Of a stretch of DNA of 64,000 bases, positions 1-64,000 are shown piece by piece (position 1 is the stretch's first letter; each line of letters begins with the position of its first letter). A program made the translations under genes and the position numbers. Location: IMG/VR virus record IMGVR_UViG_3300049211_000031, positions 64,946 to 128,945 of that record. One strand, written 5' to 3'. The notes under the pieces were generated by a model. The model did not search any database. It was not told the DNA's origin and was given only the letters and a program-made list of their open reading frames with translations. Source of the DNA: a virus (lineage: Duplodnaviria; Heunggongvirae; Uroviricota; Caudoviricetes).

Positions 1-2
1 AG

Positions 3-3000
3 AAAAACTGTAGCTGCGATCAAAATATTTGGTACAAACTAAATTGTAATAATCTTAATTTTACAAGTGAGGATAGTACTGTAACTATTACTAAGGATGG
101 ATGTAATTTTGACCTTTCTGTAGATGCTCTTGCAGGATCTGGAACTGTCACTTCTGTAGGACTTACTGTACCGTCCGGTCTCTCTGTAGCTAATTCTCCT
201 ATTACTACAAGTGGTACAATAAATATCACTACTGTTCTAAATGGTCCTGTGAGAGGAACAGGAACAGGGTTCACTACAGGACAAATAAATTTAGCTACAG
301 AAGTACTTGGAACTCTTGCTGTTACTAATGGTGGTACAGGTATTACTGCTTTAGGAGGGGCGCTGCAGCTACTTAGGGTTAATACTCTAGGAAATTCACT
401 AGAATACTTTACGCCTTCTTATATATCTGGTGTCTCTCTTACAGGAGATGTCACTGGGACAGGTACAAGTAGCTTAACTACCACCATCTCTCCACAAGCT
501 GTTACATTCTCTAAGATACAAAATATTAGTACACAAAAACTTATTGGAAGATATTCTCCTAGTACTGGTTCTGTGGAAGAAATTACACTAGGAACAGGTC
601 TTACTCTTTCTTCCGGAGGCGTTCTTAGTGCTAGTGGTGGAGTAACTTCAGTTAACTTTACGGATGGAAGTGGATTTGATGGAACAGTATTAAATCCAAC
701 CACAGCTCCAGTTATATCTCTCACTACTACACTTTCGTCAGGAAGCATTCCTTTTATTGGAATAGGAGGTGGACTACTTGAAGATAACTCTATTCTATTT
801 TGGGATAATACAAATAAAAGACTTGGTTTAGGAACTAATACTCCTTCTCAAAGACTTCATGTCTCAGGAAGCACCATTATTTCAAATCTAGCTACAGGAG
901 GAACTGCACCTACTACTTCTGGCACTACTAGAATGGTAATAAGTGACGCTAACGGACTTCTTTCATTTACTGCCATACCAGTAGGTAACACCTACACCTC
1001 AGATAATGGAATTACATTAACAGGTAATAATTTCCAGCTTGGAGGTACTTTACTGCATGATACTGTTATAGACGCTACAACAGATTATAGTTTATCTGTT
1101 GTAGGGTCAGGAGCAGGTATTCCATTTAAAGTTACTTCTGACAATAATATAGCAACACAAATCATATCTGCTACTAGTATTGCTGTACAAGCAACTGCAG
1201 GTGATAGTTTTCCGGCAGGACATTTTACAAACAGTACGCCTTATACAGATAGTGTGATCGATGCTATACATGCACAACATCAAGCTAATGGCTCTCCTGC
1301 TTCATTGGGTATAGGTGTAGGAATATCAATGAATGTTTCAGATGATAGTGGTTTATATCAGTCCACAAGGCTTATTTCGAAATGGACAGACTTAACACAT
1401 GCTACTCGTAGCTCCCAGTTTACTATTACAGGTGTAAATAGCGGAACTAGCTCTGACATTTTTACTTTAAGTGGAAGTGGAGCTACTAGGCTAAATAAAT
1501 ATGGAACAGGAACATTTACTGGAACTGCTGCTTATACACTTCAAGTAGACTCTTCTGGAAATATAATAGAAGGAACTGTTTCTGGAGGAAGTAGTACATT
1601 TGCAGGATTAACTGATGTAACTCTCACAAGTTTACAAAACGGACAAATAGCAAGTTATAATAGTGCTACTTCTGAATGGGTGAATAGACAACCTTGTTAC
1701 TTTAATGTTAAAGATTATGGTGCTTTAGGAGATGGTGTAACTGATGATAGAGCTGCTATTATTGCTGCTAGAGATGCTGCATATACATCTGGTGGAGGAG
1801 TGCTTTTCTTTCCTGCTGGAGAATACCTACTTTCTGATAGTATAACATTTGAGCATTGTATAAGATTTCAAGGGGTTACTAAGTCAGGAGGATTGCATAA
1901 TAATCAAGCAGGGGGTGTTCTTGAAAAAGACAGACTTGGTCCTATTGAAATGTCAAGTGTTATTGTCGTAACTGATAATAAAGATGGATTTGTATTTGAT
2001 AGGCAATCTGATGAAACAAAGGCGGCTTTTTCAGTAGAAAATCTTACTTTTAAGTCAACAGTCACTCCTGGATCTAATACTGGAGGTTCCTTTATAGTTA
2101 TTAAAGGAATGCTACAAGGTACCATAGTTAAGGATACTACATTCTATGGAGGGTACATTCAGTTAAACATTGAATCAGGTTATTATCAAATGATAACTGG
2201 GTGTCATTTCTCCGCTCCTCTTATAGCTGGTATAAAGACTAATAATAATATTCGTACAGATACAGGTGATTTCACTGTGTTAGCATGTACGTTTAATTCT
2301 GGTACATTCGCTACAGGAACAGCAGTAACTAAGGCTATTTGGTGGCAATCAGGTGGAGGTATGCGCGTGGTTGATTGTAAGTTTGACGCATGTGAATTTA
2401 ATAACGCAAATGGTTATCAGTATCATATATATGTAGAAAATGTTCTTGATCCAACAAGTGATATTATACTATCTAATAATAGTTTTGAGAACTGGGTAGT
2501 TTCCGCTGTATATATGAGAGGAATTGTCTCTCCCTATGTTCGAAATATACATATTACTTCTAATCAGTTTGCTCCAGTAGGTTCTACTGGACCCGCAATT
2601 GACATTGATCAAATGGAAGTGATTGTTGTAAGTGATTTTGAAATTAGAGATTGGGGAGGAACTGTTTCTGCTGCTGCAATAAAAATTACAAATTGTACAG
2701 GTGTAACAATAGGTAAAGGTCACATAAGAGACTATACCTCTAATTTTGATTTAACAGGAAGTACAGACACGCATATTGATTATATGTGGGGAGGAGATGT
2801 TGCTATTGGAACAAAAAACACTGCTAATATTGCTGGTCTTAATAGTACTTTATATACAACAGGGACTATATTAGGTAGAGCTACTACAGGTCAATTTGGT
2901 GCTGGTATTGTTGAACTTGCTTCTCAACTTGCGGAGCTACCAGCAGGTACACCAACAGATGTTGGTTTTGTTGATTTTACAGTTAATAGTAATAGTGGTG

Positions 3001-4076
3001 CTCATAAACGTGTGGCAGCCATTGGTGTTACAGCAGATGGTGCTACTACAGGTGCTCGTGGTGGTGATTTTCACTTTTACACTAAACCTGATGGTGGGTC
3101 ACTTGCCGAGAGAATGGGTATTCTAAGTACTGGACAGTTAACATTAGGTACTGGTTATAGTGGAGGGTCATTTACTGGAACTGCTGCATACTTGTTGGGT
3201 GTAACATCTGGAGGTAATGTTATAGTGACTTCTGGGGGTAGTTCACAATGGACAACTGCTGGTTCAGATATTTATTATAACACAGGTAATGTTGGTATTG
3301 GAGATAGTTCACCCGATGTTAAGCTTGATATAGAAATGTCAAACACTGGTTCAGATGGAATAATTATAACTAACACGAACAGTGGAGCAGCTGCAAGGCC
3401 AATAATAAGAGTTGTTAACGATGCTAGTGAGCTTGGGCAATTTGGGATGATGAGTAGCACACATTCAACTTTAGCCAACTATACACTGTTCGAGGCAACA
3501 AAGAGCCTGCAATTTGGTACAGATCAGGGTGTAGCTTCTGGGGGAACTTCTGTCATTAACTTTGTAACTGGTGGTTATAGTGTTTCTCCTGCTGTACAAA
3601 TAAAAGGAGATGGTAATGTTGTGTTTGGTACAACAACTTCTATAGTTGGCACTACTACTAATAATAATGCAACGGCAGGTAATATAGGAGAAGAAATAAG
3701 CTCTACTGTGAGTACTTACACTAATTATACTACAACAGCTACTTATCAAAATATTACATCTATAACTCTCACACCTGGAGATTGGGATATATCTATTCCT
3801 GTTTTTACATGTAGTACAAATTCTGCAACCATTACAGGGGATGCTATCTTTGTAGTTAGTACTACAACGGCTAGTGCTTCTGGAGCTGTTGAAGGAGTAA
3901 ATATTAGTTATATTTCACAATCTACACTTTTAGGAAGTTCTAAACAATCAGGTATTATAGCACCTTTTAGAGTTTCGTTGGCATCAACAACAACTTATTA
4001 CTTAAATACACAAGCTTCTTTCTCAGCAGGAAATCCTCAATTCGTAGGAACCATAAGAGCTAGAAGGATGAGATAA
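3..4076 (+). CDS. Tail fibre / tailspike-like protein with pectate-lyase-type beta-helix (putative depolymerase); 5' end lies outside the window
   Basis: The reading frame is open from nt 3 with no stop, so the gene begins upstream of the window; the ORF-track GTG at 249 is internal. The protein is Gly/Thr/Ser-rich with repeated '…RLGLGTNTPSQRLHVSG' phage tail-fibre motifs. The motif 'YFNVKDYGALGDGVTDDRAAIIAARDAA' is the pectate-lyase/tailspike beta-helix signature. There is an internal duplication ('TGTFTGTAAYTLQV…SGGSS' near aa 420 and 'GSFTGTAAYLLGV…SGGSS' near aa 975). Confidence 0.75.
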   Translation, partial: KNCSCDQNIWYKLNCNNLNFTSEDSTVTITKDGCNFDLSVDALAGSGTVTSVGLTVPSGLSVANSPITTSGTINITTVLNGPVRGTGTGFTTGQINLATEVLGTLAVTNGGTGITALGGALQLLRVNTLGNSLEYFTPSYISGVSLTGDVTGTGTSSLTTTISPQAVTFSKIQNISTQKLIGRYSPSTGSVEEITLGTGLTLSSGGVLSASGGVTSVNFTDGSGFDGTVLNPTTAPVISLTTTLSSGSIPFIGIGGGLLEDNSILFWDNTNKRLGLGTNTPSQRLHVSGSTIISNLATGGTAPTTSGTTRMVISDANGLLSFTAIPVGNTYTSDNGITLTGNNFQLGGTLLHDTVIDATTDYSLSVVGSGAGIPFKVTSDNNIATQIISATSIAVQATAGDSFPAGHFTNSTPYTDSVIDAIHAQHQANGSPASLGIGVGISMNVSDDSGLYQSTRLISKWTDLTHATRSSQFTITGVNSGTSSDIFTLSGSGATRLNKYGTGTFTGTAAYTLQVDSSGNIIEGTVSGGSSTFAGLTDVTLTSLQNGQIASYNSATSEWVNRQPCYFNVKDYGALGDGVTDDRAAIIAARDAAYTSGGGVLFFPAGEYLLSDSITFEHCIRFQGVTKSGGLHNNQAGGVLEKDRLGPIEMSSVIVVTDNKDGFVFDRQSDETKAAFSVENLTFKSTVTPGSNTGGSFIVIKGMLQGTIVKDTTFYGGYIQLNIESGYYQMITGCHFSAPLIAGIKTNNNIRTDTGDFTVLACTFNSGTFATGTAVTKAIWWQSGGGMRVVDCKFDACEFNNANGYQYHIYVENVLDPTSDIILSNNSFENWVVSAVYMRGIVSPYVRNIHITSNQFAPVGSTGPAIDIDQMEVIVVSDFEIRDWGGTVSAAAIKITNCTGVTIGKGHIRDYTSNFDLTGSTDTHIDYMWGGDVAIGTKNTANIAGLNSTLYTTGTILGRATTGQFGAGIVELASQLAELPAGTPTDVGFVDFTVNSNSGAHKRVAAIGVTADGATTGARGGDFHFYTKPDGGSLAERMGILSTGQLTLGTGYSGGSFTGTAAYLLGVTSGGNVIVTSGGSSQWTTAGSDIYYNTGNVGIGDSSPDVKLDIEMSNTGSDGIIITNTNSGAAARPIIRVVNDASELGQFGMMSSTHSTLANYTLFEATKSLQFGTDQGVASGGTSVINFVTGGYSVSPAVQIKGDGNVVFGTTTSIVGTTTNNNATAGNIGEEISSTVSTYTNYTTTATYQNITSITLTPGDWDISIPVFTCSTNSATITGDAIFVVSTTTASASGAVEGVNISYISQSTLLGSSKQSGIIAPFRVSLASTTTYYLNTQASFSAGNPQFVGTIRARRMR

Positions 4077-4088
4077 AATTATTAATAT

Positions 4089-4325
4089 ATGAAAGAATTT
4101 TTGAATAAAATAGGTAATGGAGAAATAAGAAGTATACTTGCTGTAATAAGTATATTAGGCTCTTTTGCACTAATGTTTACTTTTATTTTTGCAGAAATAC
4201 CTAAAGAGAACAGAGACGTAGTTATGATGGGAGCTGGTTCCATCCTAACTGGAACACTTGGAGGTGTAATAGGATATTATTTTGGTGCCTCTAAGGGAAA
4301 TGAAACTAAAATAAATAAAGTTTAA
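4089..4325 (+). CDS. Small membrane protein (2 predicted transmembrane helices)
   Basis: 78-aa ORF immediately after the tail-fibre gene; hydrophobic segments ILAVISILGSFALMFTFIFA and ILTGTLGGVIGYYFG. Confidence 0.5.
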   Translation: MKEFLNKIGNGEIRSILAVISILGSFALMFTFIFAEIPKENRDVVMMGAGSILTGTLGGVIGYYFGASKGNETKINKV

Positions 4326-4348
4326 AAATTATACTAAAATAAATTAAA

Positions 4349-4807
4349 ATGTCTAGATTAAATAAACAAGTATTAAATGACTACTTCAAATCATTTTTTA
4401 AACAATTCTCTCTTACAAAAGAGCAATTTGACAAGGTGAGAGATCTGATAGATGAAGCAGAATGTGGATGCTGTTCAGTAGTCACTGTCAATTGGATTAG
4501 TGACGATGAATCGGCAGCTTCTCCTGCTGCAGAGCAGATTGTGTTTAAAGATGAAAATGATGAAATTGTAGCGTCTACAAGCATTACAGGAGGGTCTCCT
4601 CAGAGAATATGTGTTCCAAGGGAGGCCACAACAATATGTATAAATATTATTGAAGCAGTAACTACAGGGGGAACATTTACTCTTACAGGATCTGATGGGT
4701 TTAGTCAATCAGGAGCAGATACTGTTACGGAGGGGTGCTATTTCATTGGCCCTCTTGAGACATCACTTCCAGCTTCATCTTATATAATTGTGACCGCCGA
4801 ACCATAA
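4349..4807 (+). CDS. Hypothetical protein
   Basis: 152-aa ORF, last gene of the rightward block; followed by the bidirectional terminator. Confidence 0.5.
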   Translation: MSRLNKQVLNDYFKSFFKQFSLTKEQFDKVRDLIDEAECGCCSVVTVNWISDDESAASPAAEQIVFKDENDEIVASTSITGGSPQRICVPREATTICINIIEAVTTGGTFTLTGSDGFSQSGADTVTEGCYFIGPLETSLPASSYIIVTAEP

Positions 4808-4831
4808 TCTACGTTCAAGATTTCTAAAAAA

Positions 4832-4865
4832 AAGTTCCGGCGAGCCTCATGTGCTCCCGGAACTT
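4832..4865. terminator. Bidirectional rho-independent terminator between convergent genes
   Basis: AAGTTCCGG-c-GAGC-ctcatgt-GCTC-CCGGAACTT: near-perfect 13-bp stem with a 1-nt bulge. It is flanked by an A8 run upstream and TTCCTTATTTTTATT downstream on the + strand, giving a U-tract on either strand. Confidence 0.8.
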
Positions 4866-4884
4866 CCTTATTTTTATTATGTCC

Positions 4885-5907
4885 TTACTTTTTAGCTCTT
4901 AGATCATTAACAAAATTCTTGATTCTGTTGTATAGTTCTTGATAGAATTCAGGATTGTCTGTTAACATTCCTTTAAACTCTTCAAGGTCATATTTTAGTG
5001 GTTCTGTTCCCTCTACAAATAATGTGATTTGCTTTCCCCATTTCTTTAGTATTCCTGCTTTGTGACCAAGTTCAATTACTTCACTTACTTTATCAATTCC
5101 TTTGGCGAACTCTACATCAAATTCTGCTATTTTAAATGGCGGACCCACCTTATTTTTGACTACCTTTACTTTCACCTTATTACCAATCATTTCGTCACCA
5201 TCCTTTACTACATCGTCCTTACCTAGTGCTCTACGAACATCAAGTCGTACAGAGGCATAAAACTTCAATGCGTTACCACCGGTAGTGGTTTCGGGGTTAC
5301 CGAACATAACACCTATTTTTTCACGCAGCTGGTTAATGAATATAAGTAGGCAATTGTTTTTTGATACAGTACCTGTAAGTTTGCGCAATGCTTGTGACAT
5401 TAGTCGAGCGTGAAGTCCCATTTTACTTTCACCCATTTCTCCTTCTAATTCCCCTTTAGGAACTAAAGCAGCTACAGAGTCAATTAAAACAACTCCAAAT
5501 TTGCCAGAGCTAATAGCCCTATCAGCGATTTCAAGAGCCTCGTCTCCACTATCAGGTTGACTAATATATAGAGTTTCTGTATTCACTCCTAATTTCTTAG
5601 CGTACTCCATGTCAAAAGCATGTTCAGCATCTATTACTAAACACTTGTCGCCTTTCTTTTGAGCTTCCGCTATAACATGAGTAGATAAAGTAGTTTTTCC
5701 AGATGATTCAGGACCGTAAATTTCGACAATTCTTCCTTTTGGTAAACCCCATACACCAAGAGCACTATCTAGACCTAATGAGCCTGTAGACACTACGTCA
5801 ATTGGTCCAGAGGGTTTATCACCTGCCTTTATAATTGCCCCTTCTCCAAAAGCCTTCTGAATTTCATCAATAACTTTAGATAATTCCTTTAAATTGTTAT
5901 CTGACAT
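4885..5907 (-). CDS. recA: RecA recombinase
   Basis: Walker A '[10 protein letters not shown]'; long stretches nearly identical to bacterial RecA ('IFINQ…[27 protein letters not shown]', '[28 protein letters not shown]'). Confidence 0.95.
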
Positions 5908-5933
5908 TTATAATTGTTTAGGATACAAAGATA

Positions 5934-6251
5934 CTACTTTTTCTCTGAAGTTTTGGATATTTCTTCAAGTTTTCTGTAATAAATATCTATTGTTTTCTCT
6001 ATACTATCAGTTTGACTTTTTATATATTCAAGTGCTACAAATGGCACAGAACTAGCTTTTTCTCCACGTTCATTTCCGGCTTTAGCTTGTTCTTTCACCC
6101 AATCTTCTAACTTCTTTGTGTGCCATCCAAGTAATCCAAGGCTAGAGTTAGTATCATGAATTAATGAAGCTAAAGCTCTTTCTTCTGGTTTGTTTCCAAA
6201 CAAATTAATAGACATTATCTCCCTCCTCGTAAATTGCGTCTGTTTTCTCAA
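5934..6251 (-). CDS. Hypothetical protein
   Basis: ORF tiling the leftward operon; the start may be the internal Met at about 6215. Confidence 0.45.
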   Translation of the reverse strand: MRKQTQFTRREIMSINLFGNKPEERALASLIHDTNSSLGLLGWHTKKLEDWVKEQAKAGNERGEKASSVPFVALEYIKSQTDSIEKTIDIYYRKLEEISKTSEKK

Positions 6252-6417
6252 ATAAGTTAAAGAAATCCTCTTTTAATCTCACCCAAATGTCTCCATCTGG
6301 GTTATCGTAGAGAGTAGCGTAGATGATACATGGAATCCATGTACCACCTACTTTTATGCTAGTCTCTTCAACAATATAGTAGGGTTTTTCCTTATAGATG
6401 TAAACGTTACTTCGCAA
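6205..6417 (-). CDS. Hypothetical protein
   Basis: 70-aa ORF tiling the operon. Confidence 0.4.
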   Translation of the reverse strand: MRSNVYIYKEKPYYIVEETSIKVGGTWIPCIIYATLYDNPDGDIWVRLKEDFFNLFEKTDAIYEEGDNVY

Positions 6418-6799
6418 GTTTATTAGCTTCTTTTGGAGTTAAAGGATAGTTTCCAACATGACTATTTGGGAACTTTTTTAGTTCCCTTTCTTTTATCCGC
6501 TTCTTGAGTTCCTCTGTTCTATCGTATTCAGCGGCAATTAAAGCTCCGGCAACAGCGAGCCTTTCCTGATAAGACTTCTCTATCATCTTCCTGCAGTGAG
6601 CTATTCCCCAAGAGTCAGGAAAATCATGAAGAACAGGACGTTCTTTTAATAAAGCTCTAGCAGCTTGAACAAGTTCTCCATTTGGATTATAGAGAATGTC
6701 GTCGTTGACAGTAAGTTTATGTTTATGAATCTGGTCGTTTCGCTCATTTATAATAGCGACAATACCGTGTAAATTATTATTTACGATTGTATCGTTCAT
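6407..6799 (-). CDS. Hypothetical protein
   Basis: 130-aa ORF tiling the operon. Confidence 0.5.
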   Translation of the reverse strand: MNDTIVNNNLHGIVAIINERNDQIHKHKLTVNDDILYNPNGELVQAARALLKERPVLHDFPDSWGIAHCRKMIEKSYQERLAVAGALIAAEYDRTEELKKRIKERELKKFPNSHVGNYPLTPKEANKLAK

Positions 6800-6873
6800 C
6801 TTTCTTGTTTTCGTTTTATACGTTTGTTCTTATTCTATTGTTAACTACATCCGAAATATAACCACTACTAGTA

Positions 6874-7788
6874 TTATTTTGTAGTACTTTTTTGAACTCT
6901 TCCATCTATTTGCGTTTCTAGTTCAAGTAAAGCACGATGTTGAATGAACCCCTTAAGATTCTTACACCATCCGTATTCATCTATTTTCTCTCCATTTCTT
7001 ATCTCTACTTTTCGAAAACCTTCATATTCTTCTTTACTCATACATCTTGCTACGTGCTCAAATGGACTTGCATGTTTGCTTTTAAGTAGCCTTTCATATA
7101 GACGAATATCCTCCTTATAATCATCTTTACCTTCAAAGTTTAGATAACTTACTCTTGCACAGCGTGCTGTAGCTACTTTTAATTGCCAATCACCTGCTTC
7201 TTCATTAGTAAACCCTTTAGTTTTCTGCATGTCAAGGTTGTCTCCAAAGGGAATATGCCATTCATAGGACTTTAGTACCTTAGGAGTACTTGCATTTGCA
7301 GCTTCAAGCATCTTATATGCAAGTTCTTGAATGTGTATTTCAGCGTCTGGATGTGCTCTTAATGCAAAGAAATTCTCAAACTCGGTTCCCGTACAAATAC
7401 AGGTGTGCCACATGAAGGGCTCAAGAAGACGATTGGTAATTTGTTTAGTAGCACCTGCTTCACTTAAAGCTTTTGCTATTTCGATATTACCATCTCTTGC
7501 ATTAAGCCATGCATTATTTAATCTTTCAATCTCTACATGATGCGTAAAGTACTCAGTACCTTGCATTCCTGTATGTTCCTTCATCCATCTGATAGGGATG
7601 AATGGATTTTCCCGTACCATCTTAAGCATTTTCTTAAATGGTATAGCGCGGCTACTTGCACTATTGCGAGATAATGCTCGGTGAGTGTTAAACTCAGCGA
7701 GTACGATACGGGGAAAGGTAAGCACATAAGTAATAATCCTGTCCCCAAATGGACCCAAACTGTCTGCAATAATTTTCGCTTCAATCAT
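6874..7788 (-). CDS. thyX: ThyX-like flavin-dependent thymidylate synthase homologue (atypical motif)
   Basis: ThyX-type 'T-H-R-ALS-RNSAS-S-R' block where canonical ThyX has RHRx7-8SxR; C-terminal 'HASPFEH' ThyX motif present. The first Arg of the RHR triad is replaced by Thr. Confidence 0.8.
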   Translation of the reverse strand: MIEAKIIADSLGPFGDRIITYVLTFPRIVLAEFNTHRALSRNSASSRAIPFKKMLKMVRENPFIPIRWMKEHTGMQGTEYFTHHVEIERLNNAWLNARDGNIEIAKALSEAGATKQITNRLLEPFMWHTCICTGTEFENFFALRAHPDAEIHIQELAYKMLEAANASTPKVLKSYEWHIPFGDNLDMQKTKGFTNEEAGDWQLKVATARCARVSYLNFEGKDDYKEDIRLYERLLKSKHASPFEHVARCMSKEEYEGFRKVEIRNGEKIDEYGWCKNLKGFIQHRALLELETQIDGRVQKSTTK

Positions 7789-8132
7789 TCGTAGTATTCG
7801 TCAATTAATTTCCTTAAATCAAGTGTATTTGTAATTTTTATATTTTTGTCTTTCAGCCTTGGTTTATTGATAAGTGCTAAATGAGACTCAAAAGAGTCAT
7901 CCGTATATACCACATCGTATAGAACATCATTTGAACCTGAAATTTTATAGGTTAATAAAAAAGGTGTTTTTGAATAAGGTTGTCTAATACTACCTAGAAT
8001 AGAATATTCAAGATCAACATCAGCGTCTTCCTCCATGCTCTTAATACTCTTCTCCACATCTGATTTAGGAAGTAAGAATAAATCCTTACCATTCTCTGAA
8101 AGACAAATAAACAAAGTTTCTTTTTTAGTCAT
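7785..8132 (-). CDS. Hypothetical protein
   Basis: 115-aa ORF; start overlaps the thyX stop. Confidence 0.5.
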   Translation of the reverse strand: MTKKETLFICLSENGKDLFLLPKSDVEKSIKSMEEDADVDLEYSILGSIRQPYSKTPFLLTYKISGSNDVLYDVVYTDDSFESHLALINKPRLKDKNIKITNTLDLRKLIDEYYE

Positions 8133-8148
8133 ATTTTGTTTTTAGATT

Positions 8149-8176
8149 AAAAAAGTCCCCACGTTTCCGCAGGGAC
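8149..8176 (-). terminator. Rho-independent terminator (minus strand)
   Basis: Minus-strand GTCCC-tgcggaaacgtg-GGGAC followed by TTTTTT; downstream of gene 8206–8397. Confidence 0.5.
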
Positions 8177-8205
8177 CAAAACCTCTAAAAATGAAAAAAA
8201 ATCAA

Positions 8206-8397
8206 TTATAAACTGTTCAGAAATGTCTTAGCTGCTTTAATAGAGCTTACGCTTTTACAATGGCGTACGCCATCTACCATCTTCCGTACACAGTAGGAGC
8301 CGCTTACATCTTTGTAGATGTTTGGAGCTATACGAGTGTAGATAGAAGTCTTAAGGTTTTTCTTAGCTGTTTTCTTTGTCGCTTTACGTTTAATCAT
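8206..8397 (-). CDS. Small basic hypothetical protein
   Basis: 63-aa Lys/Arg-rich ORF preceded by a consensus Bacteroidota promoter. Confidence 0.5.
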   Translation of the reverse strand: MIKRKATKKTAKKNLKTSIYTRIAPNIYKDVSGSYCVRKMVDGVRHCKSVSSIKAAKTFLNSL

Positions 8398-8421
8398 ATT
8401 TTTAATTTCAATTTTCGATCA

Positions 8422-8453
8422 CAAAGGTAAATAGTATTTAACTATCTACCAAA
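8422..8453 (-). promoter_or_regulatory. Bacteroidota-type promoter (TTTG – 20 nt – TACCTTTG)
   Basis: Minus-strand TTTG (8453–8450), a 20-nt spacer, then TACCTTTG (8429–8422), which matches the TAnnTTTG -7 element. Start codon lies 24 nt downstream. Confidence 0.55.
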
Positions 8454-8459
8454 CATTTC

Positions 8460-8696
8460 TTAGAATAAGTTGGAAATAAATTTTAATCTTTCATAATGAG
8501 CTTCTTCTGCTGTAGCGAAATGACCTATGTGAATTGTGGTAAGTTTTCCTGATACGGTCTTTGCAGATACTTGTGCTGAAAATTTATTTACAGAAGCAGG
8601 GTTACTTATCTCGGATACACCCTTATATCCAGTGTTAGTAAAAGGTTTATATCTTAGCCCCTTTGGTCTATTTCTTTTCTTTTTTACTTCAGTCAT
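8460..8696 (-). CDS. AP2-domain DNA-binding protein (homing-endonuclease-associated type)
   Basis: 'GYKGVS…KFSAQV…G…IHIGHFATAEEAHYER' matches the AP2/ERF-type domain typical of phage HNH-associated DNA binders. Confidence 0.55.
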   Translation of the reverse strand: MTEVKKKRNRPKGLRYKPFTNTGYKGVSEISNPASVNKFSAQVSAKTVSGKLTTIHIGHFATAEEAHYERLKFISNLF

Positions 8697-9133
8697 TAAG
8701 CTTTTTCTTTGTTAGTACTACCATATCCTCCTTTACCACGAATAGTGTCAGATAGATTCTGAGTTACTTTAAATGTAGCTTGTTCTACTTTAGCAATAAC
8801 TCCTTGAGCAATTCGATCGCCAGTGTTTATTGTGAATGTGCTATTACCATGATTAATCAAGATAATACCAATTTCTCCACGATAATCTGAGTCAATTGTT
8901 CCGGGAGAGTTAAGAACAGTAACACCATTCTTAAGAGCAAGGCCACTACGAGGACGTACTTGCATTTCATACCCTTTAGGGATTTCAAAGGCAAGTCCTG
9001 TACCTACAAGTACTCTTTCTCTTGGACCAATCATATATGTTCCAGACGAATGCAAATCAAATCCTGCTGCTCCTTCTGTCTGGTATTCAGGAACAGTAGC
9101 GGTACTAATCAATTCTTTTACTAAAATCTCCAT
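8696..9133 (-). CDS. dut: dUTP diphosphatase
   Basis: Motifs 'GAAGFDL', 'RSGLALKNG', 'GTIDSDYRGEIGIILINHG' of trimeric dUTPases. Confidence 0.92.
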   Translation of the reverse strand: MEILVKELISTATVPEYQTEGAAGFDLHSSGTYMIGPRERVLVGTGLAFEIPKGYEMQVRPRSGLALKNGVTVLNSPGTIDSDYRGEIGIILINHGNSTFTINTGDRIAQGVIAKVEQATFKVTQNLSDTIRGKGGYGSTNKEKA

Positions 9134-9465
9134 TAAAGTCCTCCTTTGTATTTTCCTTCGTTGTAGTATTTTATTAACTTAGAAATCTTGGTGTCAAGAC
9201 GCTCACCAATCGGGTCTTCTTCTACTTCAAGCTGTTTTATAACAACTCCAAGTCGTAGAAAAACATCTCCTACTTCATCCACAATTGCTTGTTTAGAAGG
9301 AGCTTTTTCTGGTTTCTTGTTGATGTACTTTAATAGAACTTCCTGAAGTTCAGAGAGTTCTTCACAGAGTTTTGTAATATTAAACTTAGGGTCGTTTTCA
9401 TTAAGAAGAACTTCCATTAATTCTTCTTCTGTCTCAATCTTGTTAATTACTGCTGTTTCGCTCAT
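9133..9465 (-). CDS. MazG-like nucleoside triphosphate pyrophosphohydrolase (small all-alpha type)
   Basis: 'EELSELQEVLL…DEVGDVFLRL' resembles the E-x-x-E…E-[LV]-GD-[VL] MazG core; ATGA overlap with dut. Confidence 0.45.
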   Translation of the reverse strand: MSETAVINKIETEEELMEVLLNENDPKFNITKLCEELSELQEVLLKYINKKPEKAPSKQAIVDEVGDVFLRLGVVIKQLEVEEDPIGERLDTKISKLIKYYNEGKYKGGL

Positions 9466-9474
9466 TGTGTAGTA

Positions 9475-9591
9475 TTAATTAAATAAATTTTGAAATGTAT
9501 TAGCTGCTGCCCAAAGAAGAGCAGCTATAAATACACCTATAGCTGCTCCCCAGACAATGTCGCCTATTTTTTGTTTTTGTTCTTTTGTCAT
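9475..9591 (-). CDS. Small membrane peptide (38 aa)
   Basis: Not in the ORF track (<60 aa). MTKEQKQKIGDIVWGAAIGVFIAALLWAAANTFQNLFN; start overlaps the upstream stop as TAATG; one transmembrane helix. Confidence 0.35.
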   Translation of the reverse strand: MTKEQKQKIGDIVWGAAIGVFIAALLWAAANTFQNLFN

Positions 9592-9902
9592 TATGCAAGA
9601 TGTTTACCTTCTACTCCCCGCTGAACTCTGTTTTTTGTTCTCTCGTTTAACCAAATAAGGGCTTGTTGAAGATTACTAATAGCATACTCGTTTTCCTTAC
9701 AAGGAAACTTCCCTTGTAAATATTCCATTCTGTTAATGAGAACTTCTAGCACATCTTCGTTAGTTGTACCGTCTGCTACTGTTACTAAGTATTGATCAGA
9801 ACCAACTAATTCTTTTTGAATGAATTGTAATGTTTGACCTTCTTTTTCTTTATTCTCGAAATTATCGAGTTCGTATTTGTGTCCTTCTACTTTTATTTTC
9901 AT
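9591..9902 (-). CDS. Hypothetical protein
   Basis: 103-aa ORF tiling the operon. Confidence 0.5.
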   Translation of the reverse strand: MKIKVEGHKYELDNFENKEKEGQTLQFIQKELVGSDQYLVTVADGTTNEDVLEVLINRMEYLQGKFPCKENEYAISNLQQALIWLNERTKNRVQRGVEGKHLA

Positions 9903-9917
9903 TTGTTGTATATTTAA

Positions 9918-12560
9918 TTATCCACATTTTGAGCTGCCACATTCTAAACATGTTCCACAGCCTTCTTCAAATTTTACATTGGATGAGCCACATTCAGAAC
10001 ATTTATAACGTTCTAAAAGCTCTTTTTCAGGAATGTATTTCTTTAAGGTACGAGCTAAGGCTTTACCAAAGCTTACTACCTCTAAGGGACATTTATCAAT
10101 TTGTTCAATAATGAACTTAGGGTTGACACCATGACGCATCATTCCCGATACTAGGCGTGTAAGAACCTGTTCGTCAACATGTGCGTCGCGATTTTGTATA
10201 TTTTCAATTGTCCGTCCTTTATCGTAAGTAAAGCTGTAGTGTCCTTTCTTGACTTTAGTGACAATACCCTTCCCATTTGTTGGTTTTTCGTCCTCTTCTT
10301 CGGAGCTAAAGGCAAATACCTCATACGGTTTATTATTTAAAAGTCCAACAATTACAGCATAAGAGTTACCCTTCACTCTAATAGAGTGACATTCAGCCTC
10401 TAATGACTTAGGACGTTTTGGAGCATCGTGATAAACCAAATCATTCCCGTCACTAGACTTGCTTGTAACAAGCACGCCACTACGAGAACCATCACGATAT
10501 ACAGTAACTCCTTTAAGACCAGCTTTCCACGCTTTAAAGTATATGTCAGATACTGTTTGTTTTGATACATCTTTTGGTAAATTTAAGGTTGAACTAATAG
10601 CATTTGTGGTGTATTTCTGGATAATTGATTGAATTTCAATACGCTTCTCCCATGAAATATCATTTGCACAACTTCCATAGTATGGAGAGTTTTCAAATAA
10701 GTACTGCATCTCCTCTTTAGTCATATTTTCAATTTCCTTATCCTCGAAAAGATTCATGTGTTGTCTATTGATATCGTACCATTCTTTAAATCCACCCATT
10801 ACTACAGGATAAGTCATCCAACAATCCCCGTTCTGATCTTTGAAGTCAACACGAGCATCTTTATCAGAAGGATTCACTTTTTTATTTCTAAAGTGGTAAG
10901 GCAAGAAGCAAGGCTCAAGTCCCCCAGTAGTGTTAGAATACTTAATGAGGAGAGCTACAATACTTACAGTACCAGTAGGTGCTACGGTAGACCAACTTAC
11001 GTTACGTCTTCCGTAGACAAACATTCTCTCTACCTGTTCAGGAAACTCTTTACAAAGCATCTGATAGAAAGAGTTCAGTCCTACAATCTGTCTTTTCTCA
11101 TTGAGGAAGCCTTCACCAAGCTCTAAATCTCTATCCCATCCAGTAAATGTTCCACGTAGTATAGCTAGGTCAATAGTACAATCTAGCTCTGCTCGCATTT
11201 TAGCCTTCATTACTTCTTCAGTAACCTTGAGAGCTTCATCAGAATCATATTTCAATCCTAATGCTGCCAACATGTCACCAAGAGCAGTGAATCCACAACC
11301 AGTCCGCCTAGAAGCAGAAGCCGTTTCTTTTACTTTCTCCCAAAGATTAAGCTCTGTGGCTTTAATATCATCGGGTTCTGGATCAGCCTTAATTTTAGCG
11401 ATAATCTTGTCTACATACTCGATTTCGAGGTCAACAATATCATCTGCTAAACGTTGTTGAATATAGAATACTTCGTATACTTTTTCATAGTCAATACTCG
11501 CGTTCCTCGTAAACGGATTACGAACAAAGCTAAATAGATTGACCGCAAGCAATCTACAGGCGTCATAAGCTTGTAACCATTGCTCACCGCATGGATTGGA
11601 AGCAATAGCTCTAAATACTTCATAGACACCTTCTGGAGAATAATCTTGTACTCGATCCATGAAAGCTACGCCGGGTTCAGCATTCTCCCATGCCATCTCT
11701 ACGATAAGGTCAAAGACTTCACGAGCTTTCACTTTCATTGCTGCAATTTCGCCTTTACCTTCTACCTTTATATTTACGATAGTATTATAAGCAGCACCTT
11801 CAAGCTCATCAATACTTACACTAGCATCAATAGGAAAACGACATACAAAATCGCTATCCTTTTCTACAGCATTCATAAATTCATCCACTATCTGAACACT
11901 TACATTGGCTCCTGTTACCTGTGTGCGGTCTTTCTTCTTGATAATGAACTGTCTAACATCAGGGTGTAGAATGCTCATTAGAAGCATTAAAGCTCCTCGT
12001 CTTCCATTTTGAGCAACTTCGCGTGTAGTGTTCGAAAACCTAGACATAAAGCTATGTGCGCCAGTAGAAGTACCGGCAGCGTTAAGCACAACAGCATCAT
12101 CATATCGAAGTTTGTTAAGAGTTGTGCCGACTCCTCCTCTACGCTTTTCGAGTTGGGCGATTTCTTGGTCTGCTTTGAATATTCCTCCATAAGAATCAAG
12201 TGGTTCTGGTACAACAAAACAATTAGATAGAGACTGTAACTTATAATGGTTACCAAGTCCAGACATAATAGACCCCTGAGGTATTATCCATTTGAACTTG
12301 TGTAGGTACTCCATTATCTCAGCCGCACTAAGTGCTCTAAAATGGTCTTTACCAAATGTAGATAGAGCTCCATAATTTAATGGTCTGCCATCCATATACC
12401 TCTCTTCTGCTCTAGCTAATTCTCTTGCCATGCGAACATGCATGTCGTAAGGTGTTGTTTCTACAACCTCTTTTTTCTCATTCTTTAGTGCATACTTACC
12501 ATACCATACTGATGCTGAAAGTTCGTCGCCGTTAAAATAGTCTAATAGTTCTTTCGTCAT
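9918..12560 (-). CDS. nrdJ: Ribonucleotide reductase, class II (adenosylcobalamin-dependent), with C-terminal zinc ribbon
   Basis: Active-site 'SNPCGEQ' motif; 880 aa; C-terminal CxxC…CxxC…CxxC 'CSECGSSNVKFEEGCGTCLECGSSKCG'. Confidence 0.85.
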   Translation of the reverse strand: MTKELLDYFNGDELSASVWYGKYALKNEKKEVVETTPYDMHVRMARELARAEERYMDGRPLNYGALSTFGKDHFRALSAAEIMEYLHKFKWIIPQGSIMSGLGNHYKLQSLSNCFVVPEPLDSYGGIFKADQEIAQLEKRRGGVGTTLNKLRYDDAVVLNAAGTSTGAHSFMSRFSNTTREVAQNGRRGALMLLMSILHPDVRQFIIKKKDRTQVTGANVSVQIVDEFMNAVEKDSDFVCRFPIDASVSIDELEGAAYNTIVNIKVEGKGEIAAMKVKAREVFDLIVEMAWENAEPGVAFMDRVQDYSPEGVYEVFRAIASNPCGEQWLQAYDACRLLAVNLFSFVRNPFTRNASIDYEKVYEVFYIQQRLADDIVDLEIEYVDKIIAKIKADPEPDDIKATELNLWEKVKETASASRRTGCGFTALGDMLAALGLKYDSDEALKVTEEVMKAKMRAELDCTIDLAILRGTFTGWDRDLELGEGFLNEKRQIVGLNSFYQMLCKEFPEQVERMFVYGRRNVSWSTVAPTGTVSIVALLIKYSNTTGGLEPCFLPYHFRNKKVNPSDKDARVDFKDQNGDCWMTYPVVMGGFKEWYDINRQHMNLFEDKEIENMTKEEMQYLFENSPYYGSCANDISWEKRIEIQSIIQKYTTNAISSTLNLPKDVSKQTVSDIYFKAWKAGLKGVTVYRDGSRSGVLVTSKSSDGNDLVYHDAPKRPKSLEAECHSIRVKGNSYAVIVGLLNNKPYEVFAFSSEEEDEKPTNGKGIVTKVKKGHYSFTYDKGRTIENIQNRDAHVDEQVLTRLVSGMMRHGVNPKFIIEQIDKCPLEVVSFGKALARTLKKYIPEKELLERYKCSECGSSNVKFEEGCGTCLECGSSKCG

Positions 12561-12630
12561 TAATTATATAAAAAATTTAGCTTGCAAAAATAATCAAATC
12601 AATTGAGAGAAAAAAATTTATTAAAAATAT

Positions 12631-12661
12631 TTTGTAATATCGTTTATTCATCTTACCTTTG
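12631..12661 (+). promoter_or_regulatory. Bacteroidota-type promoter (TTTG – 19 nt – TACCTTTG) for the rightward two-gene unit
   Basis: TTTG at 12631–12634 and TACCTTTG at 12654–12661, in the divergent intergenic region; ATG at 12679. Confidence 0.5.
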
Positions 12662-12678
12662 TGTAACATAAGTTGATT

Positions 12679-13143
12679 ATGGCTCAAAGAAAAAACAAAG
12701 AACGTAAACAAAAATTATTAAAATACAAAAAATCAAAAGTAATGAGTGAATCAAAAGCGCCTGAAATGAGACCGTTCCGCCAAGTACCAAACTGGTCAAG
12801 TACTGAAAAGTTTGATATAAATGGTGAAGAACTAGGTGCATTGTATAATTTTTTCAATATCTTCGCACCAGCCTATACTGCTTTCCAGCAAGTGTTTGCC
12901 CGTGGTTATAAGTCAGGTAAGGTGACAGTTTCATACGAGGATTTAGAGGGTAACCCTATTCATAACGATGAAATTGAGCAGTTTACACAGAAGTTGAATG
13001 AACATTTTCAGGCAGAGAATGCGAAAAAAGAAGGTAAAGTGATAGATGGAGATGTTCCATCGCAAAATGCGAAAATCGTGTCATTTACAGGCGAGAGATT
13101 AACTAAGGAACAAGTCGATTCGACTCTTCCATTAGAAGACTAA
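12679..13143 (+). CDS. Hypothetical protein
   Basis: The ORF track starts at TTG 12673; ATG at 12679 is the more likely start, 17 nt after the -7 element. Confidence 0.5.
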   Translation: MAQRKNKERKQKLLKYKKSKVMSESKAPEMRPFRQVPNWSSTEKFDINGEELGALYNFFNIFAPAYTAFQQVFARGYKSGKVTVSYEDLEGNPIHNDEIEQFTQKLNEHFQAENAKKEGKVIDGDVPSQNAKIVSFTGERLTKEQVDSTLPLED

Positions 13144-13553
13144 TGAAAGAAGTCTGGAAAGACATTAAAGGTTATGAGAAACTCTATCAGGTGTCAAATC
13201 TTGGTAGAGTTTCTTCTTTGCGTTTTAGCAAGCCTAAGATTCTTAAAACAAGAATTAAAAATGGTTATGAATATATTAATTTAGGTATTGATAATAAACG
13301 TAAAACCTTTCTAGTTCATAGACTTATAGCAGAAACCTTTATAGAAAATCCAAATCCTGATTTATATACACAAGTACATCATATAAACAGTATCAGAAAT
13401 GATAACCGAGTAGAGAATTTACTTTGGTGTACACAAATTCAGAACTTGGATTTTATAAATAGAAATCTTTTACATAAGGTAATCTCCAATATTCTCAGAA
13501 ATAATCCAGAAATTGTAGATATTCCTTCTTTATTACTCTATTTAAGCAAATAA
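13143..13553 (+). CDS. HNH homing endonuclease (NUMOD4 + HNH_3)
   Basis: 'YEKLYQVSNLGRVSS' NUMOD4 motif; 'VHRLIAETFIENP…VHHINSIRNDNRVENLLW' HNH_3 motif. Opposite orientation to the surrounding operon and adjacent to nrdJ. Confidence 0.8.
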   Translation: MKEVWKDIKGYEKLYQVSNLGRVSSLRFSKPKILKTRIKNGYEYINLGIDNKRKTFLVHRLIAETFIENPNPDLYTQVHHINSIRNDNRVENLLWCTQIQNLDFINRNLLHKVISNILRNNPEIVDIPSLLLYLSK

Positions 13554-13566
13554 AGTCCCCCTTTTT

Positions 13567-13857
13567 TTATCTTAAATTTTCATAAGCACTAATAACAGTC
13601 TGTATGTGCTCAACTTCTGAAGGATCAAGTTTTCGCACAGTGTATTTATAGGCTTGAGAATTGTACCCATCTTCACTTCCGCGAAGATCGTCCTCATCAA
13701 CGTATTCTTCTCCATCGAGATACTTACCTTCAGGTGTAGTTTTATACCAATCACTATCAGTTATAAACTTTTTTATTCCACCTTTATCAGGAGAACCATG
13801 TGGGTCAACAAAATAAGTTGTTTGAGTTACTAGGAATCTATCGTCTGTTTTTGCCAT
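13567..13857 (-). CDS. Hypothetical protein
   Basis: 96-aa ORF. Confidence 0.5.
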   Translation of the reverse strand: MAKTDDRFLVTQTTYFVDPHGSPDKGGIKKFITDSDWYKTTPEGKYLDGEEYVDEDDLRGSEDGYNSQAYKYTVRKLDPSEVEHIQTVISAYENLR

Positions 13858-13865
13858 AATTTATT

Positions 13866-14036
13866 TTATTGTAACCAAGACCAGTCGTTATCAATAAAGT
13901 CCGGAAAATCTTCTTCTAATTCATCTTCTGGAAAAAGATCGTCGTCATCAATATTACTGTCTTCTACTAAAATATCGGTGTCATCATAATCTTGAAGGAA
14001 TGATGAGAATGGTGAATTTTCTTCGAAATAGTTCAT
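13866..14036 (-). CDS. Small highly acidic protein (56 aa)
   Basis: Not in the ORF track. MNYFEENSPFSSFLQDYDDTDILVEDSNIDDDDLFPEDELEEDFPDFIDNDWSWLQ, about 40% Asp/Glu. It fits exactly between two flanking genes with no overlap. Confidence 0.45.
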   Translation of the reverse strand: MNYFEENSPFSSFLQDYDDTDILVEDSNIDDDDLFPEDELEEDFPDFIDNDWSWLQ

Positions 14037-14040
14037 AATA

Positions 14041-15177
14041 TTAATTCTCCAATGCTACATCTGTATGAGTAGCCCTTAAAAATTTACGAATGTCTGTATT
14101 AAGTTCTTTTAAATATTGTTTTTCGATAACATCTTCTGGAAGACTACTGCGAAGGAATGCCTCATCAATGGCTGTTATTTTTTCCTGAGCATGTTTTAGA
14201 ATATCCTCAAGATTGTGTTTTCCGTGACGTATCTCTTTCAAATACTCAGCGTTCTGGCGTCTTACAATGAGTTCACCATATTCTGCAATATCAAGAGCAG
14301 TCTCAATTAGACGTATGCAATGAAGCATGTTTTTACCATCTATTTGTTGACCATGATTCTCAATATCTACATACCTCTGAGTATTACGGTTTTTCAACCA
14401 TGTTTGGTATTCGTTATAAGCCTTACAATGCTGGGTATATCCGTCTTTGTTAAAGTACATTATACCAATACCATACGCGTCTTCAGGAATAGAGGATAGA
14501 GAAATATCGTTAGATGTGCTCTCATCTTGTACTATTCCTCGAAACATATATTTAGCATCATGAAACAGGTTGTACAAATCCCGAGTATGAGGAATTGCGG
14601 CTACTCCCATTAGTTTAATCTGACTGAGAGCAAAGGTTTTCTTCATGGGGTAGGTTTTGTACTTTTCATCTGTACTTGGTTCCATTGAATTACTTATAAA
14701 GTAACAGAAGTCCAAAACAGATTTACGTTCAATCTTTTCTTTCTCCCAGTTCATTTTCTTATTTAGCCCTTTGGCCTTCTCAATCTGAGAGATAGCATAT
14801 CCTCCAAAAGAGAGTCTACACTTTTTAGTTAAGAAGCTATTTCTCTGACGTATTATCATATCAAACACCTTGTGTTTGTATATAATCATGTCTTCAGGAC
14901 TAAATAATAGTTCAAGAATGGTAGGGTTAGCCTTCTCAGCTAATTCCAGAAACCTTGACAACTCATAGGCTGTTTCATCTTTAGAAATGTTAATTTGTGG
15001 GCGTGGACCATTAATAAAATAGTCATCCGCGCTTTGAACATATATCCATTTCTTATCAATATCAGATCCTTCAACGTTTGTACCGTAGGCATGAGAGCCT
15101 ACGATACACCCGAAGATAATTGTATTTCCGTTGCCTAATTTAGGAAGATCAGGCGATGAATTCCTTGCTATTACCAT
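14041..15177 (-). CDS. Pol-beta-superfamily nucleotidyltransferase (function unknown)
   Basis: 'GCIVGSHAYGTNVEGSDIDKKWIY' is a G[GS]x9-13[DE]h[DE]h nucleotidyltransferase motif of the MNT / OAS / cGAS-DncV style; about 250 aa of helical C-terminus. Confidence 0.6.
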   Translation of the reverse strand: MVIARNSSPDLPKLGNGNTIIFGCIVGSHAYGTNVEGSDIDKKWIYVQSADDYFINGPRPQINISKDETAYELSRFLELAEKANPTILELLFSPEDMIIYKHKVFDMIIRQRNSFLTKKCRLSFGGYAISQIEKAKGLNKKMNWEKEKIERKSVLDFCYFISNSMEPSTDEKYKTYPMKKTFALSQIKLMGVAAIPHTRDLYNLFHDAKYMFRGIVQDESTSNDISLSSIPEDAYGIGIMYFNKDGYTQHCKAYNEYQTWLKNRNTQRYVDIENHGQQIDGKNMLHCIRLIETALDIAEYGELIVRRQNAEYLKEIRHGKHNLEDILKHAQEKITAIDEAFLRSSLPEDVIEKQYLKELNTDIRKFLRATHTDVALEN

Positions 15178-16255
15178 AATATTTTTCCTCCTTTATTTTA
15201 GGCATTTCTTTGTACTTTCTTCGTAATTTTTTCTTAGGATAAAGTGCTGGTATAGGAATACCATTTCTTTCAAGATATCTCCATAAACTGTCTCTACTTG
15301 CCCATTTGACACGAAGATTATCGCGATAATAGTCTGTATTTAGAATACGACTATCAGCATACTCATTTACCCATATACCACCAGATCGAGTTTTATTGAC
15401 TATAACACCATGTCTTGCATCATAAGCAGGAGATATTTGAGTACCATTAATAGTTACTATTAAGAAGCGAACGCTTTCTGCTGTCATGTTATAGTCTCTT
15501 CCGCCTATTGATCCAGTGGGTTGTAACTCAGCAGCATCATATACAGGACGTCTATTTCCGTCTATGTTTAACATGCCTGCTGGACGTACTCCTTGAATAG
15601 TATATCTTGCGATTTCGTCTGCTGTTGCGGATTCTACCTCATTATATACAATATTGCTAGTTGGAGTAGAAGGATTAGGTAATGGTGGAACAGGTATAGA
15701 ACGAGCACTGCGTCTTAATGGTTGAGGATCTGTTGTTGTTGGACGAGTAGTATTCCACACAGATACTCTTATAGATTGCTCTAACCTTTGTCTGAACTCT
15801 TCGTCGCTTACGTTACCAGCTATAATGCTTTCCAGTTCATCGCCTCTTTGTTGCTGAGGAATCTCTTCTGCCTGTTCTTCAGCGTCATCATCATCACTTA
15901 GACCTTCATCAAATATATTTTCACTATCTTCTTCATTTTCATCCTCTGGTATAGGAATAGCTGTACTTGTTTCTCCAGCAGTACCCCATATAAAGGCATT
16001 TTCAGGACGAATGTATGTCATTTGTCCTGTTGTTCTACGAACTTCTTGAGGTTGTTCTTCGACAACATCTTCATTGTGTATTGTAAAATTATCTCCATTG
16101 TATAGAGAGAAGGGCTCATTTACTCGGACAGTGTATGTGTCTCTCTCTGAGCCATTATCACTATCCTCTAATATATCTATAATTATACCTCTCATGGATA
16201 TATTACCTATCCGTGGGGTGAATCTTACATTTTGTTCAATTCGATAAAGTGACAT
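15149..16255 (-). CDS. Hypothetical protein with acidic low-complexity segment
   Basis: 368 aa; 'EDENEEDSENIFDEGLSDDDDAEEQAEE' tract and Pro/Thr-rich linker. Confidence 0.5.
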   Translation of the reverse strand: MSLYRIEQNVRFTPRIGNISMRGIIIDILEDSDNGSERDTYTVRVNEPFSLYNGDNFTIHNEDVVEEQPQEVRRTTGQMTYIRPENAFIWGTAGETSTAIPIPEDENEEDSENIFDEGLSDDDDAEEQAEEIPQQQRGDELESIIAGNVSDEEFRQRLEQSIRVSVWNTTRPTTTDPQPLRRSARSIPVPPLPNPSTPTSNIVYNEVESATADEIARYTIQGVRPAGMLNIDGNRRPVYDAAELQPTGSIGGRDYNMTAESVRFLIVTINGTQISPAYDARHGVIVNKTRSGGIWVNEYADSRILNTDYYRDNLRVKWASRDSLWRYLERNGIPIPALYPKKKLRRKYKEMPKIKEEKYYGNSKEFIA

Positions 16256-16258
16256 AAC

Positions 16259-16999
16259 TTATTGCTTTTCATTTGTGGGTTTTAACCAAAGATTGGTTTT
16301 TGTAAAAATATAGTTTCTAAGCTTTCCAAACTCTAGAAGGTAATTTAATGTTCTATTTGTGTTATATTTAAAGCATTTATATAACTCTTCTCGAATTCTT
16401 TCTTCGGAAACAACTCCAAATCTTTCCTCGTAATTGAAGCTGTGAAGCATTCTTTGAATGTTGTAATCAATTTCAAAACCTTTTGTAATTGCAAACCTCA
16501 CTGCTCTCAAAAGTCGTAGAGGGTCATCAGAGAAAGTAATGCTTCCGTCAATAGGAGTTCTTAATAACTTTTTCTTAATATCCTCTTGTCCTCCAAATGG
16601 ATCAATAATATTTCCTGTAAGAGGATCTTTTGCCATAGCATTAACTGTAAAATCTCTACGAGCTAAATCCTCCTCTAGAGTTCCAGGAACAACAATTGGA
16701 GTACGAGTTCCTTCCTCGTATCCTATTTCTCTTCGAGCTAATACAAAATCAGCAATGAGAACACCAGCAGCCATTTTAGCTCGTATTGTATAAGCTCTAG
16801 GTGTGATGAGATAAATCTCATATCCTCTTAATTTAATATCCTCAACAAGAAGATTAAACACATCTTCTACAGAAGAATTTTTTGTTATTCTATCAAAGTT
16901 TGGAACAGCAACATAATCAATGTCTTTGGATTCTATTCCAAGAAGCTCATCTCTTATCTTACCACCTACTTCATAGAAATGGAATGATCCTTTATACAT
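16259..16999 (-). CDS. tRNA nucleotidyltransferase (class II CCA-adding / poly(A) polymerase family, head domain)
   Basis: 'VGGKIRDELLGIESKDIDY' (GGxVRD motif) and 'LARRDFTVNAMA' (RRD motif) are diagnostic of class II CCA enzymes; 246 aa, a minimal version. Confidence 0.8.
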   Translation of the reverse strand: MYKGSFHFYEVGGKIRDELLGIESKDIDYVAVPNFDRITKNSSVEDVFNLLVEDIKLRGYEIYLITPRAYTIRAKMAAGVLIADFVLARREIGYEEGTRTPIVVPGTLEEDLARRDFTVNAMAKDPLTGNIIDPFGGQEDIKKKLLRTPIDGSITFSDDPLRLLRAVRFAITKGFEIDYNIQRMLHSFNYEERFGVVSEERIREELYKCFKYNTNRTLNYLLEFGKLRNYIFTKTNLWLKPTNEKQ

Positions 17000-17225
17000 T
17001 TTTAATAATTTGTACTGTCTGATAATTATTTTTGTGTGCTATGTCCAGAAAAGCTGCAAGGTTGAACAGAGCTTGGTGAGAATTAGCATCACCAATTCTC
17101 ACATCTGTTCTTATCATCCAATATCTCTCGCAATTCTTTCCTCCTCCAACATCCTCAGAGGTCATCCAGTTTAAAACATCTTCTGTGGTTTGTACCTGCG
17201 AGAAAGGTAGTTGGAAAATTCTCAT
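16992..17225 (-). CDS. Hypothetical protein
   Basis: 77-aa ORF. Confidence 0.4.
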   Translation of the reverse strand: MRIFQLPFSQVQTTEDVLNWMTSEDVGGGKNCERYWMIRTDVRIGDANSHQALFNLAAFLDIAHKNNYQTVQIIKNV

Positions 17226-17235
17226 TTTGTAGAGT

Positions 17236-17424
17236 TTAACATGAATAATCGCATTTTCCTGTAATTTGGCAATATGTGCTGCAATATCCAGATGTATTAC
17301 CCTTTATTTGACTAATGCATTCTTCGTTTTTGCAAACATGTACGTCCTCGGATTTACAATGCTTTTCAAGTTCTTCCTCTTTACAGTATTCTCCACAGAA
17401 ATAACATTCGTATTTGTTATTCAT
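17236..17424 (-). CDS. Cys-rich zinc-ribbon-like small protein
   Basis: 62 aa with more than 12 Cys in CxxC pairs. Confidence 0.45.
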   Translation of the reverse strand: MNNKYECYFCGEYCKEEELEKHCKSEDVHVCKNEECISQIKGNTSGYCSTYCQITGKCDYSC

Positions 17425-18014
17425 CGTACATTTGTTTCAGATGAATGATGGTCTGGAAAAGCAGTTGGGCGATCTTCTAATAGAAGCGCTACTTCATCAA
17501 ATGAGAATGGACGATATTCCTTAAATATTCGGTAACAATTATCTATCCCAACATCCATAGATCTTCCCCATGGAGTTCTTTCAAGACTTCCATGGGAATG
17601 CCCATAAGCATGAAAATATCCTTTGTGGCTACCTTCCCAAACACGGCAAGAATAATGATGAAGATAAATACCTTGTTTATTTACATAGATGAGTTTTCCT
17701 GCACTAATTGATGAGAAGAATTCTGAATATTTAGGGATGTGTTCATCGTGGTTTCCTAAAACAATATGGATGTTTTCGCAAACAATACGTCGCCGATAAT
17801 CTGGGATTTTGTGGTGCCCTCCCATAGCAAAGTCTCCTACAATATAGAGAACATCTTTTTGTCCTACAACTTGGTTAATATTGTCAATAATAAGAGCATC
17901 CATTTCTTCTACAGAATCAAAGTTTCGATACCCTGTTTTCCATGTGGATGTTTTTGGACCAGCTATGTTTCGATGTCCTAGATGTAAATCCGATGTTAAA
18001 AAAATATTCTGCAT
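17421..18014 (-). CDS. Calcineurin-like metallophosphoesterase (putative 2',3'-phosphatase of RNA repair)
   Basis: 'DLHLGH', 'GDFAMGG', 'GNHDE' metallophosphoesterase motifs. The ORF-track start at 18116 overlaps the upstream gene; the internal ATG at 18014 (MQNIFLTSDLHLGH) abuts the upstream stop. Confidence 0.75.
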   Translation of the reverse strand: MQNIFLTSDLHLGHRNIAGPKTSTWKTGYRNFDSVEEMDALIIDNINQVVGQKDVLYIVGDFAMGGHHKIPDYRRRIVCENIHIVLGNHDEHIPKYSEFFSSISAGKLIYVNKQGIYLHHYSCRVWEGSHKGYFHAYGHSHGSLERTPWGRSMDVGIDNCYRIFKEYRPFSFDEVALLLEDRPTAFPDHHSSETNVR

Positions 18015-18015
18015 A

Positions 18016-18297
18016 CTAATAATTATAATGAAATAGAAGTATAGCTTTAATGTATCTTCGATCAATAAGCATAACACCATTATAGGCGCACATAACTTTG
18101 AGATAATTTCCATCAACTCTCATTTTCGTAGGCTTTATGTAGATGTCATCTTTTCTTTTAGCCCACTCCTTTACTGTATGGGAGGCTGCTGGCATATATT
18201 TTACAGCTTTTGGAGACAACCAAATATGACCTCTCATCTGAAGGTTAAAATGCTTACCGTAAAACTCTCGGACCCTAGCAAATTCTTTAGAAGTCAT
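18016..18297 (-). CDS. Hypothetical protein
   Basis: 93-aa ORF. Confidence 0.45.
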   Translation of the reverse strand: MTSKEFARVREFYGKHFNLQMRGHIWLSPKAVKYMPAASHTVKEWAKRKDDIYIKPTKMRVDGNYLKVMCAYNGVMLIDRRYIKAILLFHYNY

Positions 18298-18802
18298 TTG
18301 AAATCAAGTGTTTGTATTTGTCCTTGTTAATTTTGTTATAACTTTGGTACTTTTCTTTCATAACTTTGAAAGGAACCCATTTACCTGTCTTTACTCTACG
18401 CCATATATTGCGTAAATTAGCCTTCCATAAAGGAATATCCAGGAATTTTACATAAATACTCATCTTCTTGCTTGAGTGCATTCCTCTGAAGATTGTGAGA
18501 TATTTATCTATGCCAGATTCTCTACAATGAGTGTTATCAAGGATAATTACAGCCTTTTTGAAAGTAGAGGCTACCCCCATTTGTTTATAAAACTCCTTAG
18601 TAACTTCTGCTTCTTTCGCTTTAGAATAGTCATACTTCTTGCCGTATTTCGCTAAACGGATAGTATCACGACTTATTATAATGACAGGAGCACAATTATA
18701 CTTTAAATATAAATATTCTGTCATTCTCTTACTCCATGTACTCTTGCCTGCACATGGCATACCTGAGAGGATAATTAGCACTAAATTGTCTTGTTCTTGC
18801 AT
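18287..18802 (-). CDS. P-loop polynucleotide 5'-kinase (T4 Pnk-like kinase domain)
   Basis: Walker A 'SGMPCAGKST', 'IISRDTIR' (catalytic-Asp RD motif of Pnk), 'VIILDNTH' (DNTN-like Walker B). Confidence 0.65.
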   Translation of the reverse strand: MQEQDNLVLIILSGMPCAGKSTWSKRMTEYLYLKYNCAPVIIISRDTIRLAKYGKKYDYSKAKEAEVTKEFYKQMGVASTFKKAVIILDNTHCRESGIDKYLTIFRGMHSSKKMSIYVKFLDIPLWKANLRNIWRRVKTGKWVPFKVMKEKYQSYNKINKDKYKHLISNDF

Positions 18803-18814
18803 AGATGAAAAGTA

Positions 18815-19120
18815 TTAAAGGTCGTTAAAACTATATGTTGCTACGGTTTCTCTTTTACGGCTATTAATTCGCCTGTTTAAGAAAACAAATGGAGTACCTA
18901 TTTTATAATAGGCCTTTAGGGCAGTACCGTCCCAATTGTTTTCTATTTTGTTTAATTCAATAAGGTGTAGAAATTTGTCACGAATTTCTTTACGTTGAGC
19001 ATAGGGCAAGGTTTTGGGAATCTTTATTGCTGCAAAACCTCTCTGCAACACAAGTTTAGCCTGTGTTGCAGATTCTTCTAAAATGAAAATGTTCATGTTA
19101 TTCTGATTGTTGTGTCTCAA
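18815..19120 (-). CDS. Hypothetical protein
   Basis: 101-aa ORF. Confidence 0.45.
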   Translation of the reverse strand: MRHNNQNNMNIFILEESATQAKLVLQRGFAAIKIPKTLPYAQRKEIRDKFLHLIELNKIENNWDGTALKAYYKIGTPFVFLNRRINSRKRETVATYSFNDL

Positions 19121-20501
19121 TATCTATCTCTCCTTTGTCCAATTCTTTTGTTTCTCGCTCAGTAAAGCGGAAAGACTTAAGCTTGTAGGCGTCATAATCT
19201 AGACCTTCAACTCTTACAACGAAACCTTCTGCAGGTACTTTGTTTTTACATATGGTACAGTCTTTCTCCATATTGTAAGAATTGCTTAGTTTTTCAAGTA
19301 ATTCAGCTTGCCATTTGTCAAGTTCCATAGGATATACGGATAAGGTTGTACTATCTTCTATCATATCAGATAAGATTTCTCTTGCCTTACCATAGAAGAA
19401 TAGGGGGACAGCCTTCAAGCCGTTTCTTTTACACCATTCTTGTACTTGAAATGCTGAGAATTCATACTTCTGTCCAGCCCAGTTCGTATGAGTGATACGA
19501 TAGATGTATACACCATAGTGTACATCTTCTTCATAGTCTTCATAGTCTCCTTGACTAGGCCATTCGAAACCTTTTGATAAACGTTCTCTTTGTTGGTAAC
19601 CATAATCATAGCCTTTTTGAATAAGCTCTCCGGTTGGAGTGTAGCCCACAATTTCGGCATAAATAGTCATACCGTCAGGCATGTAATCTTTCAGGTAGTT
19701 AGCGGCGTATTTCCACAGGTCTTCTTTGTAATAATGATTGTAATTCTTGCTATTATCGTCATTTTTGATGACCTTACGAGAAGAATAAATCATGTCATAC
19801 TCAGTTTCAACAAATTGTACACCAAAGAACTTCAATAATTTACCAAACCAACCCAATTTCCTCTTAACCAATATTTTAGATGTTACACTCGACGTACCAT
19901 GTAGTTTATTAGTAATAGAGATTATTGAATCTGGAGTGATTTTATGGATGTTCTTTCCAAGGTGAGAAGTATCTACGTGAAATGCAAATTGACCATCTAC
20001 AACACGAGACTCTTTAGGTTTCTTAGCTTGCGCAGCACGAGCCATACCTCTACCATAGTTTGTGATTATAATGTACTTCTCACAGATTTTAACACCGTTG
20101 ATGTGATCAAAGGTGTCTCCTGCTTTTAGGGTAGCAAGATCCTTAACATCTGCGAATTTCAACAAGGAGTAAATTGGAATTACAAAACCTTGTGAGCGAT
20201 GTCCCCTGAATTTTACACAACGAATACGACCATTTTCTTCAAAGTAGCCTTTTTCGTCAATATTAGCATTCAATGTATTATCTTTGAATAAATTATTCTC
20301 TGATAAATACTGAACAGAAAGTTTTGTTTCTACTGGAAAATAGAGTACTTTGTCACCTATTTTTGTATCTTTACCAACGATGACAAGATTGCCAAAGATA
20401 TTTGTATGAACTACATTGTTACAGTTATCGAGAGGAATTATATTCTTAATCTCTACAACAGTAGCTGCATAATTCTCGTTAATTGGAGCCTTTAGAATCA
20501 T
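19098..20501 (-). CDS. ATP-dependent RNA ligase (Rnl2 / DraRnl-like, with N-terminal extension)
   Basis: Motif I 'ITNKLHGTS' (KxHGT adenylyl-lysine motif of the Rnl2/DraRnl family), motif IV-like 'AEGFVVRVEG', motif V-like 'YKLKSF'; 467 aa. Confidence 0.65.
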   Translation of the reverse strand: MILKAPINENYAATVVEIKNIIPLDNCNNVVHTNIFGNLVIVGKDTKIGDKVLYFPVETKLSVQYLSENNLFKDNTLNANIDEKGYFEENGRIRCVKFRGHRSQGFVIPIYSLLKFADVKDLATLKAGDTFDHINGVKICEKYIIITNYGRGMARAAQAKKPKESRVVDGQFAFHVDTSHLGKNIHKITPDSIISITNKLHGTSSVTSKILVKRKLGWFGKLLKFFGVQFVETEYDMIYSSRKVIKNDDNSKNYNHYYKEDLWKYAANYLKDYMPDGMTIYAEIVGYTPTGELIQKGYDYGYQQRERLSKGFEWPSQGDYEDYEEDVHYGVYIYRITHTNWAGQKYEFSAFQVQEWCKRNGLKAVPLFFYGKAREILSDMIEDSTTLSVYPMELDKWQAELLEKLSNSYNMEKDCTICKNKVPAEGFVVRVEGLDYDAYKLKSFRFTERETKELDKGEIDIETQQSE

Positions 20502-20734
20502 ATGTTTTCGATTTTGTAAGTACTATTTTCTGTCTTGAAGGTGTACTCGTCTATAATCTCCGTGACAGGAGATGTTAGAAGACCTGCTATGTAGAAGCGT
20601 TCTCCTATTATTGGACCATATTTGAAGATTCCTTCTTTAGTATACCCAACGTTAATACCATTTGGGTGTTCTCCAAAGAAGCGGTTGTCGCTGATTTTTG
20701 TTAGGCGTACTCTCTTGCTGCTTTTTCCTATCAT
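20498..20734 (-). CDS. Hypothetical protein
   Basis: 78-aa ORF. Confidence 0.4.
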   Translation of the reverse strand: MIGKSSKRVRLTKISDNRFFGEHPNGINVGYTKEGIFKYGPIIGERFYIAGLLTSPVTEIIDEYTFKTENSTYKIENI

Positions 20735-20858
20735 TTGTTGTTATTAATAATTCAAAATTAAAATCCCCACATTTTGGACATTTATCACGCACAAAAGTTG
20801 CATCAGGATGACTGAATGCGTGTCCGCAACAGTCACAAAAATATGTTGGAATTAACAT
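20652..20858 (-). CDS. Zinc-ribbon small protein
   Basis: 'CDCCGH…CPKCGD'; overlaps the previous ORF, so one of the two start sites is probably mis-set. Confidence 0.35.
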   Translation of the reverse strand: MLIPTYFCDCCGHAFSHPDATFVRDKCPKCGDFNFELLITTNDRKKQQESTPNKNQRQPLLWRTPKWY

Positions 20859-20874
20859 GGTATTAGTTTAAATG

Positions 20875-20899
20875 AAAAATCCCCGGCAATTACCGGGGA
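20875..20899 (-). terminator. Rho-independent terminator (minus strand)
   Basis: Perfect 7-bp stem TCCCCGG-taattg-CCGGGGA followed by TTTTT on the minus strand. Confidence 0.7.
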
Positions 20900-20922
20900 C
20901 TAAGATGGTTTTTAGATTGGTC

Positions 20923-21234
20923 TTATTTCTTTAAACGTTTAATCTTGTTTCGCAAGATGATAGCTTCTTCAAAATTCTCAGTTTTGACGGCTTCATCAAG
21001 CTCTTTTTCAAGATTTTCCAATGATACTTCAGGTACAACTGTAGTATCAACGTAGATGGTGTGATTTTTCAGTCGGTAAACTTTTTGCTTATATACTATA
21101 CCATCTACAGTATAGGTATGAGTGTCAAGCAGTTTAGCGTACTTAAGATCAACCTCAACATTAACTCCTAAAAAATTATCCATAAGTTCCTTTAGTGATT
21201 GTTCTCTTAATGGAAAGATAGATGATCCAAACAT
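20923..21234 (-). CDS. UVR-domain protein
   Basis: C-terminal 'LEKELDEAVKTENFEEAIILRNKIKRL' matches the UvrB/UvrC-type UVR helical hairpin. Confidence 0.5.
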   Translation of the reverse strand: MFGSSIFPLREQSLKELMDNFLGVNVEVDLKYAKLLDTHTYTVDGIVYKQKVYRLKNHTIYVDTTVVPEVSLENLEKELDEAVKTENFEEAIILRNKIKRLKK

Positions 21235-21241
21235 GGTTTTT

Positions 21242-21418
21242 TTATAGTTTTAAAAGTTTAACAAATTTCCGTTCTTTTCTTCCAGTATAGCCATCTGTTT
21301 CTGTATACCATAGAATTAATTCCTTATCTTTTGTCCAGTCTAATTTTACTTCTAAGGCTATAGCTACAATTATTACGAAGAAGGAGTAGAAAAATAAAAT
21401 CATTATCCCTAAACTCAT
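21242..21418 (-). CDS. Small membrane protein (58 aa)
   Basis: Not in the ORF track. MSLGIMILFFYSFFVIIVAIALEV…; ATGA overlap with the upstream stop. Confidence 0.4.
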   Translation of the reverse strand: MSLGIMILFFYSFFVIIVAIALEVKLDWTKDKELILWYTETDGYTGRKERKFVKLLKL

Positions 21419-22323
21419 AAAATGTTTGTTATTGTGTCTTTGTTAATCCTCCTGTGTCCAACATTGTATCGTTGGTTATGAGGAGCATCAAAGAGATAAC
21501 AGAACGTATTACTATTGTTGTTTATGTTTAGAAATGTTTCGTATTTATCATCTATAAACACTTCTACTTCGTAGTTTGTACAGGCAGTAATTTTATCATT
21601 AGTAAATACAACAGGCGCTATTGGATATTTATTGATGGTAAATAACCAATCCAGAGTAGACTGTTTTGTACGAACATTCCTTGATGTAATATAAACAACT
21701 GGTTCTACTGGCAAATCTTCTGGTTTTACTATCATCTTAAGATTTCTATAGAAGTTTTGGTCTTCTATAACTTCCTCATACCTCTCTGGAAAGTCTCTGT
21801 CATATATCCAAGAAGAAGGTAGTGGAATGTTAAATCTTTCGCAATAGGCCCCTAGAAAATCTGCTAGTACCTCATCAATATCTATGCCAACTCGTACTTG
21901 CTTGTTTAATAGTGTCGGTCTGTCATCCCCTTGAGGATAAATTTTATAATATTCTGTCAGAAAGGCAGCATTACACATAACATGAGCAGAGTGAAGCAGT
22001 CCTGTCTCAGGGTCATAGTCTTCTCCTCGCTCAATTGCATTTAAGTGTCGCTTTAATGGACCAATAATACGGCTCCATTTCATACCTTTCATCCAGTTGT
22101 TGGGAGCATATTTTTTGGCTCCAAAGGTAAGAACTTTTGCAAGCTCATTAATAGCATTAGGAGGAAGTAAATCATGACGCACTTTATCTGTATCATGTCT
22201 AGTACCTCCCATTTTCTTTAAGCTAAATTCTGGAATGTCACTCATATCTATAAACTTCAAATTTAGGTTCAGGAATTCCCCAAAGTTCATCGTCAGGACC
22301 AAAAACTGTGGGATTTTTACCAC
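21415..22323 (-). CDS. Two-domain dNTP pyrophosphohydrolase (DUF5664-like) fused to HAD 5'(3')-deoxyribonucleotidase
   Basis: N-terminal 'HDLLPPNAINELAKVLTFGAKKYAPNNWMKGMKWSRIIGPLKRH' resembles the dATP/dGTP-diphosphohydrolase N-domain. C-terminal 'VGIDIDEVLADF' is the HAD DxDxV nucleophile motif of NT5C-type deoxynucleotidases. The true start is probably ATG at 22245. Confidence 0.65.
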   Translation of the reverse strand: MVKIPQFLVLTMNFGEFLNLNLKFIDMSDIPEFSLKKMGGTRHDTDKVRHDLLPPNAINELAKVLTFGAKKYAPNNWMKGMKWSRIIGPLKRHLNAIERGEDYDPETGLLHSAHVMCNAAFLTEYYKIYPQGDDRPTLLNKQVRVGIDIDEVLADFLGAYCERFNIPLPSSWIYDRDFPERYEEVIEDQNFYRNLKMIVKPEDLPVEPVVYITSRNVRTKQSTLDWLFTINKYPIAPVVFTNDKITACTNYEVEVFIDDKYETFLNINNNSNTFCYLFDAPHNQRYNVGHRRINKDTITNIL

Positions 22324-22864
22324 CGGGATTTATAGTGAAGAATCTTTCAAGCTCTTTCTTAAGAGACTCACTCTTATGAATAACACGCCATATGGTGCTT
22401 TCTATAGGCTGTGCTCTTTCGTTGTAAGTATGCTGAGGAAATAGCTTTTTATAATCATCACTGAATTTGGAATACTTTCCATCAAGGAAGTTAATATAGT
22501 CATTTATGTACTTATCTGGAATACGAAATACCATCATAATTAGATGTTTTCCATCCTGTATTCCACAGAAATACTCCAAAATGTATTCTCCCTTTGTTCT
22601 CAATCTCTGCGTTAACATCTGCCATTTCTGGTTCTTAACATCTGTTTTGAACAGGACGAAAATTACACGATCTAACGTGTGACCAAATCCATAGTCATCT
22701 AGAAACGCATTGACAAAGTATTCTGTACCCATTAAAGAGTTGTTAGGGAAGACAGCAGGCATCATAAAATGAGAAGTTTTTGTCTTCTTACGATCGAAGA
22801 CACTCTCTGGCACTTTATAATCTTCCTTTAGCACACCCTCAATGTTCACCTTATTTTTAGTCAT
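22238..22864 (-). CDS. Hypothetical protein
   Basis: 208-aa ORF. Confidence 0.5.
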   Translation of the reverse strand: MTKNKVNIEGVLKEDYKVPESVFDRKKTKTSHFMMPAVFPNNSLMGTEYFVNAFLDDYGFGHTLDRVIFVLFKTDVKNQKWQMLTQRLRTKGEYILEYFCGIQDGKHLIMMVFRIPDKYINDYINFLDGKYSKFSDDYKKLFPQHTYNERAQPIESTIWRVIHKSESLKKELERFFTINPGGKNPTVFGPDDELWGIPEPKFEVYRYE

Positions 22865-23942
22865 TAAAAAACTTTAATTTTATTTTACCTGTTTCGTACA
22901 ACTCTTTTGGTTCATTCCATACCTCATTTTTAATGTGCCATCCAATTTCGTCAAGAATTTGTCTCCATCCCTTGAATTTTTTGGAACCATACTCATAAAT
23001 GTAGAGGTCACCCTCGTCAAATCCGTAGATGTATGGAACCTTATTATCACGATCAATTACAATATCAAATGGTGTATGGATGGTAAAATCCTTAAAAACT
23101 CCTCCTTTGAATGTTTGTAGAAATCTTTGCACCATAAATCGGTAGAAAGACATTTGTCCGCCGTATTCGTATTTCTCAGCATTCTTTGGAAACTCATTGA
23201 CATCGTAAGCAGTTTTTAAGTCAGGAAGATATACAGCTTTTTCAGCAGGAACAATACGGATAATATCTACGGCAGCTTTAAGTGCTATTATGACATTCTC
23301 GTAGTTGTAATCTTCATAGATTTCCTGTTGATGTAAAAGTATTTCTCCTTCTTGTTGGACGAAATATGACATACTGCGAGGATGGTTTCTTAGATTTTCT
23401 ACCATTTGGTTTGCATCAGCACTTTCAATAGTAGAAATAATAGAACGGCCACTTGCTTCAGCTAAATGTTGAAAATATCCACTTCCATCTTCATACACAT
23501 TATCGAGAATACGACTTGTGCTCCATTTGTCTCCACCGTATTTAATTTCTCTTGCAAACTTTATAGTGAGGTCATTAAATTCGGAAAGATCATGAATGTT
23601 TGGAATATATAGTGGTTCTGGCACATTACCTTGCTCGTTTAATAGTATTTTGTTGTCTATGACCTCTTTTGCCTTTCTATAGACACGTTCTACTATGAGC
23701 TTTACTTTATCACCTGGAATATTTGGTTCATACCCCGGTATATAAAAACGCTCATTGAGTAGGGCTGGTTCAAATGCTAGAGTATCAACCAGAGAACCAA
23801 AAGTGAGACTATCTGTAGTTTCCTCATCATCGGAAACTTTGTCTATGTATATCTCCTTGAATTTGCTTAGGCTCATTTTTCGAAAAGCCTTAATAGCACT
23901 TTGAGAGATAGCAGACACTTGTCTATACTCTGATTTTTGCAT
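22857..23942 (-). CDS. Hypothetical protein
   Basis: 361-aa ORF, no confident motif; lies next to the ligase cassette. Confidence 0.5.
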   Translation of the reverse strand: MQKSEYRQVSAISQSAIKAFRKMSLSKFKEIYIDKVSDDEETTDSLTFGSLVDTLAFEPALLNERFYIPGYEPNIPGDKVKLIVERVYRKAKEVIDNKILLNEQGNVPEPLYIPNIHDLSEFNDLTIKFAREIKYGGDKWSTSRILDNVYEDGSGYFQHLAEASGRSIISTIESADANQMVENLRNHPRSMSYFVQQEGEILLHQQEIYEDYNYENVIIALKAAVDIIRIVPAEKAVYLPDLKTAYDVNEFPKNAEKYEYGGQMSFYRFMVQRFLQTFKGGVFKDFTIHTPFDIVIDRDNKVPYIYGFDEGDLYIYEYGSKKFKGWRQILDEIGWHIKNEVWNEPKELYETGKIKLKFFND

Positions 23943-24310
23943 TATTTGTGTGTTTTTGTATTATGACAGTCTTTGCATAGTATTTGATATCCTTCTTCAG
24001 CGAATAATCGCTCTACAAAACCTTTCAAATCATCGGAGTTTCTCAGACTACCAACTTCTTCTATATGATCTACCTCTATTTGTTTAGAAGCGAACCAGTT
24101 TTTGCATTGTTCACATTGGTATTCCCACTTTTGACGAGTGTTTTTTCCTTTGTAAGGTCTTCTAGCAGCATTTTTTGCATTCTGAATTGGTCTCCAATAC
24201 ATGCTTCTTCTTCTTAGAGCACTTCTTATCATACTCCAAAAAGTGGATTCTGTCATAGTTCCTGCATTTCTTGTTTTAGGAACCTTTTCTTTTTTAATTT
24301 TTTTAGGCAT
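23942..24310 (-). CDS. HNH endonuclease
   Basis: 'CEQCKNWF…VDHIEEV…CKDCHNTKTHK' HNH zinc-finger nuclease core. Confidence 0.8.
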   Translation of the reverse strand: MPKKIKKEKVPKTRNAGTMTESTFWSMIRSALRRRSMYWRPIQNAKNAARRPYKGKNTRQKWEYQCEQCKNWFASKQIEVDHIEEVGSLRNSDDLKGFVERLFAEEGYQILCKDCHNTKTHK

Positions 24311-24360
24311 TCTACAAAATTAGGGAATTTTGTTTTAACTTCCTAATTTTGTTAAAAAAA

Positions 24361-25875
24361 TTAGAAGAGCCAGGAAACCCCCTCATAAGTGAACACATAT
24401 TCCTTATCGTTCTTCATTTCATTCTCGCTAATATAGTCACCGTTCGCCTTATCTCTTGAAAAATAAGCTTTTCTGTCAGCGACATATGCTTTTAAATAAG
24501 ATGAAAGGAATTGAGCATGGTCGCTCTTGAACGTTTCTCCATAATAGTCTAAGATGGAATTCAGATTGATAGGTTCTGCACTAGAAAGGATAGCGTCTGC
24601 ATTTTGGGCAGCATATTGGCAGATGGCATTACAGATGAATAACCAATTTACCATTTTCTGTCCATTCAGTGTACAGTGGTGTAGGCGAAACTCTACAGTT
24701 CTCCTTGGAGAGAAGAACATATTCATAAGATTTAGCCAAAAATACCGTCTCTTACGGTTCCATTTCTGGGACTGTTGATGAGTGTTTGTTACGCGATTGA
24801 AGTTATTATCTGGTGGAACGTCATCATTAAGCCATGTAGCTATACGATAATAAGCTTCATCAACGTATTGAGTGTATTCTTCCTTTTTCATTTTAGGGTT
24901 AAGAAGACCTGTACCAAGTTTGCGCAGCTTTTGACAATAATCCTGTTTTTTAACACCTTTACAATTTGTCTTGTAATAAGGAAACATTGTATACAACTCA
25001 TCCTGAATACGAATAGCAAGAGCGTAGAGGGCTACAATGAACAAACGATCCTCAGGAAGGTTACCAAGGTGGAAGTGTAAACTACACTTAATATCTGTAG
25101 TAGTCCGCTTGCACAGCTCACTAGACAGATATTTTAGGTTCAGCAATCCTCTTGCACCCTCCATAGGTACAGTAACGAATTCGGCATTGTCAATACTTCC
25201 ATCACGACATATTACAACACCTGTACGGTTTTGAATATGATCAGGAAGATGACCTCTGGAAGTTTCTACTTCCATACCAAATGTTGTAGTTCCCAGAAGC
25301 TTTCCAAAGCGTAGAGCCGCAGCGGATATTTTCATTGGATAATTCTTGAAGGCGTCAATCTTCTGTACAAATTCTTCAGAATTATCTTCAATGTTATATC
25401 CTTTGTGTGTGTGAACTTTACGACTTTCGATTCTGCTCATTCTTTCAAGCTCTTTAGGACTAAGGTTTTTACGGCACATCCATGAGCCAGAAGATAGATC
25501 TTCAGCGAAGTCATGTTTTACCAACATTTTTTCGCTAAATGTTTTCACCTGTCCATATTCAGGAATAGTTACTGTTAAGTTATTATACTTATTTTCAGTA
25601 AAGTACCCAAATATAGCAGTTCCGTCAGCCTTAAATCCTGTTACACCATAGACCAGAGGAGTGTCCTTTATGAGTACGTATTTCTCTTTTTCATGATCAA
25701 AAGCTATTAACTTTGAATCAAACCTGTACCACCTTTTGTTAATTTCAAAGCAGTCTTCTCCTTTTACATAGAATTTATCTCCTATGCGACGACAATTTCT
25801 ACGGTATTCTGTAATACCGCGAACAGTCTTTACTTTTCTTTGTTTTAAGTTTGGATTGTCTTTGAACCGTATCAT
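24361..25875 (-). CDS. Glutamine-synthetase-like amidoligase (COOH-NH2 ligase), paralogue 1
   Basis: 'FGMEVETSRG' (G-x-E-x-E metal-binding strand) and 'CSLHFHLG' (H-x-H) mirror the same two blocks in the 29336–30145 protein; the pattern resembles the amidoligase_2 family. Confidence 0.55.
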   Translation of the reverse strand: MIRFKDNPNLKQRKVKTVRGITEYRRNCRRIGDKFYVKGEDCFEINKRWYRFDSKLIAFDHEKEKYVLIKDTPLVYGVTGFKADGTAIFGYFTENKYNNLTVTIPEYGQVKTFSEKMLVKHDFAEDLSSGSWMCRKNLSPKELERMSRIESRKVHTHKGYNIEDNSEEFVQKIDAFKNYPMKISAAALRFGKLLGTTTFGMEVETSRGHLPDHIQNRTGVVICRDGSIDNAEFVTVPMEGARGLLNLKYLSSELCKRTTTDIKCSLHFHLGNLPEDRLFIVALYALAIRIQDELYTMFPYYKTNCKGVKKQDYCQKLRKLGTGLLNPKMKKEEYTQYVDEAYYRIATWLNDDVPPDNNFNRVTNTHQQSQKWNRKRRYFWLNLMNMFFSPRRTVEFRLHHCTLNGQKMVNWLFICNAICQYAAQNADAILSSAEPINLNSILDYYGETFKSDHAQFLSSYLKAYVADRKAYFSRDKANGDYISENEMKNDKEYVFTYEGVSWLF

Positions 25876-25880
25876 AAAAA

Positions 25881-28430
25881 TTAACTCCTTTGTTTAACGT
25901 ATGATATTATATCCTTCCTTAGTGCTGGCTCTTCATGTTTGTCTGTTAATTCCATTAACTTTGAGGTTAGGGAATCTACAGCAATATAAACAGCATTAGC
26001 TACTTCCTGAGCGAAATCATCTTCTTCGATGGCCTGCAGTTCATCAGAATGTTCACGAATTCTGAATGCAAGGTTAACGATTTCTCCAAACTGATAATTT
26101 CTTTCTTCCTTGTCGTCCTCAAAGGCATTAGAAACATCAGCAACTGGCCTCCATGTTTCCTCATCCTCTAATATCTCTTCATCTTCTAGAATTCCCTCAG
26201 AGGACATACGTAGTTTATGCTCTTTTTCTATTTCAGTTTCTGTTAGATGAGGTTCTTTATCGTCCTTTGGGTCGGCAATTACGCCTTCTTCTGTACACAC
26301 CCAGCTTTCAGGTATTTCATCATCAGAGCTGATAATGGACGGAACGGTAGTAAAATCCTTTGGATTGTATTTAATATTAGGAGCCATCATGATTGGTTCT
26401 GGAATGTGAGGAAAATTTACACAGCAAGAATCTTCGGCATAATCATCATCTATCGAATCGTCGTGGATATCGTCTTCATCATACATATTGCCTTCAGGGT
26501 TTTCTTTAGCAATGAGTAGATAAGTAAGGACATCCTTGTAATTTTTATCGTTCCAGTTGTCAATCACAGTAACGTCATTTTCAATACATTCTGCAAAGAA
26601 TAAATTCAAATAGACATCAACTGTTTCATCATAGACATTTTCAATCTTACAGACTCCTGTATCCATTAACACATCCGCTATGTAATAACGAATAGCACGT
26701 CTCTCTTCATTACTGAAGATTCCTTCAGCTTCCTCGATACTAGAGAACTTACGATAGAAATTCTTGAGATCAAGATCATTTGCGGCCTGAGTAGGAACTT
26801 CCTCAAATGGAATTTCTTGTTGTTCCTTGTTGCGTTTTTCATAAGCCTCTCTCATATCATCTATTGTTTGTTGAACCTCATCAATTGTTTTACTATCACC
26901 TCCCTTAATAATGCTTAAATGAGGATGTTTAGTTTCTACAGCGAGGGGGCTGGCTTGCCACAAGGACTTTCTTTCATCAATTAAGGCTTGTGTATTCACC
27001 ATTTCCTCTTCTTCAGCTACTGTACCCTTAGCATTCTTAATTTTATGCATCAGACCATCCTTGATGATGTAATGACGATCAGAGAACTTAGGAGTGAATC
27101 CCATGTTGTGACACATTACTTCATTATGGAACCAGCGGTATTTAGAATAAGCAGGTACCTCCTTAGCTCGTGTGTTAATGTCTTGGCGAGTGTGACATAC
27201 AGGATATTCTGAATATCGACTTATGTACATTGCAAAATTCCAGTTGGGATTAGCAATATTTGGGTCAATTTTAGCAGTTTTGTAAGCTCCCTCGCTCTTT
27301 ATCATTATACCCTCAATAAAGTAATAGTTAAACCCTTGTTTTCTTTCAAGAGACACTTTTCCTTTATTATTGATGTAGTACTCACCATGCATTGGTGTGA
27401 TAGCATCGTTATCTACTAACCAGTAACGGCCAAGATGATAGATAACACCGGTAGAGAATCTGTATCTTCCTGCACGGTGAGGAACTGTTTCCCACCATAT
27501 CATCGGAATAATCTTATCCAAATCCGGCGCTAAGGAACCACTAGAATAGCTATTACCCACGGAACTATTAGTCCCATGCGACGCCATGGTTGTAGGGGTT
27601 GTCGTATTCGTCCTCGTAGTAGTGCTTGCCGGACTTGCCCCTCCTCTTGTGGTTCCTCCTGTGTTTGGGGAGTGAGTGTAAGTAACGTTGATGTCTCCTC
27701 TTTCAATATAATGGTTATTACCAGTGATAGCGCCATCTTGTAAACGCATTACAACATTCTGAGGTACTTCACTGATGCTATCAGTGTCATAATCAGAAAT
27801 TGCAAACAGGCTCTTTTCGATAGAGCTAAAGTACACACCCTCTTTAGTTTGAAGATAGAACAAAGGTCTTTCTACCATTGTGTCACCGTGCCGAGTGACT
27901 TTAGAGGCGCCTTTGTAAATATACATACTATTAGGCCTGTCCTTATGAGCCATTAAAAGAGCTGCCCAACCTTCGTACTGTTCAAGAATGCTAAATCCTA
28001 CTTTATCTATAAGATGAGCTAATCCATGACTGTCTACACTGATACCTGTATGATTAACTCCATATTTATTACACAGGGGCCAGATATTTCTGATTTGACC
28101 ATTGTGAGCTAGTACAAAGTTATTATTAATGACAAATGGATGGGCATTGTCAGCAGTATGCGAACCTACAGTTGCGGCTCTAGTGTGTCCAATAATATTG
28201 AAATCTCCAGTTTCCATTGCATTAGGAAGAAGAAATTTAGCAATGAAATCAGAGAATAATTTTTGGTCATTTACACCTTTTACCACCCGATTGTTTATGT
28301 AAATACCACATGAGTGTTTACCTCGGTCGATGTTATACAACCCAAGGATTTTGATCTTGTTCATAGCTAACCTTGCCATAGTTTCATTCATTATAGCAGG
28401 GTTACCATTAAAGCCGAATAGTCCGCACAT
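25881..28430 (-). CDS. Class II (Ntn) glutamine amidotransferase domain protein with Thr-rich linker and long acidic C-terminal region
   Basis: N-terminus 'MCGLFGFNG' gives the Cys2 nucleophile of class II GATases. 'GGTTRGGASPASTTTRTNTTTPTTMASHGTNSS' is a linker. The C-terminal ~350 aa is extremely Asp/Glu-rich. Confidence 0.7.
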   Translation of the reverse strand: MCGLFGFNGNPAIMNETMARLAMNKIKILGLYNIDRGKHSCGIYINNRVVKGVNDQKLFSDFIAKFLLPNAMETGDFNIIGHTRAATVGSHTADNAHPFVINNNFVLAHNGQIRNIWPLCNKYGVNHTGISVDSHGLAHLIDKVGFSILEQYEGWAALLMAHKDRPNSMYIYKGASKVTRHGDTMVERPLFYLQTKEGVYFSSIEKSLFAISDYDTDSISEVPQNVVMRLQDGAITGNNHYIERGDINVTYTHSPNTGGTTRGGASPASTTTRTNTTTPTTMASHGTNSSVGNSYSSGSLAPDLDKIIPMIWWETVPHRAGRYRFSTGVIYHLGRYWLVDNDAITPMHGEYYINNKGKVSLERKQGFNYYFIEGIMIKSEGAYKTAKIDPNIANPNWNFAMYISRYSEYPVCHTRQDINTRAKEVPAYSKYRWFHNEVMCHNMGFTPKFSDRHYIIKDGLMHKIKNAKGTVAEEEEMVNTQALIDERKSLWQASPLAVETKHPHLSIIKGGDSKTIDEVQQTIDDMREAYEKRNKEQQEIPFEEVPTQAANDLDLKNFYRKFSSIEEAEGIFSNEERRAIRYYIADVLMDTGVCKIENVYDETVDVYLNLFFAECIENDVTVIDNWNDKNYKDVLTYLLIAKENPEGNMYDEDDIHDDSIDDDYAEDSCCVNFPHIPEPIMMAPNIKYNPKDFTTVPSIISSDDEIPESWVCTEEGVIADPKDDKEPHLTETEIEKEHKLRMSSEGILEDEEILEDEETWRPVADVSNAFEDDKEERNYQFGEIVNLAFRIREHSDELQAIEEDDFAQEVANAVYIAVDSLTSKLMELTDKHEEPALRKDIISYVKQRS

Positions 28431-28460
28431 AATTGCTTGTTGTTATTTTAATTATTTAAA

Positions 28461-29336
28461 TTAAACCGCAGCGTCTTCCAGAGCATTTATTTTAGCAAAA
28501 ATAATTGCAGGTATTCTTTCTAAATACCTTTGAAGTGTGATTTCACCAAAAGAAGGAGCTGAGTTGATTTCAATTACGATGAACTCAGGGTTTTCCCTCA
28601 CAATAGTCCCTTTCTTTTTGGAATCTCTGGATGCAGACTGTACTTTTACATCTACAGCACCAAAATCAAGACCTACGGCATTAAGAGCTTTTACACTCTC
28701 AGCTACTATAGCGTCCCAATTGGTAGGTCTGTCAAATGATTCGTTTTCTTCAACTATCCAATTACAATTGGAGTCATTTCTAAACCAGCGTTGATCAGCT
28801 GGAACATCAGGACGTAACAATTTACGGCATGTATAAAACACACCAGCCTGAGTTACGTGCAGGCGATATTCACGGTTGTAAGAATAATACTTCTCAAAAA
28901 TATAATTTGAGAGAGTTTTACCATTTACCCATCTAATAAAGTCATCAGGTGTCTTTAATAGATAATTACCGGTACCACGACTACCATAAATATGCTTCGC
29001 TACAAGTGGAAAAGATATTTGTGCTAGAGTTACTGATTCCTCAGTGTTTCCAACATTAAATGTATGGGTTTCAGGCATTGTTTCCACTGTACGATCATAT
29101 GTCCACCATAAAGCAGTTTTTACGTCAGCTGCCGCAAAACACTGCTTCATAAGAAGCTTATTTGCTGAATTCTGAATAGCTTGAATAGTGTTCACCTCAA
29201 TGAATTGTTTGTCAGTAGGTGTAGGAGTTGTACTTCCTAGTCGTACAATAGCCCTTTTAGGCATTCTAGGAAGCAGTTCACGTAATGGATCGTGTGTCGA
29301 ATGTCTTGAACGAACTCTTGGTCTGAATTTATTCAT
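28461..29336 (-). CDS. ATP-grasp ligase (RimK / GshB-like)
   Basis: 'VAKHIYGSRGTGNYL' (K…GS.G.G) and 'IVIEINSAPSFG' (E-x-N catalytic loop) typical of ATP-grasp enzymes. Confidence 0.65.
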   Translation of the reverse strand: MNKFRPRVRSRHSTHDPLRELLPRMPKRAIVRLGSTTPTPTDKQFIEVNTIQAIQNSANKLLMKQCFAAADVKTALWWTYDRTVETMPETHTFNVGNTEESVTLAQISFPLVAKHIYGSRGTGNYLLKTPDDFIRWVNGKTLSNYIFEKYYSYNREYRLHVTQAGVFYTCRKLLRPDVPADQRWFRNDSNCNWIVEENESFDRPTNWDAIVAESVKALNAVGLDFGAVDVKVQSASRDSKKKGTIVRENPEFIVIEINSAPSFGEITLQRYLERIPAIIFAKINALEDAAV

Positions 29337-30145
29337 TATGCTGCAAGTTTTACGCCGAAGTACTTACACATGGTTTCTGCAAGTGCTTTATCAGCTTTGT
29401 TAATAGCGAGTCTTATAGCTTGTCCTTCTTCTTCGTTAATCACACTTTCACGATTAACGAATTCAATGGCTTCCATTGTATTATCAAATACCCATTTTGT
29501 TAACTCCTTGGAGTTAATGTAGTAGTTTGATATGGTGCGGTATTCTGCTCCATAATCTTTGTTACGGAATGCTCCAGCCTTACCATATAATAATTTGCGA
29601 TCATTATCTGGTTCTTGGATAACAGAGGGCAATCCAATAAAAATGTCCATAGCCTTAATTAAAGACATGTTTATTTGTGGAGAGGAATCCTCATATCCAA
29701 TATGGATATGCCCACCACAACTGCGGAGATTTCCGTCTATAGCTTGAGGTTTATCATTTACCATTCCACTATACCATGCATTATAGTCTGGCTCACAGCC
29801 GAACATTTGTGCATTTGGTGTATCTAACCACCTTCCATCTACTTTTGCAGATGGAAAGGCAAGAATAGAAAGATTACCAGGAATGGTATTGTGAATGTAG
29901 TTTAGGGCTGTTTCGATACCAGTACGAAAATCATCACTTGTCGTAGCAGGAGGTATACAGAATTCTGCCATTACATTGTCAAGTGATGTGGCGTAGAAGT
30001 GGTTATCCTTCATGAAACGAAAAGGTTCTTCTTTAGTTCCGCGAATTATACCTTCTGCAGAAACAATTTCGTCGGAAATCTTGTCTCTTAAAAAGACCTC
30101 TATGTCCGCTCCTAGAGTTACGTTTTCAACTAATTTTTTTCTCAT
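29336..30145 (-). CDS. Glutamine-synthetase-like amidoligase (COOH-NH2 ligase), paralogue 2
   Basis: 'LGADIEVFL' and 'CGGHIHIGYED' blocks (the same G-x-[DE]-x-E and H-x-H pattern as 24361–25875). Confidence 0.55.
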   Translation of the reverse strand: MRKKLVENVTLGADIEVFLRDKISDEIVSAEGIIRGTKEEPFRFMKDNHFYATSLDNVMAEFCIPPATTSDDFRTGIETALNYIHNTIPGNLSILAFPSAKVDGRWLDTPNAQMFGCEPDYNAWYSGMVNDKPQAIDGNLRSCGGHIHIGYEDSSPQINMSLIKAMDIFIGLPSVIQEPDNDRKLLYGKAGAFRNKDYGAEYRTISNYYINSKELTKWVFDNTMEAIEFVNRESVINEEEGQAIRLAINKADKALAETMCKYFGVKLAA

Positions 30146-30704
30146 ATTTGTACTTTGTAGGAAGAAGTTCTACTTCTTTAGAATAACTCCATCTGAACTT
30201 TGAACAAGTAGCTCTTTTACCTTTACAACAAGCAATAATATGTGCTGTACTTTTTAGGTTTAACTCTCTAACTACTTGAGAAATGCTTTCCCATTCTTTT
30301 AAAAAACTTCCATCTAAACCAAATTGAAATACTCTTTTCTTTTTCTTTCTGGAAGACATAAGTTTTTTAGACTCCTCTGTATGTTTTCTATATCTTCCTC
30401 TATGAGCTGTTTGCAAAATATTATACTCAGGTTTGTTTTCCTGAATATAATAATTCTCTCTTTCAAGAATTGTAGAATAGTCACAGTACTCTAACACTTG
30501 AAATATGAAATTTCCTTTTCCATACTTATTCCAAGCATTTTGAAGATGAAGTGAGTGATGAATATTTCTATAAAGAGCAGACTTATGATTATTCCATCTT
30601 ATTCTTGAGTTTTTACAACTTCCTATGTAACAATGATTATTTAGAATGTTTACTATTCTATAAATACATGACTCCATATGTATATTTTTTTCACAAATAT
30701 ACAT
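30126..30704 (-). CDS. GIY-YIG homing endonuclease
   Basis: 'CIYRIVNILNNHCYIGSCKNSRIRWNNHKS…NAWNKYG…FQVLE…ERENYYIQE…YNI' is the GIY-YIG (I-TevI-like) catalytic domain plus a C-terminal DNA-binding region. It is inserted between cassette genes. Confidence 0.85.
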   Translation of the reverse strand: MYICEKNIHMESCIYRIVNILNNHCYIGSCKNSRIRWNNHKSALYRNIHHSLHLQNAWNKYGKGNFIFQVLEYCDYSTILERENYYIQENKPEYNILQTAHRGRYRKHTEESKKLMSSRKKKKRVFQFGLDGSFLKEWESISQVVRELNLKSTAHIIACCKGKRATCSKFRWSYSKEVELLPTKYKYEKKIS

Positions 30705-30746
30705 AAATTGGAGCAGATACTAGAATAGATAATTAAAGTTAATTAC

Positions 30747-31856
30747 TTATGCACCAATTGTAGGATTAAGCACTAACTTTTTTTCATTCTTCTTTGCTTC
30801 TTTTTTGATTTTATAAGAATCCTTGATTTCCTTGATAAATCCAGCGTAATCTCCTTTACTGAACAACTCCAGTACTTTATGTCCATCGTAGGCTTGCTTA
30901 AGACTAGTTAAACCCTTAAGATCTGCTCCTCCTAAATACTTCATTGCATTTTGGGTTAACATCTCGTTTAGTTTTACGTTATACTTTTTTCCATAAGCCT
31001 CCCATAAGGCTCGGAAACGGGCTTTAGTGATATTAAGACAAGGACCAGTTAAACCTGATGCTTTAAAATTGTAATCACCTATATCACGATTATTTCCACT
31101 AACTCCCATGTAATCACTGAAACACATAGAGTTTCCATAATTCCATGGATGTGCTGCATGAGCGTACAAGAATGCTTTCAGGAATGACATTTTATAATCC
31201 TCGTGTAGCATCATAGTGACGCGAGGGATGTTGTAATATGCCAATCTTGGCGCATTTGGTAAGACAACGGTTCTGTTAGTGCCAGAAACTAACCCATTCC
31301 ACAAGTAACGTAAAGCTACCCAATGTAAGTATGGTTTAAGGATATTTACTTGGTCAAATACTGGTACACCCACCCAATAGAATATATTATTTCTATGTGT
31401 TGAGGGATAGTTGCTAAACCATTGGTGAGGTTCACCAACATTCGTGCAGGCAGGAGCAGCCTGTTCACCAAAGTAGAGGTATTCAAACCCTACTTTTTGA
31501 TCATTAAACTTCTTAATCCATAAGAGAAGGTCGTTCTCATCTAAGCCTACTCCAGCTAATTCTTCACGGTGAATAGGAAATAAGTAGAAATAGCCTGCAT
31601 TTCTTGTAAACGCACAGCAACTGGCATTTTGGATAATCTTAAACTGACCTATAGGAAAGCGATTGTCATTGAAGACAGCATATCCATCAACATTCCAATA
31701 ATCAGGTTGACAGAAGGAAGCAATACCCACTTCTTGAATTTTCTTTATTATCTGCTCATTGGTTGTCCCTTCACTGGGCGTAAAATAAATACTGCGATGG
31801 TAAGTTGCAGCGCTTATAGCATCATTAGCAAACTTTCTTGAAAACGACATAAACAA
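30747..31856 (-). CDS. Hypothetical protein (cassette member, unknown fold)
   Basis: 369 aa, Trp/Tyr-rich; lies between the GIY-YIG gene and the GGCT gene. Confidence 0.5.
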   Translation of the reverse strand: MFMSFSRKFANDAISAATYHRSIYFTPSEGTTNEQIIKKIQEVGIASFCQPDYWNVDGYAVFNDNRFPIGQFKIIQNASCCAFTRNAGYFYLFPIHREELAGVGLDENDLLLWIKKFNDQKVGFEYLYFGEQAAPACTNVGEPHQWFSNYPSTHRNNIFYWVGVPVFDQVNILKPYLHWVALRYLWNGLVSGTNRTVVLPNAPRLAYYNIPRVTMMLHEDYKMSFLKAFLYAHAAHPWNYGNSMCFSDYMGVSGNNRDIGDYNFKASGLTGPCLNITKARFRALWEAYGKKYNVKLNEMLTQNAMKYLGGADLKGLTSLKQAYDGHKVLELFSKGDYAGFIKEIKDSYKIKKEAKKNEKKLVLNPTIGA

Positions 31857-31878
31857 ACAAAAATTTAATTAAAAAATA

Positions 31879-32313
31879 TTATCTGTAACTAGCATACTTA
31901 TTTTCTGTATACTGTTTCCAGTCACCACTTTCTACAGGAGGATTTTTACCAACTTGGTTTTCTGTTTGGGTATAGATGAATGCTTTACCCCATTCAGTGT
32001 TAATGGTTTGTTTATCATACCATCCTGGATAACCTTCCAGTCGATCTAGACGAGCCTCTACAGTAGGGTTAGTAACACGAAACACTTCAATAGTGATGGT
32101 GCTTTCTTTACCGGGAGTAGAAATCATACCGGGAAATCCACCCATTGACACCATACGGAAAGGAGCGGTTAAGGTTTGAGTACCTAAATACTCACTGTAT
32201 TCATTTTGTAACAAGCGATTGTTACCAAATCCTTGACGGAGAGTACCATACACAGCATAGAGTTTCGGTGTTGGTAATTCCTGTACTACTGGTTCTTGTT
32301 GTAATTCGTTCAT
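31879..32313 (-). CDS. Gamma-glutamyl cyclotransferase (GGCT / AIG2-like)
   Basis: 'YAVYGTLRQGFGNNRLL' is the YxxYGSL-type GGCT/AIG2 motif. Confidence 0.65.
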   Translation of the reverse strand: MNELQQEPVVQELPTPKLYAVYGTLRQGFGNNRLLQNEYSEYLGTQTLTAPFRMVSMGGFPGMISTPGKESTITIEVFRVTNPTVEARLDRLEGYPGWYDKQTINTEWGKAFIYTQTENQVGKNPPVESGDWKQYTENKYASYR

Positions 32314-32720
32314 TTTTTATTTTCGCTTAATAATTTAATAATTTTTTTAAGATAGGCTGAAGGTAATCCTGAAGGTGTAATGATATATTCTTGTATTTTC
32401 TTTAGAGCATTATAGACTTTTTCAAATCGACAGGCTTCTTTATAATCTCTATATATAGCAAGAACTTTGTAGTCTTTTGGAGGGTGTCTATTCACTAATA
32501 GAGTGCTACCGTTATCCATCAGACATACGGAATAGAATAAATCACCTTCCTTTATTTCCATACCGTATTCGTCATAAATAGGAAGAACTTCTTTCCATTC
32601 TGCTGTATCCTCAACCATCATTGGAGCTAAGGACAAAGCATTGGTTTCGTTGACATACCTACCATAACCATTGTGAGTAACAACAAAGTTTGATTTAGTA
32701 TGTCGGAATTTTCTACTCAT
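32310..32720 (-). CDS. Hypothetical protein
   Basis: 136-aa ORF. Confidence 0.5.
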   Translation of the reverse strand: MSRKFRHTKSNFVVTHNGYGRYVNETNALSLAPMMVEDTAEWKEVLPIYDEYGMEIKEGDLFYSVCLMDNGSTLLVNRHPPKDYKVLAIYRDYKEACRFEKVYNALKKIQEYIITPSGLPSAYLKKIIKLLSENKK

Positions 32721-33160
32721 GCCTTTTTGGAGAATTTGGTTCTTATTAAAGATAATGTTGTTTTTGAGATTTTCAAATCTTTAGCATACTCTTCTAACTC
32801 TGTTAGGGTGATTAGAGGGCTACTAACGAGTTTATTAGCATAAGTTCTTGCAGCAAACTCATTAGAAAACCTTTTAACGGGTTTAATATTCTCAGGCTTT
32901 CCTCCATAGTTCACCACATTAGTTCGAGCTACATGAGGATTGGAAGTGACAGTTACATACCACCAAAAATCACCGTCATAAAGCTGTACTCCGTCTTCGG
33001 TGATAAATAATGGGTTACCTAACTTTATCCATTCCTCACTAGCCTCAACCATGTTTCTTGGGATGTTTACTAAGGAATTGGTTTTCATGTTATAATATAA
33101 ATCACTTTCCTTAGCTTTGGAAACGATTGTACCAAATTTTTTGTGACGATACCGAATCAT
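32717..33160 (-). CDS. Hypothetical protein
   Basis: 147-aa ORF. Confidence 0.5.
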   Translation of the reverse strand: MIRYRHKKFGTIVSKAKESDLYYNMKTNSLVNIPRNMVEASEEWIKLGNPLFITEDGVQLYDGDFWWYVTVTSNPHVARTNVVNYGGKPENIKPVKRFSNEFAARTYANKLVSSPLITLTELEEYAKDLKISKTTLSLIRTKFSKKA

Positions 33161-33450
33161 TTTTTCTTATTATTAAGTTTTAAAATGTGTTTTCTTTGTT
33201 CTACAGTGAAATGTTTTACAAATTCAGAGCTTTCTCCGCGCTTCCACTTCTGGAATTGTTTGTTACTAAGAATCTCTTTTATTTGCTCTTCTGTAACCAT
33301 TCCTCTGTAGAAGAATTCTCCATTTCGTCCAGAGGGACGAGTTGTGTGAACTATAACATCATCTCCTAATTTACTTTTAGCTCTTAGGAATCTATGGATT
33401 ACCCATTCACTTTTTATTTTCATATTAAGAAAGTTGCCTCCATGAAACAC
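33157..33450 (-). CDS. Hypothetical protein
   Basis: 97-aa ORF. Confidence 0.45.
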   Translation of the reverse strand: MFHGGNFLNMKIKSEWVIHRFLRAKSKLGDDVIVHTTRPSGRNGEFFYRGMVTEEQIKEILSNKQFQKWKRGESSEFVKHFTVEQRKHILKLNNKKK

Positions 33451-33670
33451 TAACTAAGTAAGTGCCTACAGCAGCATAATGAAATCCTTCTTTTTTCCAT
33501 TCTTCCAAGATTAGTTCTCTTACAATAGTAGGTATACCACTCATATCTATAACTATATTAGTGTATTTGTTCTTTGCTGCTTGTGCTACTTTTGAGTTAA
33601 AATCCTGAATGAAGGATTCAGGTATTTTAGGTATTAGGTTTCTAGCCTCTTCTGCACTTATAAATTTCAT
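33425..33670 (-). CDS. Hypothetical protein
   Basis: 81-aa ORF. Confidence 0.4.
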   Translation of the reverse strand: MKFISAEEARNLIPKIPESFIQDFNSKVAQAAKNKYTNIVIDMSGIPTIVRELILEEWKKEGFHYAAVGTYLVSVSWRQLS

Positions 33671-33903
33671 TATTTCCTCCTTTTCTTTTCAGGTTCTTCG
33701 ATGAACTTTTTCATATCATCAAATGTATCAAACTCGCCCGGATCATTACCCATTTCTGGTGGCATCTTAGTCGTAAAGACATCCTTGCTACCATTAGTGT
33801 AATAGATTTCTATGGCGTACTGACCCATATGTTTTGTAAAATCGTATGGAACGATTCTTTCAATGAACATAGGATCTTGCTCAAGTTGTGGATGATTTCT
33901 CAT
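33670..33903 (-). CDS. Hypothetical protein
   Basis: 77-aa ORF. Confidence 0.4.
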   Translation of the reverse strand: MRNHPQLEQDPMFIERIVPYDFTKHMGQYAIEIYYTNGSKDVFTTKMPPEMGNDPGEFDTFDDMKKFIEEPEKKRRK

Positions 33904-33904
33904 T

Positions 33905-34108
33905 TTAGTTATTTAATAGGTAGATAAAGCAATACGCGCTTGCATATACATATAGAAACCTTTCTGTAATTTCAGATATCCACTGAATAGTACTAAGATT
34001 TTTGGGTTTCCCCATCTTAATTGTAAGACAGATGGCACCAATGAGTCTTATACTCATATTAATGAATAGAAGACATAAAGCGACATAGCATATAAGTTTC
34101 ATCACCAA
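33905..34108 (-). CDS. Small membrane protein
   Basis: 67 aa, two hydrophobic helices. Confidence 0.4.
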   Translation of the reverse strand: MVMKLICYVALCLLFINMSIRLIGAICLTIKMGKPKNLSTIQWISEITERFLYVYASAYCFIYLLNN

Positions 34109-34806
34109 AGAATTTTAGCTTCTGGACCATTCATTTGCTCCAAAAGTTCGTTTGTTTTTAAAAAAACTCCTTCACTATCCCATACATTCTGTCCCTTGTA
34201 AGTGACAGATGCTGGGTGAGAAGCAGTTAGGATGTGATTGCTCTTAGTGTTAACAAAATGTTTCCATTTCTTAGCCTCACTTCCTAAGAAGATATAGATT
34301 AGTCCTTGATTGTTATCTCTTAGTACTTGAAGAAGATAGGCTATAAATGGAGTCCATAAGTTGGCGTGTTCGTTTGTTTTACCAACTATTGTCGATAAGG
34401 CAACATTTATAAGAAGAACACCTTGTTTTGCCCAACGAGTTAAGTCTGGGTAGGCGTATTCTTCATTGTATCCAATAGCAAAGCCTCCATAAACCTCTCT
34501 TTCTATAGCGTTAACCATTAACTTGAAGGATGCTGGTGGATCAAATAGGTGGTTTCTAGCACTGAAAGCTAACCCATCAGCTACTCCTTTCTGTGGATAA
34601 GGGTCTTGTCCAATTATAACAACTTTTAGCTTATTATAGGGGCATTCTTTAAATGCTCGGAACATGTCGTCAAAGGATGGAGTAATTGTATACCCTCTGT
34701 TATGCTGGTCTTTGAGAAACTTTCCGATCATCTTAAACTCATTCGACATTAAAAAAGGGCGTAGTTTTTTGTACCATCCCTCTTCAAAGTGTTTTTCAAT
34801 TGCCAT
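34102..34806 (-). CDS. ung: Uracil-DNA glycosylase, family 1
   Basis: 'VVIIGQDPYPQKGVADGLAFS' (GQDPY water-activating loop) and C-terminal 'ASHPASV' (HPSPLS-like) motifs. Confidence 0.85.
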   Translation of the reverse strand: MAIEKHFEEGWYKKLRPFLMSNEFKMIGKFLKDQHNRGYTITPSFDDMFRAFKECPYNKLKVVIIGQDPYPQKGVADGLAFSARNHLFDPPASFKLMVNAIEREVYGGFAIGYNEEYAYPDLTRWAKQGVLLINVALSTIVGKTNEHANLWTPFIAYLLQVLRDNNQGLIYIFLGSEAKKWKHFVNTKSNHILTASHPASVTYKGQNVWDSEGVFLKTNELLEQMNGPEAKILW

Positions 34807-34994
34807 TAAACCTCCGTATTTGGTTCAGTAGGCACTTCTTTAGTGTTAGGAGTGATCTCGAAGTTACCGTTGAAGCGATTGTGCCATAAATCAAGCTCTA
34901 AATCAGCTTTTAACTCATTATAGCTGCGTTTGTCACCTTTTTCTATTAACGCTTCAATGTACAATTTTTTTAACTTACCTTTTTCTGATGTCAT
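34806..34994 (-). CDS. Hypothetical protein
   Basis: 62-aa ORF. Confidence 0.4.
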   Translation of the reverse strand: MTSEKGKLKKLYIEALIEKGDKRSYNELKADLELDLWHNRFNGNFEITPNTKEVPTEPNTEV

Positions 34995-35359
34995 TATTTT
35001 AAGTGTTTGTAATCATTTGTATTTCCATAATCTTCCATTTCACGACCGGATAGGGCAAAGCAAACACGCTTTCCTTTTTCTTCTGAGTAGAAACATCCAG
35101 GAGTTACGTGTATACGAATAGCCTGATGAATATCCTCGTCTATTATTACTACCCAATACTGAGCATCTCTACTAGATTTATATCCAGATGAGGGAGGATC
35201 ATACCCCTTATCAATAATTATGCCGCAATAATCTTTTGTTTCTTTTGCTCTAATATTGTCTTGTTGTATACTACGGAGAACAAAAGTAACAAAGATTAGA
35301 AAGGCTAGAATGATAGCGATGAACCACCAATATTCTTTAAAAAATTGTTTCACAATCAT
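34994..35359 (-). CDS. Membrane-anchored hypothetical protein
   Basis: N-terminal transmembrane helix (WWFIAIILAFLIFVTFVL). Confidence 0.45.
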   Translation of the reverse strand: MIVKQFFKEYWWFIAIILAFLIFVTFVLRSIQQDNIRAKETKDYCGIIIDKGYDPPSSGYKSSRDAQYWVVIIDEDIHQAIRIHVTPGCFYSEEKGKRVCFALSGREMEDYGNTNDYKHLK

Positions 35360-35550
35360 TTAGTTTTTATAGGACACCATGTAGGAATTGGTACTTTGTC
35401 ATACCAATCTACGTATCCTGAAATTACTTGATTTTGTTTAGTACAAGTCCATTTTTCAGGTCTGTCGAAACTATCTCTTGTGGGAACATTCTCAGACTTG
35501 AAATGAGGGCACTGTTGACAACTTTTAACTTCGATTGTGATCTTTGTCAT
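35356..35550 (-). CDS. Hypothetical Cys-containing small protein
   Basis: 64-aa ORF. Confidence 0.4.
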   Translation of the reverse strand: MTKITIEVKSCQQCPHFKSENVPTRDSFDRPEKWTCTKQNQVISGYVDWYDKVPIPTWCPIKTK

Positions 35551-35783
35551 TACCAGCTTATTTGATAGGTGAAGTAACTTGATAGTGAAATTGTCAGTTT
35601 TAAACCCTCTCTCTTTTCGAGAGCCTCTTTAGTAGCTTTACTTAATTTAAGATCAATATAAATATAGAATTTACCTTCTCTTGCAGCTTCTTCACATCTC
35701 TTTTTAATGATAAAGATGACATCTTCATCCACAGAGTCGTTGTATTCCTTTACTTTTTGTCTCAATTCGTCTGCAAAGTTCAT
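35550..35783 (-). CDS. Hypothetical protein
   Basis: 77-aa ORF. Confidence 0.4.
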   Translation of the reverse strand: MNFADELRQKVKEYNDSVDEDVIFIIKKRCEEAAREGKFYIYIDLKLSKATKEALEKREGLKLTISLSSYFTYQISW

Positions 35784-35789
35784 AATTAA

Positions 35790-36284
35790 TTATTTAAAAT
35801 CTCCACAACAAGGACATTTTACTTTTATACGAAATCCTTTCTCTTTGGAGCAGAACTCTAGTGCTGACCATAGGTAGAATTGGTCGTCACGAGCTAGGTT
35901 GCATGTAGGAGCCACTTGATCTTCATCAAACTCATCTCCTTCTTTCACCCATTCAGCATTAGGAGATATTTCTCCTACCTTTTTAAAACTCTTTCTTTTT
36001 AAAAAGTCAAGAGACTTCTCAGTAGCTTGTACTTCTGCTGCTAATGGATCATCATTGAAATAACAAATATCTCCTACTTGTATGTCTTTACTACAGAGGA
36101 AGAGTTTAGCTTTCTGTCTTCCATGATAGTGATATTTAGGCTGACCAAACGCATTTGTATTTGCTCTACCTACTGAATTAATGGACACATTAAGTCTCTT
36201 ACACTCATCTTCGTTAAAAAAATATAAATCTCCATGTTCTACTGATCCTTCTACAGGAAGATATTTAGCGAAATATTGCTTCAT
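35790..36284 (-). CDS. Hypothetical protein
   Basis: 164-aa ORF; C-terminal CPCCG. Confidence 0.5.
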   Translation of the reverse strand: MKQYFAKYLPVEGSVEHGDLYFFNEDECKRLNVSINSVGRANTNAFGQPKYHYHGRQKAKLFLCSKDIQVGDICYFNDDPLAAEVQATEKSLDFLKRKSFKKVGEISPNAEWVKEGDEFDEDQVAPTCNLARDDQFYLWSALEFCSKEKGFRIKVKCPCCGDFK

Positions 36285-36291
36285 AAAATTA

Positions 36292-36483
36292 CTATTTTAA
36301 TGGTTTTCTCCAACCTCGTTTTAACTCATTAGCTTTTATTTCCATAATAAATTTCTCTGAGAAACGACAATTACCAAGACAAGTTTTAGCACTATTACAT
36401 TCACTAATTAAATCGTGATTGTTAGTTGATCCATAAGGAGTATGATAGGTTGTTGAAATCATTTTGCATTTAAACTCATCCAT
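36292..36483 (-). CDS. Hypothetical protein
   Basis: 63-aa ORF. Confidence 0.4.
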   Translation of the reverse strand: MDEFKCKMISTTYHTPYGSTNNHDLISECNSAKTCLGNCRFSEKFIMEIKANELKRGWRKPLK

Positions 36484-36492
36484 AACTATTTT

Positions 36493-36711
36493 TTATCCTA
36501 TAGAAAATGATACTTCCTTCATAATCTTGCCGTTTTCATCAACTTCTATTTCCACTTCTTCAACAGCACCATCGTCATAGAAGTTTCCTTCATCTAACTT
36601 TTCTTCTGTTGTTTGTAAACAATCAAGTGCTCTTTGTCTTGTACTATGAAATTTTATGGTAAAAGACCCATCACATCCGTCACGATAGGAACAATACAAT
36701 TTTACTTTCAT
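36493..36711 (-). CDS. Hypothetical protein
   Basis: 72-aa ORF. Confidence 0.4.
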   Translation of the reverse strand: MKVKLYCSYRDGCDGSFTIKFHSTRQRALDCLQTTEEKLDEGNFYDDGAVEEVEIEVDENGKIMKEVSFSIG

Positions 36712-37742
36712 ATTAATTTTTTAGATTTTAGCAAACGTTCAAGAGCTTTCATTCCAAAAGCCTTAACGTAATCCGATACATCTTTTACTCCTCTATCTAC
36801 CAGATAAGCCGGAGTATTGAAGTAGCCAAAGCCCTTATCATTAAATTTTTTACAACTTTCCACACCCGCTCTATCGGAGTCCCAGATGATGGTTCTTTTT
36901 GGAAAGTGCTCATGTAAATACGAAACCAGCGATGGCGAAATTGCTGACTCACTTTCATTTTGAGTTCCGATTGTGTAGTTAAAAAATGATTGTAACACCA
37001 TTTCGTCTTTCTTAGCTTTACCAATCACGATATGATCACCCGGAAGCTTTCTACTGGTTTTAAGCTCATAAAGACCAAATGGTACGGAAATAGGGATGTT
37101 GTTTATCCATTTTCCAGTCTCATTAGTACGGAGAGGTTGATATATTTTGAGATATTCGTGGAACTTACCTTCATCGTCTATATTTTTGACGAGATAGGCG
37201 AAACATAGTTTGTCTGTCTTAAACTCAGCTTTATTAACAAAGAGTCTTTTGACAGGATAGACATTGTTGTTTTTAAGTCTCTGAATATCAATGTGATAAT
37301 GTTTCCAATAGGAAATATGCTCAGATTCCCAAGAGCTAGGGATTATTTGAATGATAGTTTGAGCCTTAATTTGTTTGTCGAAACTGACATTTTGGAGAAT
37401 GTTCCTAGCCTCTACTGTAATTGTACTTTCTTTAGAAAGTCCAAAATCTCTTGCTATAATAGCTAACGCGTCATTAAAAGACACATTAAACAGACGAGCT
37501 ACGAATGTGAAGCAGTTAAACACTTCATTTGTTGCAAAGTCCTTGTATAATATTTTACCAGACTTATTACTAACAAAAAAGGATGTTGAAGGATGTCTGT
37601 CCCTTCTAAGTTTGGATGGATAGAGGTGTTTTAATTCAAAATATCCAAAATAATATGAAAAAATTTGACTATCGTCTATCTTTGAAAGGATAGCTGAGGC
37701 AGTTAAATCATTAGGGACATTTATGGAATTAAAGTCTATCAA
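36708..37742 (-). CDS. Toprim-domain protein, putative DNA primase
   Basis: 'TIIWDSDRAGVESC' is the Toprim DxD acidic motif; lies in the replication gene neighbourhood. Confidence 0.45.
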   Translation of the reverse strand: MIDFNSINVPNDLTASAILSKIDDSQIFSYYFGYFELKHLYPSKLRRDRHPSTSFFVSNKSGKILYKDFATNEVFNCFTFVARLFNVSFNDALAIIARDFGLSKESTITVEARNILQNVSFDKQIKAQTIIQIIPSSWESEHISYWKHYHIDIQRLKNNNVYPVKRLFVNKAEFKTDKLCFAYLVKNIDDEGKFHEYLKIYQPLRTNETGKWINNIPISVPFGLYELKTSRKLPGDHIVIGKAKKDEMVLQSFFNYTIGTQNESESAISPSLVSYLHEHFPKRTIIWDSDRAGVESCKKFNDKGFGYFNTPAYLVDRGVKDVSDYVKAFGMKALERLLKSKKLI

Positions 37743-37978
37743 TCTTCTAGTTTACTTTCAATTATTTCTAATTCTTGACCTAATTTTGCAACTCTATAAC
37801 CCATTTGGATATAGGCTATAATATCTCGTCCATCAATAAGGTCTCTTCCAATATGGGCATCTTCAGGACACTCTGAAAGATCATGTATTCGTACGCTCTC
37901 TTTCACATTTTCATTGATTATGACTTCGTGTATTTCAGAGCCATTATAATCTTTACCTACTTTTAATTCTATTTTCAT
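37739..37978 (-). CDS. Hypothetical protein
   Basis: 79-aa ORF. Confidence 0.4.
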   Translation of the reverse strand: MKIELKVGKDYNGSEIHEVIINENVKESVRIHDLSECPEDAHIGRDLIDGRDIIAYIQMGYRVAKLGQELEIIESKLED

Positions 37979-38205
37979 TATTTGATACTTTTACTTAGAT
38001 ATTGTTCTTTTATGTAATTAATAATATTATTTACATCTCCGCATCCACATCCAATCTCTATGTTTTCTCCTTTAGTAATTTCTTCTAAAAGAGCTTCTAC
38101 ATGTAACCTAGCAAACTCTATATGACTTTGTACTACATCTTGTGATTCTCCATGTATAGGATCAAGTGCTTTACAGAATTCTTCTGCTGTAGGAATATTA
38201 TTCAT
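37978..38205 (-). CDS. Hypothetical protein
   Basis: 75-aa ORF. Confidence 0.4.
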   Translation of the reverse strand: MNNIPTAEEFCKALDPIHGESQDVVQSHIEFARLHVEALLEEITKGENIEIGCGCGDVNNIINYIKEQYLSKSIK

Positions 38206-38543
38206 TACTTAATGTTTTCGACCGGGTATGCTTTTTTTATTAATTCTAATACTACGTCGCTTTTAGGGAGTACTTGAGGATTACTATAGCTTCCACATGA
38301 TGCACATGGACCATAATATGGTGTATGATCGTCGCAATTAGGTATTATACTGTTATCTACACTTGTATAAGCTGCTGTTAGAGCTGCTTTTACATGAGCC
38401 TGAGCAAATTTAATTAGTAAAAGCTCTATTTGCTGGACAGAAGCTGTATATATAGGTTTCTCTATATCAGTATTTACGTATTGACTAGCTTCAAGATGAA
38501 TTTCAGCCCATCTCTTTGCTGGAGCTACTGTTGTTTCTGACAT
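38205..38543 (-). CDS. Hypothetical protein
   Basis: 112-aa ORF. Confidence 0.45.
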   Translation of the reverse strand: MSETTVAPAKRWAEIHLEASQYVNTDIEKPIYTASVQQIELLLIKFAQAHVKAALTAAYTSVDNSIIPNCDDHTPYYGPCASCGSYSNPQVLPKSDVVLELIKKAYPVENIK

Positions 38544-38770
38544 AGCACTTCTCTTATCTTTTTAAAAATGAATGAAATGTTTGTTATTCTGTCTGGTTGA
38601 TTAGGGCGTATAGCCTTAAAAAACACTGTAAACCCGTGATTTCCTAAGAATCTGCTTCTTATTGGTATACCGTTTACTTTATCCAGATATATCCAAGGAT
38701 AGTTAGCTGTAAGCTCTATATTCACTCCAATCTTTCTCAACCTTTCAACAAATGATTTAATTGTCGTCAT
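38525..38770 (-). CDS. Hypothetical protein
   Basis: 81-aa ORF. Confidence 0.4.
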   Translation of the reverse strand: MTTIKSFVERLRKIGVNIELTANYPWIYLDKVNGIPIRSRFLGNHGFTVFFKAIRPNQPDRITNISFIFKKIREVLCQKQQ

Positions 38771-38972
38771 ATTTGATTCCTAGTTCATCTAATACAAATC
38801 GAGCCATTAATGTTTCTCCATCACTGGAGCCTCCCCAATAAGCATCATCTATATTACCTCCAAATGTATCATATGGACTAAAACTTTCTTCTTCAGTATT
38901 ATCTACAAGAGTTTTATCTTTTGCTGCTTTTATTAATTTGTCTATTACTTCTTGTTTCATAGTATAGTTCAA
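38757..38972 (-). CDS. Hypothetical acidic small protein
   Basis: The ORF-track start is TTG; the ATG (MKQEV…) at 38960 is the likelier start. Confidence 0.4.
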   Translation of the reverse strand: MNYTMKQEVIDKLIKAAKDKTLVDNTEEESFSPYDTFGGNIDDAYWGGSSDGETLMARFVLDELGIKYDDN

Positions 38973-39103
38973 TTATTTTATGATTTTTACCTCCCCACTT
39001 TTCCTCTCTTTTTATTCTTCTAATAAAGGTAGCATGAGAAGGAACTTCTTTTCTGTCAACTAATCTTTCGTTTAGGTAGTATAGTGGCCGCATAATTATA
39101 AAT

Positions 39104-39137
39104 TAAAAAAAGAGCCCTGTGTAGAAACATCAGGGCT
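39104..39137 (-). terminator. Rho-independent terminator (minus strand)
   Basis: Perfect 7-bp stem AGCCCTG-atgtttctaca-CAGGGCT followed by CTTTTTTT on the minus strand, downstream of gene 39186–39770. Confidence 0.7.
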
Positions 39138-39185
39138 GCACCTAAAAACTAAAATAAAACTAAATTTTGGATAAGGTTTATTGAA

Positions 39186-39770
39186 TTACCAAGGATTGCT
39201 TTCGTCATCTACAGACTGATAACCACCTGTTGGAAGATCTGCTTCTGGTAAAATAGTGCTGTTAGTAGAAGCTACAGCAGGATTGGGTTTTTCCCATTGT
39301 ACTACATTCTTGTAACGTGCACTATTTGTGTCGAACGGACCTTCTTCGAAAAGGCTCTCATCTGCTACTACGAAACCAGTATATGGTAATCCAGAAAAGA
39401 ACTTATTGTCGGCAGTAAATTTACCACCTGTAATCATAGGACGTGAAACCTCTGGTTTTAAAACCAAAGCTCCTGCAAAGTAGTTTCCGATTTCAGAATA
39501 AGTGTTGAATTTCTTTTCCAGTTTCTTACCAAACCATGCTTCGTGTAAGTATTGAAGACGAGGTAATGCTTTAGCAGTGAGGAAGAACTTTTCAGTTAAT
39601 GCACTACCACTGTCTGACACGAACTTTACGGCTACGTAAGGTGTTTTACCTGCGCCTGGTTCGATCAGTTTAGTACCTGTTGGATCAATCTTTAAACGAT
39701 ACATACCTGGTTCGAGATAAGAACTAGAAGTTGCTGCTGGAATCTTTGAAAAATTAATACTTTCTGACAT
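39186..39770 (-). CDS. Hypothetical protein (possibly abundant; SSB-like acidic tail?)
   Basis: 194 aa; strong terminator directly downstream; acidic C-terminus '…SVDDESNPW'; precedes the Sak4-like ATPase. Confidence 0.45.
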   Translation of the reverse strand: MSESINFSKIPAATSSSYLEPGMYRLKIDPTGTKLIEPGAGKTPYVAVKFVSDSGSALTEKFFLTAKALPRLQYLHEAWFGKKLEKKFNTYSEIGNYFAGALVLKPEVSRPMITGGKFTADNKFFSGLPYTGFVVADESLFEEGPFDTNSARYKNVVQWEKPNPAVASTNSTILPEADLPTGGYQSVDDESNPW

Positions 39771-39775
39771 TTATA

Positions 39776-40477
39776 CTATTTAGATTTTTTACTATAATAA
39801 TTGGTTACTGTTTCACGTACTAAGTTTAGATCGTTGGGAATTTGTTTATCTTTAAACATGCCCATTGGAGTCTTAGTAGTGCTATCAGCGTCTCTTGTTA
39901 CGAATACATAGTCTACATCATCATCCTGTGTTTTTAGCTTCTTAGCTAACAGAATAACAGTAAAATACGCTTCATATGTCCCTAGCTTGTCATCAACAAG
40001 TTTTCCTAGAGTCATGGCTTTCATTTGTTTATCTTCGGTAATACCATCCCCCACTTCTGATACGTGGTGCATAATAAATACCATAAGATCATCACGAAGA
40101 CCTTTCGAGAGTTGCGCTATATTAATCATATTTGCAGCGATGTCGTTCCACTTATCCCAAGTGGATTCACCCATACGCCTTAAATATTCCATTGTAGATT
40201 GCTGAGTGTTATCATCAATTACAACGTTCTTAATATGCGGCATTTTCGCACTGATAAAATTTAACCAAGTGATTACAGCTTGTGCAGAAGTAGTAATTAC
40301 TACGTTTCCATCAGGATTCTTGTCCTTATTATAAACTGTATAGAGGTCTTCACTTCCCTCAAATGGAAGCTCCTTACCTAAAGAGTTGATAATGAACGTC
40401 TCTTTAGGATTTAGGGTACGAACCGAGGAGCTTTTTCCAGCTCCTGATTTACCCAGAATTAAAACTGCTTTACTCAA
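39776..40477 (-). CDS. RecA-fold ATPase, Sak4-like (AAA_24)
   Basis: Walker A 'GKSGAGKSS' near the N-terminus, Walker B-like 'VVIDD'; about 230 aa, the size typical of phage Sak4 annealase/ATPase. TTG start. Confidence 0.45.
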   Translation of the reverse strand: MSKAVLILGKSGAGKSSSVRTLNPKETFIINSLGKELPFEGSEDLYTVYNKDKNPDGNVVITTSAQAVITWLNFISAKMPHIKNVVIDDNTQQSTMEYLRRMGESTWDKWNDIAANMINIAQLSKGLRDDLMVFIMHHVSEVGDGITEDKQMKAMTLGKLVDDKLGTYEAYFTVILLAKKLKTQDDDVDYVFVTRDADSTTKTPMGMFKDKQIPNDLNLVRETVTNYYSKKSK

Positions 40478-40547
40478 ATGTTTTTTGTTTTGTTATTACA
40501 AAGATACAAAGTATTCTGTAAACAACCAACAAAATTGTTGAGAATAA

Positions 40548-41021
40548 TCACGAATCAAACTGAACCGTGCCAGCCTTTTTAAGGCTAAGAAGGAGTTTCA
40601 TTGTTTTTACCAATCCGTTTTCTTTACAGCCCTTGAGTAGATGTGACATGTACTCTGCAGAGGCTTTTGCTTTTGGTAATGGACGGTAAAGAGGATTCAC
40701 GCATATATACGCGAACATCGTTTTACCGTCTTTCAATGGAACTGCCATCTTTTGATAGACAAAGGGACATCCCTCTCTACCGTCAAGAATGCGAAATTGT
40801 TTAGGAGTAAGCTCATAAAGCACTCCCTCAACGGCATCCTTACGATTGCCCGTCATTGTAATGTTTGCAAACCGTTGGCTTCCAGGGCCACAGTTAAACT
40901 CAAGTTTCCAGTATGGGAGCTTGATAACTCCTATTTTAGAAACTTTTCCAACACGGGATTCTAGGCGTTCTTGGTTCATGTTTGATCCGTAAGCAAAGTA
41001 TAGCTTCTTTATTGTCTTCAT
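40548..41021 (-). CDS. GGCT / AIG2-like gamma-glutamyl cyclotransferase, second copy
   Basis: 'LYFAYGSNMNQERL' is the YxYGSN motif of the AIG2/GGCT fold. Confidence 0.6.
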   Translation of the reverse strand: MKTIKKLYFAYGSNMNQERLESRVGKVSKIGVIKLPYWKLEFNCGPGSQRFANITMTGNRKDAVEGVLYELTPKQFRILDGREGCPFVYQKMAVPLKDGKTMFAYICVNPLYRPLPKAKASAEYMSHLLKGCKENGLVKTMKLLLSLKKAGTVQFDS

Positions 41022-41033
41022 GACGAGTTGTTT

Positions 41034-42146
41034 TTAGAATAACAAATGTTTATTTTTTTGTTTGTTTCTTTCTTGGTCTAACCATTCATAAACCCTTGGA
41101 AGTTTATCTGCTTCATCTTTAGAGTGAGGTAGTTCCCAAAACACTTCTGGGCCTCCATCAAAGAATAAGGCAGAACAAATTGAGGAATCAGTTCCATCAT
41201 TTGTCTTCAACACTTCTAATTCCCTAAAATTGTTCTTAAGTTTTGTTATGTCATATCCCTTATAATTAGGGACTTTAAACTTATGTGGTGTAAAAAGAGA
41301 AAGCACGAGGTGATAAGAACGAGTTACCTCTTTAGTTTCACCAAGATTTGCTAGAGAAGGTTTATTCTTCTCAAGAATCATTCCTCCGTTACTGGTAAAC
41401 TGTTGTTTTTCAGCTTCTAATGCTTGCTGATGCACCACTACTGGTGTACCCTTAAGAATCTTAGAATATAATAACCTACAATCTTTTCCGACAAATTCAT
41501 CCATTGCCTGTTTTTTATCCCTATGTTCAGCATCTTTGTCGAGATTGTTGAGATTATCAAACAGCATTAGTCGATGTACATCTGTTTTAGGTGTGTACCC
41601 TACGATAATTTGTTTACCTTCATGCTCCTTAGTATGGATTGTACCAATCTCAGAAGCACGCCTCAAAACATCGTTCTTAATCGCCCTTGGTGTTGTAAAT
41701 GTATCTTTAATACGCACCTTGTTGCAGAAATCTGCTAAATATTTTTCAGCATCTACAATACATTTTAGTATATGAGATGGAAGTTCTTTAAACTTAGAAT
41801 CAAGATCATAAAGTGATACACGCTCACCACATTTAGTGAATAGATAGTTACAGAGGATGGATTTGAAAGTTTTTTCTGCACTATCTTCGAGACAATAGTA
41901 ATCTATCTCGATAGAATAATTATGTTTTAGGGAAAATTCATAAGGGTGTGTTACAAATGTGTGACGTAAAAACCTACTCTTCCCAGCACCACTAAAAGAA
42001 GTGAGTCCTATAACTTGTTCTTTATCAATGCTTGGAATATACTGAGAGAAACGAGAATAGGGAAACGGAATACCATTAAACTTACCTAGCTTCTTATTCT
42101 CAGCTTTTTGCTTAATATTATTAAGCGCAGTTTGATAAAGATTCAT
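41034..42146 (-). CDS. DnaB-like replicative helicase (RecA-fold C-terminal domain)
   Basis: 'VIGLTSFSGAGKSRF' Walker A followed by 'YYCLEDSAEK', which resembles the DnaB 'SLEMSAEQ' H1a motif. Confidence 0.5.
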   Translation of the reverse strand: MNLYQTALNNIKQKAENKKLGKFNGIPFPYSRFSQYIPSIDKEQVIGLTSFSGAGKSRFLRHTFVTHPYEFSLKHNYSIEIDYYCLEDSAEKTFKSILCNYLFTKCGERVSLYDLDSKFKELPSHILKCIVDAEKYLADFCNKVRIKDTFTTPRAIKNDVLRRASEIGTIHTKEHEGKQIIVGYTPKTDVHRLMLFDNLNNLDKDAEHRDKKQAMDEFVGKDCRLLYSKILKGTPVVVHQQALEAEKQQFTSNGGMILEKNKPSLANLGETKEVTRSYHLVLSLFTPHKFKVPNYKGYDITKLKNNFRELEVLKTNDGTDSSICSALFFDGGPEVFWELPHSKDEADKLPRVYEWLDQERNKQKNKHLLF

Positions 42147-42925
42147 TATGCTAATACTTCAAAAGTGTCTTCTTGTGATGGATTTTGTTTGTCATGTACT
42201 ACTTGATCACACCATGTTGCTAAATCAGATGTTTTGTCTTTTATAGAGGATTCAACACGGAAGATAAAATATGTTGCACAACGCATAAATTCCCATCCCA
42301 CTTGTCTTTTGGACTCTGTATAAGCTCTAGTAGCCTCCATAATGGTGTCCTTATCGTAGTTATACTCTTTTAAAAACCACTCCATTTTTCGAGCGCACTC
42401 CTTAGCATTACTCCTAACAGGTTTACCATTAGTTTTTACACCTCTGGGAAAGAATTCTAACCATTCGTTAATCCATGATTCAACACCGTCAGTTTTTATT
42501 TCTGTTTTAAGCTGATCCACTCCGGATACAGCTATTTTTTCTGCTGTTACTTCATTTGATTGTTCTTTAATAAATTCAATTAAATCAATACCTTTTTGTG
42601 TCAAGACATAAATAGTGTTGTCTTCTTCCTTAGAAGATGTTAATAAGTCTTTAAGCTCCAATTCTTTGTACAAAAATAGTGCTCGTTTCTGTTTATTACT
42701 ATCATCAAACTCATCAAGAAGGTCTATTTTACCTTCATATAATGCAAATAATACAAACAGAATGGACCCTAACTGGTCTACTTGGAAGTTATAACTCCTT
42801 ACTTTGTCGATAATGTTCTTGTTAAACTGAATCTCAATACTCTGCATTAAACCTCCTATTTTAAATAAATTGTTTTTGCGTTCTCTATACCTAAATTCTT
42901 TCCAGCTTGTTTTAACCATTCCCAC
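42146..42925 (-). CDS. Hypothetical protein
   Basis: 259-aa ORF. Confidence 0.5.
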   Translation of the reverse strand: MGMVKTSWKEFRYRERKNNLFKIGGLMQSIEIQFNKNIIDKVRSYNFQVDQLGSILFVLFALYEGKIDLLDEFDDSNKQKRALFLYKELELKDLLTSSKEEDNTIYVLTQKGIDLIEFIKEQSNEVTAEKIAVSGVDQLKTEIKTDGVESWINEWLEFFPRGVKTNGKPVRSNAKECARKMEWFLKEYNYDKDTIMEATRAYTESKRQVGWEFMRCATYFIFRVESSIKDKTSDLATWCDQVVHDKQNPSQEDTFEVLA

Positions 42926-43995
42926 ATAATGGTAGGTGTATTAACAAGCTGTTTTCCTCTACGTTTTTTGTAGTATGGTACTAATACATATATGTCTAGC
43001 ATTTCATCAACATCTAGCCTACGTCCTCTACCGGTTCTTTGAACCATCAGGGTTTCGCTTTTGTTGTAATTCTCTAGTATTATAGTATTGACACTCTTCA
43101 GGTTTTTACCCCTGTTTACTTTGCCACATACACTAAGCTCTGTAATGTTTCCGTCATCAAATCTCCTAAGATTATCATCGTCCTCGTTTCCACTATGGAA
43201 AGAAGGAGCAATCCTATCAGCTTGTTCTGTTACACCACAAAAGATTAGTGTTTTAGATTCTGGATTCTTTTGTTTTAGATAATCCAGAAGCTTTCTACAA
43301 ATGTACGCAGAAGAATCCAATTTAGCAAGAAAATGTATACGCTGGAGACTAAGAAATTCTAAGTCCTTCTTAATCCTCTCTTTAGCTTTTTCTGATTTAG
43401 TGAAATCATTCTCTCTTAGAAGATGAGTAAATTTCTCATTAAAAGCTACATATTGTCTGTTCTCAGATGGATTTAATAGATAGGGAATAAGAATAAAGTT
43501 AGCTTTATTCACTACTTTCTTATCTTCTATCTCCTTGATTTTCTTCTCATAAACGATTGGTACTATTTGTTTAGCTAACGCTCTTTTTTTACTTTCCAGA
43601 GTAGCACTAACAAATATAATATGACCAAAACTGTTATTGAGAAAAAATTTAGAATATTCTGGGGTTAGAGCATAATCTCCCTCATCTGCTAGGAGAATAT
43701 CGTAATATTCTCCATGTCTTTTATAGAGTCCAGCATAACAGCCTTTCTCTATAATATTACAATACTCTTTAGCATCCCATTTTACAAGCTCTTCATCAAA
43801 TCCTCCATCTCTAAGCATCTGAGAATCACAGGCATATAATACACGCATACCAGGCTTATATAAAGCCTTTAAACAATTTATTAAGACAAGGGTTTTACCT
43901 GTTCCTGTAGGCAATATTACAATTCCATTGAAGTTATTAGCTTCAAGAGCGTTGAATGCCTCTTCCTGAATTTTCCTTTTCTCTTCGTTTATCAC
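42856..43995 (-). CDS. Superfamily 2 DEAD/DEAH-box helicase
   Basis: Motif I 'LPTGTGKT', motif II 'LADEGD', motif VI 'QRTGRGRR'. Confidence 0.85.
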   Translation of the reverse strand: MINEEKRKIQEEAFNALEANNFNGIVILPTGTGKTLVLINCLKALYKPGMRVLYACDSQMLRDGGFDEELVKWDAKEYCNIIEKGCYAGLYKRHGEYYDILLADEGDYALTPEYSKFFLNNSFGHIIFVSATLESKKRALAKQIVPIVYEKKIKEIEDKKVVNKANFILIPYLLNPSENRQYVAFNEKFTHLLRENDFTKSEKAKERIKKDLEFLSLQRIHFLAKLDSSAYICRKLLDYLKQKNPESKTLIFCGVTEQADRIAPSFHSGNEDDDNLRRFDDGNITELSVCGKVNRGKNLKSVNTIILENYNKSETLMVQRTGRGRRLDVDEMLDIYVLVPYYKKRRGKQLVNTPTIMWEWLKQAGKNLGIENAKTIYLK

Positions 43996-44068
43996 TTATA
44001 TTTGGGTGGTCCTATACAGAATCCCAAAATAAAGGCTACTGCTAGGATTCCTATTATAAATAATATCA

Positions 44069-46027
44069 TTAAAAAAGAGTTAATTGTCTGTTAAGAATTT
44101 CTGTTATTAATGTGCATGCCTTCTCAATATAATGGGAGTAATTAATGTCATACTCCGCAAAGGACTTCTCCTCATAATTGTTAAAAAGACATACGCCTTC
44201 TCCAACATTGACATGTTCAAAGTTGGATTTCTTTCCATTTTTAGGTTCTTTCTTTCTTTTTAGAAGATAAGCACCTTTTTTCTGGAAATAATACCTATTT
44301 AGGTTTTGAACCTTTTTACCTTCATAAAAAACTTCATACGTTTTATCAATACGATTGCTCTTACAGTAATCATAAATATGAAATCCATATTTCTCCGGGT
44401 TGGATATTGATTCAGAAACGGATATACCATCCTTCCAGAATAGCTCCAAAGCTTTGGCGACTACTTGCTCATTTACTGAATCACCTAACGGAATATCTTT
44501 CCCATATTTATATAGTCCTTTCCTCTTAGGTTTTGTATCTTCTTTTAATCCAATGATCTGTATATTAGTGCCCCTATTATCAAGCATATAAGTACTGCTA
44601 GGGAACGCAATATAATTATTGACATTTGTGTAAACAATTTTTTTAATGTTAGTAAATTCCCAACCTATACCAAATTCCTCAGCGATTTCACAACTTATTC
44701 TATGATAATCATCTATTTTGTCTATTGGAACGATACAGGTTGTACCATCAGTATTGTTACTAATGATTTGAATACCAGCGAGAGACTTCTCTTCCAGAAT
44801 ACGAAGCTGAATCAATTGACCGAATACACGCAGGGCAGTCATTTGTTCTGGACTATAAAGCCAGCTAACGTCTTGGTCAACGATGCCAGTAAATCCATTA
44901 AGACACAATTTTAAGAATGTGTCTTTAATTTTATTACCAGACCTTTTAGCTTCTACCCTATCAGCCTTAAGTCTTAGATACTCATCCAATACTATTTCAA
45001 GCTCTTTACGAATGAAACGGTATTTTTCAAGAAGTGTAGGATATAGAGAAGTAACGTCTTCATCAATAATCAGGTGAGTCTTACTGGACTCGTAATACTC
45101 ATTATCGTTGATAATGTGGATTCCTCCAATACCCATACTAACATGCACTTTAGTATTTCCGGACTGGTAAAGGAACTCCTTAGTAAATTCTGATCCTGAC
45201 CTTTTAATCTCTTCAAATAAATCCTGAAAATACTTAGTTTTGAAAGAAACGTGAGGAAGAAACTCACCGAGCTTCCAATTTGGACTTGGTATGTATCGGC
45301 TATTCTTAACCTCACGTTTATATTCTTCATATGTAGGATATTGGTTCTTATATGTTTTCTTACAATACACTTCAAGCATGTACTCGCTACAAATCTTTGG
45401 TGCATCCATGCTCCAACACTGTATACCATACTCCTCAAATATATATTTTCGGAGCTTAATATCCTCTTCCATTCTTTTGGTGAGGCTATCAAGAATGATA
45501 AGGTCATTGTTCAAGTTATAATCAAGAACATGTGCCTTTTGTTCATCGGTAAGAATGGAATCATGTGGGTAAGGAAGTTCCTGTACCCTTGTATGATTGA
45601 GCTGTATTCCTAATGATTTTAAGCTTATCTTCTTGGATATACGAAGAGATCGAGCCCAGTAAAGGAATAAGTCAACATTTATCCATGGATGTTTATACCA
45701 TTTGTACCACTTGATGGTATCGTGCTCATCAGCAATCACATAGTTAGAGAACCGTTTTAGCTCTCTAACTAGCTCTATGCTAGAGAGTTTAGAAAGTTTT
45801 TTATATTCTTTGACGAAGTAAGCAAGGACAACATTGTCATAATGTACACCATTAAAGGTGATTAAATAACCTTGATAGTTGACTAAGAAAGTATAGAGTT
45901 TTCCCCTATCGTCTTTTTTCTCGTCAACTTCAAACTTTATAGCTTTCTTAGTTACATAGTCTCGTATCCCAACCTGAAAGTAGTTAGGATAGAGCTCTAT
46001 ATCAAGTCCTTGAAAATTACTAAACAT
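44069..46027 (-). CDS. DNA polymerase, family B, with 3'-5' exonuclease
   Basis: Exo I 'LDIELYP', Exo II 'FNGVHYDNVVL', motif A 'DEDVTSLYPTLL' (DxxSLYP), motif B 'KLCLNGFTG' (KxxxNSxYG), motif C region 'ISNNTDGTT' (variant of YGDTDS). Confidence 0.7.
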   Translation of the reverse strand: MFSNFQGLDIELYPNYFQVGIRDYVTKKAIKFEVDEKKDDRGKLYTFLVNYQGYLITFNGVHYDNVVLAYFVKEYKKLSKLSSIELVRELKRFSNYVIADEHDTIKWYKWYKHPWINVDLFLYWARSLRISKKISLKSLGIQLNHTRVQELPYPHDSILTDEQKAHVLDYNLNNDLIILDSLTKRMEEDIKLRKYIFEEYGIQCWSMDAPKICSEYMLEVYCKKTYKNQYPTYEEYKREVKNSRYIPSPNWKLGEFLPHVSFKTKYFQDLFEEIKRSGSEFTKEFLYQSGNTKVHVSMGIGGIHIINDNEYYESSKTHLIIDEDVTSLYPTLLEKYRFIRKELEIVLDEYLRLKADRVEAKRSGNKIKDTFLKLCLNGFTGIVDQDVSWLYSPEQMTALRVFGQLIQLRILEEKSLAGIQIISNNTDGTTCIVPIDKIDDYHRISCEIAEEFGIGWEFTNIKKIVYTNVNNYIAFPSSTYMLDNRGTNIQIIGLKEDTKPKRKGLYKYGKDIPLGDSVNEQVVAKALELFWKDGISVSESISNPEKYGFHIYDYCKSNRIDKTYEVFYEGKKVQNLNRYYFQKKGAYLLKRKKEPKNGKKSNFEHVNVGEGVCLFNNYEEKSFAEYDINYSHYIEKACTLITEILNRQLTLF

Positions 46028-46045
46028 TCAACAAAGATACGAAAA

Positions 46046-46687
46046 TTAAAACTTGGCAACAAATATAGTTATTGTGTTACCGCTGTTTGGATTAATTGTG
46101 CTTGGTGTGGGTACAAAGTGATCCTTAAGAATCGTTTTGAATACACGTTCGATAACAATACAATCATCTACACCATTACTGCAGAAAATCAAGCCGGTAG
46201 CTCTGGTGAGACCTTTTCCTCTAGCAGGAACAGAAACACTGTCATCTTTCTCCTTCAAGAAGGCGTAAGCAACGAGCAGGTCAAGAACTTCACGGTTCTT
46301 TGGATAACGATTGTTGATTGTAACATCACCGATCTCATCTACGCCACAACAATGTGGAAGGCCATCTGTATGCAGGCGAATGTTGTTGTAATCGTAATCT
46401 TTACTAGTAGAACGCATTATATATGTTCGGCTGCTACCATCTTCGTCAATGTCTAAACTATATCCTCTGGAGTTTATGTCCGACATAAGGGATTTGAGAG
46501 AAACTTTTACTTGTTTCTTAGTAGGTGCTCGTTTTACGGCTACCTTTTTAACAGCTAATTTCTTAGCTGCTTTCTTCTTTACAGGCTTCTTTTTAGCAGC
46601 CTTTTTTGCTTTAGCGATTGCCTTGGCCATGATTGCGTTTACTTTTTTGGGATTTGTAATAATGTCTATTGCGTTTATTTTCAGCAT
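46046..46687 (-). CDS. Histone H1-like (Ala/Lys-rich) DNA-binding protein with C-terminal globular domain
   Basis: 'AKAIAKAKKAAKKKPVKKKAAKKLAVKKVAVKRAPTKK' AK-repeat tract typical of H1/Hc1-like nucleoid proteins. Confidence 0.55.
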   Translation of the reverse strand: MLKINAIDIITNPKKVNAIMAKAIAKAKKAAKKKPVKKKAAKKLAVKKVAVKRAPTKKQVKVSLKSLMSDINSRGYSLDIDEDGSSRTYIMRSTSKDYDYNNIRLHTDGLPHCCGVDEIGDVTINNRYPKNREVLDLLVAYAFLKEKDDSVSVPARGKGLTRATGLIFCSNGVDDCIVIERVFKTILKDHFVPTPSTINPNSGNTITIFVAKF

Positions 46688-47037
46688 TATGCAATGATTA
46701 CATCATATTCCTGCCATGCCCAGATTTCCATTGCTTTAAGTAGGGCTACCCATTCTTCAAGGGTTAGTACACCTCTTGAAACTGAGTCTTTATTGAATGT
46801 AGGAACGATTAGATTATCTTTAATAATCTCATGCATTTCCTTTTTAGAATGACCTGTCTCATCAGCAATTTCTTGCAGCTTACTAAAGTAAACAGCGCGA
46901 TATTGGTCTTCGTCAGACTGAGGATTTAGGTGTTGGAATGTGACGAAATACATTCCATTTTTAGAATCGCGATAAAGCTTTTCGATCAAAGCTTGACCCC
47001 TTTCTGTGCCTTTTTCAATTACCTGAAATTTAATCAT
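46687..47037 (-). CDS. Hypothetical protein
   Basis: 116-aa ORF. Confidence 0.5.
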   Translation of the reverse strand: MIKFQVIEKGTERGQALIEKLYRDSKNGMYFVTFQHLNPQSDEDQYRAVYFSKLQEIADETGHSKKEMHEIIKDNLIVPTFNKDSVSRGVLTLEEWVALLKAMEIWAWQEYDVIIA

Positions 47038-47044
47038 ATTGATT

Positions 47045-47269
47045 TCAAAATTTTTTAATTACTACTGTTTCCACGTCCCTCTTTATGCACATTACTACAA
47101 ACACTATTACAGTTACCCACGATGCGAATGCGCATATTGAGGCAAAAAATAAATCGTCAAGGTGAACGACAAATACTTGCTTCGATTTGTGGATTTTACG
47201 AAGCTTAGTGAGAAATGTAACCGCTATAATCAGGAGACTTACAAGAACTCCCATGAAATAAATGTGCAT
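47045..47269 (-). CDS. Small membrane protein
   Basis: 74 aa, two transmembrane helices. Confidence 0.45.
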   Translation of the reverse strand: MHIYFMGVLVSLLIIAVTFLTKLRKIHKSKQVFVVHLDDLFFASICAFASWVTVIVFVVMCIKRDVETVVIKKF

Positions 47270-47294
47270 ATGGATTGATCTTTAAGGTTTTTAG

Positions 47295-47558
47295 TTATCT
47301 TATGTGAGTGACTCTCAGTTTACGACGACCACTACAGAACTTCATAAGTTCTTCGTCAGTGTACCATCCTACAGCAACTTCAGTGTATTCACTATCATCT
47401 TCCCAATAAGACCACTGGATTAGATAATGCTCTTTAGTTTCAGTAAATGACTTTTTAAAGTGGTGCATAATGGTGGTATAGGCAGATATTGTCTCTGAAT
47501 AGCCTGCATTCTTTAGTCTGTCCTCTAAGAACTGAAGAAATTTTTGTTCTCTGGTCAT
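47295..47558 (-). CDS. Hypothetical protein
   Basis: 87-aa ORF. Confidence 0.45.
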   Translation of the reverse strand: MTREQKFLQFLEDRLKNAGYSETISAYTTIMHHFKKSFTETKEHYLIQWSYWEDDSEYTEVAVGWYTDEELMKFCSGRRKLRVTHIR

Positions 47559-47697
47559 AAAACTATTTTAGACGTGATTGACTTAGACCAAGTTCAATAG
47601 CTTCTTTACTGTTATCAGTTATCCACCTGTGACAATTATGGCAAACAGCTAACCATGTAGACACATCAAGGAAGTTCTTCAATGTGTTATCTGCAAT

Positions 47698-48012
47698 TTA
47701 ATTACAACATGAATCGTATCTGTATACTTCTCCCTGATCATCTACTAATAAGTTGTTGTACATTCCATTGAGTACATCATATGGAATTTCATTCAACTCT
47801 TTATGTAAATAAGGAGTATATTTTTCTACAGCTTCTTCTCCATGCTTTCGTAGATGTGGGTTTTCATCTTTAGCCCATCCCACAACTTTTATCATTAAAT
47901 CTATAACTTCCTCTTTTGTGAGCTTAGTTACAAATCTTTCGTGTGGAAGACCATCACATCTTGTTCTACCTTGCTCTTGCATAGTAGAGATGAAATCTGA
48001 GATTCTTTGCAT
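47698..48012 (-). CDS. Hypothetical protein
   Basis: 104-aa ORF. Confidence 0.45.
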   Translation of the reverse strand: MQRISDFISTMQEQGRTRCDGLPHERFVTKLTKEEVIDLMIKVVGWAKDENPHLRKHGEEAVEKYTPYLHKELNEIPYDVLNGMYNNLLVDDQGEVYRYDSCCN

Positions 48013-48053
48013 GTTTTTTTTGTTATATTTGCAGTTCGGACTATACCTTCAGC

Positions 48054-48365
48054 CTATAGATTCTCTGATAAGTGTTGTAAAATGTGTTCCTTCTCTATCT
48101 CTATATCAGGACACATTCCCCAACCAGCTACTAAATCATCTATGATGTCTTTAGCTTTCTCAATAATATCTTTAGGCTGCTCATTGGTAGTCTCTACGGG
48201 CTTATTAATTAATTGAAAATCACAAACATGATTGTTATTACAATATTCAGCTAATTCTTCATGCGTGAATTTCATAATATAAGCTCTTTGCTCATATTTT
48301 CCATTGTTTCCACTTATTAATGGAGCAACATATACTAGTAATATAATCTTGTAAGTATTTTTCAT
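48054..48365 (-). CDS. Secreted hypothetical protein
   Basis: N-terminal signal peptide MKNTYKIILLVYVAPLISG. Confidence 0.45.
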   Translation of the reverse strand: MKNTYKIILLVYVAPLISGNNGKYEQRAYIMKFTHEELAEYCNNNHVCDFQLINKPVETTNEQPKDIIEKAKDIIDDLVAGWGMCPDIEIEKEHILQHLSENL

Positions 48366-48399
48366 AATAATTTAATTAATCTATCCCTCGGCATTGTCT

Positions 48400-48813
48400 T
48401 TACATGTAAAATAATTGTTTTTTAGCAATACTATAGTACCATCTTTTAATTTTGAACTTATAGTAGTTGTTATTAAAAGAGTATTTGTGGTCTAAGTCTC
48501 TTTCCCAACAACAAAAATCTATATTATCTAAGAATTTTTGTAAGTCATCCTTATGAATATAGACAGTTCCTTTGATTTCAAAGTACAGTCCAGATTCAAA
48601 CTCCTCAGAGAAATCATTAAGAAAAAGATTTAGGCTAAGGTCAGTATAAAAACTATTTATCTTTTCTCTTTCTGTTTCATAATACCATTTTTCTCTGTGA
48701 ATTCTTGTAATACATTGTATTACAGACTCTTTACTTTTCCACATTTTGAGAAGTACTTCATCTACTTTTTTCTTGTATTGCTTTAACATTATTGTATTTT
48801 TAAAGATTTTCAC
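48400..48813 (-). CDS. Hypothetical protein
   Basis: 137-aa ORF. Confidence 0.45.
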   Translation of the reverse strand: MKIFKNTIMLKQYKKKVDEVLLKMWKSKESVIQCITRIHREKWYYETEREKINSFYTDLSLNLFLNDFSEEFESGLYFEIKGTVYIHKDDLQKFLDNIDFCCWERDLDHKYSFNNNYYKFKIKRWYYSIAKKQLFYM

Positions 48814-48833
48814 CGATATTCTGAGTTAAACAA

Positions 48834-49079
48834 CTACTTTTTATTAGTATAGATACCAAGAGCTGAAAGAACTAGGCAGCTCTCTCCAGAACTAAGCGTT
48901 CCGTCACTATAAACAGTATCGCCTTTATCGTAAGGTATTGTTACATGGTTACAGATAAGAATACCCTGTAGCATACCTTGCGATTCTGTTGTTTCACAAT
49001 GTACTACTACTTTTAAGTTTTGGTCTTTGTCCTTTAACTCTTCTATAAGTTGAGCAACTGTCATTGATTTCTGTACCAT
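48834..49079 (-). CDS. Hypothetical protein
   Basis: 81-aa ORF. Confidence 0.4.
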   Translation of the reverse strand: MVQKSMTVAQLIEELKDKDQNLKVVVHCETTESQGMLQGILICNHVTIPYDKGDTVYSDGTLSSGESCLVLSALGIYTNKK

Positions 49080-49115
49080 ATACTAATTTTTTAATAGTTA
49101 TTTATTCAATGCTGA

Positions 49116-49415
49116 TTACGCAGCAAGGGGGCAAGTGTGTCTACCCGATCTTCCTTTCATATGATGTACTTCTGTAGCTATTCTCGTGCATTCATTGAGT
49201 CGAGCTTCGCATATTGGATGTTCTTTGAGGAAGGCTGTTCGTAGTACACTATACTCTGCTTCTTGTTTAGCTCTCTTACTCGAACGTCTATTAATTCGAG
49301 TTTGCTTTTTATTTGTTGATTGTTTCTTATCAGTGCGGAGATATTGATGAAATTTACAATAATTGCAAGCGAATACATGATTATTGCAGCCTTCATGTTT
49401 ACAAGTTTTTGGCAT
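49116..49415 (-). CDS. HNH-like zinc-finger nuclease
   Basis: 'CKHEGCNNHVFACNYCKFH…TEVHHMKGR' gives Cys4 zinc finger plus an HH catalytic motif. Confidence 0.5.
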   Translation of the reverse strand: MPKTCKHEGCNNHVFACNYCKFHQYLRTDKKQSTNKKQTRINRRSSKRAKQEAEYSVLRTAFLKEHPICEARLNECTRIATEVHHMKGRSGRHTCPLAA

Positions 49416-49422
49416 TAAAGTG

Positions 49423-49608
49423 TTATGTTGTCTTGCCTTGAATTTTTAAGTAATGAATTTTCTGATCGTGACTGGCGGGGAAGATAATTGGTTCTCCACC
49501 CATTATTGTGCATAAATGTTCAGCTACATCTTCTCTTGTAATTACACCATTTACTACAACAATAGGATTTGGAGAAAATGCTGTATTTAAAGATGTTAAA
49601 AAGTCCAT
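49423..49608 (-). CDS. Hypothetical protein
   Basis: 61-aa ORF. Confidence 0.4.
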   Translation of the reverse strand: MDFLTSLNTAFSPNPIVVVNGVITREDVAEHLCTIMGGEPIIFPASHDQKIHYLKIQGKTT

Positions 49609-49610
49609 AA

Positions 49611-49643
49611 TTTAAAATAAAAAGAGAAGGATTTCTCCTTCTC
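49611..49643 (-). terminator. Rho-independent terminator (minus strand)
   Basis: 8-bp stem GAGAAGGA-gaaa-TCCTTCTC followed by TTTTTATTTT on the minus strand. Confidence 0.7.
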
Positions 49644-49661
49644 ATTGTTATAGATAGAGAA

Positions 49662-49850
49662 TCAGCATGAAGCCTGTTCAATATTCCTTAGATCCTCTTT
49701 AATGATATTTCTAATGTCAATAAAGAAAACAATTAGAGTAATACAGAGGAAGTAAATAGCGAAGAACCAGTGTTCAAAAAACATTGACCACATTGCCCAA
49801 GAAATCATAGTACTATAGAAAAATATGGTGTTTATGACAAATTTTTTCAT
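49662..49850 (-). CDS. Small membrane protein
   Basis: 62 aa, two transmembrane helices. Confidence 0.4.
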   Translation of the reverse strand: MKKFVINTIFFYSTMISWAMWSMFFEHWFFAIYFLCITLIVFFIDIRNIIKEDLRNIEQASC

Positions 49851-49856
49851 AGAGAG

Positions 49857-50108
49857 TTATTTACAATATTCTGGTTTTAACCTTCTTTCCGTAAGAATTC
49901 CGACAGCACTTGTCAAAATCTCTTCAGATTCTGGAACTTCTATCGGAACCTCCTCGAATGGGTCTTCATATTTTACCAACAAGATGTTTAGTTCATTTAA
50001 AAACCCCGGTAAATATTGTATCCTATCTATAACTTGCTGTACCAAAGTAGTTAAATTCTGACCTTCATTGATAAATTGAATGTATTCCGGGGTTAGGTTA
50101 GATTCCAT
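49857..50108 (-). CDS. Hypothetical acidic protein
   Basis: 83-aa ORF. Confidence 0.4.
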   Translation of the reverse strand: MESNLTPEYIQFINEGQNLTTLVQQVIDRIQYLPGFLNELNILLVKYEDPFEEVPIEVPESEEILTSAVGILTERRLKPEYCK

Positions 50109-50147
50109 AAATGTTTTTGATATGAAGAAAAGAGTTGTTTTTATAAA

Positions 50148-50357
50148 TTATGCAAGAGAAGTATCAAATTGAATACCATCAAACTTACAAAAGTTATGAC
50201 AACTGCATTCCGGTAATCCGGGATTATTCTCTTTACATTTAGCCTTACAGTATGTACTTTCAGGGTTATGTAAAAGATTCTTCAATCTTATAGCTTTTGG
50301 TTTGGTGTAAACTAAGAATAATGCTGTTGCAATATCCTTATAATCATTCTTTTCCAT
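50148..50357 (-). CDS. Hypothetical Cys-rich protein
   Basis: 69-aa ORF. Confidence 0.4.
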   Translation of the reverse strand: MEKNDYKDIATALFLVYTKPKAIRLKNLLHNPESTYCKAKCKENNPGLPECSCHNFCKFDGIQFDTSLA

Positions 50358-50391
50358 AATTTACATTTAAAACAACTCTTTTCAAAAATTT

Positions 50392-51258
50392 TTATTCTAA
50401 ACCAGAAAGACGCTTCTTCTTATACTCCTCTATGAGAGCAGTACCTTGTTCTTCGCTTAAAGCGTTAGCAGCACTCATCTTGGTGAGCTGCGGTGCTACG
50501 TCACGTTGGAACTGTTCAACATTAGAAGTATACTCAGCAATTGATGATTCGATTTGAAGAATCGACTCATTGTATCGCTGAAGTTCAGGAGAATCTTTCT
50601 GTAAAAATGCCTTAGCAGAGTCCGTAGCAGTGCTTAGTTCTTTCATCATTTTGTAATATTCGGCCTTAGCATCTAATGTACTTTTAAGTATCTCTGTATC
50701 GGCAGTCCAAGCCTCATGTAGCTCTTGTAGGGATTTTTCCTGGGCTTTGATAAAATCAAGTTTAGGTAATAGCTCATTAATTTGCTGATCTAGTAAACCA
50801 ACTTTAGCTTTTGCCACTTTAATAATACCAGGAGCAGCATTTTGTTCTTCCATTTTTACTGCCTTAGCCTTATTTTCTTCACATTCCTTTATCATTGCAT
50901 TGATAGAACGGCTGGTAGAAATCTTAATTTCTCCGATTTTGAGAATACTGATATGTAGCTCATCAATTTTACGCACCATGTATGCATGATACTGGTATAA
51001 ATACCAAAGCTTGTCAGAAGATATGATTTTCTTGGTCATATCCCACGACAATTTCTTGAAAAGCGTCCAGATAATCTCGTAATTCCATACAAGAAAGAGT
51101 AATGGAATACCCAATGCTGCCGCAATCCACAAGTTGGTGAAGATTGTAATTAATGGGGGTAGTAGTAAGTAAAGGATCACAAGTACGCCTACTAATACGA
51201 TTGCAGCAATGAATTTTTGAGTGGAGTTTGTTAAATCCACTGTTTTCATGTTTATCAC
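50392..51258 (-). CDS. Membrane protein with long coiled-coil
   Basis: N-terminal transmembrane helices (IAAIVLVGVLVILYLLLPPLITIF…) then heptad-rich helical region. Confidence 0.5.
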   Translation of the reverse strand: MINMKTVDLTNSTQKFIAAIVLVGVLVILYLLLPPLITIFTNLWIAAALGIPLLFLVWNYEIIWTLFKKLSWDMTKKIISSDKLWYLYQYHAYMVRKIDELHISILKIGEIKISTSRSINAMIKECEENKAKAVKMEEQNAAPGIIKVAKAKVGLLDQQINELLPKLDFIKAQEKSLQELHEAWTADTEILKSTLDAKAEYYKMMKELSTATDSAKAFLQKDSPELQRYNESILQIESSIAEYTSNVEQFQRDVAPQLTKMSAANALSEEQGTALIEEYKKKRLSGLE

Positions 51259-51473
51259 TTCTTATACAGATTTAGTGGTATAATAATCTCTCGCGTTTCT
51301 TCATCTGCGTGTGAATGATTCGCTTCTACAAATATTAGTTTATCCTCATTCTTTTCATAGAAAATAGGATTAACTCCTTCAGCATCATTTACGTACCAAT
51401 CCGCAAATGATTGGGCTTGAGCGAGAGTTTCAAACCCATCAAATATTACTTTGAATTTACCCTTCATTACCAT
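51255..51473 (-). CDS. Hypothetical protein
   Basis: 72-aa ORF. Confidence 0.4.
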   Translation of the reverse strand: MVMKGKFKVIFDGFETLAQAQSFADWYVNDAEGVNPIFYEKNEDKLIFVEANHSHADEETREIIIPLNLYKK

Positions 51474-51688
51474 TCATTTAGAAGTTCAACTTCTTTTCTC
51501 ACATCCCTCCAGTAGTTGCTAGTTAAAGGTGGTAATTGATCTACGAATATCTCAATTATACCATCACAATGTTCTAAAGCATCTTCTTTGGAGTTGAAGC
51601 GAGAAGAGAGCCAAGTAGCTCTCTGTTTCGGTGTTTGTTTGGGTGGTGAAGTAATTTCACCTTTTTGATCCCGGAAGATTACCTTCAT
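51467..51688 (-). CDS. Hypothetical protein
   Basis: 73-aa ORF. Confidence 0.4.
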   Translation of the reverse strand: MKVIFRDQKGEITSPPKQTPKQRATWLSSRFNSKEDALEHCDGIIEIFVDQLPPLTSNYWRDVRKEVELLNEW

Positions 51689-51708
51689 ACTTGTTAGTAC
51701 TTAGCACA

Positions 51709-51972
51709 TTAATTGGTTGTGGATTCCATATGTTCTATATACCCACTACTCTTGCCGGTTGAATGATAGGTATCAGATTGCATTTTACCTGAACAGTCTG
51801 ACCAGTAAATATATCGGCTTCCATCTTCAAACCGGTACACTTTACAACCATCCTTTTCAAATAAAAGCTCTACATTGAAATCTCCACTATGAGTCACTTC
51901 TTGTGCTTCATTCATACAACCAATTACGGTGAAGAGGAAGAATACTAATGTAAATAATAATAGTCGGTTCAT
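51709..51972 (-). CDS. Small lipoprotein (o-spanin-like?)
   Basis: Signal peptide plus lipobox 'TVIGC'. Confidence 0.45.
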   Translation of the reverse strand: MNRLLLFTLVFFLFTVIGCMNEAQEVTHSGDFNVELLFEKDGCKVYRFEDGSRYIYWSDCSGKMQSDTYHSTGKSSGYIEHMESTTN

Positions 51973-52763
51973 TACTTATCTACGGATTTGATAAAGAATG
52001 GAGCAGAACCGTAAATAGGTGTATGACCATCCCATTTTTCAATAAATTGTTGTTGTAAGAGAGCAGGTGTAATACCTCTTTGTCGTTTAAGATCACCTTC
52101 AGCTTGTAAATCGTAAAGCTCGTTCTTCTTCTTTTGTTCTGCAATTTGTTGATCTAATACTGACAGGTTAGTATTTACTTCATTACGACTGTCGATCTTA
52201 GATTTTACTTTATCACTAAAATCGAGCTGGCAAGAGAAGCTTTCAAGCTTTAAACCTTTTTTCTCAAACTCATTTCGCACAATATTCTCTACATCTTTCT
52301 CAAACCTTAAAGAACCAGAGTTGGCCATTAATGTATCAGTAACGTACTTACGGCTCTCTTCTTTAGCGAGATCACGAATTTTCATTTCAAGGATATTATC
52401 CTCTAATGACTTCATGAATGTGTCGCCAGAACCTAGCTGTTTGTTCTGAAATACCACATCAACAGCGCGATTTTCTATAACTGTGTAGCTATAGGAAGGC
52501 TGAGCAGTAATTTCAGTGTTATCAGCAGTTTTTAGGTGCATCTTTTCTTCAAAGCCACCACGTTGTTCCCATAAAGGAACTTGGAATAGTTCTGTGCCGG
52601 GAGAAGAAACATTAACACGTCCTTTAGTAGTGCTGAAGTCAGATTTACCGTTTTTACCATAGTTTTCCATAAGTACACCAATGTAATTCGGTGCTACACG
52701 TTCACAGGCTATAAATGTCAAGGCAGAAATAAGAGCAAAAAATGCAATAATGAGCTTTTTCAT
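51972..52763 (-). CDS. Lipoprotein with coiled-coil region
   Basis: Signal peptide plus lipobox 'TFIAC'; helical C-terminal half. Confidence 0.5.
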   Translation of the reverse strand: MKKLIIAFFALISALTFIACERVAPNYIGVLMENYGKNGKSDFSTTKGRVNVSSPGTELFQVPLWEQRGGFEEKMHLKTADNTEITAQPSYSYTVIENRAVDVVFQNKQLGSGDTFMKSLEDNILEMKIRDLAKEESRKYVTDTLMANSGSLRFEKDVENIVRNEFEKKGLKLESFSCQLDFSDKVKSKIDSRNEVNTNLSVLDQQIAEQKKKNELYDLQAEGDLKRQRGITPALLQQQFIEKWDGHTPIYGSAPFFIKSVDK

Positions 52764-52764
52764 C

Positions 52765-52995
52765 TTAAAGATGTTTGTTAATTAGGTGCTTAATGTAGTA
52801 ATAAATTCCAATAATACCTGCAATAGCTGCACCAAAGGCTACCCATGCATTAAAGAAATTAAAGATTTTTGGGACAACTAAAGCGAAAAAAACTATCGCT
52901 AACAGTCCAAATAAAACATATTTCATGATAAAAATTTTACCATTTAGCTTCTTTGTTCCAGTTAAGGTCGCTAAAATAAAGCACGCAAAATACAA
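52765..52995 (-). CDS. Small membrane protein (holin-like?)
   Basis: 76 aa with 2–3 transmembrane helices. Confidence 0.4.
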   Translation of the reverse strand: MYFACFILATLTGTKKLNGKIFIMKYVLFGLLAIVFFALVVPKIFNFFNAWVAFGAAIAGIIGIYYYIKHLINKHL

Positions 52996-53143
52996 TAATT
53001 CCTAGTAACCATGATGCAAGAATAGCGTAAATAATTGTAAATGCTCTAGATTTTATTGTCCAATTATTTTCTTTTCTAAACATTTTTCTGGATACAAAGT
53101 AGCTAAATAATGTTCCAATTATCCAAATAATTAAAATCCACAT
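52937..53143 (-). CDS. Small membrane protein (holin-like?)
   Basis: 68 aa with 2 transmembrane helices. Confidence 0.4.
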   Translation of the reverse strand: MWILIIWIIGTLFSYFVSRKMFRKENNWTIKSRAFTIIYAILASWLLGIIVFCVLYFSDLNWNKEAKW

Positions 53144-53250
53144 AAAAATGCTTTAAAAAAGCATGAGAGGTGGATACTTTGCCGGCAATTGTCATCACAC
53201 ATTCGCATCTCATGCTTTTTGTTTAGAGTATATTGGAGTTAAAACGGGGC

Positions 53251-54243
53251 TTAGTTCATTGACAGTAGGTAACCAATAGTGAAATTGGCATCCCCGTCAA
53301 AAATGTAGTTCTGGCACTTAGCGGTTTCGTAGATTGCCCGGTAAATGTTCAATCCTGATTTCTTCTTAACATCATCACCGGCGCTATAATTATCGGGATT
53401 AGCGAGAGCAGTAAACCGTTCATTTCCACTACGGGATTCTTTGGCAAGTGTATAAGGCACCCCACCAATAAGAAAACAATTGCTACGCAGATTAGCAGGA
53501 ATCTTATTACAAGCAGTGACAACTTCATTATATACCTCCTGGTCAGTTTTACCTATTGCAAAATATTTAGCACCGGGACATTCAACTGTTTTAAGACGAT
53601 CGCCTTCATACCAGTTGATTTTTGTATTACCCGATCCAATATCAACAGTGAAACTATTACTCCTGTAATTCTTTGGTAGTAAAGCTTTTAGAGCAAATTT
53701 ACCCTCCTGATCTGCTGTCACTTCATTAATTACGAAGCCTTTCTCACGAATAGCTTGCATCACCATGCTAATATTCTTAACCTTCATGGCACCGGATGAT
53801 ACTACGAATTGAATATTGCGACCGGCAACACCTTTATTAGCAATAGAAGCAATATACTTCTTCATTTGGGTATAAATGTCGGAAGTGTTTGCGAAGCCCT
53901 CCCAGGCCAGGGATTCTCCAAATTCTTTTGATACAAGTTCCCAGTTTTTGTCTTTGTCAATGTCAACAACAAAGGCGTTGAATCCAGATGCACCTACTTC
54001 GATGACACCTTTTCGAACGCCGTTCATTACAGGTTCAAGTTGAATATTTAAACTATTAGCTTGAGCTTTAGCAATATCTCCACCCTGCAAGGACGTGCTG
54101 GTTATATTTACAGAAGTGCTATTAGGAACAATTGTTTGAATAGCATCTGGTTTTACAGGATCAGGATTCTTCCATTTATAATATTTGTAACTACCAAGAC
54201 CTACTATTAAAAGAATTACTACAATAGGAATACTCTTTTTCAT
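53251..54243 (-). CDS. Membrane-anchored / secreted ASKHA-fold (Ppx/GppA- or apyrase-like) protein
   Basis: Likely start MKKSIPIVVILLIVGLGS (ORF track extends to 54336); 'FTVDIGSGNTKINW' and 'IEVGASGFNAFVV' resemble ASKHA phosphate-binding loops. Confidence 0.4.
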   Translation of the reverse strand: MKKSIPIVVILLIVGLGSYKYYKWKNPDPVKPDAIQTIVPNSTSVNITSTSLQGGDIAKAQANSLNIQLEPVMNGVRKGVIEVGASGFNAFVVDIDKDKNWELVSKEFGESLAWEGFANTSDIYTQMKKYIASIANKGVAGRNIQFVVSSGAMKVKNISMVMQAIREKGFVINEVTADQEGKFALKALLPKNYRSNSFTVDIGSGNTKINWYEGDRLKTVECPGAKYFAIGKTDQEVYNEVVTACNKIPANLRSNCFLIGGVPYTLAKESRSGNERFTALANPDNYSAGDDVKKKSGLNIYRAIYETAKCQNYIFDGDANFTIGYLLSMN

Positions 54244-54292
54244 GCTGAAAAGAAATTTAAGAATTAAAAAAAATATTTGTTCAAAAAATTTT

Positions 54293-54508
54293 TTACTGGG
54301 ATATACCCTTATAGAATAGACCGGCAGAACATACAAAGATCATCATGCCAAATATTGCCGACAAATCACCTTTGTTTGCAAGCTCACATCCATAATTAAA
54401 GACAAAACCCCCACAAATTACAATACCAATTCGGAAGCACCATTTGTTGAGATTCATACTCTTCTTTTTTGGGAATGAATGAGTTAAATTGTGCCGTATA
54501 ATACTCAA
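54293..54508 (-). CDS. Small hydrophobic hypothetical protein
   Basis: 71-aa ORF; overlaps the next ORF in another frame. Confidence 0.3.
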   Translation of the reverse strand: MSIIRHNLTHSFPKKKSMNLNKWCFRIGIVICGGFVFNYGCELANKGDLSAIFGMMIFVCSAGLFYKGISQ

Positions 54509-54665
54509 CTAGGTCAAACTCCAGTGAGGATTTCTTAAGGAGTTCGATAGCTTGTTCTGCAACAGCTTCTTGTTGTATAGAAGATTTTAAGCCTTGTATA
54601 AAGCCTAATATCTCAGTAAATGTGTAGAAGCTGTATGGTTTACCAATCAACGATATTTTCAACAT
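54396..54665 (-). CDS. Hypothetical protein
   Basis: 89-aa ORF. Confidence 0.35.
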   Translation of the reverse strand: MLKISLIGKPYSFYTFTEILGFIQGLKSSIQQEAVAEQAIELLKKSSLEFDLVEYYTAQFNSFIPKKEEYESQQMVLPNWYCNLWGFCL

Positions 54666-54766
54666 ATGTAGGTTTTAAAAAAAATAGGGAGTTAATATTT
54701 GTTAACTCCCTACACCACAACTTGTTAAAAAATAAGGAATTACATTGCTAATGTCTACCTACTGGT

Positions 54767-55327
54767 TTATTCACCGTTGGGTACACGAGCATTTTCATGC
54801 ATCATTCCGGCTTGCTCATTTGTGATGCTATTAATCTTTTTTGCGTTTAATATCGCCTCCACCTCATCGGCGCTGCGTATCAACGTATCCTTTGCATTTT
54901 CATCTTCTACAAGTATTTGTTGCATGTAGATAGGATGAAATACGTTATTAATGGTGAATCCAACCTGCTCACCATTGCTGGGGTTGATTTTAGGATTCTG
55001 GTTAGGATAGAAGGGTTTCAGAGATTCTTTTTGGATGATCCTGCCAGGCACTTCGCTTCCAGCTTTAAGCTTGTTCTGTTTAACAATACTCTCCAATTCC
55101 TCAATAGTGCCAGAAATAAATGCTACTCTGTTAGCACCGTTAAGAAATGTACCATTCATCACACGAACGCTTTGAGTGAGCATAATACTACCAATTGGGC
55201 GATCCCGGTTATCTGTTCTTGGATTACCTTGCTCGTCTCTGAAAGGTTTAATAATTGGTGCACCCTCTTCACTAACAGCGATCATAACTTTAGAGCCTCG
55301 GGTTAGAAAATTTAACATAGTGGACAT
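54767..55327 (-). CDS. Hypothetical protein
   Basis: 186-aa ORF. Confidence 0.5.
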   Translation of the reverse strand: MSTMLNFLTRGSKVMIAVSEEGAPIIKPFRDEQGNPRTDNRDRPIGSIMLTQSVRVMNGTFLNGANRVAFISGTIEELESIVKQNKLKAGSEVPGRIIQKESLKPFYPNQNPKINPSNGEQVGFTINNVFHPIYMQQILVEDENAKDTLIRSADEVEAILNAKKINSITNEQAGMMHENARVPNGE

Positions 55328-55359
55328 AATAAAATAAGATAAATTGTTTACAAATCAGA

Positions 55360-55560
55360 TTAACAATCAGCAGAACTAAGTTTATGTCGTGGGACATATA
55401 TCTTTCTTCCATCCTGTGCAGTAATTTTAACCATATCACAGGGAAGGTTGGGATAATCCTTCTTAAGGAATTCCTTCTCCGGACATATTAATGTGTTATT
55501 TTTCACTGCAAATAATGGAACCTTGGTTAGCGATTGACTCCGTGGGGCGTGAAATTTCAT
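55360..55560 (-). CDS. Hypothetical protein
   Basis: 66-aa ORF. Confidence 0.4.
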   Translation of the reverse strand: MKFHAPRSQSLTKVPLFAVKNNTLICPEKEFLKKDYPNLPCDMVKITAQDGRKIYVPRHKLSSADC

Positions 55561-55683
55561 AAAACTGTTATGTATTTATGGATTCCATAAAATACTGGTC
55601 TCAGTCTTATTTTTAGTTCTTAGGTGGTTTACAGATGTAGTTAATACTGAAATCTTGCGTAATATCTGTAAATATAATAACTT

Positions 55684-55950
55684 CTACGAGGCTTGTTTGA
55701 TGCTTACGCTGTTCTTCACAATGCTACATACAAACACCTCATCGTTTGGTAACATATGTATAATTACACTCTTGTCCAGTGTCATAGCCTTGTTAGGACC
55801 AAGTTTCTGTAAGTAATGTAATTCTTCCTTCTCAACACCATCTGTTCGTGTATATAATGTACGGTTTACAGCGAAGATGTGTGATCTTGGAATCTGTACA
55901 AATTTACTAAGGGTTTCTTGCTTTGTTATCATAAATTCACAATTAAGCAA
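55684..55950 (-). CDS. Hypothetical protein
   Basis: 88-aa ORF. Confidence 0.4.
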   Translation of the reverse strand: MLNCEFMITKQETLSKFVQIPRSHIFAVNRTLYTRTDGVEKEELHYLQKLGPNKAMTLDKSVIIHMLPNDEVFVCSIVKNSVSIKQAS

Positions 55951-56404
55951 TTAGGGTAAAGTTAAGGACATAGTAGAGAATACTCAGGAGATAAACAAAT
56001 ATAACTCTTGTTCGTCTATCTGGAGAAGGGGTTTATAGTAAACTCTTGCAGGCCGCTGTCGTCTATTGTTGTGCTTAGGTTTCTTTCTCCGTGTTAACCA
56101 ATATCTACCCTTCTTATCTTTGAGTACTACTAACGATCGTTTTCTTTTGATAATTTCCATACTTAAGATTTTATTCTCTACTGTGTCCCACTAATAGGGA
56201 CAGATGTAGTTCTTCATAGATGAAATTAGTTTGGGTGGAAGTTAAATTGCGTAAATTTCATAGCCATTGAACTCTCCATAAGAGCGTCCAATGCTGGATT
56301 ACCAGTCTTCTCCTTATTGCAGATTAGTTCCTGGGAATACAGTTTCTTAAATTCTTTCTCGTCCAAAGATTCCTTAAGGGTAAAAGAAATCATACGGTGG
56401 GGTT

Positions 56405-56440
56405 TAATAAAGAATAAAGGAAGAGGATTTCTCCTCTTCC
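56405..56440 (-). terminator. Rho-independent terminator (minus strand)
   Basis: 9-bp stem GGAAGAGGA-gaaa-TCCTCTTCC followed by TTTATTCTTTATT; same loop and stem style as the hairpin at 49624. Confidence 0.6.
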
Positions 56441-56450
56441 TAAAATCAGT

Positions 56451-57086
56451 CTACTCTCCTCGTGGCTGATTAAATGCACCAGCTAGTGTGCTAACTGGTT
56501 GTCCGCCTTCCGGACTTATTGGTTGATTGGGTGGATTGTCACTAAATCCTCTATTAGGATTGCTTGTTCTTTGAACCCTTGCAGCACCCACTGCAGCACC
56601 AAACAACCGATTAGGTTCCATTTGTGCTAACACATTGTTATCCATACGCATATCCACATCATCTTCCATTTTGTCACTGATCCATGTCTTAAAGTAGGTA
56701 GGTTTACCATCAATAATACGTGGATCCTTGTCAAGCTGTTGCGTAATCTGTGGAGTGCTAAATAATCCTCTGTTAATGTGTCCAGGGAATTCCCTGTCAA
56801 TAGGGAATAGTCCTATCATCTCAGCTTTAACAGGATGTGAATGTGTACGCAACTGACTAAGCCCTACATTCTCACCGGTAATAGCACTTAAAAAGGCTGA
56901 AGTTTCAGACATACCCTTGTCTGCACCATCTCTACCTTCCTCAATGAATGTAACTACAATCATCTCAGTCCATGTACCAGTAACTGGATTTTGCACGTTA
57001 ATAGTATTTCCGTGCCTTAAAACTTTGATCATAACTGAAAATTTTAATGTTAACGAATAGAATGCACATTGTTCATTACTGAACAA
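56451..57086 (-). CDS. Hypothetical protein
   Basis: 211-aa ORF (start possibly the internal MIKVLRHG); followed by a strong terminator. Confidence 0.5.
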   Translation of the reverse strand: MFSNEQCAFYSLTLKFSVMIKVLRHGNTINVQNPVTGTWTEMIVVTFIEEGRDGADKGMSETSAFLSAITGENVGLSQLRTHSHPVKAEMIGLFPIDREFPGHINRGLFSTPQITQQLDKDPRIIDGKPTYFKTWISDKMEDDVDMRMDNNVLAQMEPNRLFGAAVGAARVQRTSNPNRGFSDNPPNQPISPEGGQPVSTLAGAFNQPRGE

Positions 57087-57131
57087 TTCGTTCTCTACAA
57101 ATCAATGTTAACATTAAATAGGCTGAGACAT

Positions 57132-57437
57132 TTAAATAGTCTCTTTTTCAGTTATAGCTACAATATCATCTGCGAATTTCTCGCAATTTATTAAAAACCC
57201 TGTAAAATATTGTTTTCCCATGCTTACAAGTATATTGTAAACACTTGAACCAATTCGTGTTATTACAGGAAGTTTATAATAAATAAATACCGCGTAATCC
57301 TCATTTAACTCCATACATTTAACTTTTTTTATTAGAAAATGTTGGATGAAGGGGTACGCTACAATAGTATTACTTAAGGTGGCAAATGCAGAAATCTCCT
57401 TTGTTATCAACTGGATTTCTACATCCTTCTTTCGCAC
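57132..57437 (-). CDS. Hypothetical protein
   Basis: 101-aa ORF. Confidence 0.4.
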   Translation of the reverse strand: MRKKDVEIQLITKEISAFATLSNTIVAYPFIQHFLIKKVKCMELNEDYAVFIYYKLPVITRIGSSVYNILVSMGKQYFTGFLINCEKFADDIVAITEKETI

Positions 57438-57606
57438 ATATTGGTTGATGCCAATGACAATACTTACTGTCCTTTGGAATCATTCTGCACGAATCACCGT
57501 TTTTCTTAACTCCTAAACAATGCCCTTTAGGCAACGGCTTCTTATCCTGAAACGCCATAGCGATCAGTGATAAGAACACCACACTGAGAAACAGTAGATT
57601 TTTCAT
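57370..57606 (-). CDS. Secreted Cys-rich small protein
   Basis: Signal peptide MKNLLFLSVVFLSLIAMAF followed by 8 Cys / 4 His (zinc-binding-like). Confidence 0.45.
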   Translation of the reverse strand: MKNLLFLSVVFLSLIAMAFQDKKPLPKGHCLGVKKNGDSCRMIPKDSKYCHWHQPICAKEGCRNPVDNKGDFCICHLK

Positions 57607-57878
57607 TGTTAATAAATTTTGTGTTTGAGCGCCTAATCTGTTAATTGGCCTAAACCTAATAACTTGAAGATGTCATGGACTCGGATTTCTCCTACCAATT
57701 TCATTTAAGATGGGATTTGCACCCAAGCACTCTTCTTGTTATTAGACCTATGAAGTAATTGCGAATTAACTCCATATGCACACAAGTGTAAACCAAAATC
57801 TTATATGACACATGTAAGAGCTTCATGACCACCTAAATTTGGAAAATCTAGCAATCCACTCTTACATACGTCATATAA

Positions 57879-58154
57879 TTAGAAATCTTCGTACACAATA
57901 TCCTCTGTGTTAGGATATTCTACTTGCCCTTCTTCATCTGGTATTTCGTGTAATGCAGGCTTCATTGAAGGTTCTGCAGTGAGCTTGTAGTCGAATAGGG
58001 TTGAATTCTCATGAAGTTCATTTGCATAAATGAATTCACGAGTTCTTGTTAAAGCTTGCGCTTTTGTCTTCGTTTTTACACCGAACGAAATGGTCTCCTC
58101 ATTTGTAGGGTCATTACTTTTGTAAATGACCACATACCTTGTTTTCGTTGTCAT
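57879..58154 (-). CDS. Hypothetical protein
   Basis: 91-aa ORF. Confidence 0.4.
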   Translation of the reverse strand: MTTKTRYVVIYKSNDPTNEETISFGVKTKTKAQALTRTREFIYANELHENSTLFDYKLTAEPSMKPALHEIPDEEGQVEYPNTEDIVYEDF

Positions 58155-58272
58155 AATCTAATAATTAAAGAATAGTGGATGCCTAATTCTGAGGTAAGCA
58201 CAGGTCTTTTTCTCAAACTCCTAAGAAAGGCACCCACCATAGACTTATGAGCAACTACTATCAGCTGCTCAA

Positions 58273-58971
58273 TTACTTACCAATTCCTTCCCATATAGGA
58301 ATGGAATATTTCTTTGTTTTTTTATCACATTTAAAATTCATTAATTCACTTATCTTTCCTTCCTTCTCTTTTTGAATTACAAAGCGATCAATTACTGTTG
58401 GATCATCAATTTCAAAGGATATTGTTACATCACCTGTCTTCTCATCATATTTAGTACTGTATGCAATATACTTAATAGGAAGTATTTGCATAGTAATATT
58501 AATAATGAGTGTACTGGAATTGGGACAATCATTACCAATATGTTGACCTTGTACCTTAATTTTACCAATCTTTGCATCACCAATAAGTTCAAATGTTTTT
58601 ACCTCATTAGCTAGCAATAGATTGTTATTAGGGCTTATTTCATCAATCGTAAGACCATCCCATCCCCAGTTTAGGGTCATATCACAGGATATTTTACTGG
58701 TTACTCTCACCATGTAGTGAGCATGACCATTAATATTGCTAAAGGACATAAGCTCTGCTTTGAGCTTATCATCCTCAGCTATTACAAGACCAACTGTCTC
58801 TGTCCTTGCATACATCCATGGAGTTCCAGTGGTATCAGTGCTTATTGCGAGCACATTATAATACGCTTTTTGATGTTCCTGCTTAACAGATTCATTTGAT
58901 TTTGTACATGCTACTGTGAGCATAATAATACTGAATACGGACGCTAATAAATAGCTTAAAATAGACTTCAT
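58273..58971 (-). CDS. Lipoprotein
   Basis: Signal peptide plus lipobox 'LTVAC'. Confidence 0.5.
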   Translation of the reverse strand: MKSILSYLLASVFSIIMLTVACTKSNESVKQEHQKAYYNVLAISTDTTGTPWMYARTETVGLVIAEDDKLKAELMSFSNINGHAHYMVRVTSKISCDMTLNWGWDGLTIDEISPNNNLLLANEVKTFELIGDAKIGKIKVQGQHIGNDCPNSSTLIINITMQILPIKYIAYSTKYDEKTGDVTISFEIDDPTVIDRFVIQKEKEGKISELMNFKCDKKTKKYSIPIWEGIGK

Positions 58972-59191
58972 ACGATTTAGTTAGAGATAATTAAAGCAAT
59001 GTAATGCAGAATACCTGCTGCAATCAGGACATAAGCGATAGTGTTATTCGTTGGGATATTGTTTTCCATTATTTCTCTTTCTTATTAGGTAGAGAATAAC
59101 AGCTATAATAGTAGCTGCAATAAGGAAATAAATTGATACTGAGAGATTTCCACTCTCTACATCAGTAATCATTGATTAATGGATTTAAGTG

Positions 59192-59641
59192 CTACAACTG
59201 GAAAAAGTCATATACACTATATTGCGACTCATCTACTGTTTGGCCTCCATCTATAGAATAGAATCTGGTCTTACGAGGCAACAATATATATTTATCATAC
59301 AAACTATTTCCGGGAGGTATATCAATATCCCATAAATAGGTGACAGTTTGCCACTGCCAGGTATTAAACCCTACTTTTACATACCATTCAGCATTAACGC
59401 TCATTCGAGACCTCCAAGTATGGTTGGGATCTGATTCAGTGAGAGATGTTCTCACTATTACATTATAATCATCTACAATTGTAATAGTGGCCCAATAGAC
59501 TTCCGGTGTAAATAATTTTTTTTCCAGCGGTCTGTCCCATGGTGCATGAGAAACAAAATTCTTTGTTTTAATGTCCCATGGATTGGCAAACATTGTAAAT
59601 GTGCTCATTAAGATTGTGAGCAACAGCAGGCATTTCTTCAT
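59192..59641 (-). CDS. Secreted hypothetical protein
   Basis: Signal peptide MKKCLLLLTILMSTFTMFA. Confidence 0.5.
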   Translation of the reverse strand: MKKCLLLLTILMSTFTMFANPWDIKTKNFVSHAPWDRPLEKKLFTPEVYWATITIVDDYNVIVRTSLTESDPNHTWRSRMSVNAEWYVKVGFNTWQWQTVTYLWDIDIPPGNSLYDKYILLPRKTRFYSIDGGQTVDESQYSVYDFFQL

Positions 59642-59886
59642 AATTTAGTTAGTTTTAGGTGTTTCTGTTTCGACCCTCAGTTAGGTCAATAAATAATACC
59701 ATAGCGCCTCCACTAATAGTTCCAGAGAGCGTGACCTTTACTGAATGACCGTGAGGTGGACTATCACGTTGCCATTTTCACTATGGTACTATTTATCTTT
59801 TCATCAGGTAGAACAACAGTCCTACGACAGAGGAATCTATAGAAATAGATTCCGTTACGTTACCCTCTAAAATGCCCCGTAGTATG

Positions 59887-60129
59887 TCAATTCGAGAAAT
59901 GGGGCAGAAAAGAAGACTCTTCAAAATTATAAGTTGGTTGGATTTTACAAGATAGTACTATATCCTCTTTAATCTCCTCAGATTTAAGAGTCAGATTTGT
60001 GTAATTAATGAACTTGTTAGTTCCTTTCTCAATATCTTCCTTAGTAAGTTTAATTTGTTCCTTTTCTTGCGAAATCCTCATGAGAGCCTCTCTTAAAATA
60101 GTGATTTTTTCGCTTTTCCTGTCTAGCAT
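59887..60129 (-). CDS. Hypothetical protein
   Basis: 80-aa ORF. Confidence 0.4.
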   Translation of the reverse strand: MLDRKSEKITILREALMRISQEKEQIKLTKEDIEKGTNKFINYTNLTLKSEEIKEDIVLSCKIQPTYNFEESSFLPHFSN

Positions 60130-60657
60130 TGGTATAGTGATTTAAATAGATAGGTCAAAAATGTTTCCTTCCACATTCTGTTAGTAGGGAATGGGCAGTC
60201 CATCTCCTAAACTATTATTCTCTACTAACAGCTCACCCTTAGGAACTAATTAATACTGGTGCCTATTTCTCTCCAGCTACTCCTCCGCCTTTGTGAGGTT
60301 ATCTTTATTAATTAGGTAGTTTCACATCTTATTAAATCGTAGATTACACTCCGCTGGTGATACACTAGTTTAATAAGAAGTCTTTATATCTACGTGAGAA
60401 TGATGTATTAAAACTAGGAGAGAATAGACATTCTCTCCGCAAGTACCCTGATATGGTCGGGAAAGTCCCAGACCGTTTGCAACCGGATATTTAATAACCC
60501 GAAAAGACATGATGACAATACACTGTACCCCTCACTGGAGTTTGCAATACAGTGAAAGAACGAAATATATTATCACCAATAACTTTAGGCAAATAAAATG
60601 AAGTTGAGGTGTAGAAACACCCCAACTCTAACGATTGCTTGCCATATGAAAAAAGCC

Positions 60658-61044
60658 TTAGTTACCACGTTTCTCAACGTAAATAACAACCATATTTATT
60701 TTCTGGTAATCAATAAAAGCAGTATCACCAGGACGATAGTCTCTGGTTACAACTCTTCTGATAGTATCGGAGGATAATTTTCCATTGGGGAGAACTTGTC
60801 TTCCTCCAATTACGTATATATCCTGGTCATGGACTCTTTGATAAGTACCATCCGAACGTACTAGCCATGAACTATCCTTGGAAGGTGACAGTTCACGAAC
60901 TACCTGATCCTTTTTAACTTCTACCTGTAATTCACTGGTTCTAGTCTTACAGGATAGAATGAATAGAGTGATTACATAAAGCAATTTCACCTTCATAGAT
61001 AGTAATTTAATAGTTAATAGTGTTTTTTGGATAGAGATTAACAC
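60658..61044 (-). CDS. Secreted / lipoprotein-like hypothetical protein
   Basis: N-terminal hydrophobic signal plus 'ILSC' lipobox-like sequence. Confidence 0.45.
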   Translation of the reverse strand: MLISIQKTLLTIKLLSMKVKLLYVITLFILSCKTRTSELQVEVKKDQVVRELSPSKDSSWLVRSDGTYQRVHDQDIYVIGGRQVLPNGKLSSDTIRRVVTRDYRPGDTAFIDYQKINMVVIYVEKRGN

Positions 61045-61050
61045 AGGGCT

Positions 61051-61344
61051 CTAATAGTAGAGAGCAATGTAAGGCGTGCCATCAGTCTTCACCCTTGCAT
61101 TCATAGCCTGAATACCGAGATCAACCAGGTCAGAAATTACTACAGCGTTCACCATTTGTAACTGATTAATGCATAGGTGGCCATCCATGTCAGTGTATTT
61201 GACATGATAGCTTTCAAGATGTTCAATGATTTCCTGCTTTCTTGACTTAATGGCCTCCTGCGTAATTTCGGTGGTCATTTCTGAAATGGCACGTTTGGTA
61301 TACTTACGTTTACCTGTCTTTTTGTTTGGAATACCTTTAGGCAT
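61051..61344 (-). CDS. Hypothetical protein
   Basis: 97-aa ORF. Confidence 0.45.
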   Translation of the reverse strand: MPKGIPNKKTGKRKYTKRAISEMTTEITQEAIKSRKQEIIEHLESYHVKYTDMDGHLCINQLQMVNAVVISDLVDLGIQAMNARVKTDGTPYIALYY

Positions 61345-61370
61345 AGAGATGTATATTGTTTGGTGAATAA

Positions 61371-61553
61371 TTATGCTTCAATAATAATTCTCCCATCAGT
61401 GCTGGCACATATAGTTTTAATACCAACATAGAGGAGATCAGTAATAATGTTAAAACTTAATGAGTTAGTAATTAGTACAATAGATTTACTACCCTCCTCA
61501 TGTAATTCAACATTAACACCGTGCTTTGTTAATACATCAAATATTTCATCCAT
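61371..61553 (-). CDS. Hypothetical protein
   Basis: 60-aa ORF. Confidence 0.35.
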   Translation of the reverse strand: MDEIFDVLTKHGVNVELHEEGSKSIVLITNSLSFNIITDLLYVGIKTICASTDGRIIIEA

Positions 61554-61707
61554 GGACGGTTAATTTAAATGTGATAAAAAGAGGGAGATACAAGCTCGAC
61601 GGCTTTTTTTGATATTGTGGTTTCAAAGATGCAGTCAGATGTATCATCCCTCAGAGATTTAGCCTTAAAGACCTCTCATCCAATATCCTCTTAGCTAAAT
61701 CTATATT

Positions 61708-62106
61708 TTACATAGTAAAATCCATATTTTCACGCCCGATTAAATCAGGAGCTGATTCACTGTTTTGTTGATTGGTTTCGAAGGGTATAACTTTACCTTC
61801 CAAAGAAAGGGGAGCTTCACACCATATTTGGGCAATCTCCTGATCAGTCGGGGTAGGTATAGATATGATATCACTGAGAAACACAAATCTACTACCTGCC
61901 CCTTCCTCTTCAATCATATGGATAATATCCTTGGGAGAATACTTTCCACAATTACCAATGACCTGAACAACCTCATTTCCGTAAGTATTGATTGTCAGTT
62001 TGAACACTTCGGTAATCTCATCTTTTTCGTTAAGAATACAATAGAAACCTTCGCCTTTTTGAGCAATAAGATTGCTTATAAATAATGATGTATTCATAAA
62101 TGCCAT
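61708..62106 (-). CDS. Hypothetical protein
   Basis: 132-aa ORF. Confidence 0.45.
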   Translation of the reverse strand: MAFMNTSLFISNLIAQKGEGFYCILNEKDEITEVFKLTINTYGNEVVQVIGNCGKYSPKDIIHMIEEEGAGSRFVFLSDIISIPTPTDQEIAQIWCEAPLSLEGKVIPFETNQQNSESAPDLIGRENMDFTM

Positions 62107-62135
62107 AGTATTTAAGGTCTTAATAATATTGTTTA

Positions 62136-62336
62136 CTAATACTCGAGGATTATCTCCTGGTCTCCATCATTATTAATGGAAGTAAATGTAGTGACGCCAG
62201 CTCTTATTAACTTCATAAGAGGATCACTATGAATTGTGTCAGTTTGTAGGAGAAATGCTCTGTTAGCATCATCAGGAGCAGGAAATGCTGTAATACCATT
62301 ATCCCTTAATATTTCAGCAATTTTTTCTTTTTTCAT
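62136..62336 (-). CDS. Hypothetical protein
   Basis: 66-aa ORF. Confidence 0.4.
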   Translation of the reverse strand: MKKEKIAEILRDNGITAFPAPDDANRAFLLQTDTIHSDPLMKLIRAGVTTFTSINNDGDQEIILEY

Positions 62337-62406
62337 AATAGGTTGATTTAGAGGGTAATAGTCATACCCTCACATACTTCTATGATATTGGGTATAACTA
62401 AAGTAT

Positions 62407-62643
62407 TTAAATAACTCTGCGTGTAATGTGTTGATAATCATTAGGATTTACTTTCACCATGACATCTCCACAACACACAATATAGTGTGTACCTGCAAAT
62501 ACTTCCTTGAAATTTGTTGCCTGTATTAGATTATTAAGCTTGGCAAACTTAATACCTTCATAATATCCAAATGATGCCACCTGTGTATCAGTATCAACAT
62601 CATGTGTAATCTCTTTGGGTTCGATAGTTGTATCTACTAGCAT
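62407..62643 (-). CDS. Hypothetical protein
   Basis: 78-aa ORF. Confidence 0.4.
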   Translation of the reverse strand: MLVDTTIEPKEITHDVDTDTQVASFGYYEGIKFAKLNNLIQATNFKEVFAGTHYIVCCGDVMVKVNPNDYQHITRRVI

Positions 62644-62690
62644 AGTAATTTAGTCTGTATCGTAGACAATACGCTTTAGTTAATAATATA

Positions 62691-62909
62691 TTACAAGTCC
62701 TCGCCCATTAACTCTTCATAGGCAAATGACTTAATTTCTACTAATTTATTATCTAATTCCTCATTAGATATAGTCTCACCATTACGTATTCTTGTAAGGA
62801 GTTCCTCACAAATATCTATTATACTGTTCATAAATATAATTTTTGTCCACTCTGCATTTATTAGGACTTGTGACCTATATTGTAAGTAAAATATGTGGTT
62901 GCTGCCCAT
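62691..62909 (-). CDS. Hypothetical protein
   Basis: 72-aa ORF. Confidence 0.4.
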   Translation of the reverse strand: MGSNHIFYLQYRSQVLINAEWTKIIFMNSIIDICEELLTRIRNGETISNEELDNKLVEIKSFAYEELMGEDL

Positions 62910-62985
62910 CCAGCTCCTTCCACATATTTACTATGCAATAGTTGCATTAAACAAAACACTCATTACTAGAGTGTTTAATGATTTA

Positions 62986-63108
62986 TTATTTGTGCCCAAA
63001 TCCAATCATTCCTCTTGTACCATAACATCCTGATTTGGGACCAGCGCATGAAATAGCACAAATAGCAATAGTAACACACATAATAACTGCGATAATTTTC
63101 TTGTTCAT
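62986..63108 (-). CDS. Tiny lipoprotein-like peptide (40 aa)
   Basis: Not in the ORF track. MNKKIIAVIMCVTIAICAISCAGPKSGCYGTRGMIGFGHK: signal peptide plus a Cys lipobox-like sequence. Confidence 0.3.
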   Translation of the reverse strand: MNKKIIAVIMCVTIAICAISCAGPKSGCYGTRGMIGFGHK

Positions 63109-63407
63109 AAAGAATACGATTTATTTGTTTAGATATTTACCAACAATGTATATGATGGCAAAGATGATGAGAAAAATACTAAGTACTAGCATAAGTTATT
63201 GAGTATTAATGGATTAAAGAGATGATATGCCTCAATAGCTGTAGAAACAGACTCCTTTTGCATATCATCATCTTGAATGTATCTCCCGATTAATAAAATA
63301 AGGACTGAGATGAACAATTCAGGATGCTATACTGCCAGCATTCAATGCGAGCTGATGTTAGTTTTATTCCCCTAAAATGTTATCCATAAACCGTCCAAGT
63401 TTATATT

Positions 63408-63665
63408 TTAATCTTCTAATAATACAACTTGCATTGTATTAGAAGATGTATCATCAATTTGGTGTGTAGCAAGATTTAACCACACTGTATCGTTTGGATG
63501 ATATATTTCTTTCTTCCTGTCATCAAGCGTACAATACGTAACTGTGCCATTTTCAAGCACTTTAGCCCTTACGTTTTTAATGAGACCAAATCCTTGATTG
63601 TAAACCTCATCATTACAGGCTACTAATGAAATGAGCGCTATAAAAATAAAGAATAACTTCTTCAT
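63408..63665 (-). CDS. Small lipoprotein
   Basis: Signal peptide plus lipobox 'LVAC'. Confidence 0.5.
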   Translation of the reverse strand: MKKLFFIFIALISLVACNDEVYNQGFGLIKNVRAKVLENGTVTYCTLDDRKKEIYHPNDTVWLNLATHQIDDTSSNTMQVVLLED

Positions 63666-64000
63666 AGTAAATAATTTATTAGGAATGATGACTTAAATAC
63701 TCTAATTATGAACAAATTCAATTTTACTGATATCATTAATGCTATATAAGAGCTCGGAATCAATAATAATAGTGTTTGCCTCATTATTAATTTCAAACTT
63801 TCCAGCAGGAATAATTGTTTCTGTAATAAGTGTTATGTATATCTTAGTCATAAATGCTGTATTTAGGGAGAGCTAAATTAATAGCTCTCGGAATGAGAAT
63901 ATTTATATTCAAGACTATCTAAATATCCTTTTATTGGTTCCATAAGTAATTATTTACAAAATGAGGATAATATTAGACTCCCTGATTTGGGCCATATATC

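Follow-up and report, generated by a model that had tools for sequence, protein, structure and literature searches.

The question raised by this locus is whether a tightly packed run of genes in an uncultured phage (record of about 129 kb) encodes a pathway that heals and seals broken RNA. Within the window, the 64,000-nucleotide stretch of DNA that we analysed, a first-pass annotation had placed such a module of four neighbouring genes at 16259-20501. Once an RlaP gene and an orphan gene are counted, the module spans about 14041-20501 on the (-) strand. This region is likely to be a phage RNA-repair cassette comprising an RNA ligase, a Pnk-type kinase, a phosphoesterase, RlaP and a CCA-type enzyme. 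We obtained family memberships, intact catalytic residues, a ligase fold and conserved gene linkage for it, and the E-values and the conserved gene order in related phages are far beyond chance. From its upstream end, the locus contains:

20878..20901 (-): hairpin resembling a terminator, upstream of the cluster, with a T-rich tail after its 10-bp stem (6 G-C pairs)
19098..20501 (-): ATP-dependent RNA ligase, predicted Rnl5 type, 467 aa (Pfam RNA_ligase 9.6e-8; PHA02142 OB domain 2.3e-5; phrog_968 'RNA ligase' 2.7e-65)
18815..19096 (-): small ORF directly after the ligase, 93 aa from ATG
18287..18802 (-): predicted stand-alone P-loop polynucleotide 5'-kinase of T4 Pnk / PSTK / Pnkp1 type, 171 aa (AAA_33 1.4e-10; KTI12 3.3e-9; phrog_505 'polynucleotide kinase' 5e-17)
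18016..18297 (-): small ORF, 93 aa, with an equal-length ORF at the matching position in relative L001
17421..18014 (-): stand-alone calcineurin-like metallophosphoesterase (COG4186/phrog_547), 197 aa (Metallophos 6.3e-8; phrog_547 1.2e-47)
17236..17424 (-): cysteine-rich ORF, 12 Cys in 62 residues
16992..17225 (-): small ORF, 77 aa, with a 77-aa ORF at the matching position in relatives L001 and L015
16259..16999 (-): minimal class II tRNA nucleotidyltransferase of CCA-adding type, 246 aa, head and neck domains only (PolyA_pol head 6.5e-20; phrog_24229 'tRNA nucleotidyltransferase' 5e-55)
15149..16255 (-): orphan protein, 368 aa, always preceding RlaP and overlapping its gene
14041..15177 (-): RlaP nucleotidyltransferase (PF10127 2.4e-20, 73.7 bits against a cut-off of 23; phrog_388 4.8e-49)

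The ORFs for the ligase, kinase, phosphoesterase and CCA-type enzyme are all present on the (-) strand where they had been placed. They carry the motifs first quoted for them, have complete catalytic signatures and match the four profiles that had been named (RNA_ligase, AAA_33, Metallophos and PolyA_pol head). The genes are close together as described, but they are not strictly adjacent, as the four small ORFs intervene. None of these small ORFs has a match in Pfam, PHROGs or NCBIfam. The one that follows the ligase has homologues confined to a close lineage (42-65% identity in relatives L001, L002 and L004), the small ORFs at the equivalent position in distant relatives being non-homologous, and the nearest relative, L001, has no gene at the position of the cysteine-rich ORF. 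The cassette is most likely a single transcription unit, because the genes downstream of the hairpin are tightly packed, with spacings of -29 to +12 nt; the hairpin itself may form the 5' boundary of this unit. The Bacteroidota host that was first suggested is supported only indirectly, by Shine-Dalgarno-poor genes.

The enzymes of the cassette

The ligase carries KLHGTS at residues 199-204, and the residues of its six motifs do not vary among 41 homologues (K199/H201/G202, R242/K246, E283, Y334/R335, E425/G426 and K440/K442). Its AlphaFold2 model (pLDDT 86.4) matches NgrRnl (5cot) over the full length (E 1.2e-14, TM 0.69) and T4 Rnl2 more weakly (6e-7). Judged by this model, the protein belongs to the Rnl5 family, with a predicted N-terminal OB domain followed by a nucleotidyltransferase domain and without a C-terminal domain. 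The phage enzyme shares this predicted architecture with Naegleria NgrRnl and Deinococcus DraRnl, has 5cot as its best structural match and retains all ligase motifs, but its sequence identity to these references is only about 15% and it exceeds them in length by about 130 residues and carries inserts at 145-170, 250-256 and 300-328. The Rnl5 reference enzyme NgrRnl has only feeble activity on single-stranded RNA (PMC4408790). Rnl5 enzymes in general are duplex nick sealers that act weakly on single-stranded RNA, and their physiological substrates have not been established (PMC4408790, PMC5397189). Because of this preference, the PrrC, RloC or colicin-type anticodon-loop cuts proposed in the first-pass annotation are not an obvious substrate, and classic anticodon-loop repair is not assured.

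The kinase has a P-loop (GMPCAGKST) at residue 14, SRD at 44-46, DNT at 89-91 and RNIWR at 131-135. The P-loop, D46, R49, D89 and R131-N-x-x-R135 are invariant or nearly so, and align with the RD, DTN and RNSKR motifs of T4 Pnk. The family profile matches PSTK (2.3e-12), T4 Pnk (1.5e-7) and Pnkp1 (2.1e-7), and no HAD domain is found in the protein. Its description as a T4-Pnk-like P-loop kinase with RD and DNT motifs agrees with these profile matches and with phrog_505, and from its sequence we predict a T4 Pnk/PSTK-like enzyme.

The phosphoesterase most likely starts with MQNIF at 18014, since this is the start called in relatives. The protein retains all five metal-binding motifs (DLHLGH at 9, GDF at 60, GNHD at 87, HHY at 119 and GHSH at 138) and would serve as the 3'-end healing enzyme. 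The 'bacterial-Pnkp-like' architecture first attributed to it is wrong: it is a stand-alone member of COG4186/phrog_547, and its sole sequence relative in the PDB is the hypothetical protein aq_1665 of Aquifex. Sister phages have a second phosphoesterase, lambda-phosphatase-like, upstream of the ligase, which is absent from the present phage.

The assignment of a minimal class II CCA enzyme is upheld by the profile matches and by intact motifs: GGKIRD at 12, DIDY at 26, RRD at 114, DDPLR at 158 and ERIREEL at 200, corresponding to the family's invariant GGKxRDE, DxD, RRD, DDPLR and ERIREEL. The protein aligns to residues ~10-255 of CCA-adding enzymes of 390-490 aa (E 3e-21), and its short family is found in 496 phage records. 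RlaP, which the original gene list lacked, has its GS...DxD signature at residues 27-41. RlaP adds 1-2 NMP onto an RNA 3'-OH and partly restores aminoacylation to tRNA lacking one nucleotide (PMC12776372). The orphan protein that precedes it is composed of a Tudor/SH3-like N-terminal barrel, an acidic disordered linker, an unmatched C-terminal domain and a near-invariant basic tail, and is probably a partner of RlaP.

Gene linkage and comparison with known systems

Relatives with 57-76% ligase identity keep the order ligase, small ORF, kinase, phosphoesterase, (CCA), orphan, RlaP. For a wider view we counted partners within 10 kb of the ligase in 55 dereplicated ligase clusters. A Pnk-type kinase is found in 26 of these and any phosphoesterase in 28, while the phosphoesterase family of the present phage occurs in 17/55, RlaP in 13/55 and a CCA enzyme in just 7/55. 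No partner is found in 21/55 clusters, which is partly due to narrow home-made profiles and truncated contigs. In the distant relatives L007 and MT835470, a similar ligase is paired with a T4-type kinase-HAD Pnkp. This non-orthologous displacement suggests that the stand-alone kinase and metallophosphoesterase fill the same functional slot. Homology, intact catalytic motifs and a recurrent gene neighbourhood support the core of the earlier reading, an RNA heal-and-seal module with a CCA-type neighbour.

Burroughs & Aravind 2016 is said to be a comparative-genomics catalogue of phage RNA-repair gene sets. Surveys of such sets centre on Rnl1, Rnl2 and RtcB, and mention other ligases only as rare actinophage versions (PMC7824862); here, five enzymes form one 6.5-kb unit in a 129-kb non-jumbo phage. 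T4, with Pnkp, Rnl1, Rnl2 and the RlaP homologue NrdC.11, follows the logic proposed here, healing 3' and 5' ends before sealing, and also carries its own tRNAs; the catalytic motifs of T4 Pnk recur in the present kinase and both phages have an RlaP-family gene (PMC12776372). In T4, however, the kinase is fused to a HAD phosphatase and Rnl1 seals loops, whereas here we find a stand-alone kinase, a candidate phosphatase of calcineurin type, a predicted Rnl5 ligase and an extra CCA-type enzyme. The bacterial Pnkp-Hen1 and Pnkp1-Rnl-Hen1 systems also combine a kinase (see the Pnkp1 match above), a calcineurin-type phosphatase and an ATP-dependent ligase. Unlike them, the phage cassette lacks the Hen1 methyltransferase, its domains are unfused, its ligase is of Rnl5 rather than Rnl4 type and its phosphoesterase belongs to another calcineurin subfamily.

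Among phages, an independent instance comes from the cultured phAPEC8-like E. coli phage Schickermooser (gp115-gp113), where a member of the phosphoesterase family (28% identity, E 5e-19) adjoins both an RNA ligase and a short kinase of pseT-like type, but the ligase is of Rnl1 type and the immediate neighbourhood contains neither RlaP nor a CCA enzyme. Within 5 kb, the uncultured human-gut phage MT835470 combines an Rnl5-like ligase (38% identity) with a short CCA-type enzyme (57% identity) and a kinase. Its kinase is the HAD fusion, and RlaP and the metallophosphoesterase were not detected in the stretch examined.

Alternative explanations

The strongest alternative concerns the CCA-type enzyme, which might mainly mature phage tRNAs instead of repairing breaks, its position reflecting a grouping of tRNA-care genes; we give this nearly even odds. 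At least 18 phage tRNA genes lie outside the window, ~5-9 kb beyond its right end, and none of the 18 encodes its 3' CCA, which offers the enzyme a plain maturation role that the first-pass annotation did not consider. In relative L008, tRNA genes are interspersed among the ligase, kinase and CCA genes. The close relative L004 has no CCA gene and keeps the rest of the cassette, so the gene is dispensable, and the low linkage count given above points the same way. On the other hand, MT835470 has its CCA gene between ligase and Pnkp and no tRNA gene in a 117-kb record. One chemistry would serve both maturing and repairing 3' ends; the roles are not mutually exclusive, and maturation suits the enzyme just as well as repair. 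The phosphoesterase might instead degrade a cyclic-nucleotide immune signal, or be a protein phosphatase or nuclease, with 3' ends healed by another factor or needing no healing. This very widespread family (1881 phage records) has no characterised representative, many members have no adjacent ligase, as in Staphylococcus phage 812, and cyclic nucleotides have been suggested as targets of phage calcineurin-like enzymes (PMC7824862). A HAD phosphatase co-occurs with the family in 3 of the 55 clusters; together with the lack of characterisation, this means that the protein may have a function other than plain 3'-dephosphorylation. We nevertheless consider a role outside RNA healing unlikely, as the family recurs in unrelated phages beside Pnk kinases and beside RNA ligases from two distinct families, and is also found near a tRNA array and pseT in Stenotrophomonas phage Moby. 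Moreover, the window has no other 3'-phosphatase candidate to go with the HAD-less kinase.

It is more improbable still that the ligase, kinase and phosphoesterase act not on tRNA but on RNA-DNA junction nicks, for example by sealing ribonucleotide patches while phage DNA is replicated or repaired. Rnl5 enzymes do seal nicks with an RNA 3'-OH strand, hybrids included, and Deinococcus that lacks DraRnl becomes more sensitive to ionising radiation (PMC4408790, PMC5397189). The genes around the cassette also include ones for nucleotide metabolism and recombination (RNR, dUTPase, RecA-like, PD-(D/E)XK nuclease). Yet it includes RlaP and the CCA type, two RNA-specific 3'-end nucleotidyltransferases, the ligase is paired with T4-type Pnkp in other phages, relatives carry a separate DNA ligase nearby, and the closest structural relatives of the kinase act on RNA or tRNA. 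The first-pass annotation had also raised a 5-hydroxymethyl-dU DNA kinase, which would start thymidine hypermodification. In some metavirome contigs, amidoligase and GATase genes lie close to those for 5-HMUDK (PMC8989533), and the window has an amidoligase and a glutamine amidotransferase at 24361-28430, 4-8 kb away. This identity is refuted at the sequence level and we regard it as extremely improbable: the phage kinase has no match to Pfam PF18748 (5-hmdU DNA kinase), which M6 gp54 matches at 7.7e-18, and its profile aligns with gp54 in the P-loop alone (probability 5%). All 242 phage matches of the kinase are pseT/PNK genes, and the neighbouring proteins that we tested included no amino acid:DNA transferase (aGPT-Pplase).

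A proposed repair pathway

In the RNA-repair reading that we prefer, a ribonuclease of the host or of a competitor would cut tRNA or another structured RNA, leaving 2',3'-cyclic or 3'-phosphate and 5'-OH ends. The metallophosphoesterase would take off the 3' phosphate and the Pnk-type kinase would phosphorylate the 5'-OH. If the 3' side of the break had been trimmed, RlaP, probably together with the orphan protein encoded upstream of it, would restore one or two nucleotides. The Rnl5-type ligase, adenylylated at K199, would then seal the 3'-OH/5'-phosphate break, most likely where a helix holds the ends. The minimal CCA-type enzyme would complete tRNA 3' ends, both in repairing trimmed ends and in maturing the phage's own tRNAs. 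We infer all of these activities, as well as the substrate, the order of steps and a counter-defence purpose. Phage kits of an ATP-dependent ligase, PNK, phosphoesterase (calcineurin-like in a few), RlaP and CCA enzyme have been described, and Iyer et al. 2021 regard such kits as counter-measures against tRNA-cleaving defences (PMC7824862). Phage tRNA-repair kits are therefore known already, and the present cassette is a well-equipped but ordinary example of them.

Organisation of the gene cluster

The first-pass annotation had placed a four-gene RNA/tRNA repair module at 16259-20501. The four genes are real, as each is an open reading frame with Pfam and PHROG profile matches, and every motif quoted for them lies at its expected place. 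The extent of the module was drawn too narrowly, however, and two further genes had been overlooked, one for an RlaP nucleotidyltransferase (14041-15177) and one for an orphan protein (15149-16255).

Features of the cluster, in the order of transcription
20878-20901, minus strand: terminator-like hairpin preceding the cluster
19098-20501, minus strand: RNA ligase; Pfam RNA_ligase, PHA02142 OB domain, phrog_968 (2.7e-65)
18287-18802, minus strand: polynucleotide kinase; AAA_33, KTI12, phrog_505 'polynucleotide kinase'
start probably 18014, not 18116, minus strand: phosphoesterase; Metallophos, phrog_547 (1.2e-47)
16259-16999, minus strand: CCA-type enzyme; PolyA_pol head domain (6.5e-20), phrog_24229 'tRNA nucleotidyltransferase' (5e-55)
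15149-16255, minus strand: orphan protein, 368 aa; 29-nt overlap with the RlaP start
14041-15177, minus strand: RlaP nucleotidyltransferase; PF10127 (73.7 bits, cut-off 23), phrog_388 (4.8e-49)

All genes of the cluster are co-directional on the minus strand, with intergenic spacing of -29 to +12 nt. This run stops on meeting plus-strand genes at 13553, and about 14041-20501 can therefore be taken as the span of the repair enzymes. For the phosphoesterase, 18014 is the most likely start, as this is where its relatives begin. Four small ORFs between the enzymes gave no family match. The one just after the ligase has homologues in the close lineage alone, and it was therefore dismissed as a conserved small ligase partner. 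A 62-aa ORF with 12 cysteines (17236-17424) stands between the phosphoesterase gene and those on the CCA side, and is missing from this place in the nearest relative. A scan for sigma-70 promoters gave no excess, with 34 found against 37 expected from shuffled sequence.

An Rnl5-type ligase and its putative healing enzymes

Judged from its predicted structure, the ligase is of the Rnl5 type, whose reference enzymes are NgrRnl from Naegleria and DraRnl from Deinococcus. The AlphaFold2 model (pLDDT 86.4) matches the NgrRnl structure 5cot over its full length (E 1.2e-14, TM 0.69), ahead of T4 Rnl2 (6e-7) and far ahead of Rnl3, Rnl1 and Trl1, and it is on this match that we base the assignment. 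The family profile likewise finds the N-terminal OB domain of NgrRnl (residues 8-108, 5e-4) and the catalytic domain of T4 Rnl2 (1.4e-4). Motifs I, Ia, III, IIIa, IV and V are all invariant in an alignment of 41 homologues, the invariant residues being K199-x-H-G, SSRKVIK, E283, Y334-R335, E425-G426 and K440-x-K442. The protein ends with motif V and one helix, without a C-terminal appendage. Its N-terminal OB domain (Pfam PHA02142, residues 13-110) weakly resembles tRNA-binding domains of the Trbp111 type in structure, which is no more than a hint. The nicks that Rnl5 enzymes seal lie in duplexes and have RNA as the 3'-OH strand; single-stranded RNA is a poor substrate for these enzymes, and no physiological one is known (PMC4408790, PMC5397189).

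The ligase family is widespread, with 1078 metagenomic homologues and members in 379 phage records, including cluster L mycobacteriophages and phages of Gordonia and Prevotella, Xanthomonas phage XacN1 and Synechococcus phage B23. A scan of IMG/VR with the single ligase sequence found no homologue, whereas a profile scan did succeed. Inserts of about 1 kb interrupt the Rnl5-like ligase gene in several IMG/VR relatives, at L080 8816-9995, L092 10885-12967 and L094 8900-9896, and these inserts encode homing endonucleases of LAGLIDADG, GIY-YIG+NUMOD1 and DUF559-like types. The ligase gene of the window, unlike these, is uninterrupted.

The kinase had been described as T4-Pnk-like, and its sequence supports this prediction: the P-loop, the putative general-base Asp and the putative phosphate-holding Arg (RD, DxT and RNxxR motifs) are all present. 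G14-K20 of the P-loop, D46, R49, D89 and R131-N-x-x-R135 are conserved among 16 homologues. The profile matches PSTK (2.3e-12), T4 Pnk (1ly1, 1.5e-7) and Pnkp1 of the bacterial Pnkp1-Rnl-Hen1 complex (2.1e-7), and the catalytic RD, DTN and RNSKR segments of T4 Pnk align with it. All 242 phage matches of the kinase are annotated as pseT or polynucleotide kinase. The refuting alternative named by the first-pass annotation, a kinase acting on 5-hmdU DNA (5-HMUDK), merited a test because an amidoligase and a GATase are encoded close by, and genes of these kinds are found with 5-HMUDK in some contigs (PMC8989533). The test was negative on both comparisons: the kinase has no PF18748 match at E <= 0.01, against 7.7e-18 for M6 gp54, and hhalign with gp54 aligns the P-loop only, at a probability of 5%. 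The nearby genes form a four-gene cluster at 24361-30145, encoding an amidoligase (Amidoligase_2), an 849-aa protein with a class II glutamine amidotransferase domain, a RimK-like ATP-grasp protein and a COOH-NH2 ligase, and this cluster resembles a system for ligating peptides or metabolites.

In T4 Pnkp a HAD phosphatase is fused to the kinase, whereas the polynucleotide kinase of the window is unfused, with no HAD_PNKP match in its 171 aa. The T4-type kinase-HAD fusion is paired with the same ligase in two distant relatives, L007 and the uncultured human-gut phage MT835470, which suggests that the stand-alone kinase and the metallophosphoesterase together fill the Pnkp slot. The phosphoesterase carries five calcineurin-type metal motifs (DLHLGH at residue 9, GDF at 60, GNHD at 87, HHY at 119 and GHSH at 138) and matches Metallophos with 33.7 bits (cut-off 21.5). 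The claim that it resembles the phosphatase of bacterial Pnkp did not hold: a single-sequence search of the PDB (E <= 1) gave ApaH and the hypothetical Aquifex protein aq_1665 as its only matches, with no chain of Pnkp among them. Members of its family, COG4186/phrog_547, occur in 1881 phage records. The member in E. coli phage Schickermooser (28% identity, E 5e-19) directly adjoins an Rnl1-type ligase and a pseT-like kinase, and that in Stenotrophomonas phage Moby adjoins a tRNA array and pseT; around the member in Staphylococcus phage 812 no ligase, kinase or tRNA-array neighbours are annotated. It is this gene-neighbourhood association that leads us to regard the phosphoesterase as a putative RNA 3'-end healing enzyme. 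A second phosphoesterase, lambda-phosphatase-like and of 240-275 aa, lies immediately upstream of the ligase in three sister phages (L001 7285-8004, L002 7169-7996 and L004 7217-7999); it is absent from the window, where 20498-20900 holds small ORFs only.

For a survey of ligase neighbourhoods we combined 80 loci from the IMG/VR profile scan with the loci fetched earlier and dereplicated them at 70% ligase identity, giving 55 clusters. Partners were sought within 10 kb of the ligase with home-made profiles; the counts are lower bounds. At least 26 of the 55 clusters have a Pnk-type kinase and at least 28 any phosphoesterase; the COG4186 type is found in at least 17 and the HAD-Pnkp type in at least 14, the two occurring together in at least three. 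RlaP accompanies the ligase in at least 13 clusters and a CCA-type enzyme in at least seven.

Predicted enzymes for restoring RNA ends, and the orphan protein

The CCA-type enzyme aligns with residues ~10-255 of CCA-adding enzymes of 390-490 aa (E 3e-21) and ends at residue 246, so that it consists of head and neck only, without the tRNA-anchoring domains of full class II enzymes. Class II motifs A-E are all present, motif D being DDPLR and not EDxxR, and GGKxRDE, DxD, RRD, DDPLR and ERIREEL are invariant in the short phage family. The PHROG profile of this family is likewise short (245 positions), and its members are found in 496 phage records, including Cellulophaga phages. Neither tRNA genes nor known RNA families were found in the 64-kb window. 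L100, a contig that agrees exactly with the window over positions 60532-64000, extends 9.7 kb beyond it and has 18 tRNA genes at its positions 693-4848, which places the array at about 68.8-73.0 kb, just past the right end of the window. None of the 18 encodes a 3' CCA, which makes maturation of the phage tRNAs an obvious job for the predicted CCA-type enzyme. A purely maturational role is disfavoured by MT835470, which keeps a CCA-type gene between ligase and Pnkp, yet whose 117-kb record is free of tRNA genes. The enzyme likely serves both tRNA maturation and repair.

The RlaP gene lies in the co-directional cluster 3.9 kb from the ligase gene. Its Pol-beta signature GS...DxD is intact, GSHAYGTNVEGSDID at residues 27-41, and comparison with solved structures gave no match. 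RlaP enzymes extend RNA 3'-OH ends by one or two nucleotides and partly restore the aminoacylation of tRNA missing a nucleotide, and a role as antidotes to nucleases like RloC has been proposed for them (PMC12776372). RlaP homologues that have lost the catalytic DxD carboxylates were seen in L114 (6366-7484) and L113 (1076-2170), where GSDID is replaced by DSSVK or DEPVT.

The orphan belongs to a rare family (52 clusters in 1.84 billion representatives). Its model has four parts: an N-terminal barrel, an acidic linker predicted to be disordered, a C-terminal domain that is modelled with confidence but matches no fold, and a near-invariant basic tail, whose conservation partly reflects the overlapping RlaP start region. 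Fold searches matched the N-terminal Tudor/SH3-like barrel only and gave no functional lead. The orphan gene lies directly upstream of RlaP, overlapping it by 26-29 nt, in all ten contexts (the window and L001, L002, L004, L020, L021, L042, L112, L113 and L114). In L114 the pair survives without ligase, kinase, COG4186 phosphoesterase and CCA gene; the L113 contig does not reach far enough to judge a loss of the ligase block. The constant overlapping pairing, kept in L114 without the ligase block, is the gene context from which we conclude that the orphan is probably a partner of RlaP. It is a bolder and rather unlikely proposal that the orphan is a previously unrecognised dedicated partner, maybe an RNA- or ribosome-binding adaptor that would combine its Tudor-like barrel and basic tail with a new C-terminal fold and steer nucleotide restoration to the correct broken RNA, within an Rnl5-centred five-enzyme cassette that mends RNA helices with lost nucleotides. 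If this were true, the cassette would fix damage beyond that handled by classic T4-type repair.

Genomic setting and relation to known repair systems

Across the whole window a Shine-Dalgarno-like motif precedes 13 of 114 ORFs, matching the background rate of 12.5%; an AAGGAGG before RlaP, inside the upstream coding sequence, is an exception. Scarcity of Shine-Dalgarno sequences fits Bacteroidota, which is a candidate phylum for the host. Searches of genome collections for a host gave no match with the ribonucleotide reductase as query, while the ligase profile hit nothing but MAG contigs of mixed phyla, which are probably phage DNA caught in the bins. At the DNA level, a single 272-bp match was found among cultured or deposited phages.

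Several other genes of the window deserve mention. A dATP/dGTP diphosphohydrolase N-terminal domain (PF18909, 7.6e-34) fused to a 5'-deoxynucleotidase (NT5C) at 21415-22323 suggests manipulation of the nucleotide pool. The 103-aa gene at 9591-9902, adjoining the ribonucleotide reductase, has a precomputed Pfam match to Acb2_Tad1_hairpin on an identical JGI contig, and its product may serve as a signal sponge against CBASS or Thoeris. Free-standing homing-endonuclease-like genes lie among the early genes at 13143-13553, 23942-24310 and 30126-30704, with NUMOD4+HNH, HNH, and GIY-YIG with a NUMOD-like domain, in that order. A uracil-DNA-glycosylase-superfamily protein (34102-34806) and an SPFH/Band 7 protein (51972-52763) are encoded amid a long run of small early genes.

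The cassette follows the logic of T4 Pnkp/Rnl1 repair and shares that of phage kits known from comparative genomics, in which ATP-dependent ligases are listed together with PNK, RlaP, CCA-adding enzymes and phosphoesterases, the last being calcineurin-like in a few phages (PMC7824862). Particular to it are the Rnl5 ligase, the unfused healing enzymes, the CCA-type enzyme of head and neck only, and the orphan as probable partner of RlaP. We infer the activities and substrates of the cassette, and with them its role in counter-defence. Kits of this kind in phages are believed to act against host defences that cleave tRNAs, and in-depth tests exist for the T4 system only. The cassette leaves the current picture unchanged, but it is a compact and complete example built from less-studied parts, and a handy source of genes for probing Rnl5 ligases and COG4186 phosphoesterases.

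Follow-up and report, generated by a model that had tools for sequence, protein, structure and literature searches.

The cassette found in phages of the phiEco32, LUZ24-PaP3 and phiRIO-1 type encodes a COOH-NH2 ligase type 2 (PF14395), an Amidoligase_2 protein (PF12224), a class II glutamine amidotransferase (GATase), a RimK-like ATP-grasp enzyme and a GGCT/AIG2 cyclotransferase, all in one co-directional operon within the early/middle replication part of the genome. Prediction of this cassette goes back to Iyer et al. 2009, and gamma-glutamyl or peptide-like amide chemistry was proposed for it in the same work and by Hardies et al. 2013, as far as these are quoted in PMC4819975, PMC5498523 and PMC11945000. 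The name “peptidoglycan modification cassette” appeared in the later literature. Annotated examples include those of PaP3 (orf42-48), phiEco32 (gp77-86) and the Leptolyngbya phage Lbo-JY46. Our literature search retrieved no biochemical characterization and no solved structure for any cassette member.

In the cellular pathways of polyamine (PuuA/PuuD), ergothioneine (EgtA/EgtC) and butirosin (BtrJ/BtrG), a gamma-glutamyl group is put on an amine and later removed, and each of these systems pairs a ligase of the GS/GCS fold or the ATP-grasp family with a remover of the C26, class II Ntn or GGCT fold. Unlike the cassette analyzed here, these are small-molecule pathways with known substrates, and the proteins of our locus score far below the respective family cut-offs, that is, do not belong to these families at the sequence level. 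In the RimK/LysX-LysW and PafA-Pup systems, the same enzyme types (RimK-family ATP-grasp and GS fold) tag protein C-termini or lysines.

The window, that is, the entire stretch of 64,000 nucleotides of phage DNA that was analyzed, comes from a lineage of uncultured phages with contigs of ~113-131 kb. It includes seven minus-strand ORFs that comprise a single co-directional operon, with neighboring cassette genes either overlapping or separated by no more than 50 nt. All seven lie at the coordinates given in an earlier note on this DNA, and searches with Pfam and PHROGs profiles, with NCBIfam used in addition, upheld every family call made there; the motifs it quoted are present in the sequence and invariant across distant homologs. 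The cassette genes and one related gene are as follows:

24361..25875, minus strand: Amidoligase_2, 504 aa (PF12224, E = 3.9e-7; phrog_2443, 1.6e-28)
25881..28430, minus strand: class II (Ntn) GATase, 849 aa (GATase_6/4/7 on residues 1-210, E = 5.6e-12)
28461..29336, minus strand: RimK-family ATP-grasp protein, 291 aa (phrog_2599, 4.2e-35)
29336..30145, minus strand: phiEco32-type COOH-NH2 ligase type 2, 269 aa (PF14395, 1.9e-12; phrog_3815, 1.5e-64)
30126..30704, minus strand: GIY-YIG homing endonuclease (Pfam GIY-YIG, 8.4e-10; phrog_314, 7.8e-27)
30747..31856, minus strand: X369, a 369-aa protein (no family in Pfam or PHROGs)
31879..32313, minus strand: GGACT-type cyclotransferase, 144 aa, the first gene of the cassette (PF06094, 3.8e-19; phrog_2520, 3e-29)
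40548..41021, minus strand: second GGCT-family gene, AIG2_2/GGCT-like (AIG2_2, 9.2e-10; GGACT, 6.5e-8)

On one side, the cassette is flanked by genes for UDG, primase, Sak4, helicase and PolA, and on the other side, by genes for PD-(D/E)XK, MazG, RNA ligase and RNR; like its counterparts, it lies within the early/middle replication arm of the phage genome. A scan of the cassette for promoters and terminators gave no signal above chance level, and neither did Rfam, tRNA and repeat scans. Megablast of the cassette detected no near-identical DNA in GenBank phages.

With PF14395, PF12224, class II GATase, ATP-grasp and an adjacent GGCT/AIG2 gene, the locus has the five families of the phiEco32/LUZ24 type, and its proteins share 24-46% identity with the PaP3, phiEco32 and Lbo-JY46 proteins. 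It is thus a new copy of a cassette known in many phages since 2009. The gene order differs (Y-X-C-P-G-A in the window, C-A-G-P-Y or h-C-A-G-P in the phiEco32, LUZ24-PaP3 and phiRIO-1 type); X369 and the GIY-YIG insertion are extra; the GATase and the amidoligase, at 849 and 504 aa, are much longer; and there are no counterparts of PaP3 orf47/49/50 or phiEco32 gp85/87/88. The closest annotated relative is the cassette of Lbo-JY46 (PP438436, XAI97308-97313), a phage with a genome of similar size (125 kb). Its amidoligase is 37% identical over the full length, with the N-terminal domain included, and its GATase is 34% identical through the middle domain. In contrast to the window, the Lbo-JY46 cassette contains class I GATase/C26-like genes, lacks X369, encodes an ATP-grasp protein of 536 aa, and is flanked by PncB and PrsA. 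Neither the interval from the UDG gene to the cassette nor the remainder of the 22-43 kb region of the window contains a class I GATase or Peptidase_C26-like ORF; a Peptidase_C26-like gene is present in the relatives L006, L011 and L012.

Judging from conserved residues, the locus encodes three catalytically intact ATP-dependent carboxylate-amine ligases, namely, two different enzymes of the GS/GCS fold and one RimK-family ATP-grasp protein. The Amidoligase_2 protein (30.6 bits against a 22-bit Pfam cut-off) retains G200-x-E202-x-E204, D225-G-S, H267-x-H269, R361 and E395-F-R397, all invariant in an alignment with distant homologs; its N-terminal domain, which is 215 aa long, basic, and without an assigned function, is present in 31 ORFs of related loci. 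In the COOH-NH2 ligase (PF14395, 47.4 bits against a 25-bit cut-off), the invariant residues are D14-x-E16, E61, R141, H146-x-H148 and E201-Y-R203, and this protein is 46% identical to its Lbo-JY46 homolog, 40% to PaP3 orf48 and 35% to phiEco32 gp86. The earlier note described these two as paralogs, but they belong to different Pfam families, and blastp aligns them over 55 residues only (E = 0.037), so they are not close paralogs. The ATP-grasp match in Pfam is weak (E = 0.0027, 17.8 bits, below the 21-bit cut-off), and the NCBIfam matches, rimK_fam (5.6e-8) and MptN (2.8e-6), are both far under cut-off. With 32.5 bits against the cut-off of 143.4 for the RimK family alpha-L-glutamate ligase (TIGR00768), the protein is, by sequence, a relative rather than a member of that family. 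Its Mg/ATP-binding residues are kept, K60, E156, R158, K172, D229 and E256-x-N258 are invariant, and its identity to the ATP-grasp protein of Lbo-JY46 is 44%. PDB sequence searches with four cassette proteins retrieved no real relatives.

The GATase starts with MCGLFG and scores 46.3 bits with GATase_6 (cut-off 27 bits). Cys2 is invariant, as are the glutamine-binding motifs HTRxAT, HNGxIxN and VDS, and this class II Ntn enzyme keeps all glutaminase residues. The catalytic domain (1-245) is followed by a linker rich in S/T/G/N/P (250-300), a clade-specific beta-rich domain (~320-410), and two helical domains (555-650 and 773-849) with an acidic stretch predicted to be disordered between them (652-772). 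Foldseek search with the AF2 model matched GlmS/GFAT, PurF, AsnB and EgtC (E = 1e-9 to 1e-7); given that the pTM of the whole-protein model is 0.37, this result is reported for the N-terminal domain only. Compared with the Lbo-JY46 GATase, only the middle domain matches (97.6%). Comparison of the C-terminal domains with the small proteins encoded after GATase in other cassettes did not reveal any relationship.

The presence of a long acidic tail on the GATase, along with an ATP-grasp protein that is nearest to RimK and MptN alpha-L-glutamate ligases, brings up protein tagging: the ligases could put a glutamate or a short peptide on a phage or host protein, similarly to RimK/S6, LysX/LysW or PafA/Pup, with GGACT clearing gamma-Glu-epsilon-Lys remnants. 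We regard this possibility as unlikely. PaP3 orf44 and phiEco32 gp78 are small acidic proteins with a terminal Glu, and hCAGP-type cassettes encode a 94-97-aa protein ending in ..AEA, but the window cassette contains no small ORF that resembles a carrier or tag protein, and across loci, terminal Asp or Glu is found in 14% of small ORFs inside cassettes vs 13% outside, that is, without enrichment. A carrier protein was accordingly rejected for the window. The GATase itself, the acidic tail of which had been suggested in the earlier note as a target of self-tagging, is a poor candidate as well because this tail is poorly conserved, predicted to be disordered, and the protein ends in ..VKQRS rather than in Glu.

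The GGACT protein carries the YGTL motif and the LDxxEG glutamate, shows 41% identity to its Lbo-JY46 homolog and 39% to PaP3 orf42, and is encoded at the same position in the relatives L004-L010. The second GGCT copy that had been noticed at 40548-41021 is borne out by its AIG2_2 and GGACT matches. This gene, with a YFAYGSNM motif, adjoins Sak4, 8 kb upstream of the cassette, and is conserved in the lineage (in L004, L006 and relatives with the YYXCPGA gene order); its link to the cassette can only be inferred.

X369, for which the earlier note gave no family and none was found, is conserved and lineage-restricted, and its gene is always located between the GGACT and COOH-NH2 ligase genes. 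From the alignment, translation most likely starts at the third codon, probably at 31850, because homologs align from M3 and the protein is called with a length of 367 aa on identical contigs. Relatives were retrieved by metagenome protein searches; neither tblastn against phages nor a pattern scan of IMG/VR yielded any, and no solved fold matched. As counterparts, PaP3 orf47/49/50, phiEco32 gp85/87/88 and the Lbo-JY46 neighbors were rejected (hhalign probabilities ≤1.2%). Foldseek against BFVD gave weak matches to uncharacterized proteins of cassette-bearing phages, the best to cr108_1 (probability 0.94, TM 0.32; others ≤0.11), and these matches are suggestive but were not accepted as homology. 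We take X369 for a lineage-specific accessory protein, possibly involved in substrate recognition. The GIY-YIG gene, recognized as an insertion already in the earlier note, is a mobile passenger and not a functional part of the cassette: L004, L005 and L006 lack it here, and in these relatives, the 369-aa gene directly abuts the ligase gene. The near-identical contig L121 has a 96-aa gene at the insertion site and no called GIY-YIG gene.

For analysis of co-occurrence, we compiled a set of 87 sources, namely, the window and 86 viral loci with a COOH-NH2 ligase. Amidoligase_2 is present in 76/87, GATase in 81/87, ATP-grasp in 77/87 and GGCT in 45/87; a Peptidase_C26-like gene is frequent (65/87) but not universal. 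The genes follow a few recurrent orders, and the combination of enzymes is not due to chance. Cassette carriers include 315 GenBank phage records and 371 IMG/VR contigs. Cellular-genome collections covering 185,579 species yielded only 32 loci, all with the PF14395 ligase; most of the longer loci include the other cassette genes as well, and almost all of the 32 are on MAG contigs. Thus, the type-2 ligase is essentially restricted to viruses. The claim that these genes are not part of any characterized phage pathway stands only insofar as no product has been demonstrated; the module itself is recognized and widely conserved among phages.

This distribution bears on an auxiliary-metabolic-gene reading, under which the enzymes would have free glutamine, glutamate or glutathione-like compounds as substrates and redirect host metabolism without making a specific adduct. 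Such reprogramming was proposed in the Phage-ZRK32 paper for amidoligase, GATase, GGCT and a “glutathione synthase,” with growth correlation as the only evidence. It would fit the PncB, PrsA and SNO-GATase genes that adjoin the Lbo-JY46 cassette and the second GGCT, which is of the GGCT-proper type that acts on gamma-glutamyl amino acids. We nevertheless find it improbable: three distinct ligases in a fixed operon shared by hundreds of phages point to a defined multi-step product, and the near-confinement of the type-2 ligase to phages is unlike that of host-derived auxiliary metabolic genes.

Modification of a nucleobase in DNA or RNA by an appended amino acid or polyamine appears highly improbable. 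The operon is embedded in a replication and nucleotide metabolism module, the homologous PaP3 genes (within ORF32-48, which are middle genes) are co-expressed with replication genes, and the amidoligase, the ATP-grasp protein and X369 are basic (pI ~9.1). Amino-acid-bearing thymidines have reportedly been found in other phages, but to our knowledge, the known hypermodification pathways use other enzyme families. Among window ORFs of at least 150 aa, Pfam and PHROGs detected no dUMP/dCMP hydroxymethylase, 5-HMU DNA kinase, aGPT-Pplase or DpdA-like transferase, nor any other DNA-acting transferase as would be expected of 5-hmdU/5-hmdC hypermodification clusters; the window covers 64 kb of a ~120-kb genome, and several of its ORFs have no family. 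ThyX, dUTPase and RNR point to an ordinary dTTP supply, the sole P-loop kinase gene has a phosphoesterase gene on one side and an RNA ligase gene on the other, an arrangement like that of an RNA-repair set, and 11 of 16 restriction enzymes cut the DNA of U17, a LUZ24-like phage that carries the cassette. The DNA-base adduct put forward in the earlier note found no positive evidence here.

The explanation we prefer, and consider reasonably probable by analogy with the cellular systems, is that the cassette performs ATP-dependent gamma-glutamyl or peptide ligation and glutamine-dependent amidation on a non-DNA acceptor, from which the cyclotransferase removes gamma-glutamyl. A toolkit that builds and trims such amides, as proposed in the earlier note, agrees with the families and with the quoted parts of Iyer et al. 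2009 and Hardies et al. 2013. Beyond the folds and the integrity of the active sites, we infer the following steps. During the replication (middle) phase, the ligases would form as many as three amide bonds on a single acceptor. Of these, one or more would probably be gamma-glutamyl-amine bonds formed via an acyl-phosphate, as in GS, PuuA or GCL, and in another, the RimK-like enzyme would probably add Glu through an alpha linkage. The GATase could provide ammonia for amidation of an activated carboxylate or else could be a gamma-glutamyl-amide hydrolase like EgtC, the fold match to which favors the main reading. GGACT would then free the gamma-glutamyl group as 5-oxoproline, for deprotection (compare BtrG in butirosin synthesis) or recycling. 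Because the window lacks the Peptidase_C26-like gene, the trimming arm may differ in this lineage.

In our judgment, the most likely acceptor is a metabolite, either a small amine or a peptide, or, according to the published conjecture, a peptide resembling a peptidoglycan precursor, and not DNA. Neither middle-phase expression nor the amidoligase and GATase genes reported in predicted archaeal viruses agree well with the peptidoglycan conjecture. The three basic proteins and the location of the operon among DNA metabolism genes make a nucleic-acid acceptor conceivable, and we see a slim chance that the cassette, with X369 and the basic N-terminal domain of the amidoligase, makes a gamma-glutamyl or amino-acid adduct on DNA or tRNA, or a small molecule directed against host defense. 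Either would, if true, represent phage chemistry of a new class that occurs in hundreds of phages, among them therapeutic Pseudomonas phages.

Among multi-enzyme phage modules without a known product, this cassette ranks with the most widespread, being carried by LUZ24-like therapeutic Pseudomonas phages, phiEco32-like coliphages, crAss-like gut phages and cyanophages. The window does not make it easier to solve, given that cultured models already exist; it adds one more deep-branching lineage, X369 as a new conserved accessory protein, and evidence for an essentially virus-restricted distribution of the type-2 ligase. Solving the cassette would reveal a conserved step in phage infection.

The earlier note had described seven leftward ORFs. 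They were recovered at exactly its coordinates, and profile searches bore out every family call; a second cyclotransferase gene lies distally.

24361-25875, minus: Amidoligase_2, 504 aa (PF12224, 3.9e-7; phrog_2443, 1.6e-28)
25881-28430, minus: class II glutamine amidotransferase (GATase; residues 1-210), 849 aa (GATase_6, 5.6e-12; N-terminus MCGLFG)
28461-29336, minus: RimK-family ATP-grasp, 291 aa (Pfam, 0.0027; phrog_2599, 4e-35; rimK_fam, 5.6e-8)
29336-30145, minus: phiEco32-like COOH-NH2 ligase type 2, 269 aa (PF14395, 1.9e-12; phrog_3815, 1.5e-64)
30126-30704, minus: GIY-YIG endonuclease, 192 aa (8.4e-10)
30747-31856, minus: X369, 369 aa, without a family match
31879-32313, minus: GGACT, 144 aa (3.8e-19)
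40548-41021, minus: second GGCT-family gene, 157 aa (AIG2_2, 9.2e-10)

Key motifs are intact, and unchanged even in very distant homologues, in the PF14395 ligase (D-x-E, H-x-H, and E-Y-R), Amidoligase_2 (G-x-E-x-E, H-x-H, and E-F-R), the ATP-grasp enzyme (E-x-N plus lysine and arginine residues), and the GATase (Cys2, HTRxAT, HNGxIxN, and VDS), whose AF2-modeled N-terminal domain structurally matched GlmS/GFAT, PurF, AsnB, and EgtC. The cyclotransferases are of two types: the operon copy carries YGTL, which we take to be the GGACT-type motif, and the distal copy YFAYGSNM, presumably GGCT-type. Because the cassette genes overlap or are separated by gaps of ≤50 nt, and no promoter or terminator signals above chance were found among them, the cassette reads as one operon. 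Judged from sequence, it comprises three intact predicted ATP-dependent carboxylate-amine ligases, an intact predicted glutaminase, and a predicted gamma-glutamyl cyclotransferase, which are co-inherited.

The PF14395 ligase matched 315 GenBank phage records by tblastn (Pseudomonas, 121; Escherichia, 94; then Vibrio, Aeromonas, Proteus, and crAss-like cr108_1), with Leptolyngbya phage Lbo-JY46 as the top match (46%), and was found in 371 IMG/VR contigs by scanning. ORFs of the window and 86 fetched loci were labeled with iterated HMMs; among these 87 sources, many of them loci cut by contig ends, we detected class II GATase in 81, ATP-grasp in 77, Amidoligase_2 in 76, class I GATase/Peptidase_C26-like proteins in 65, GGCT in 45, and X369 in 10. 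A few gene orders recur, namely, hCAGP (23), YPhCGA (7), CAGPY (6), and YYXCPGA (5), the last being that of the window's own lineage (Y, GGCT/GGACT; X, X369; C, COOH-NH2 ligase; P, ATP-grasp; G, class II GATase; A, Amidoligase_2). The gene combination is not due to chance. Genomes of 185,579 species contained only 32 type-2 ligase loci, nearly all on phage-sized MAG contigs, with the rest of the cassette on most of the longer ones; thus, this ligase is essentially virus-restricted. Several of these contigs had been assigned to Saccharibacteria or other CPR bacteria and one to an archaeon, probably through mis-binning of phage contigs or because the phages infect such hosts. A role in diffuse nitrogen metabolism fits poorly with a three-ligase operon that is fixed and virus-restricted. 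In Lbo-JY46, the closest annotated relative, genes for PncB (nicotinate phosphoribosyltransferase), PrsA (PRPP synthetase), and SNO/class I GATase directly precede the cassette (6757-11591 of locus L001), which could tie it to NAD or PRPP metabolism; the window cassette lacks these neighbors.

The suggestion that the cassette is novel is not supported: PaP3 orf42-48 and phiEco32 gp77-86 are already annotated with exactly its products, and the module has been both predicted and named. The name, a seven-gene "peptidoglycan modification cassette," is used in PMC5498523, where the carriers are phiEco32, 7-11, PA11, tf, MR299-2, LUZ24, PaP3, and CW02. The prediction of Iyer et al. 2009, restated in PMC11945000, PMC10580990, and PMC3890496, is cell-wall modification, superinfection exclusion, or priming for lysis. 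We found no biochemical or structural characterization of the cassette.

Unlike the classical cassettes, the window copy has a 600-residue multi-part GATase extension (an S/T/G/N/P linker, a beta-rich clade-specific domain matched only in Lbo-JY46, two helical domains, and an acidic stretch predicted to be disordered) and a 215-aa basic N-terminal amidoligase domain common to 31 ORFs in related loci. It also lacks a Peptidase_C26-like gene, which is present in relatives L006, L011, and L012, and contains the inserted GIY-YIG gene between the X369 and ligase genes, which is missing from related phages. In L121, a near-identical contig encoding an identical ligase, a 96-aa gene occupies the same site; the population may therefore be polymorphic for the insertion. 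The cassette DNA had no megablast match among GenBank phages, the window phage is present on 12 other contigs, and its relatives are contigs of 113-131 kb. The family A DNA polymerase (PolA, 44069-46027), at ≤30% identity to any GenBank phage polymerase (crAss-like phages best), marks the window phage as a deep, uncultured lineage with genomes of roughly 113-131 kb.

The earlier note's chemical reading, assembly and trimming of gamma-glutamyl or peptide-like adducts, is reasonable and agrees with earlier predictions; its extension to DNA adducts is unsupported. The GS-fold ligases would join carboxylates, activated as acyl-phosphates, to amines, with at least one product probably a gamma-glutamyl amide, and the RimK-like enzyme would add an alpha-linked residue. 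The GATase could supply NH3 for amidating an activated carboxylate or act as an EgtC-like gamma-glutamyl-amide hydrolase, and the GGACT enzyme would release the amine and 5-oxoproline. In three cellular pathways, PuuA/PuuD, EgtA/EgtC, and BtrJ/BtrG, an amine is given a temporary gamma-glutamyl handle by the same pairing of enzyme types. By analogy, the cassette may work like these pathways, although the window proteins are not sequence-level members of those families. The PaP3 homologs are middle genes co-expressed with replication genes.

Protein tagging, for which the enzyme types are suitable, appears unlikely: the window has no carrier ORF, small cassette ORFs are not enriched in a C-terminal acidic residue, and the GATase tail, poorly conserved and predicted to be disordered, lacks a terminal Glu. 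Other cassettes encode small acidic Glu-ending proteins (PaP3 orf44, L002 10141-10359; phiEco32 gp78, L003 22420-22605). In hCAGP-type cassettes, the gene immediately following ATP-grasp encodes a protein of 94-97 aa ending in (F/Y)AEA(A/V/T) or a close variant (L037, L049, L058, L060, L065, L067, L068, and L072). These proteins could be carriers or substrates; no small acidic or AEA-type protein of this kind was found in the window.

DNA base modification, with which the operon's genomic position and basic proteins would agree, is not supported. Pfam and PHROGs searches of ORFs of ≥150 aa revealed no hydroxymethylase, DNA kinase, or DNA transferase in the 64-kb window, which encodes ThyX (6874-7788), dUTPase (8696-9133), and RNR; its sole P-loop kinase lies within an apparent RNA-repair set, and 11 of 16 restriction enzymes cut DNA of U17, a LUZ24-like cassette carrier. 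The 304-aa ThyX-like protein, matching only the C-terminal two-thirds of Thy1/ThyX models (49.9 bits against an equivalog cut-off of 87.9), is a divergent predicted ThyX. The minus-strand genes at 14041-20501 encode a nucleotidyltransferase (phrog_388), a PolyA_pol-head (CCA-adding-like) enzyme, a Metallophos phosphoesterase, the AAA_33/KTI12-like P-loop kinase, and an RNA ligase (phrog_968), an apparent RNA/tRNA-repair toolkit; ARAGORN found no tRNA genes in the window. The gene at 21415-22323 encodes a fusion of a MazG-like dNTP pyrophosphohydrolase domain with a 5'-3' deoxyribonucleotidase-like region (phrog_37590, phrog_801, and phrog_2643); relatives keep this fusion downstream of the cassette, annotated as dGTP_diPhyd_N. 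Just downstream of the amidoligase, a 122-aa HNH protein is followed by a PD-(D/E)XK/DUF3799 nuclease (window 22857-24310; L004 17288-18741; L006 17278-18754). With its position conserved in relatives and this nuclease next to it, the HNH protein seems to be less a free homing endonuclease than a fixed component of a recombination module together with Sak4 (39776-40477).

The window cassette is a further example of a known phage module, in which one lineage-specific accessory protein is new, and cultured phages with the same cassette offer a better route to its product than the window phage.
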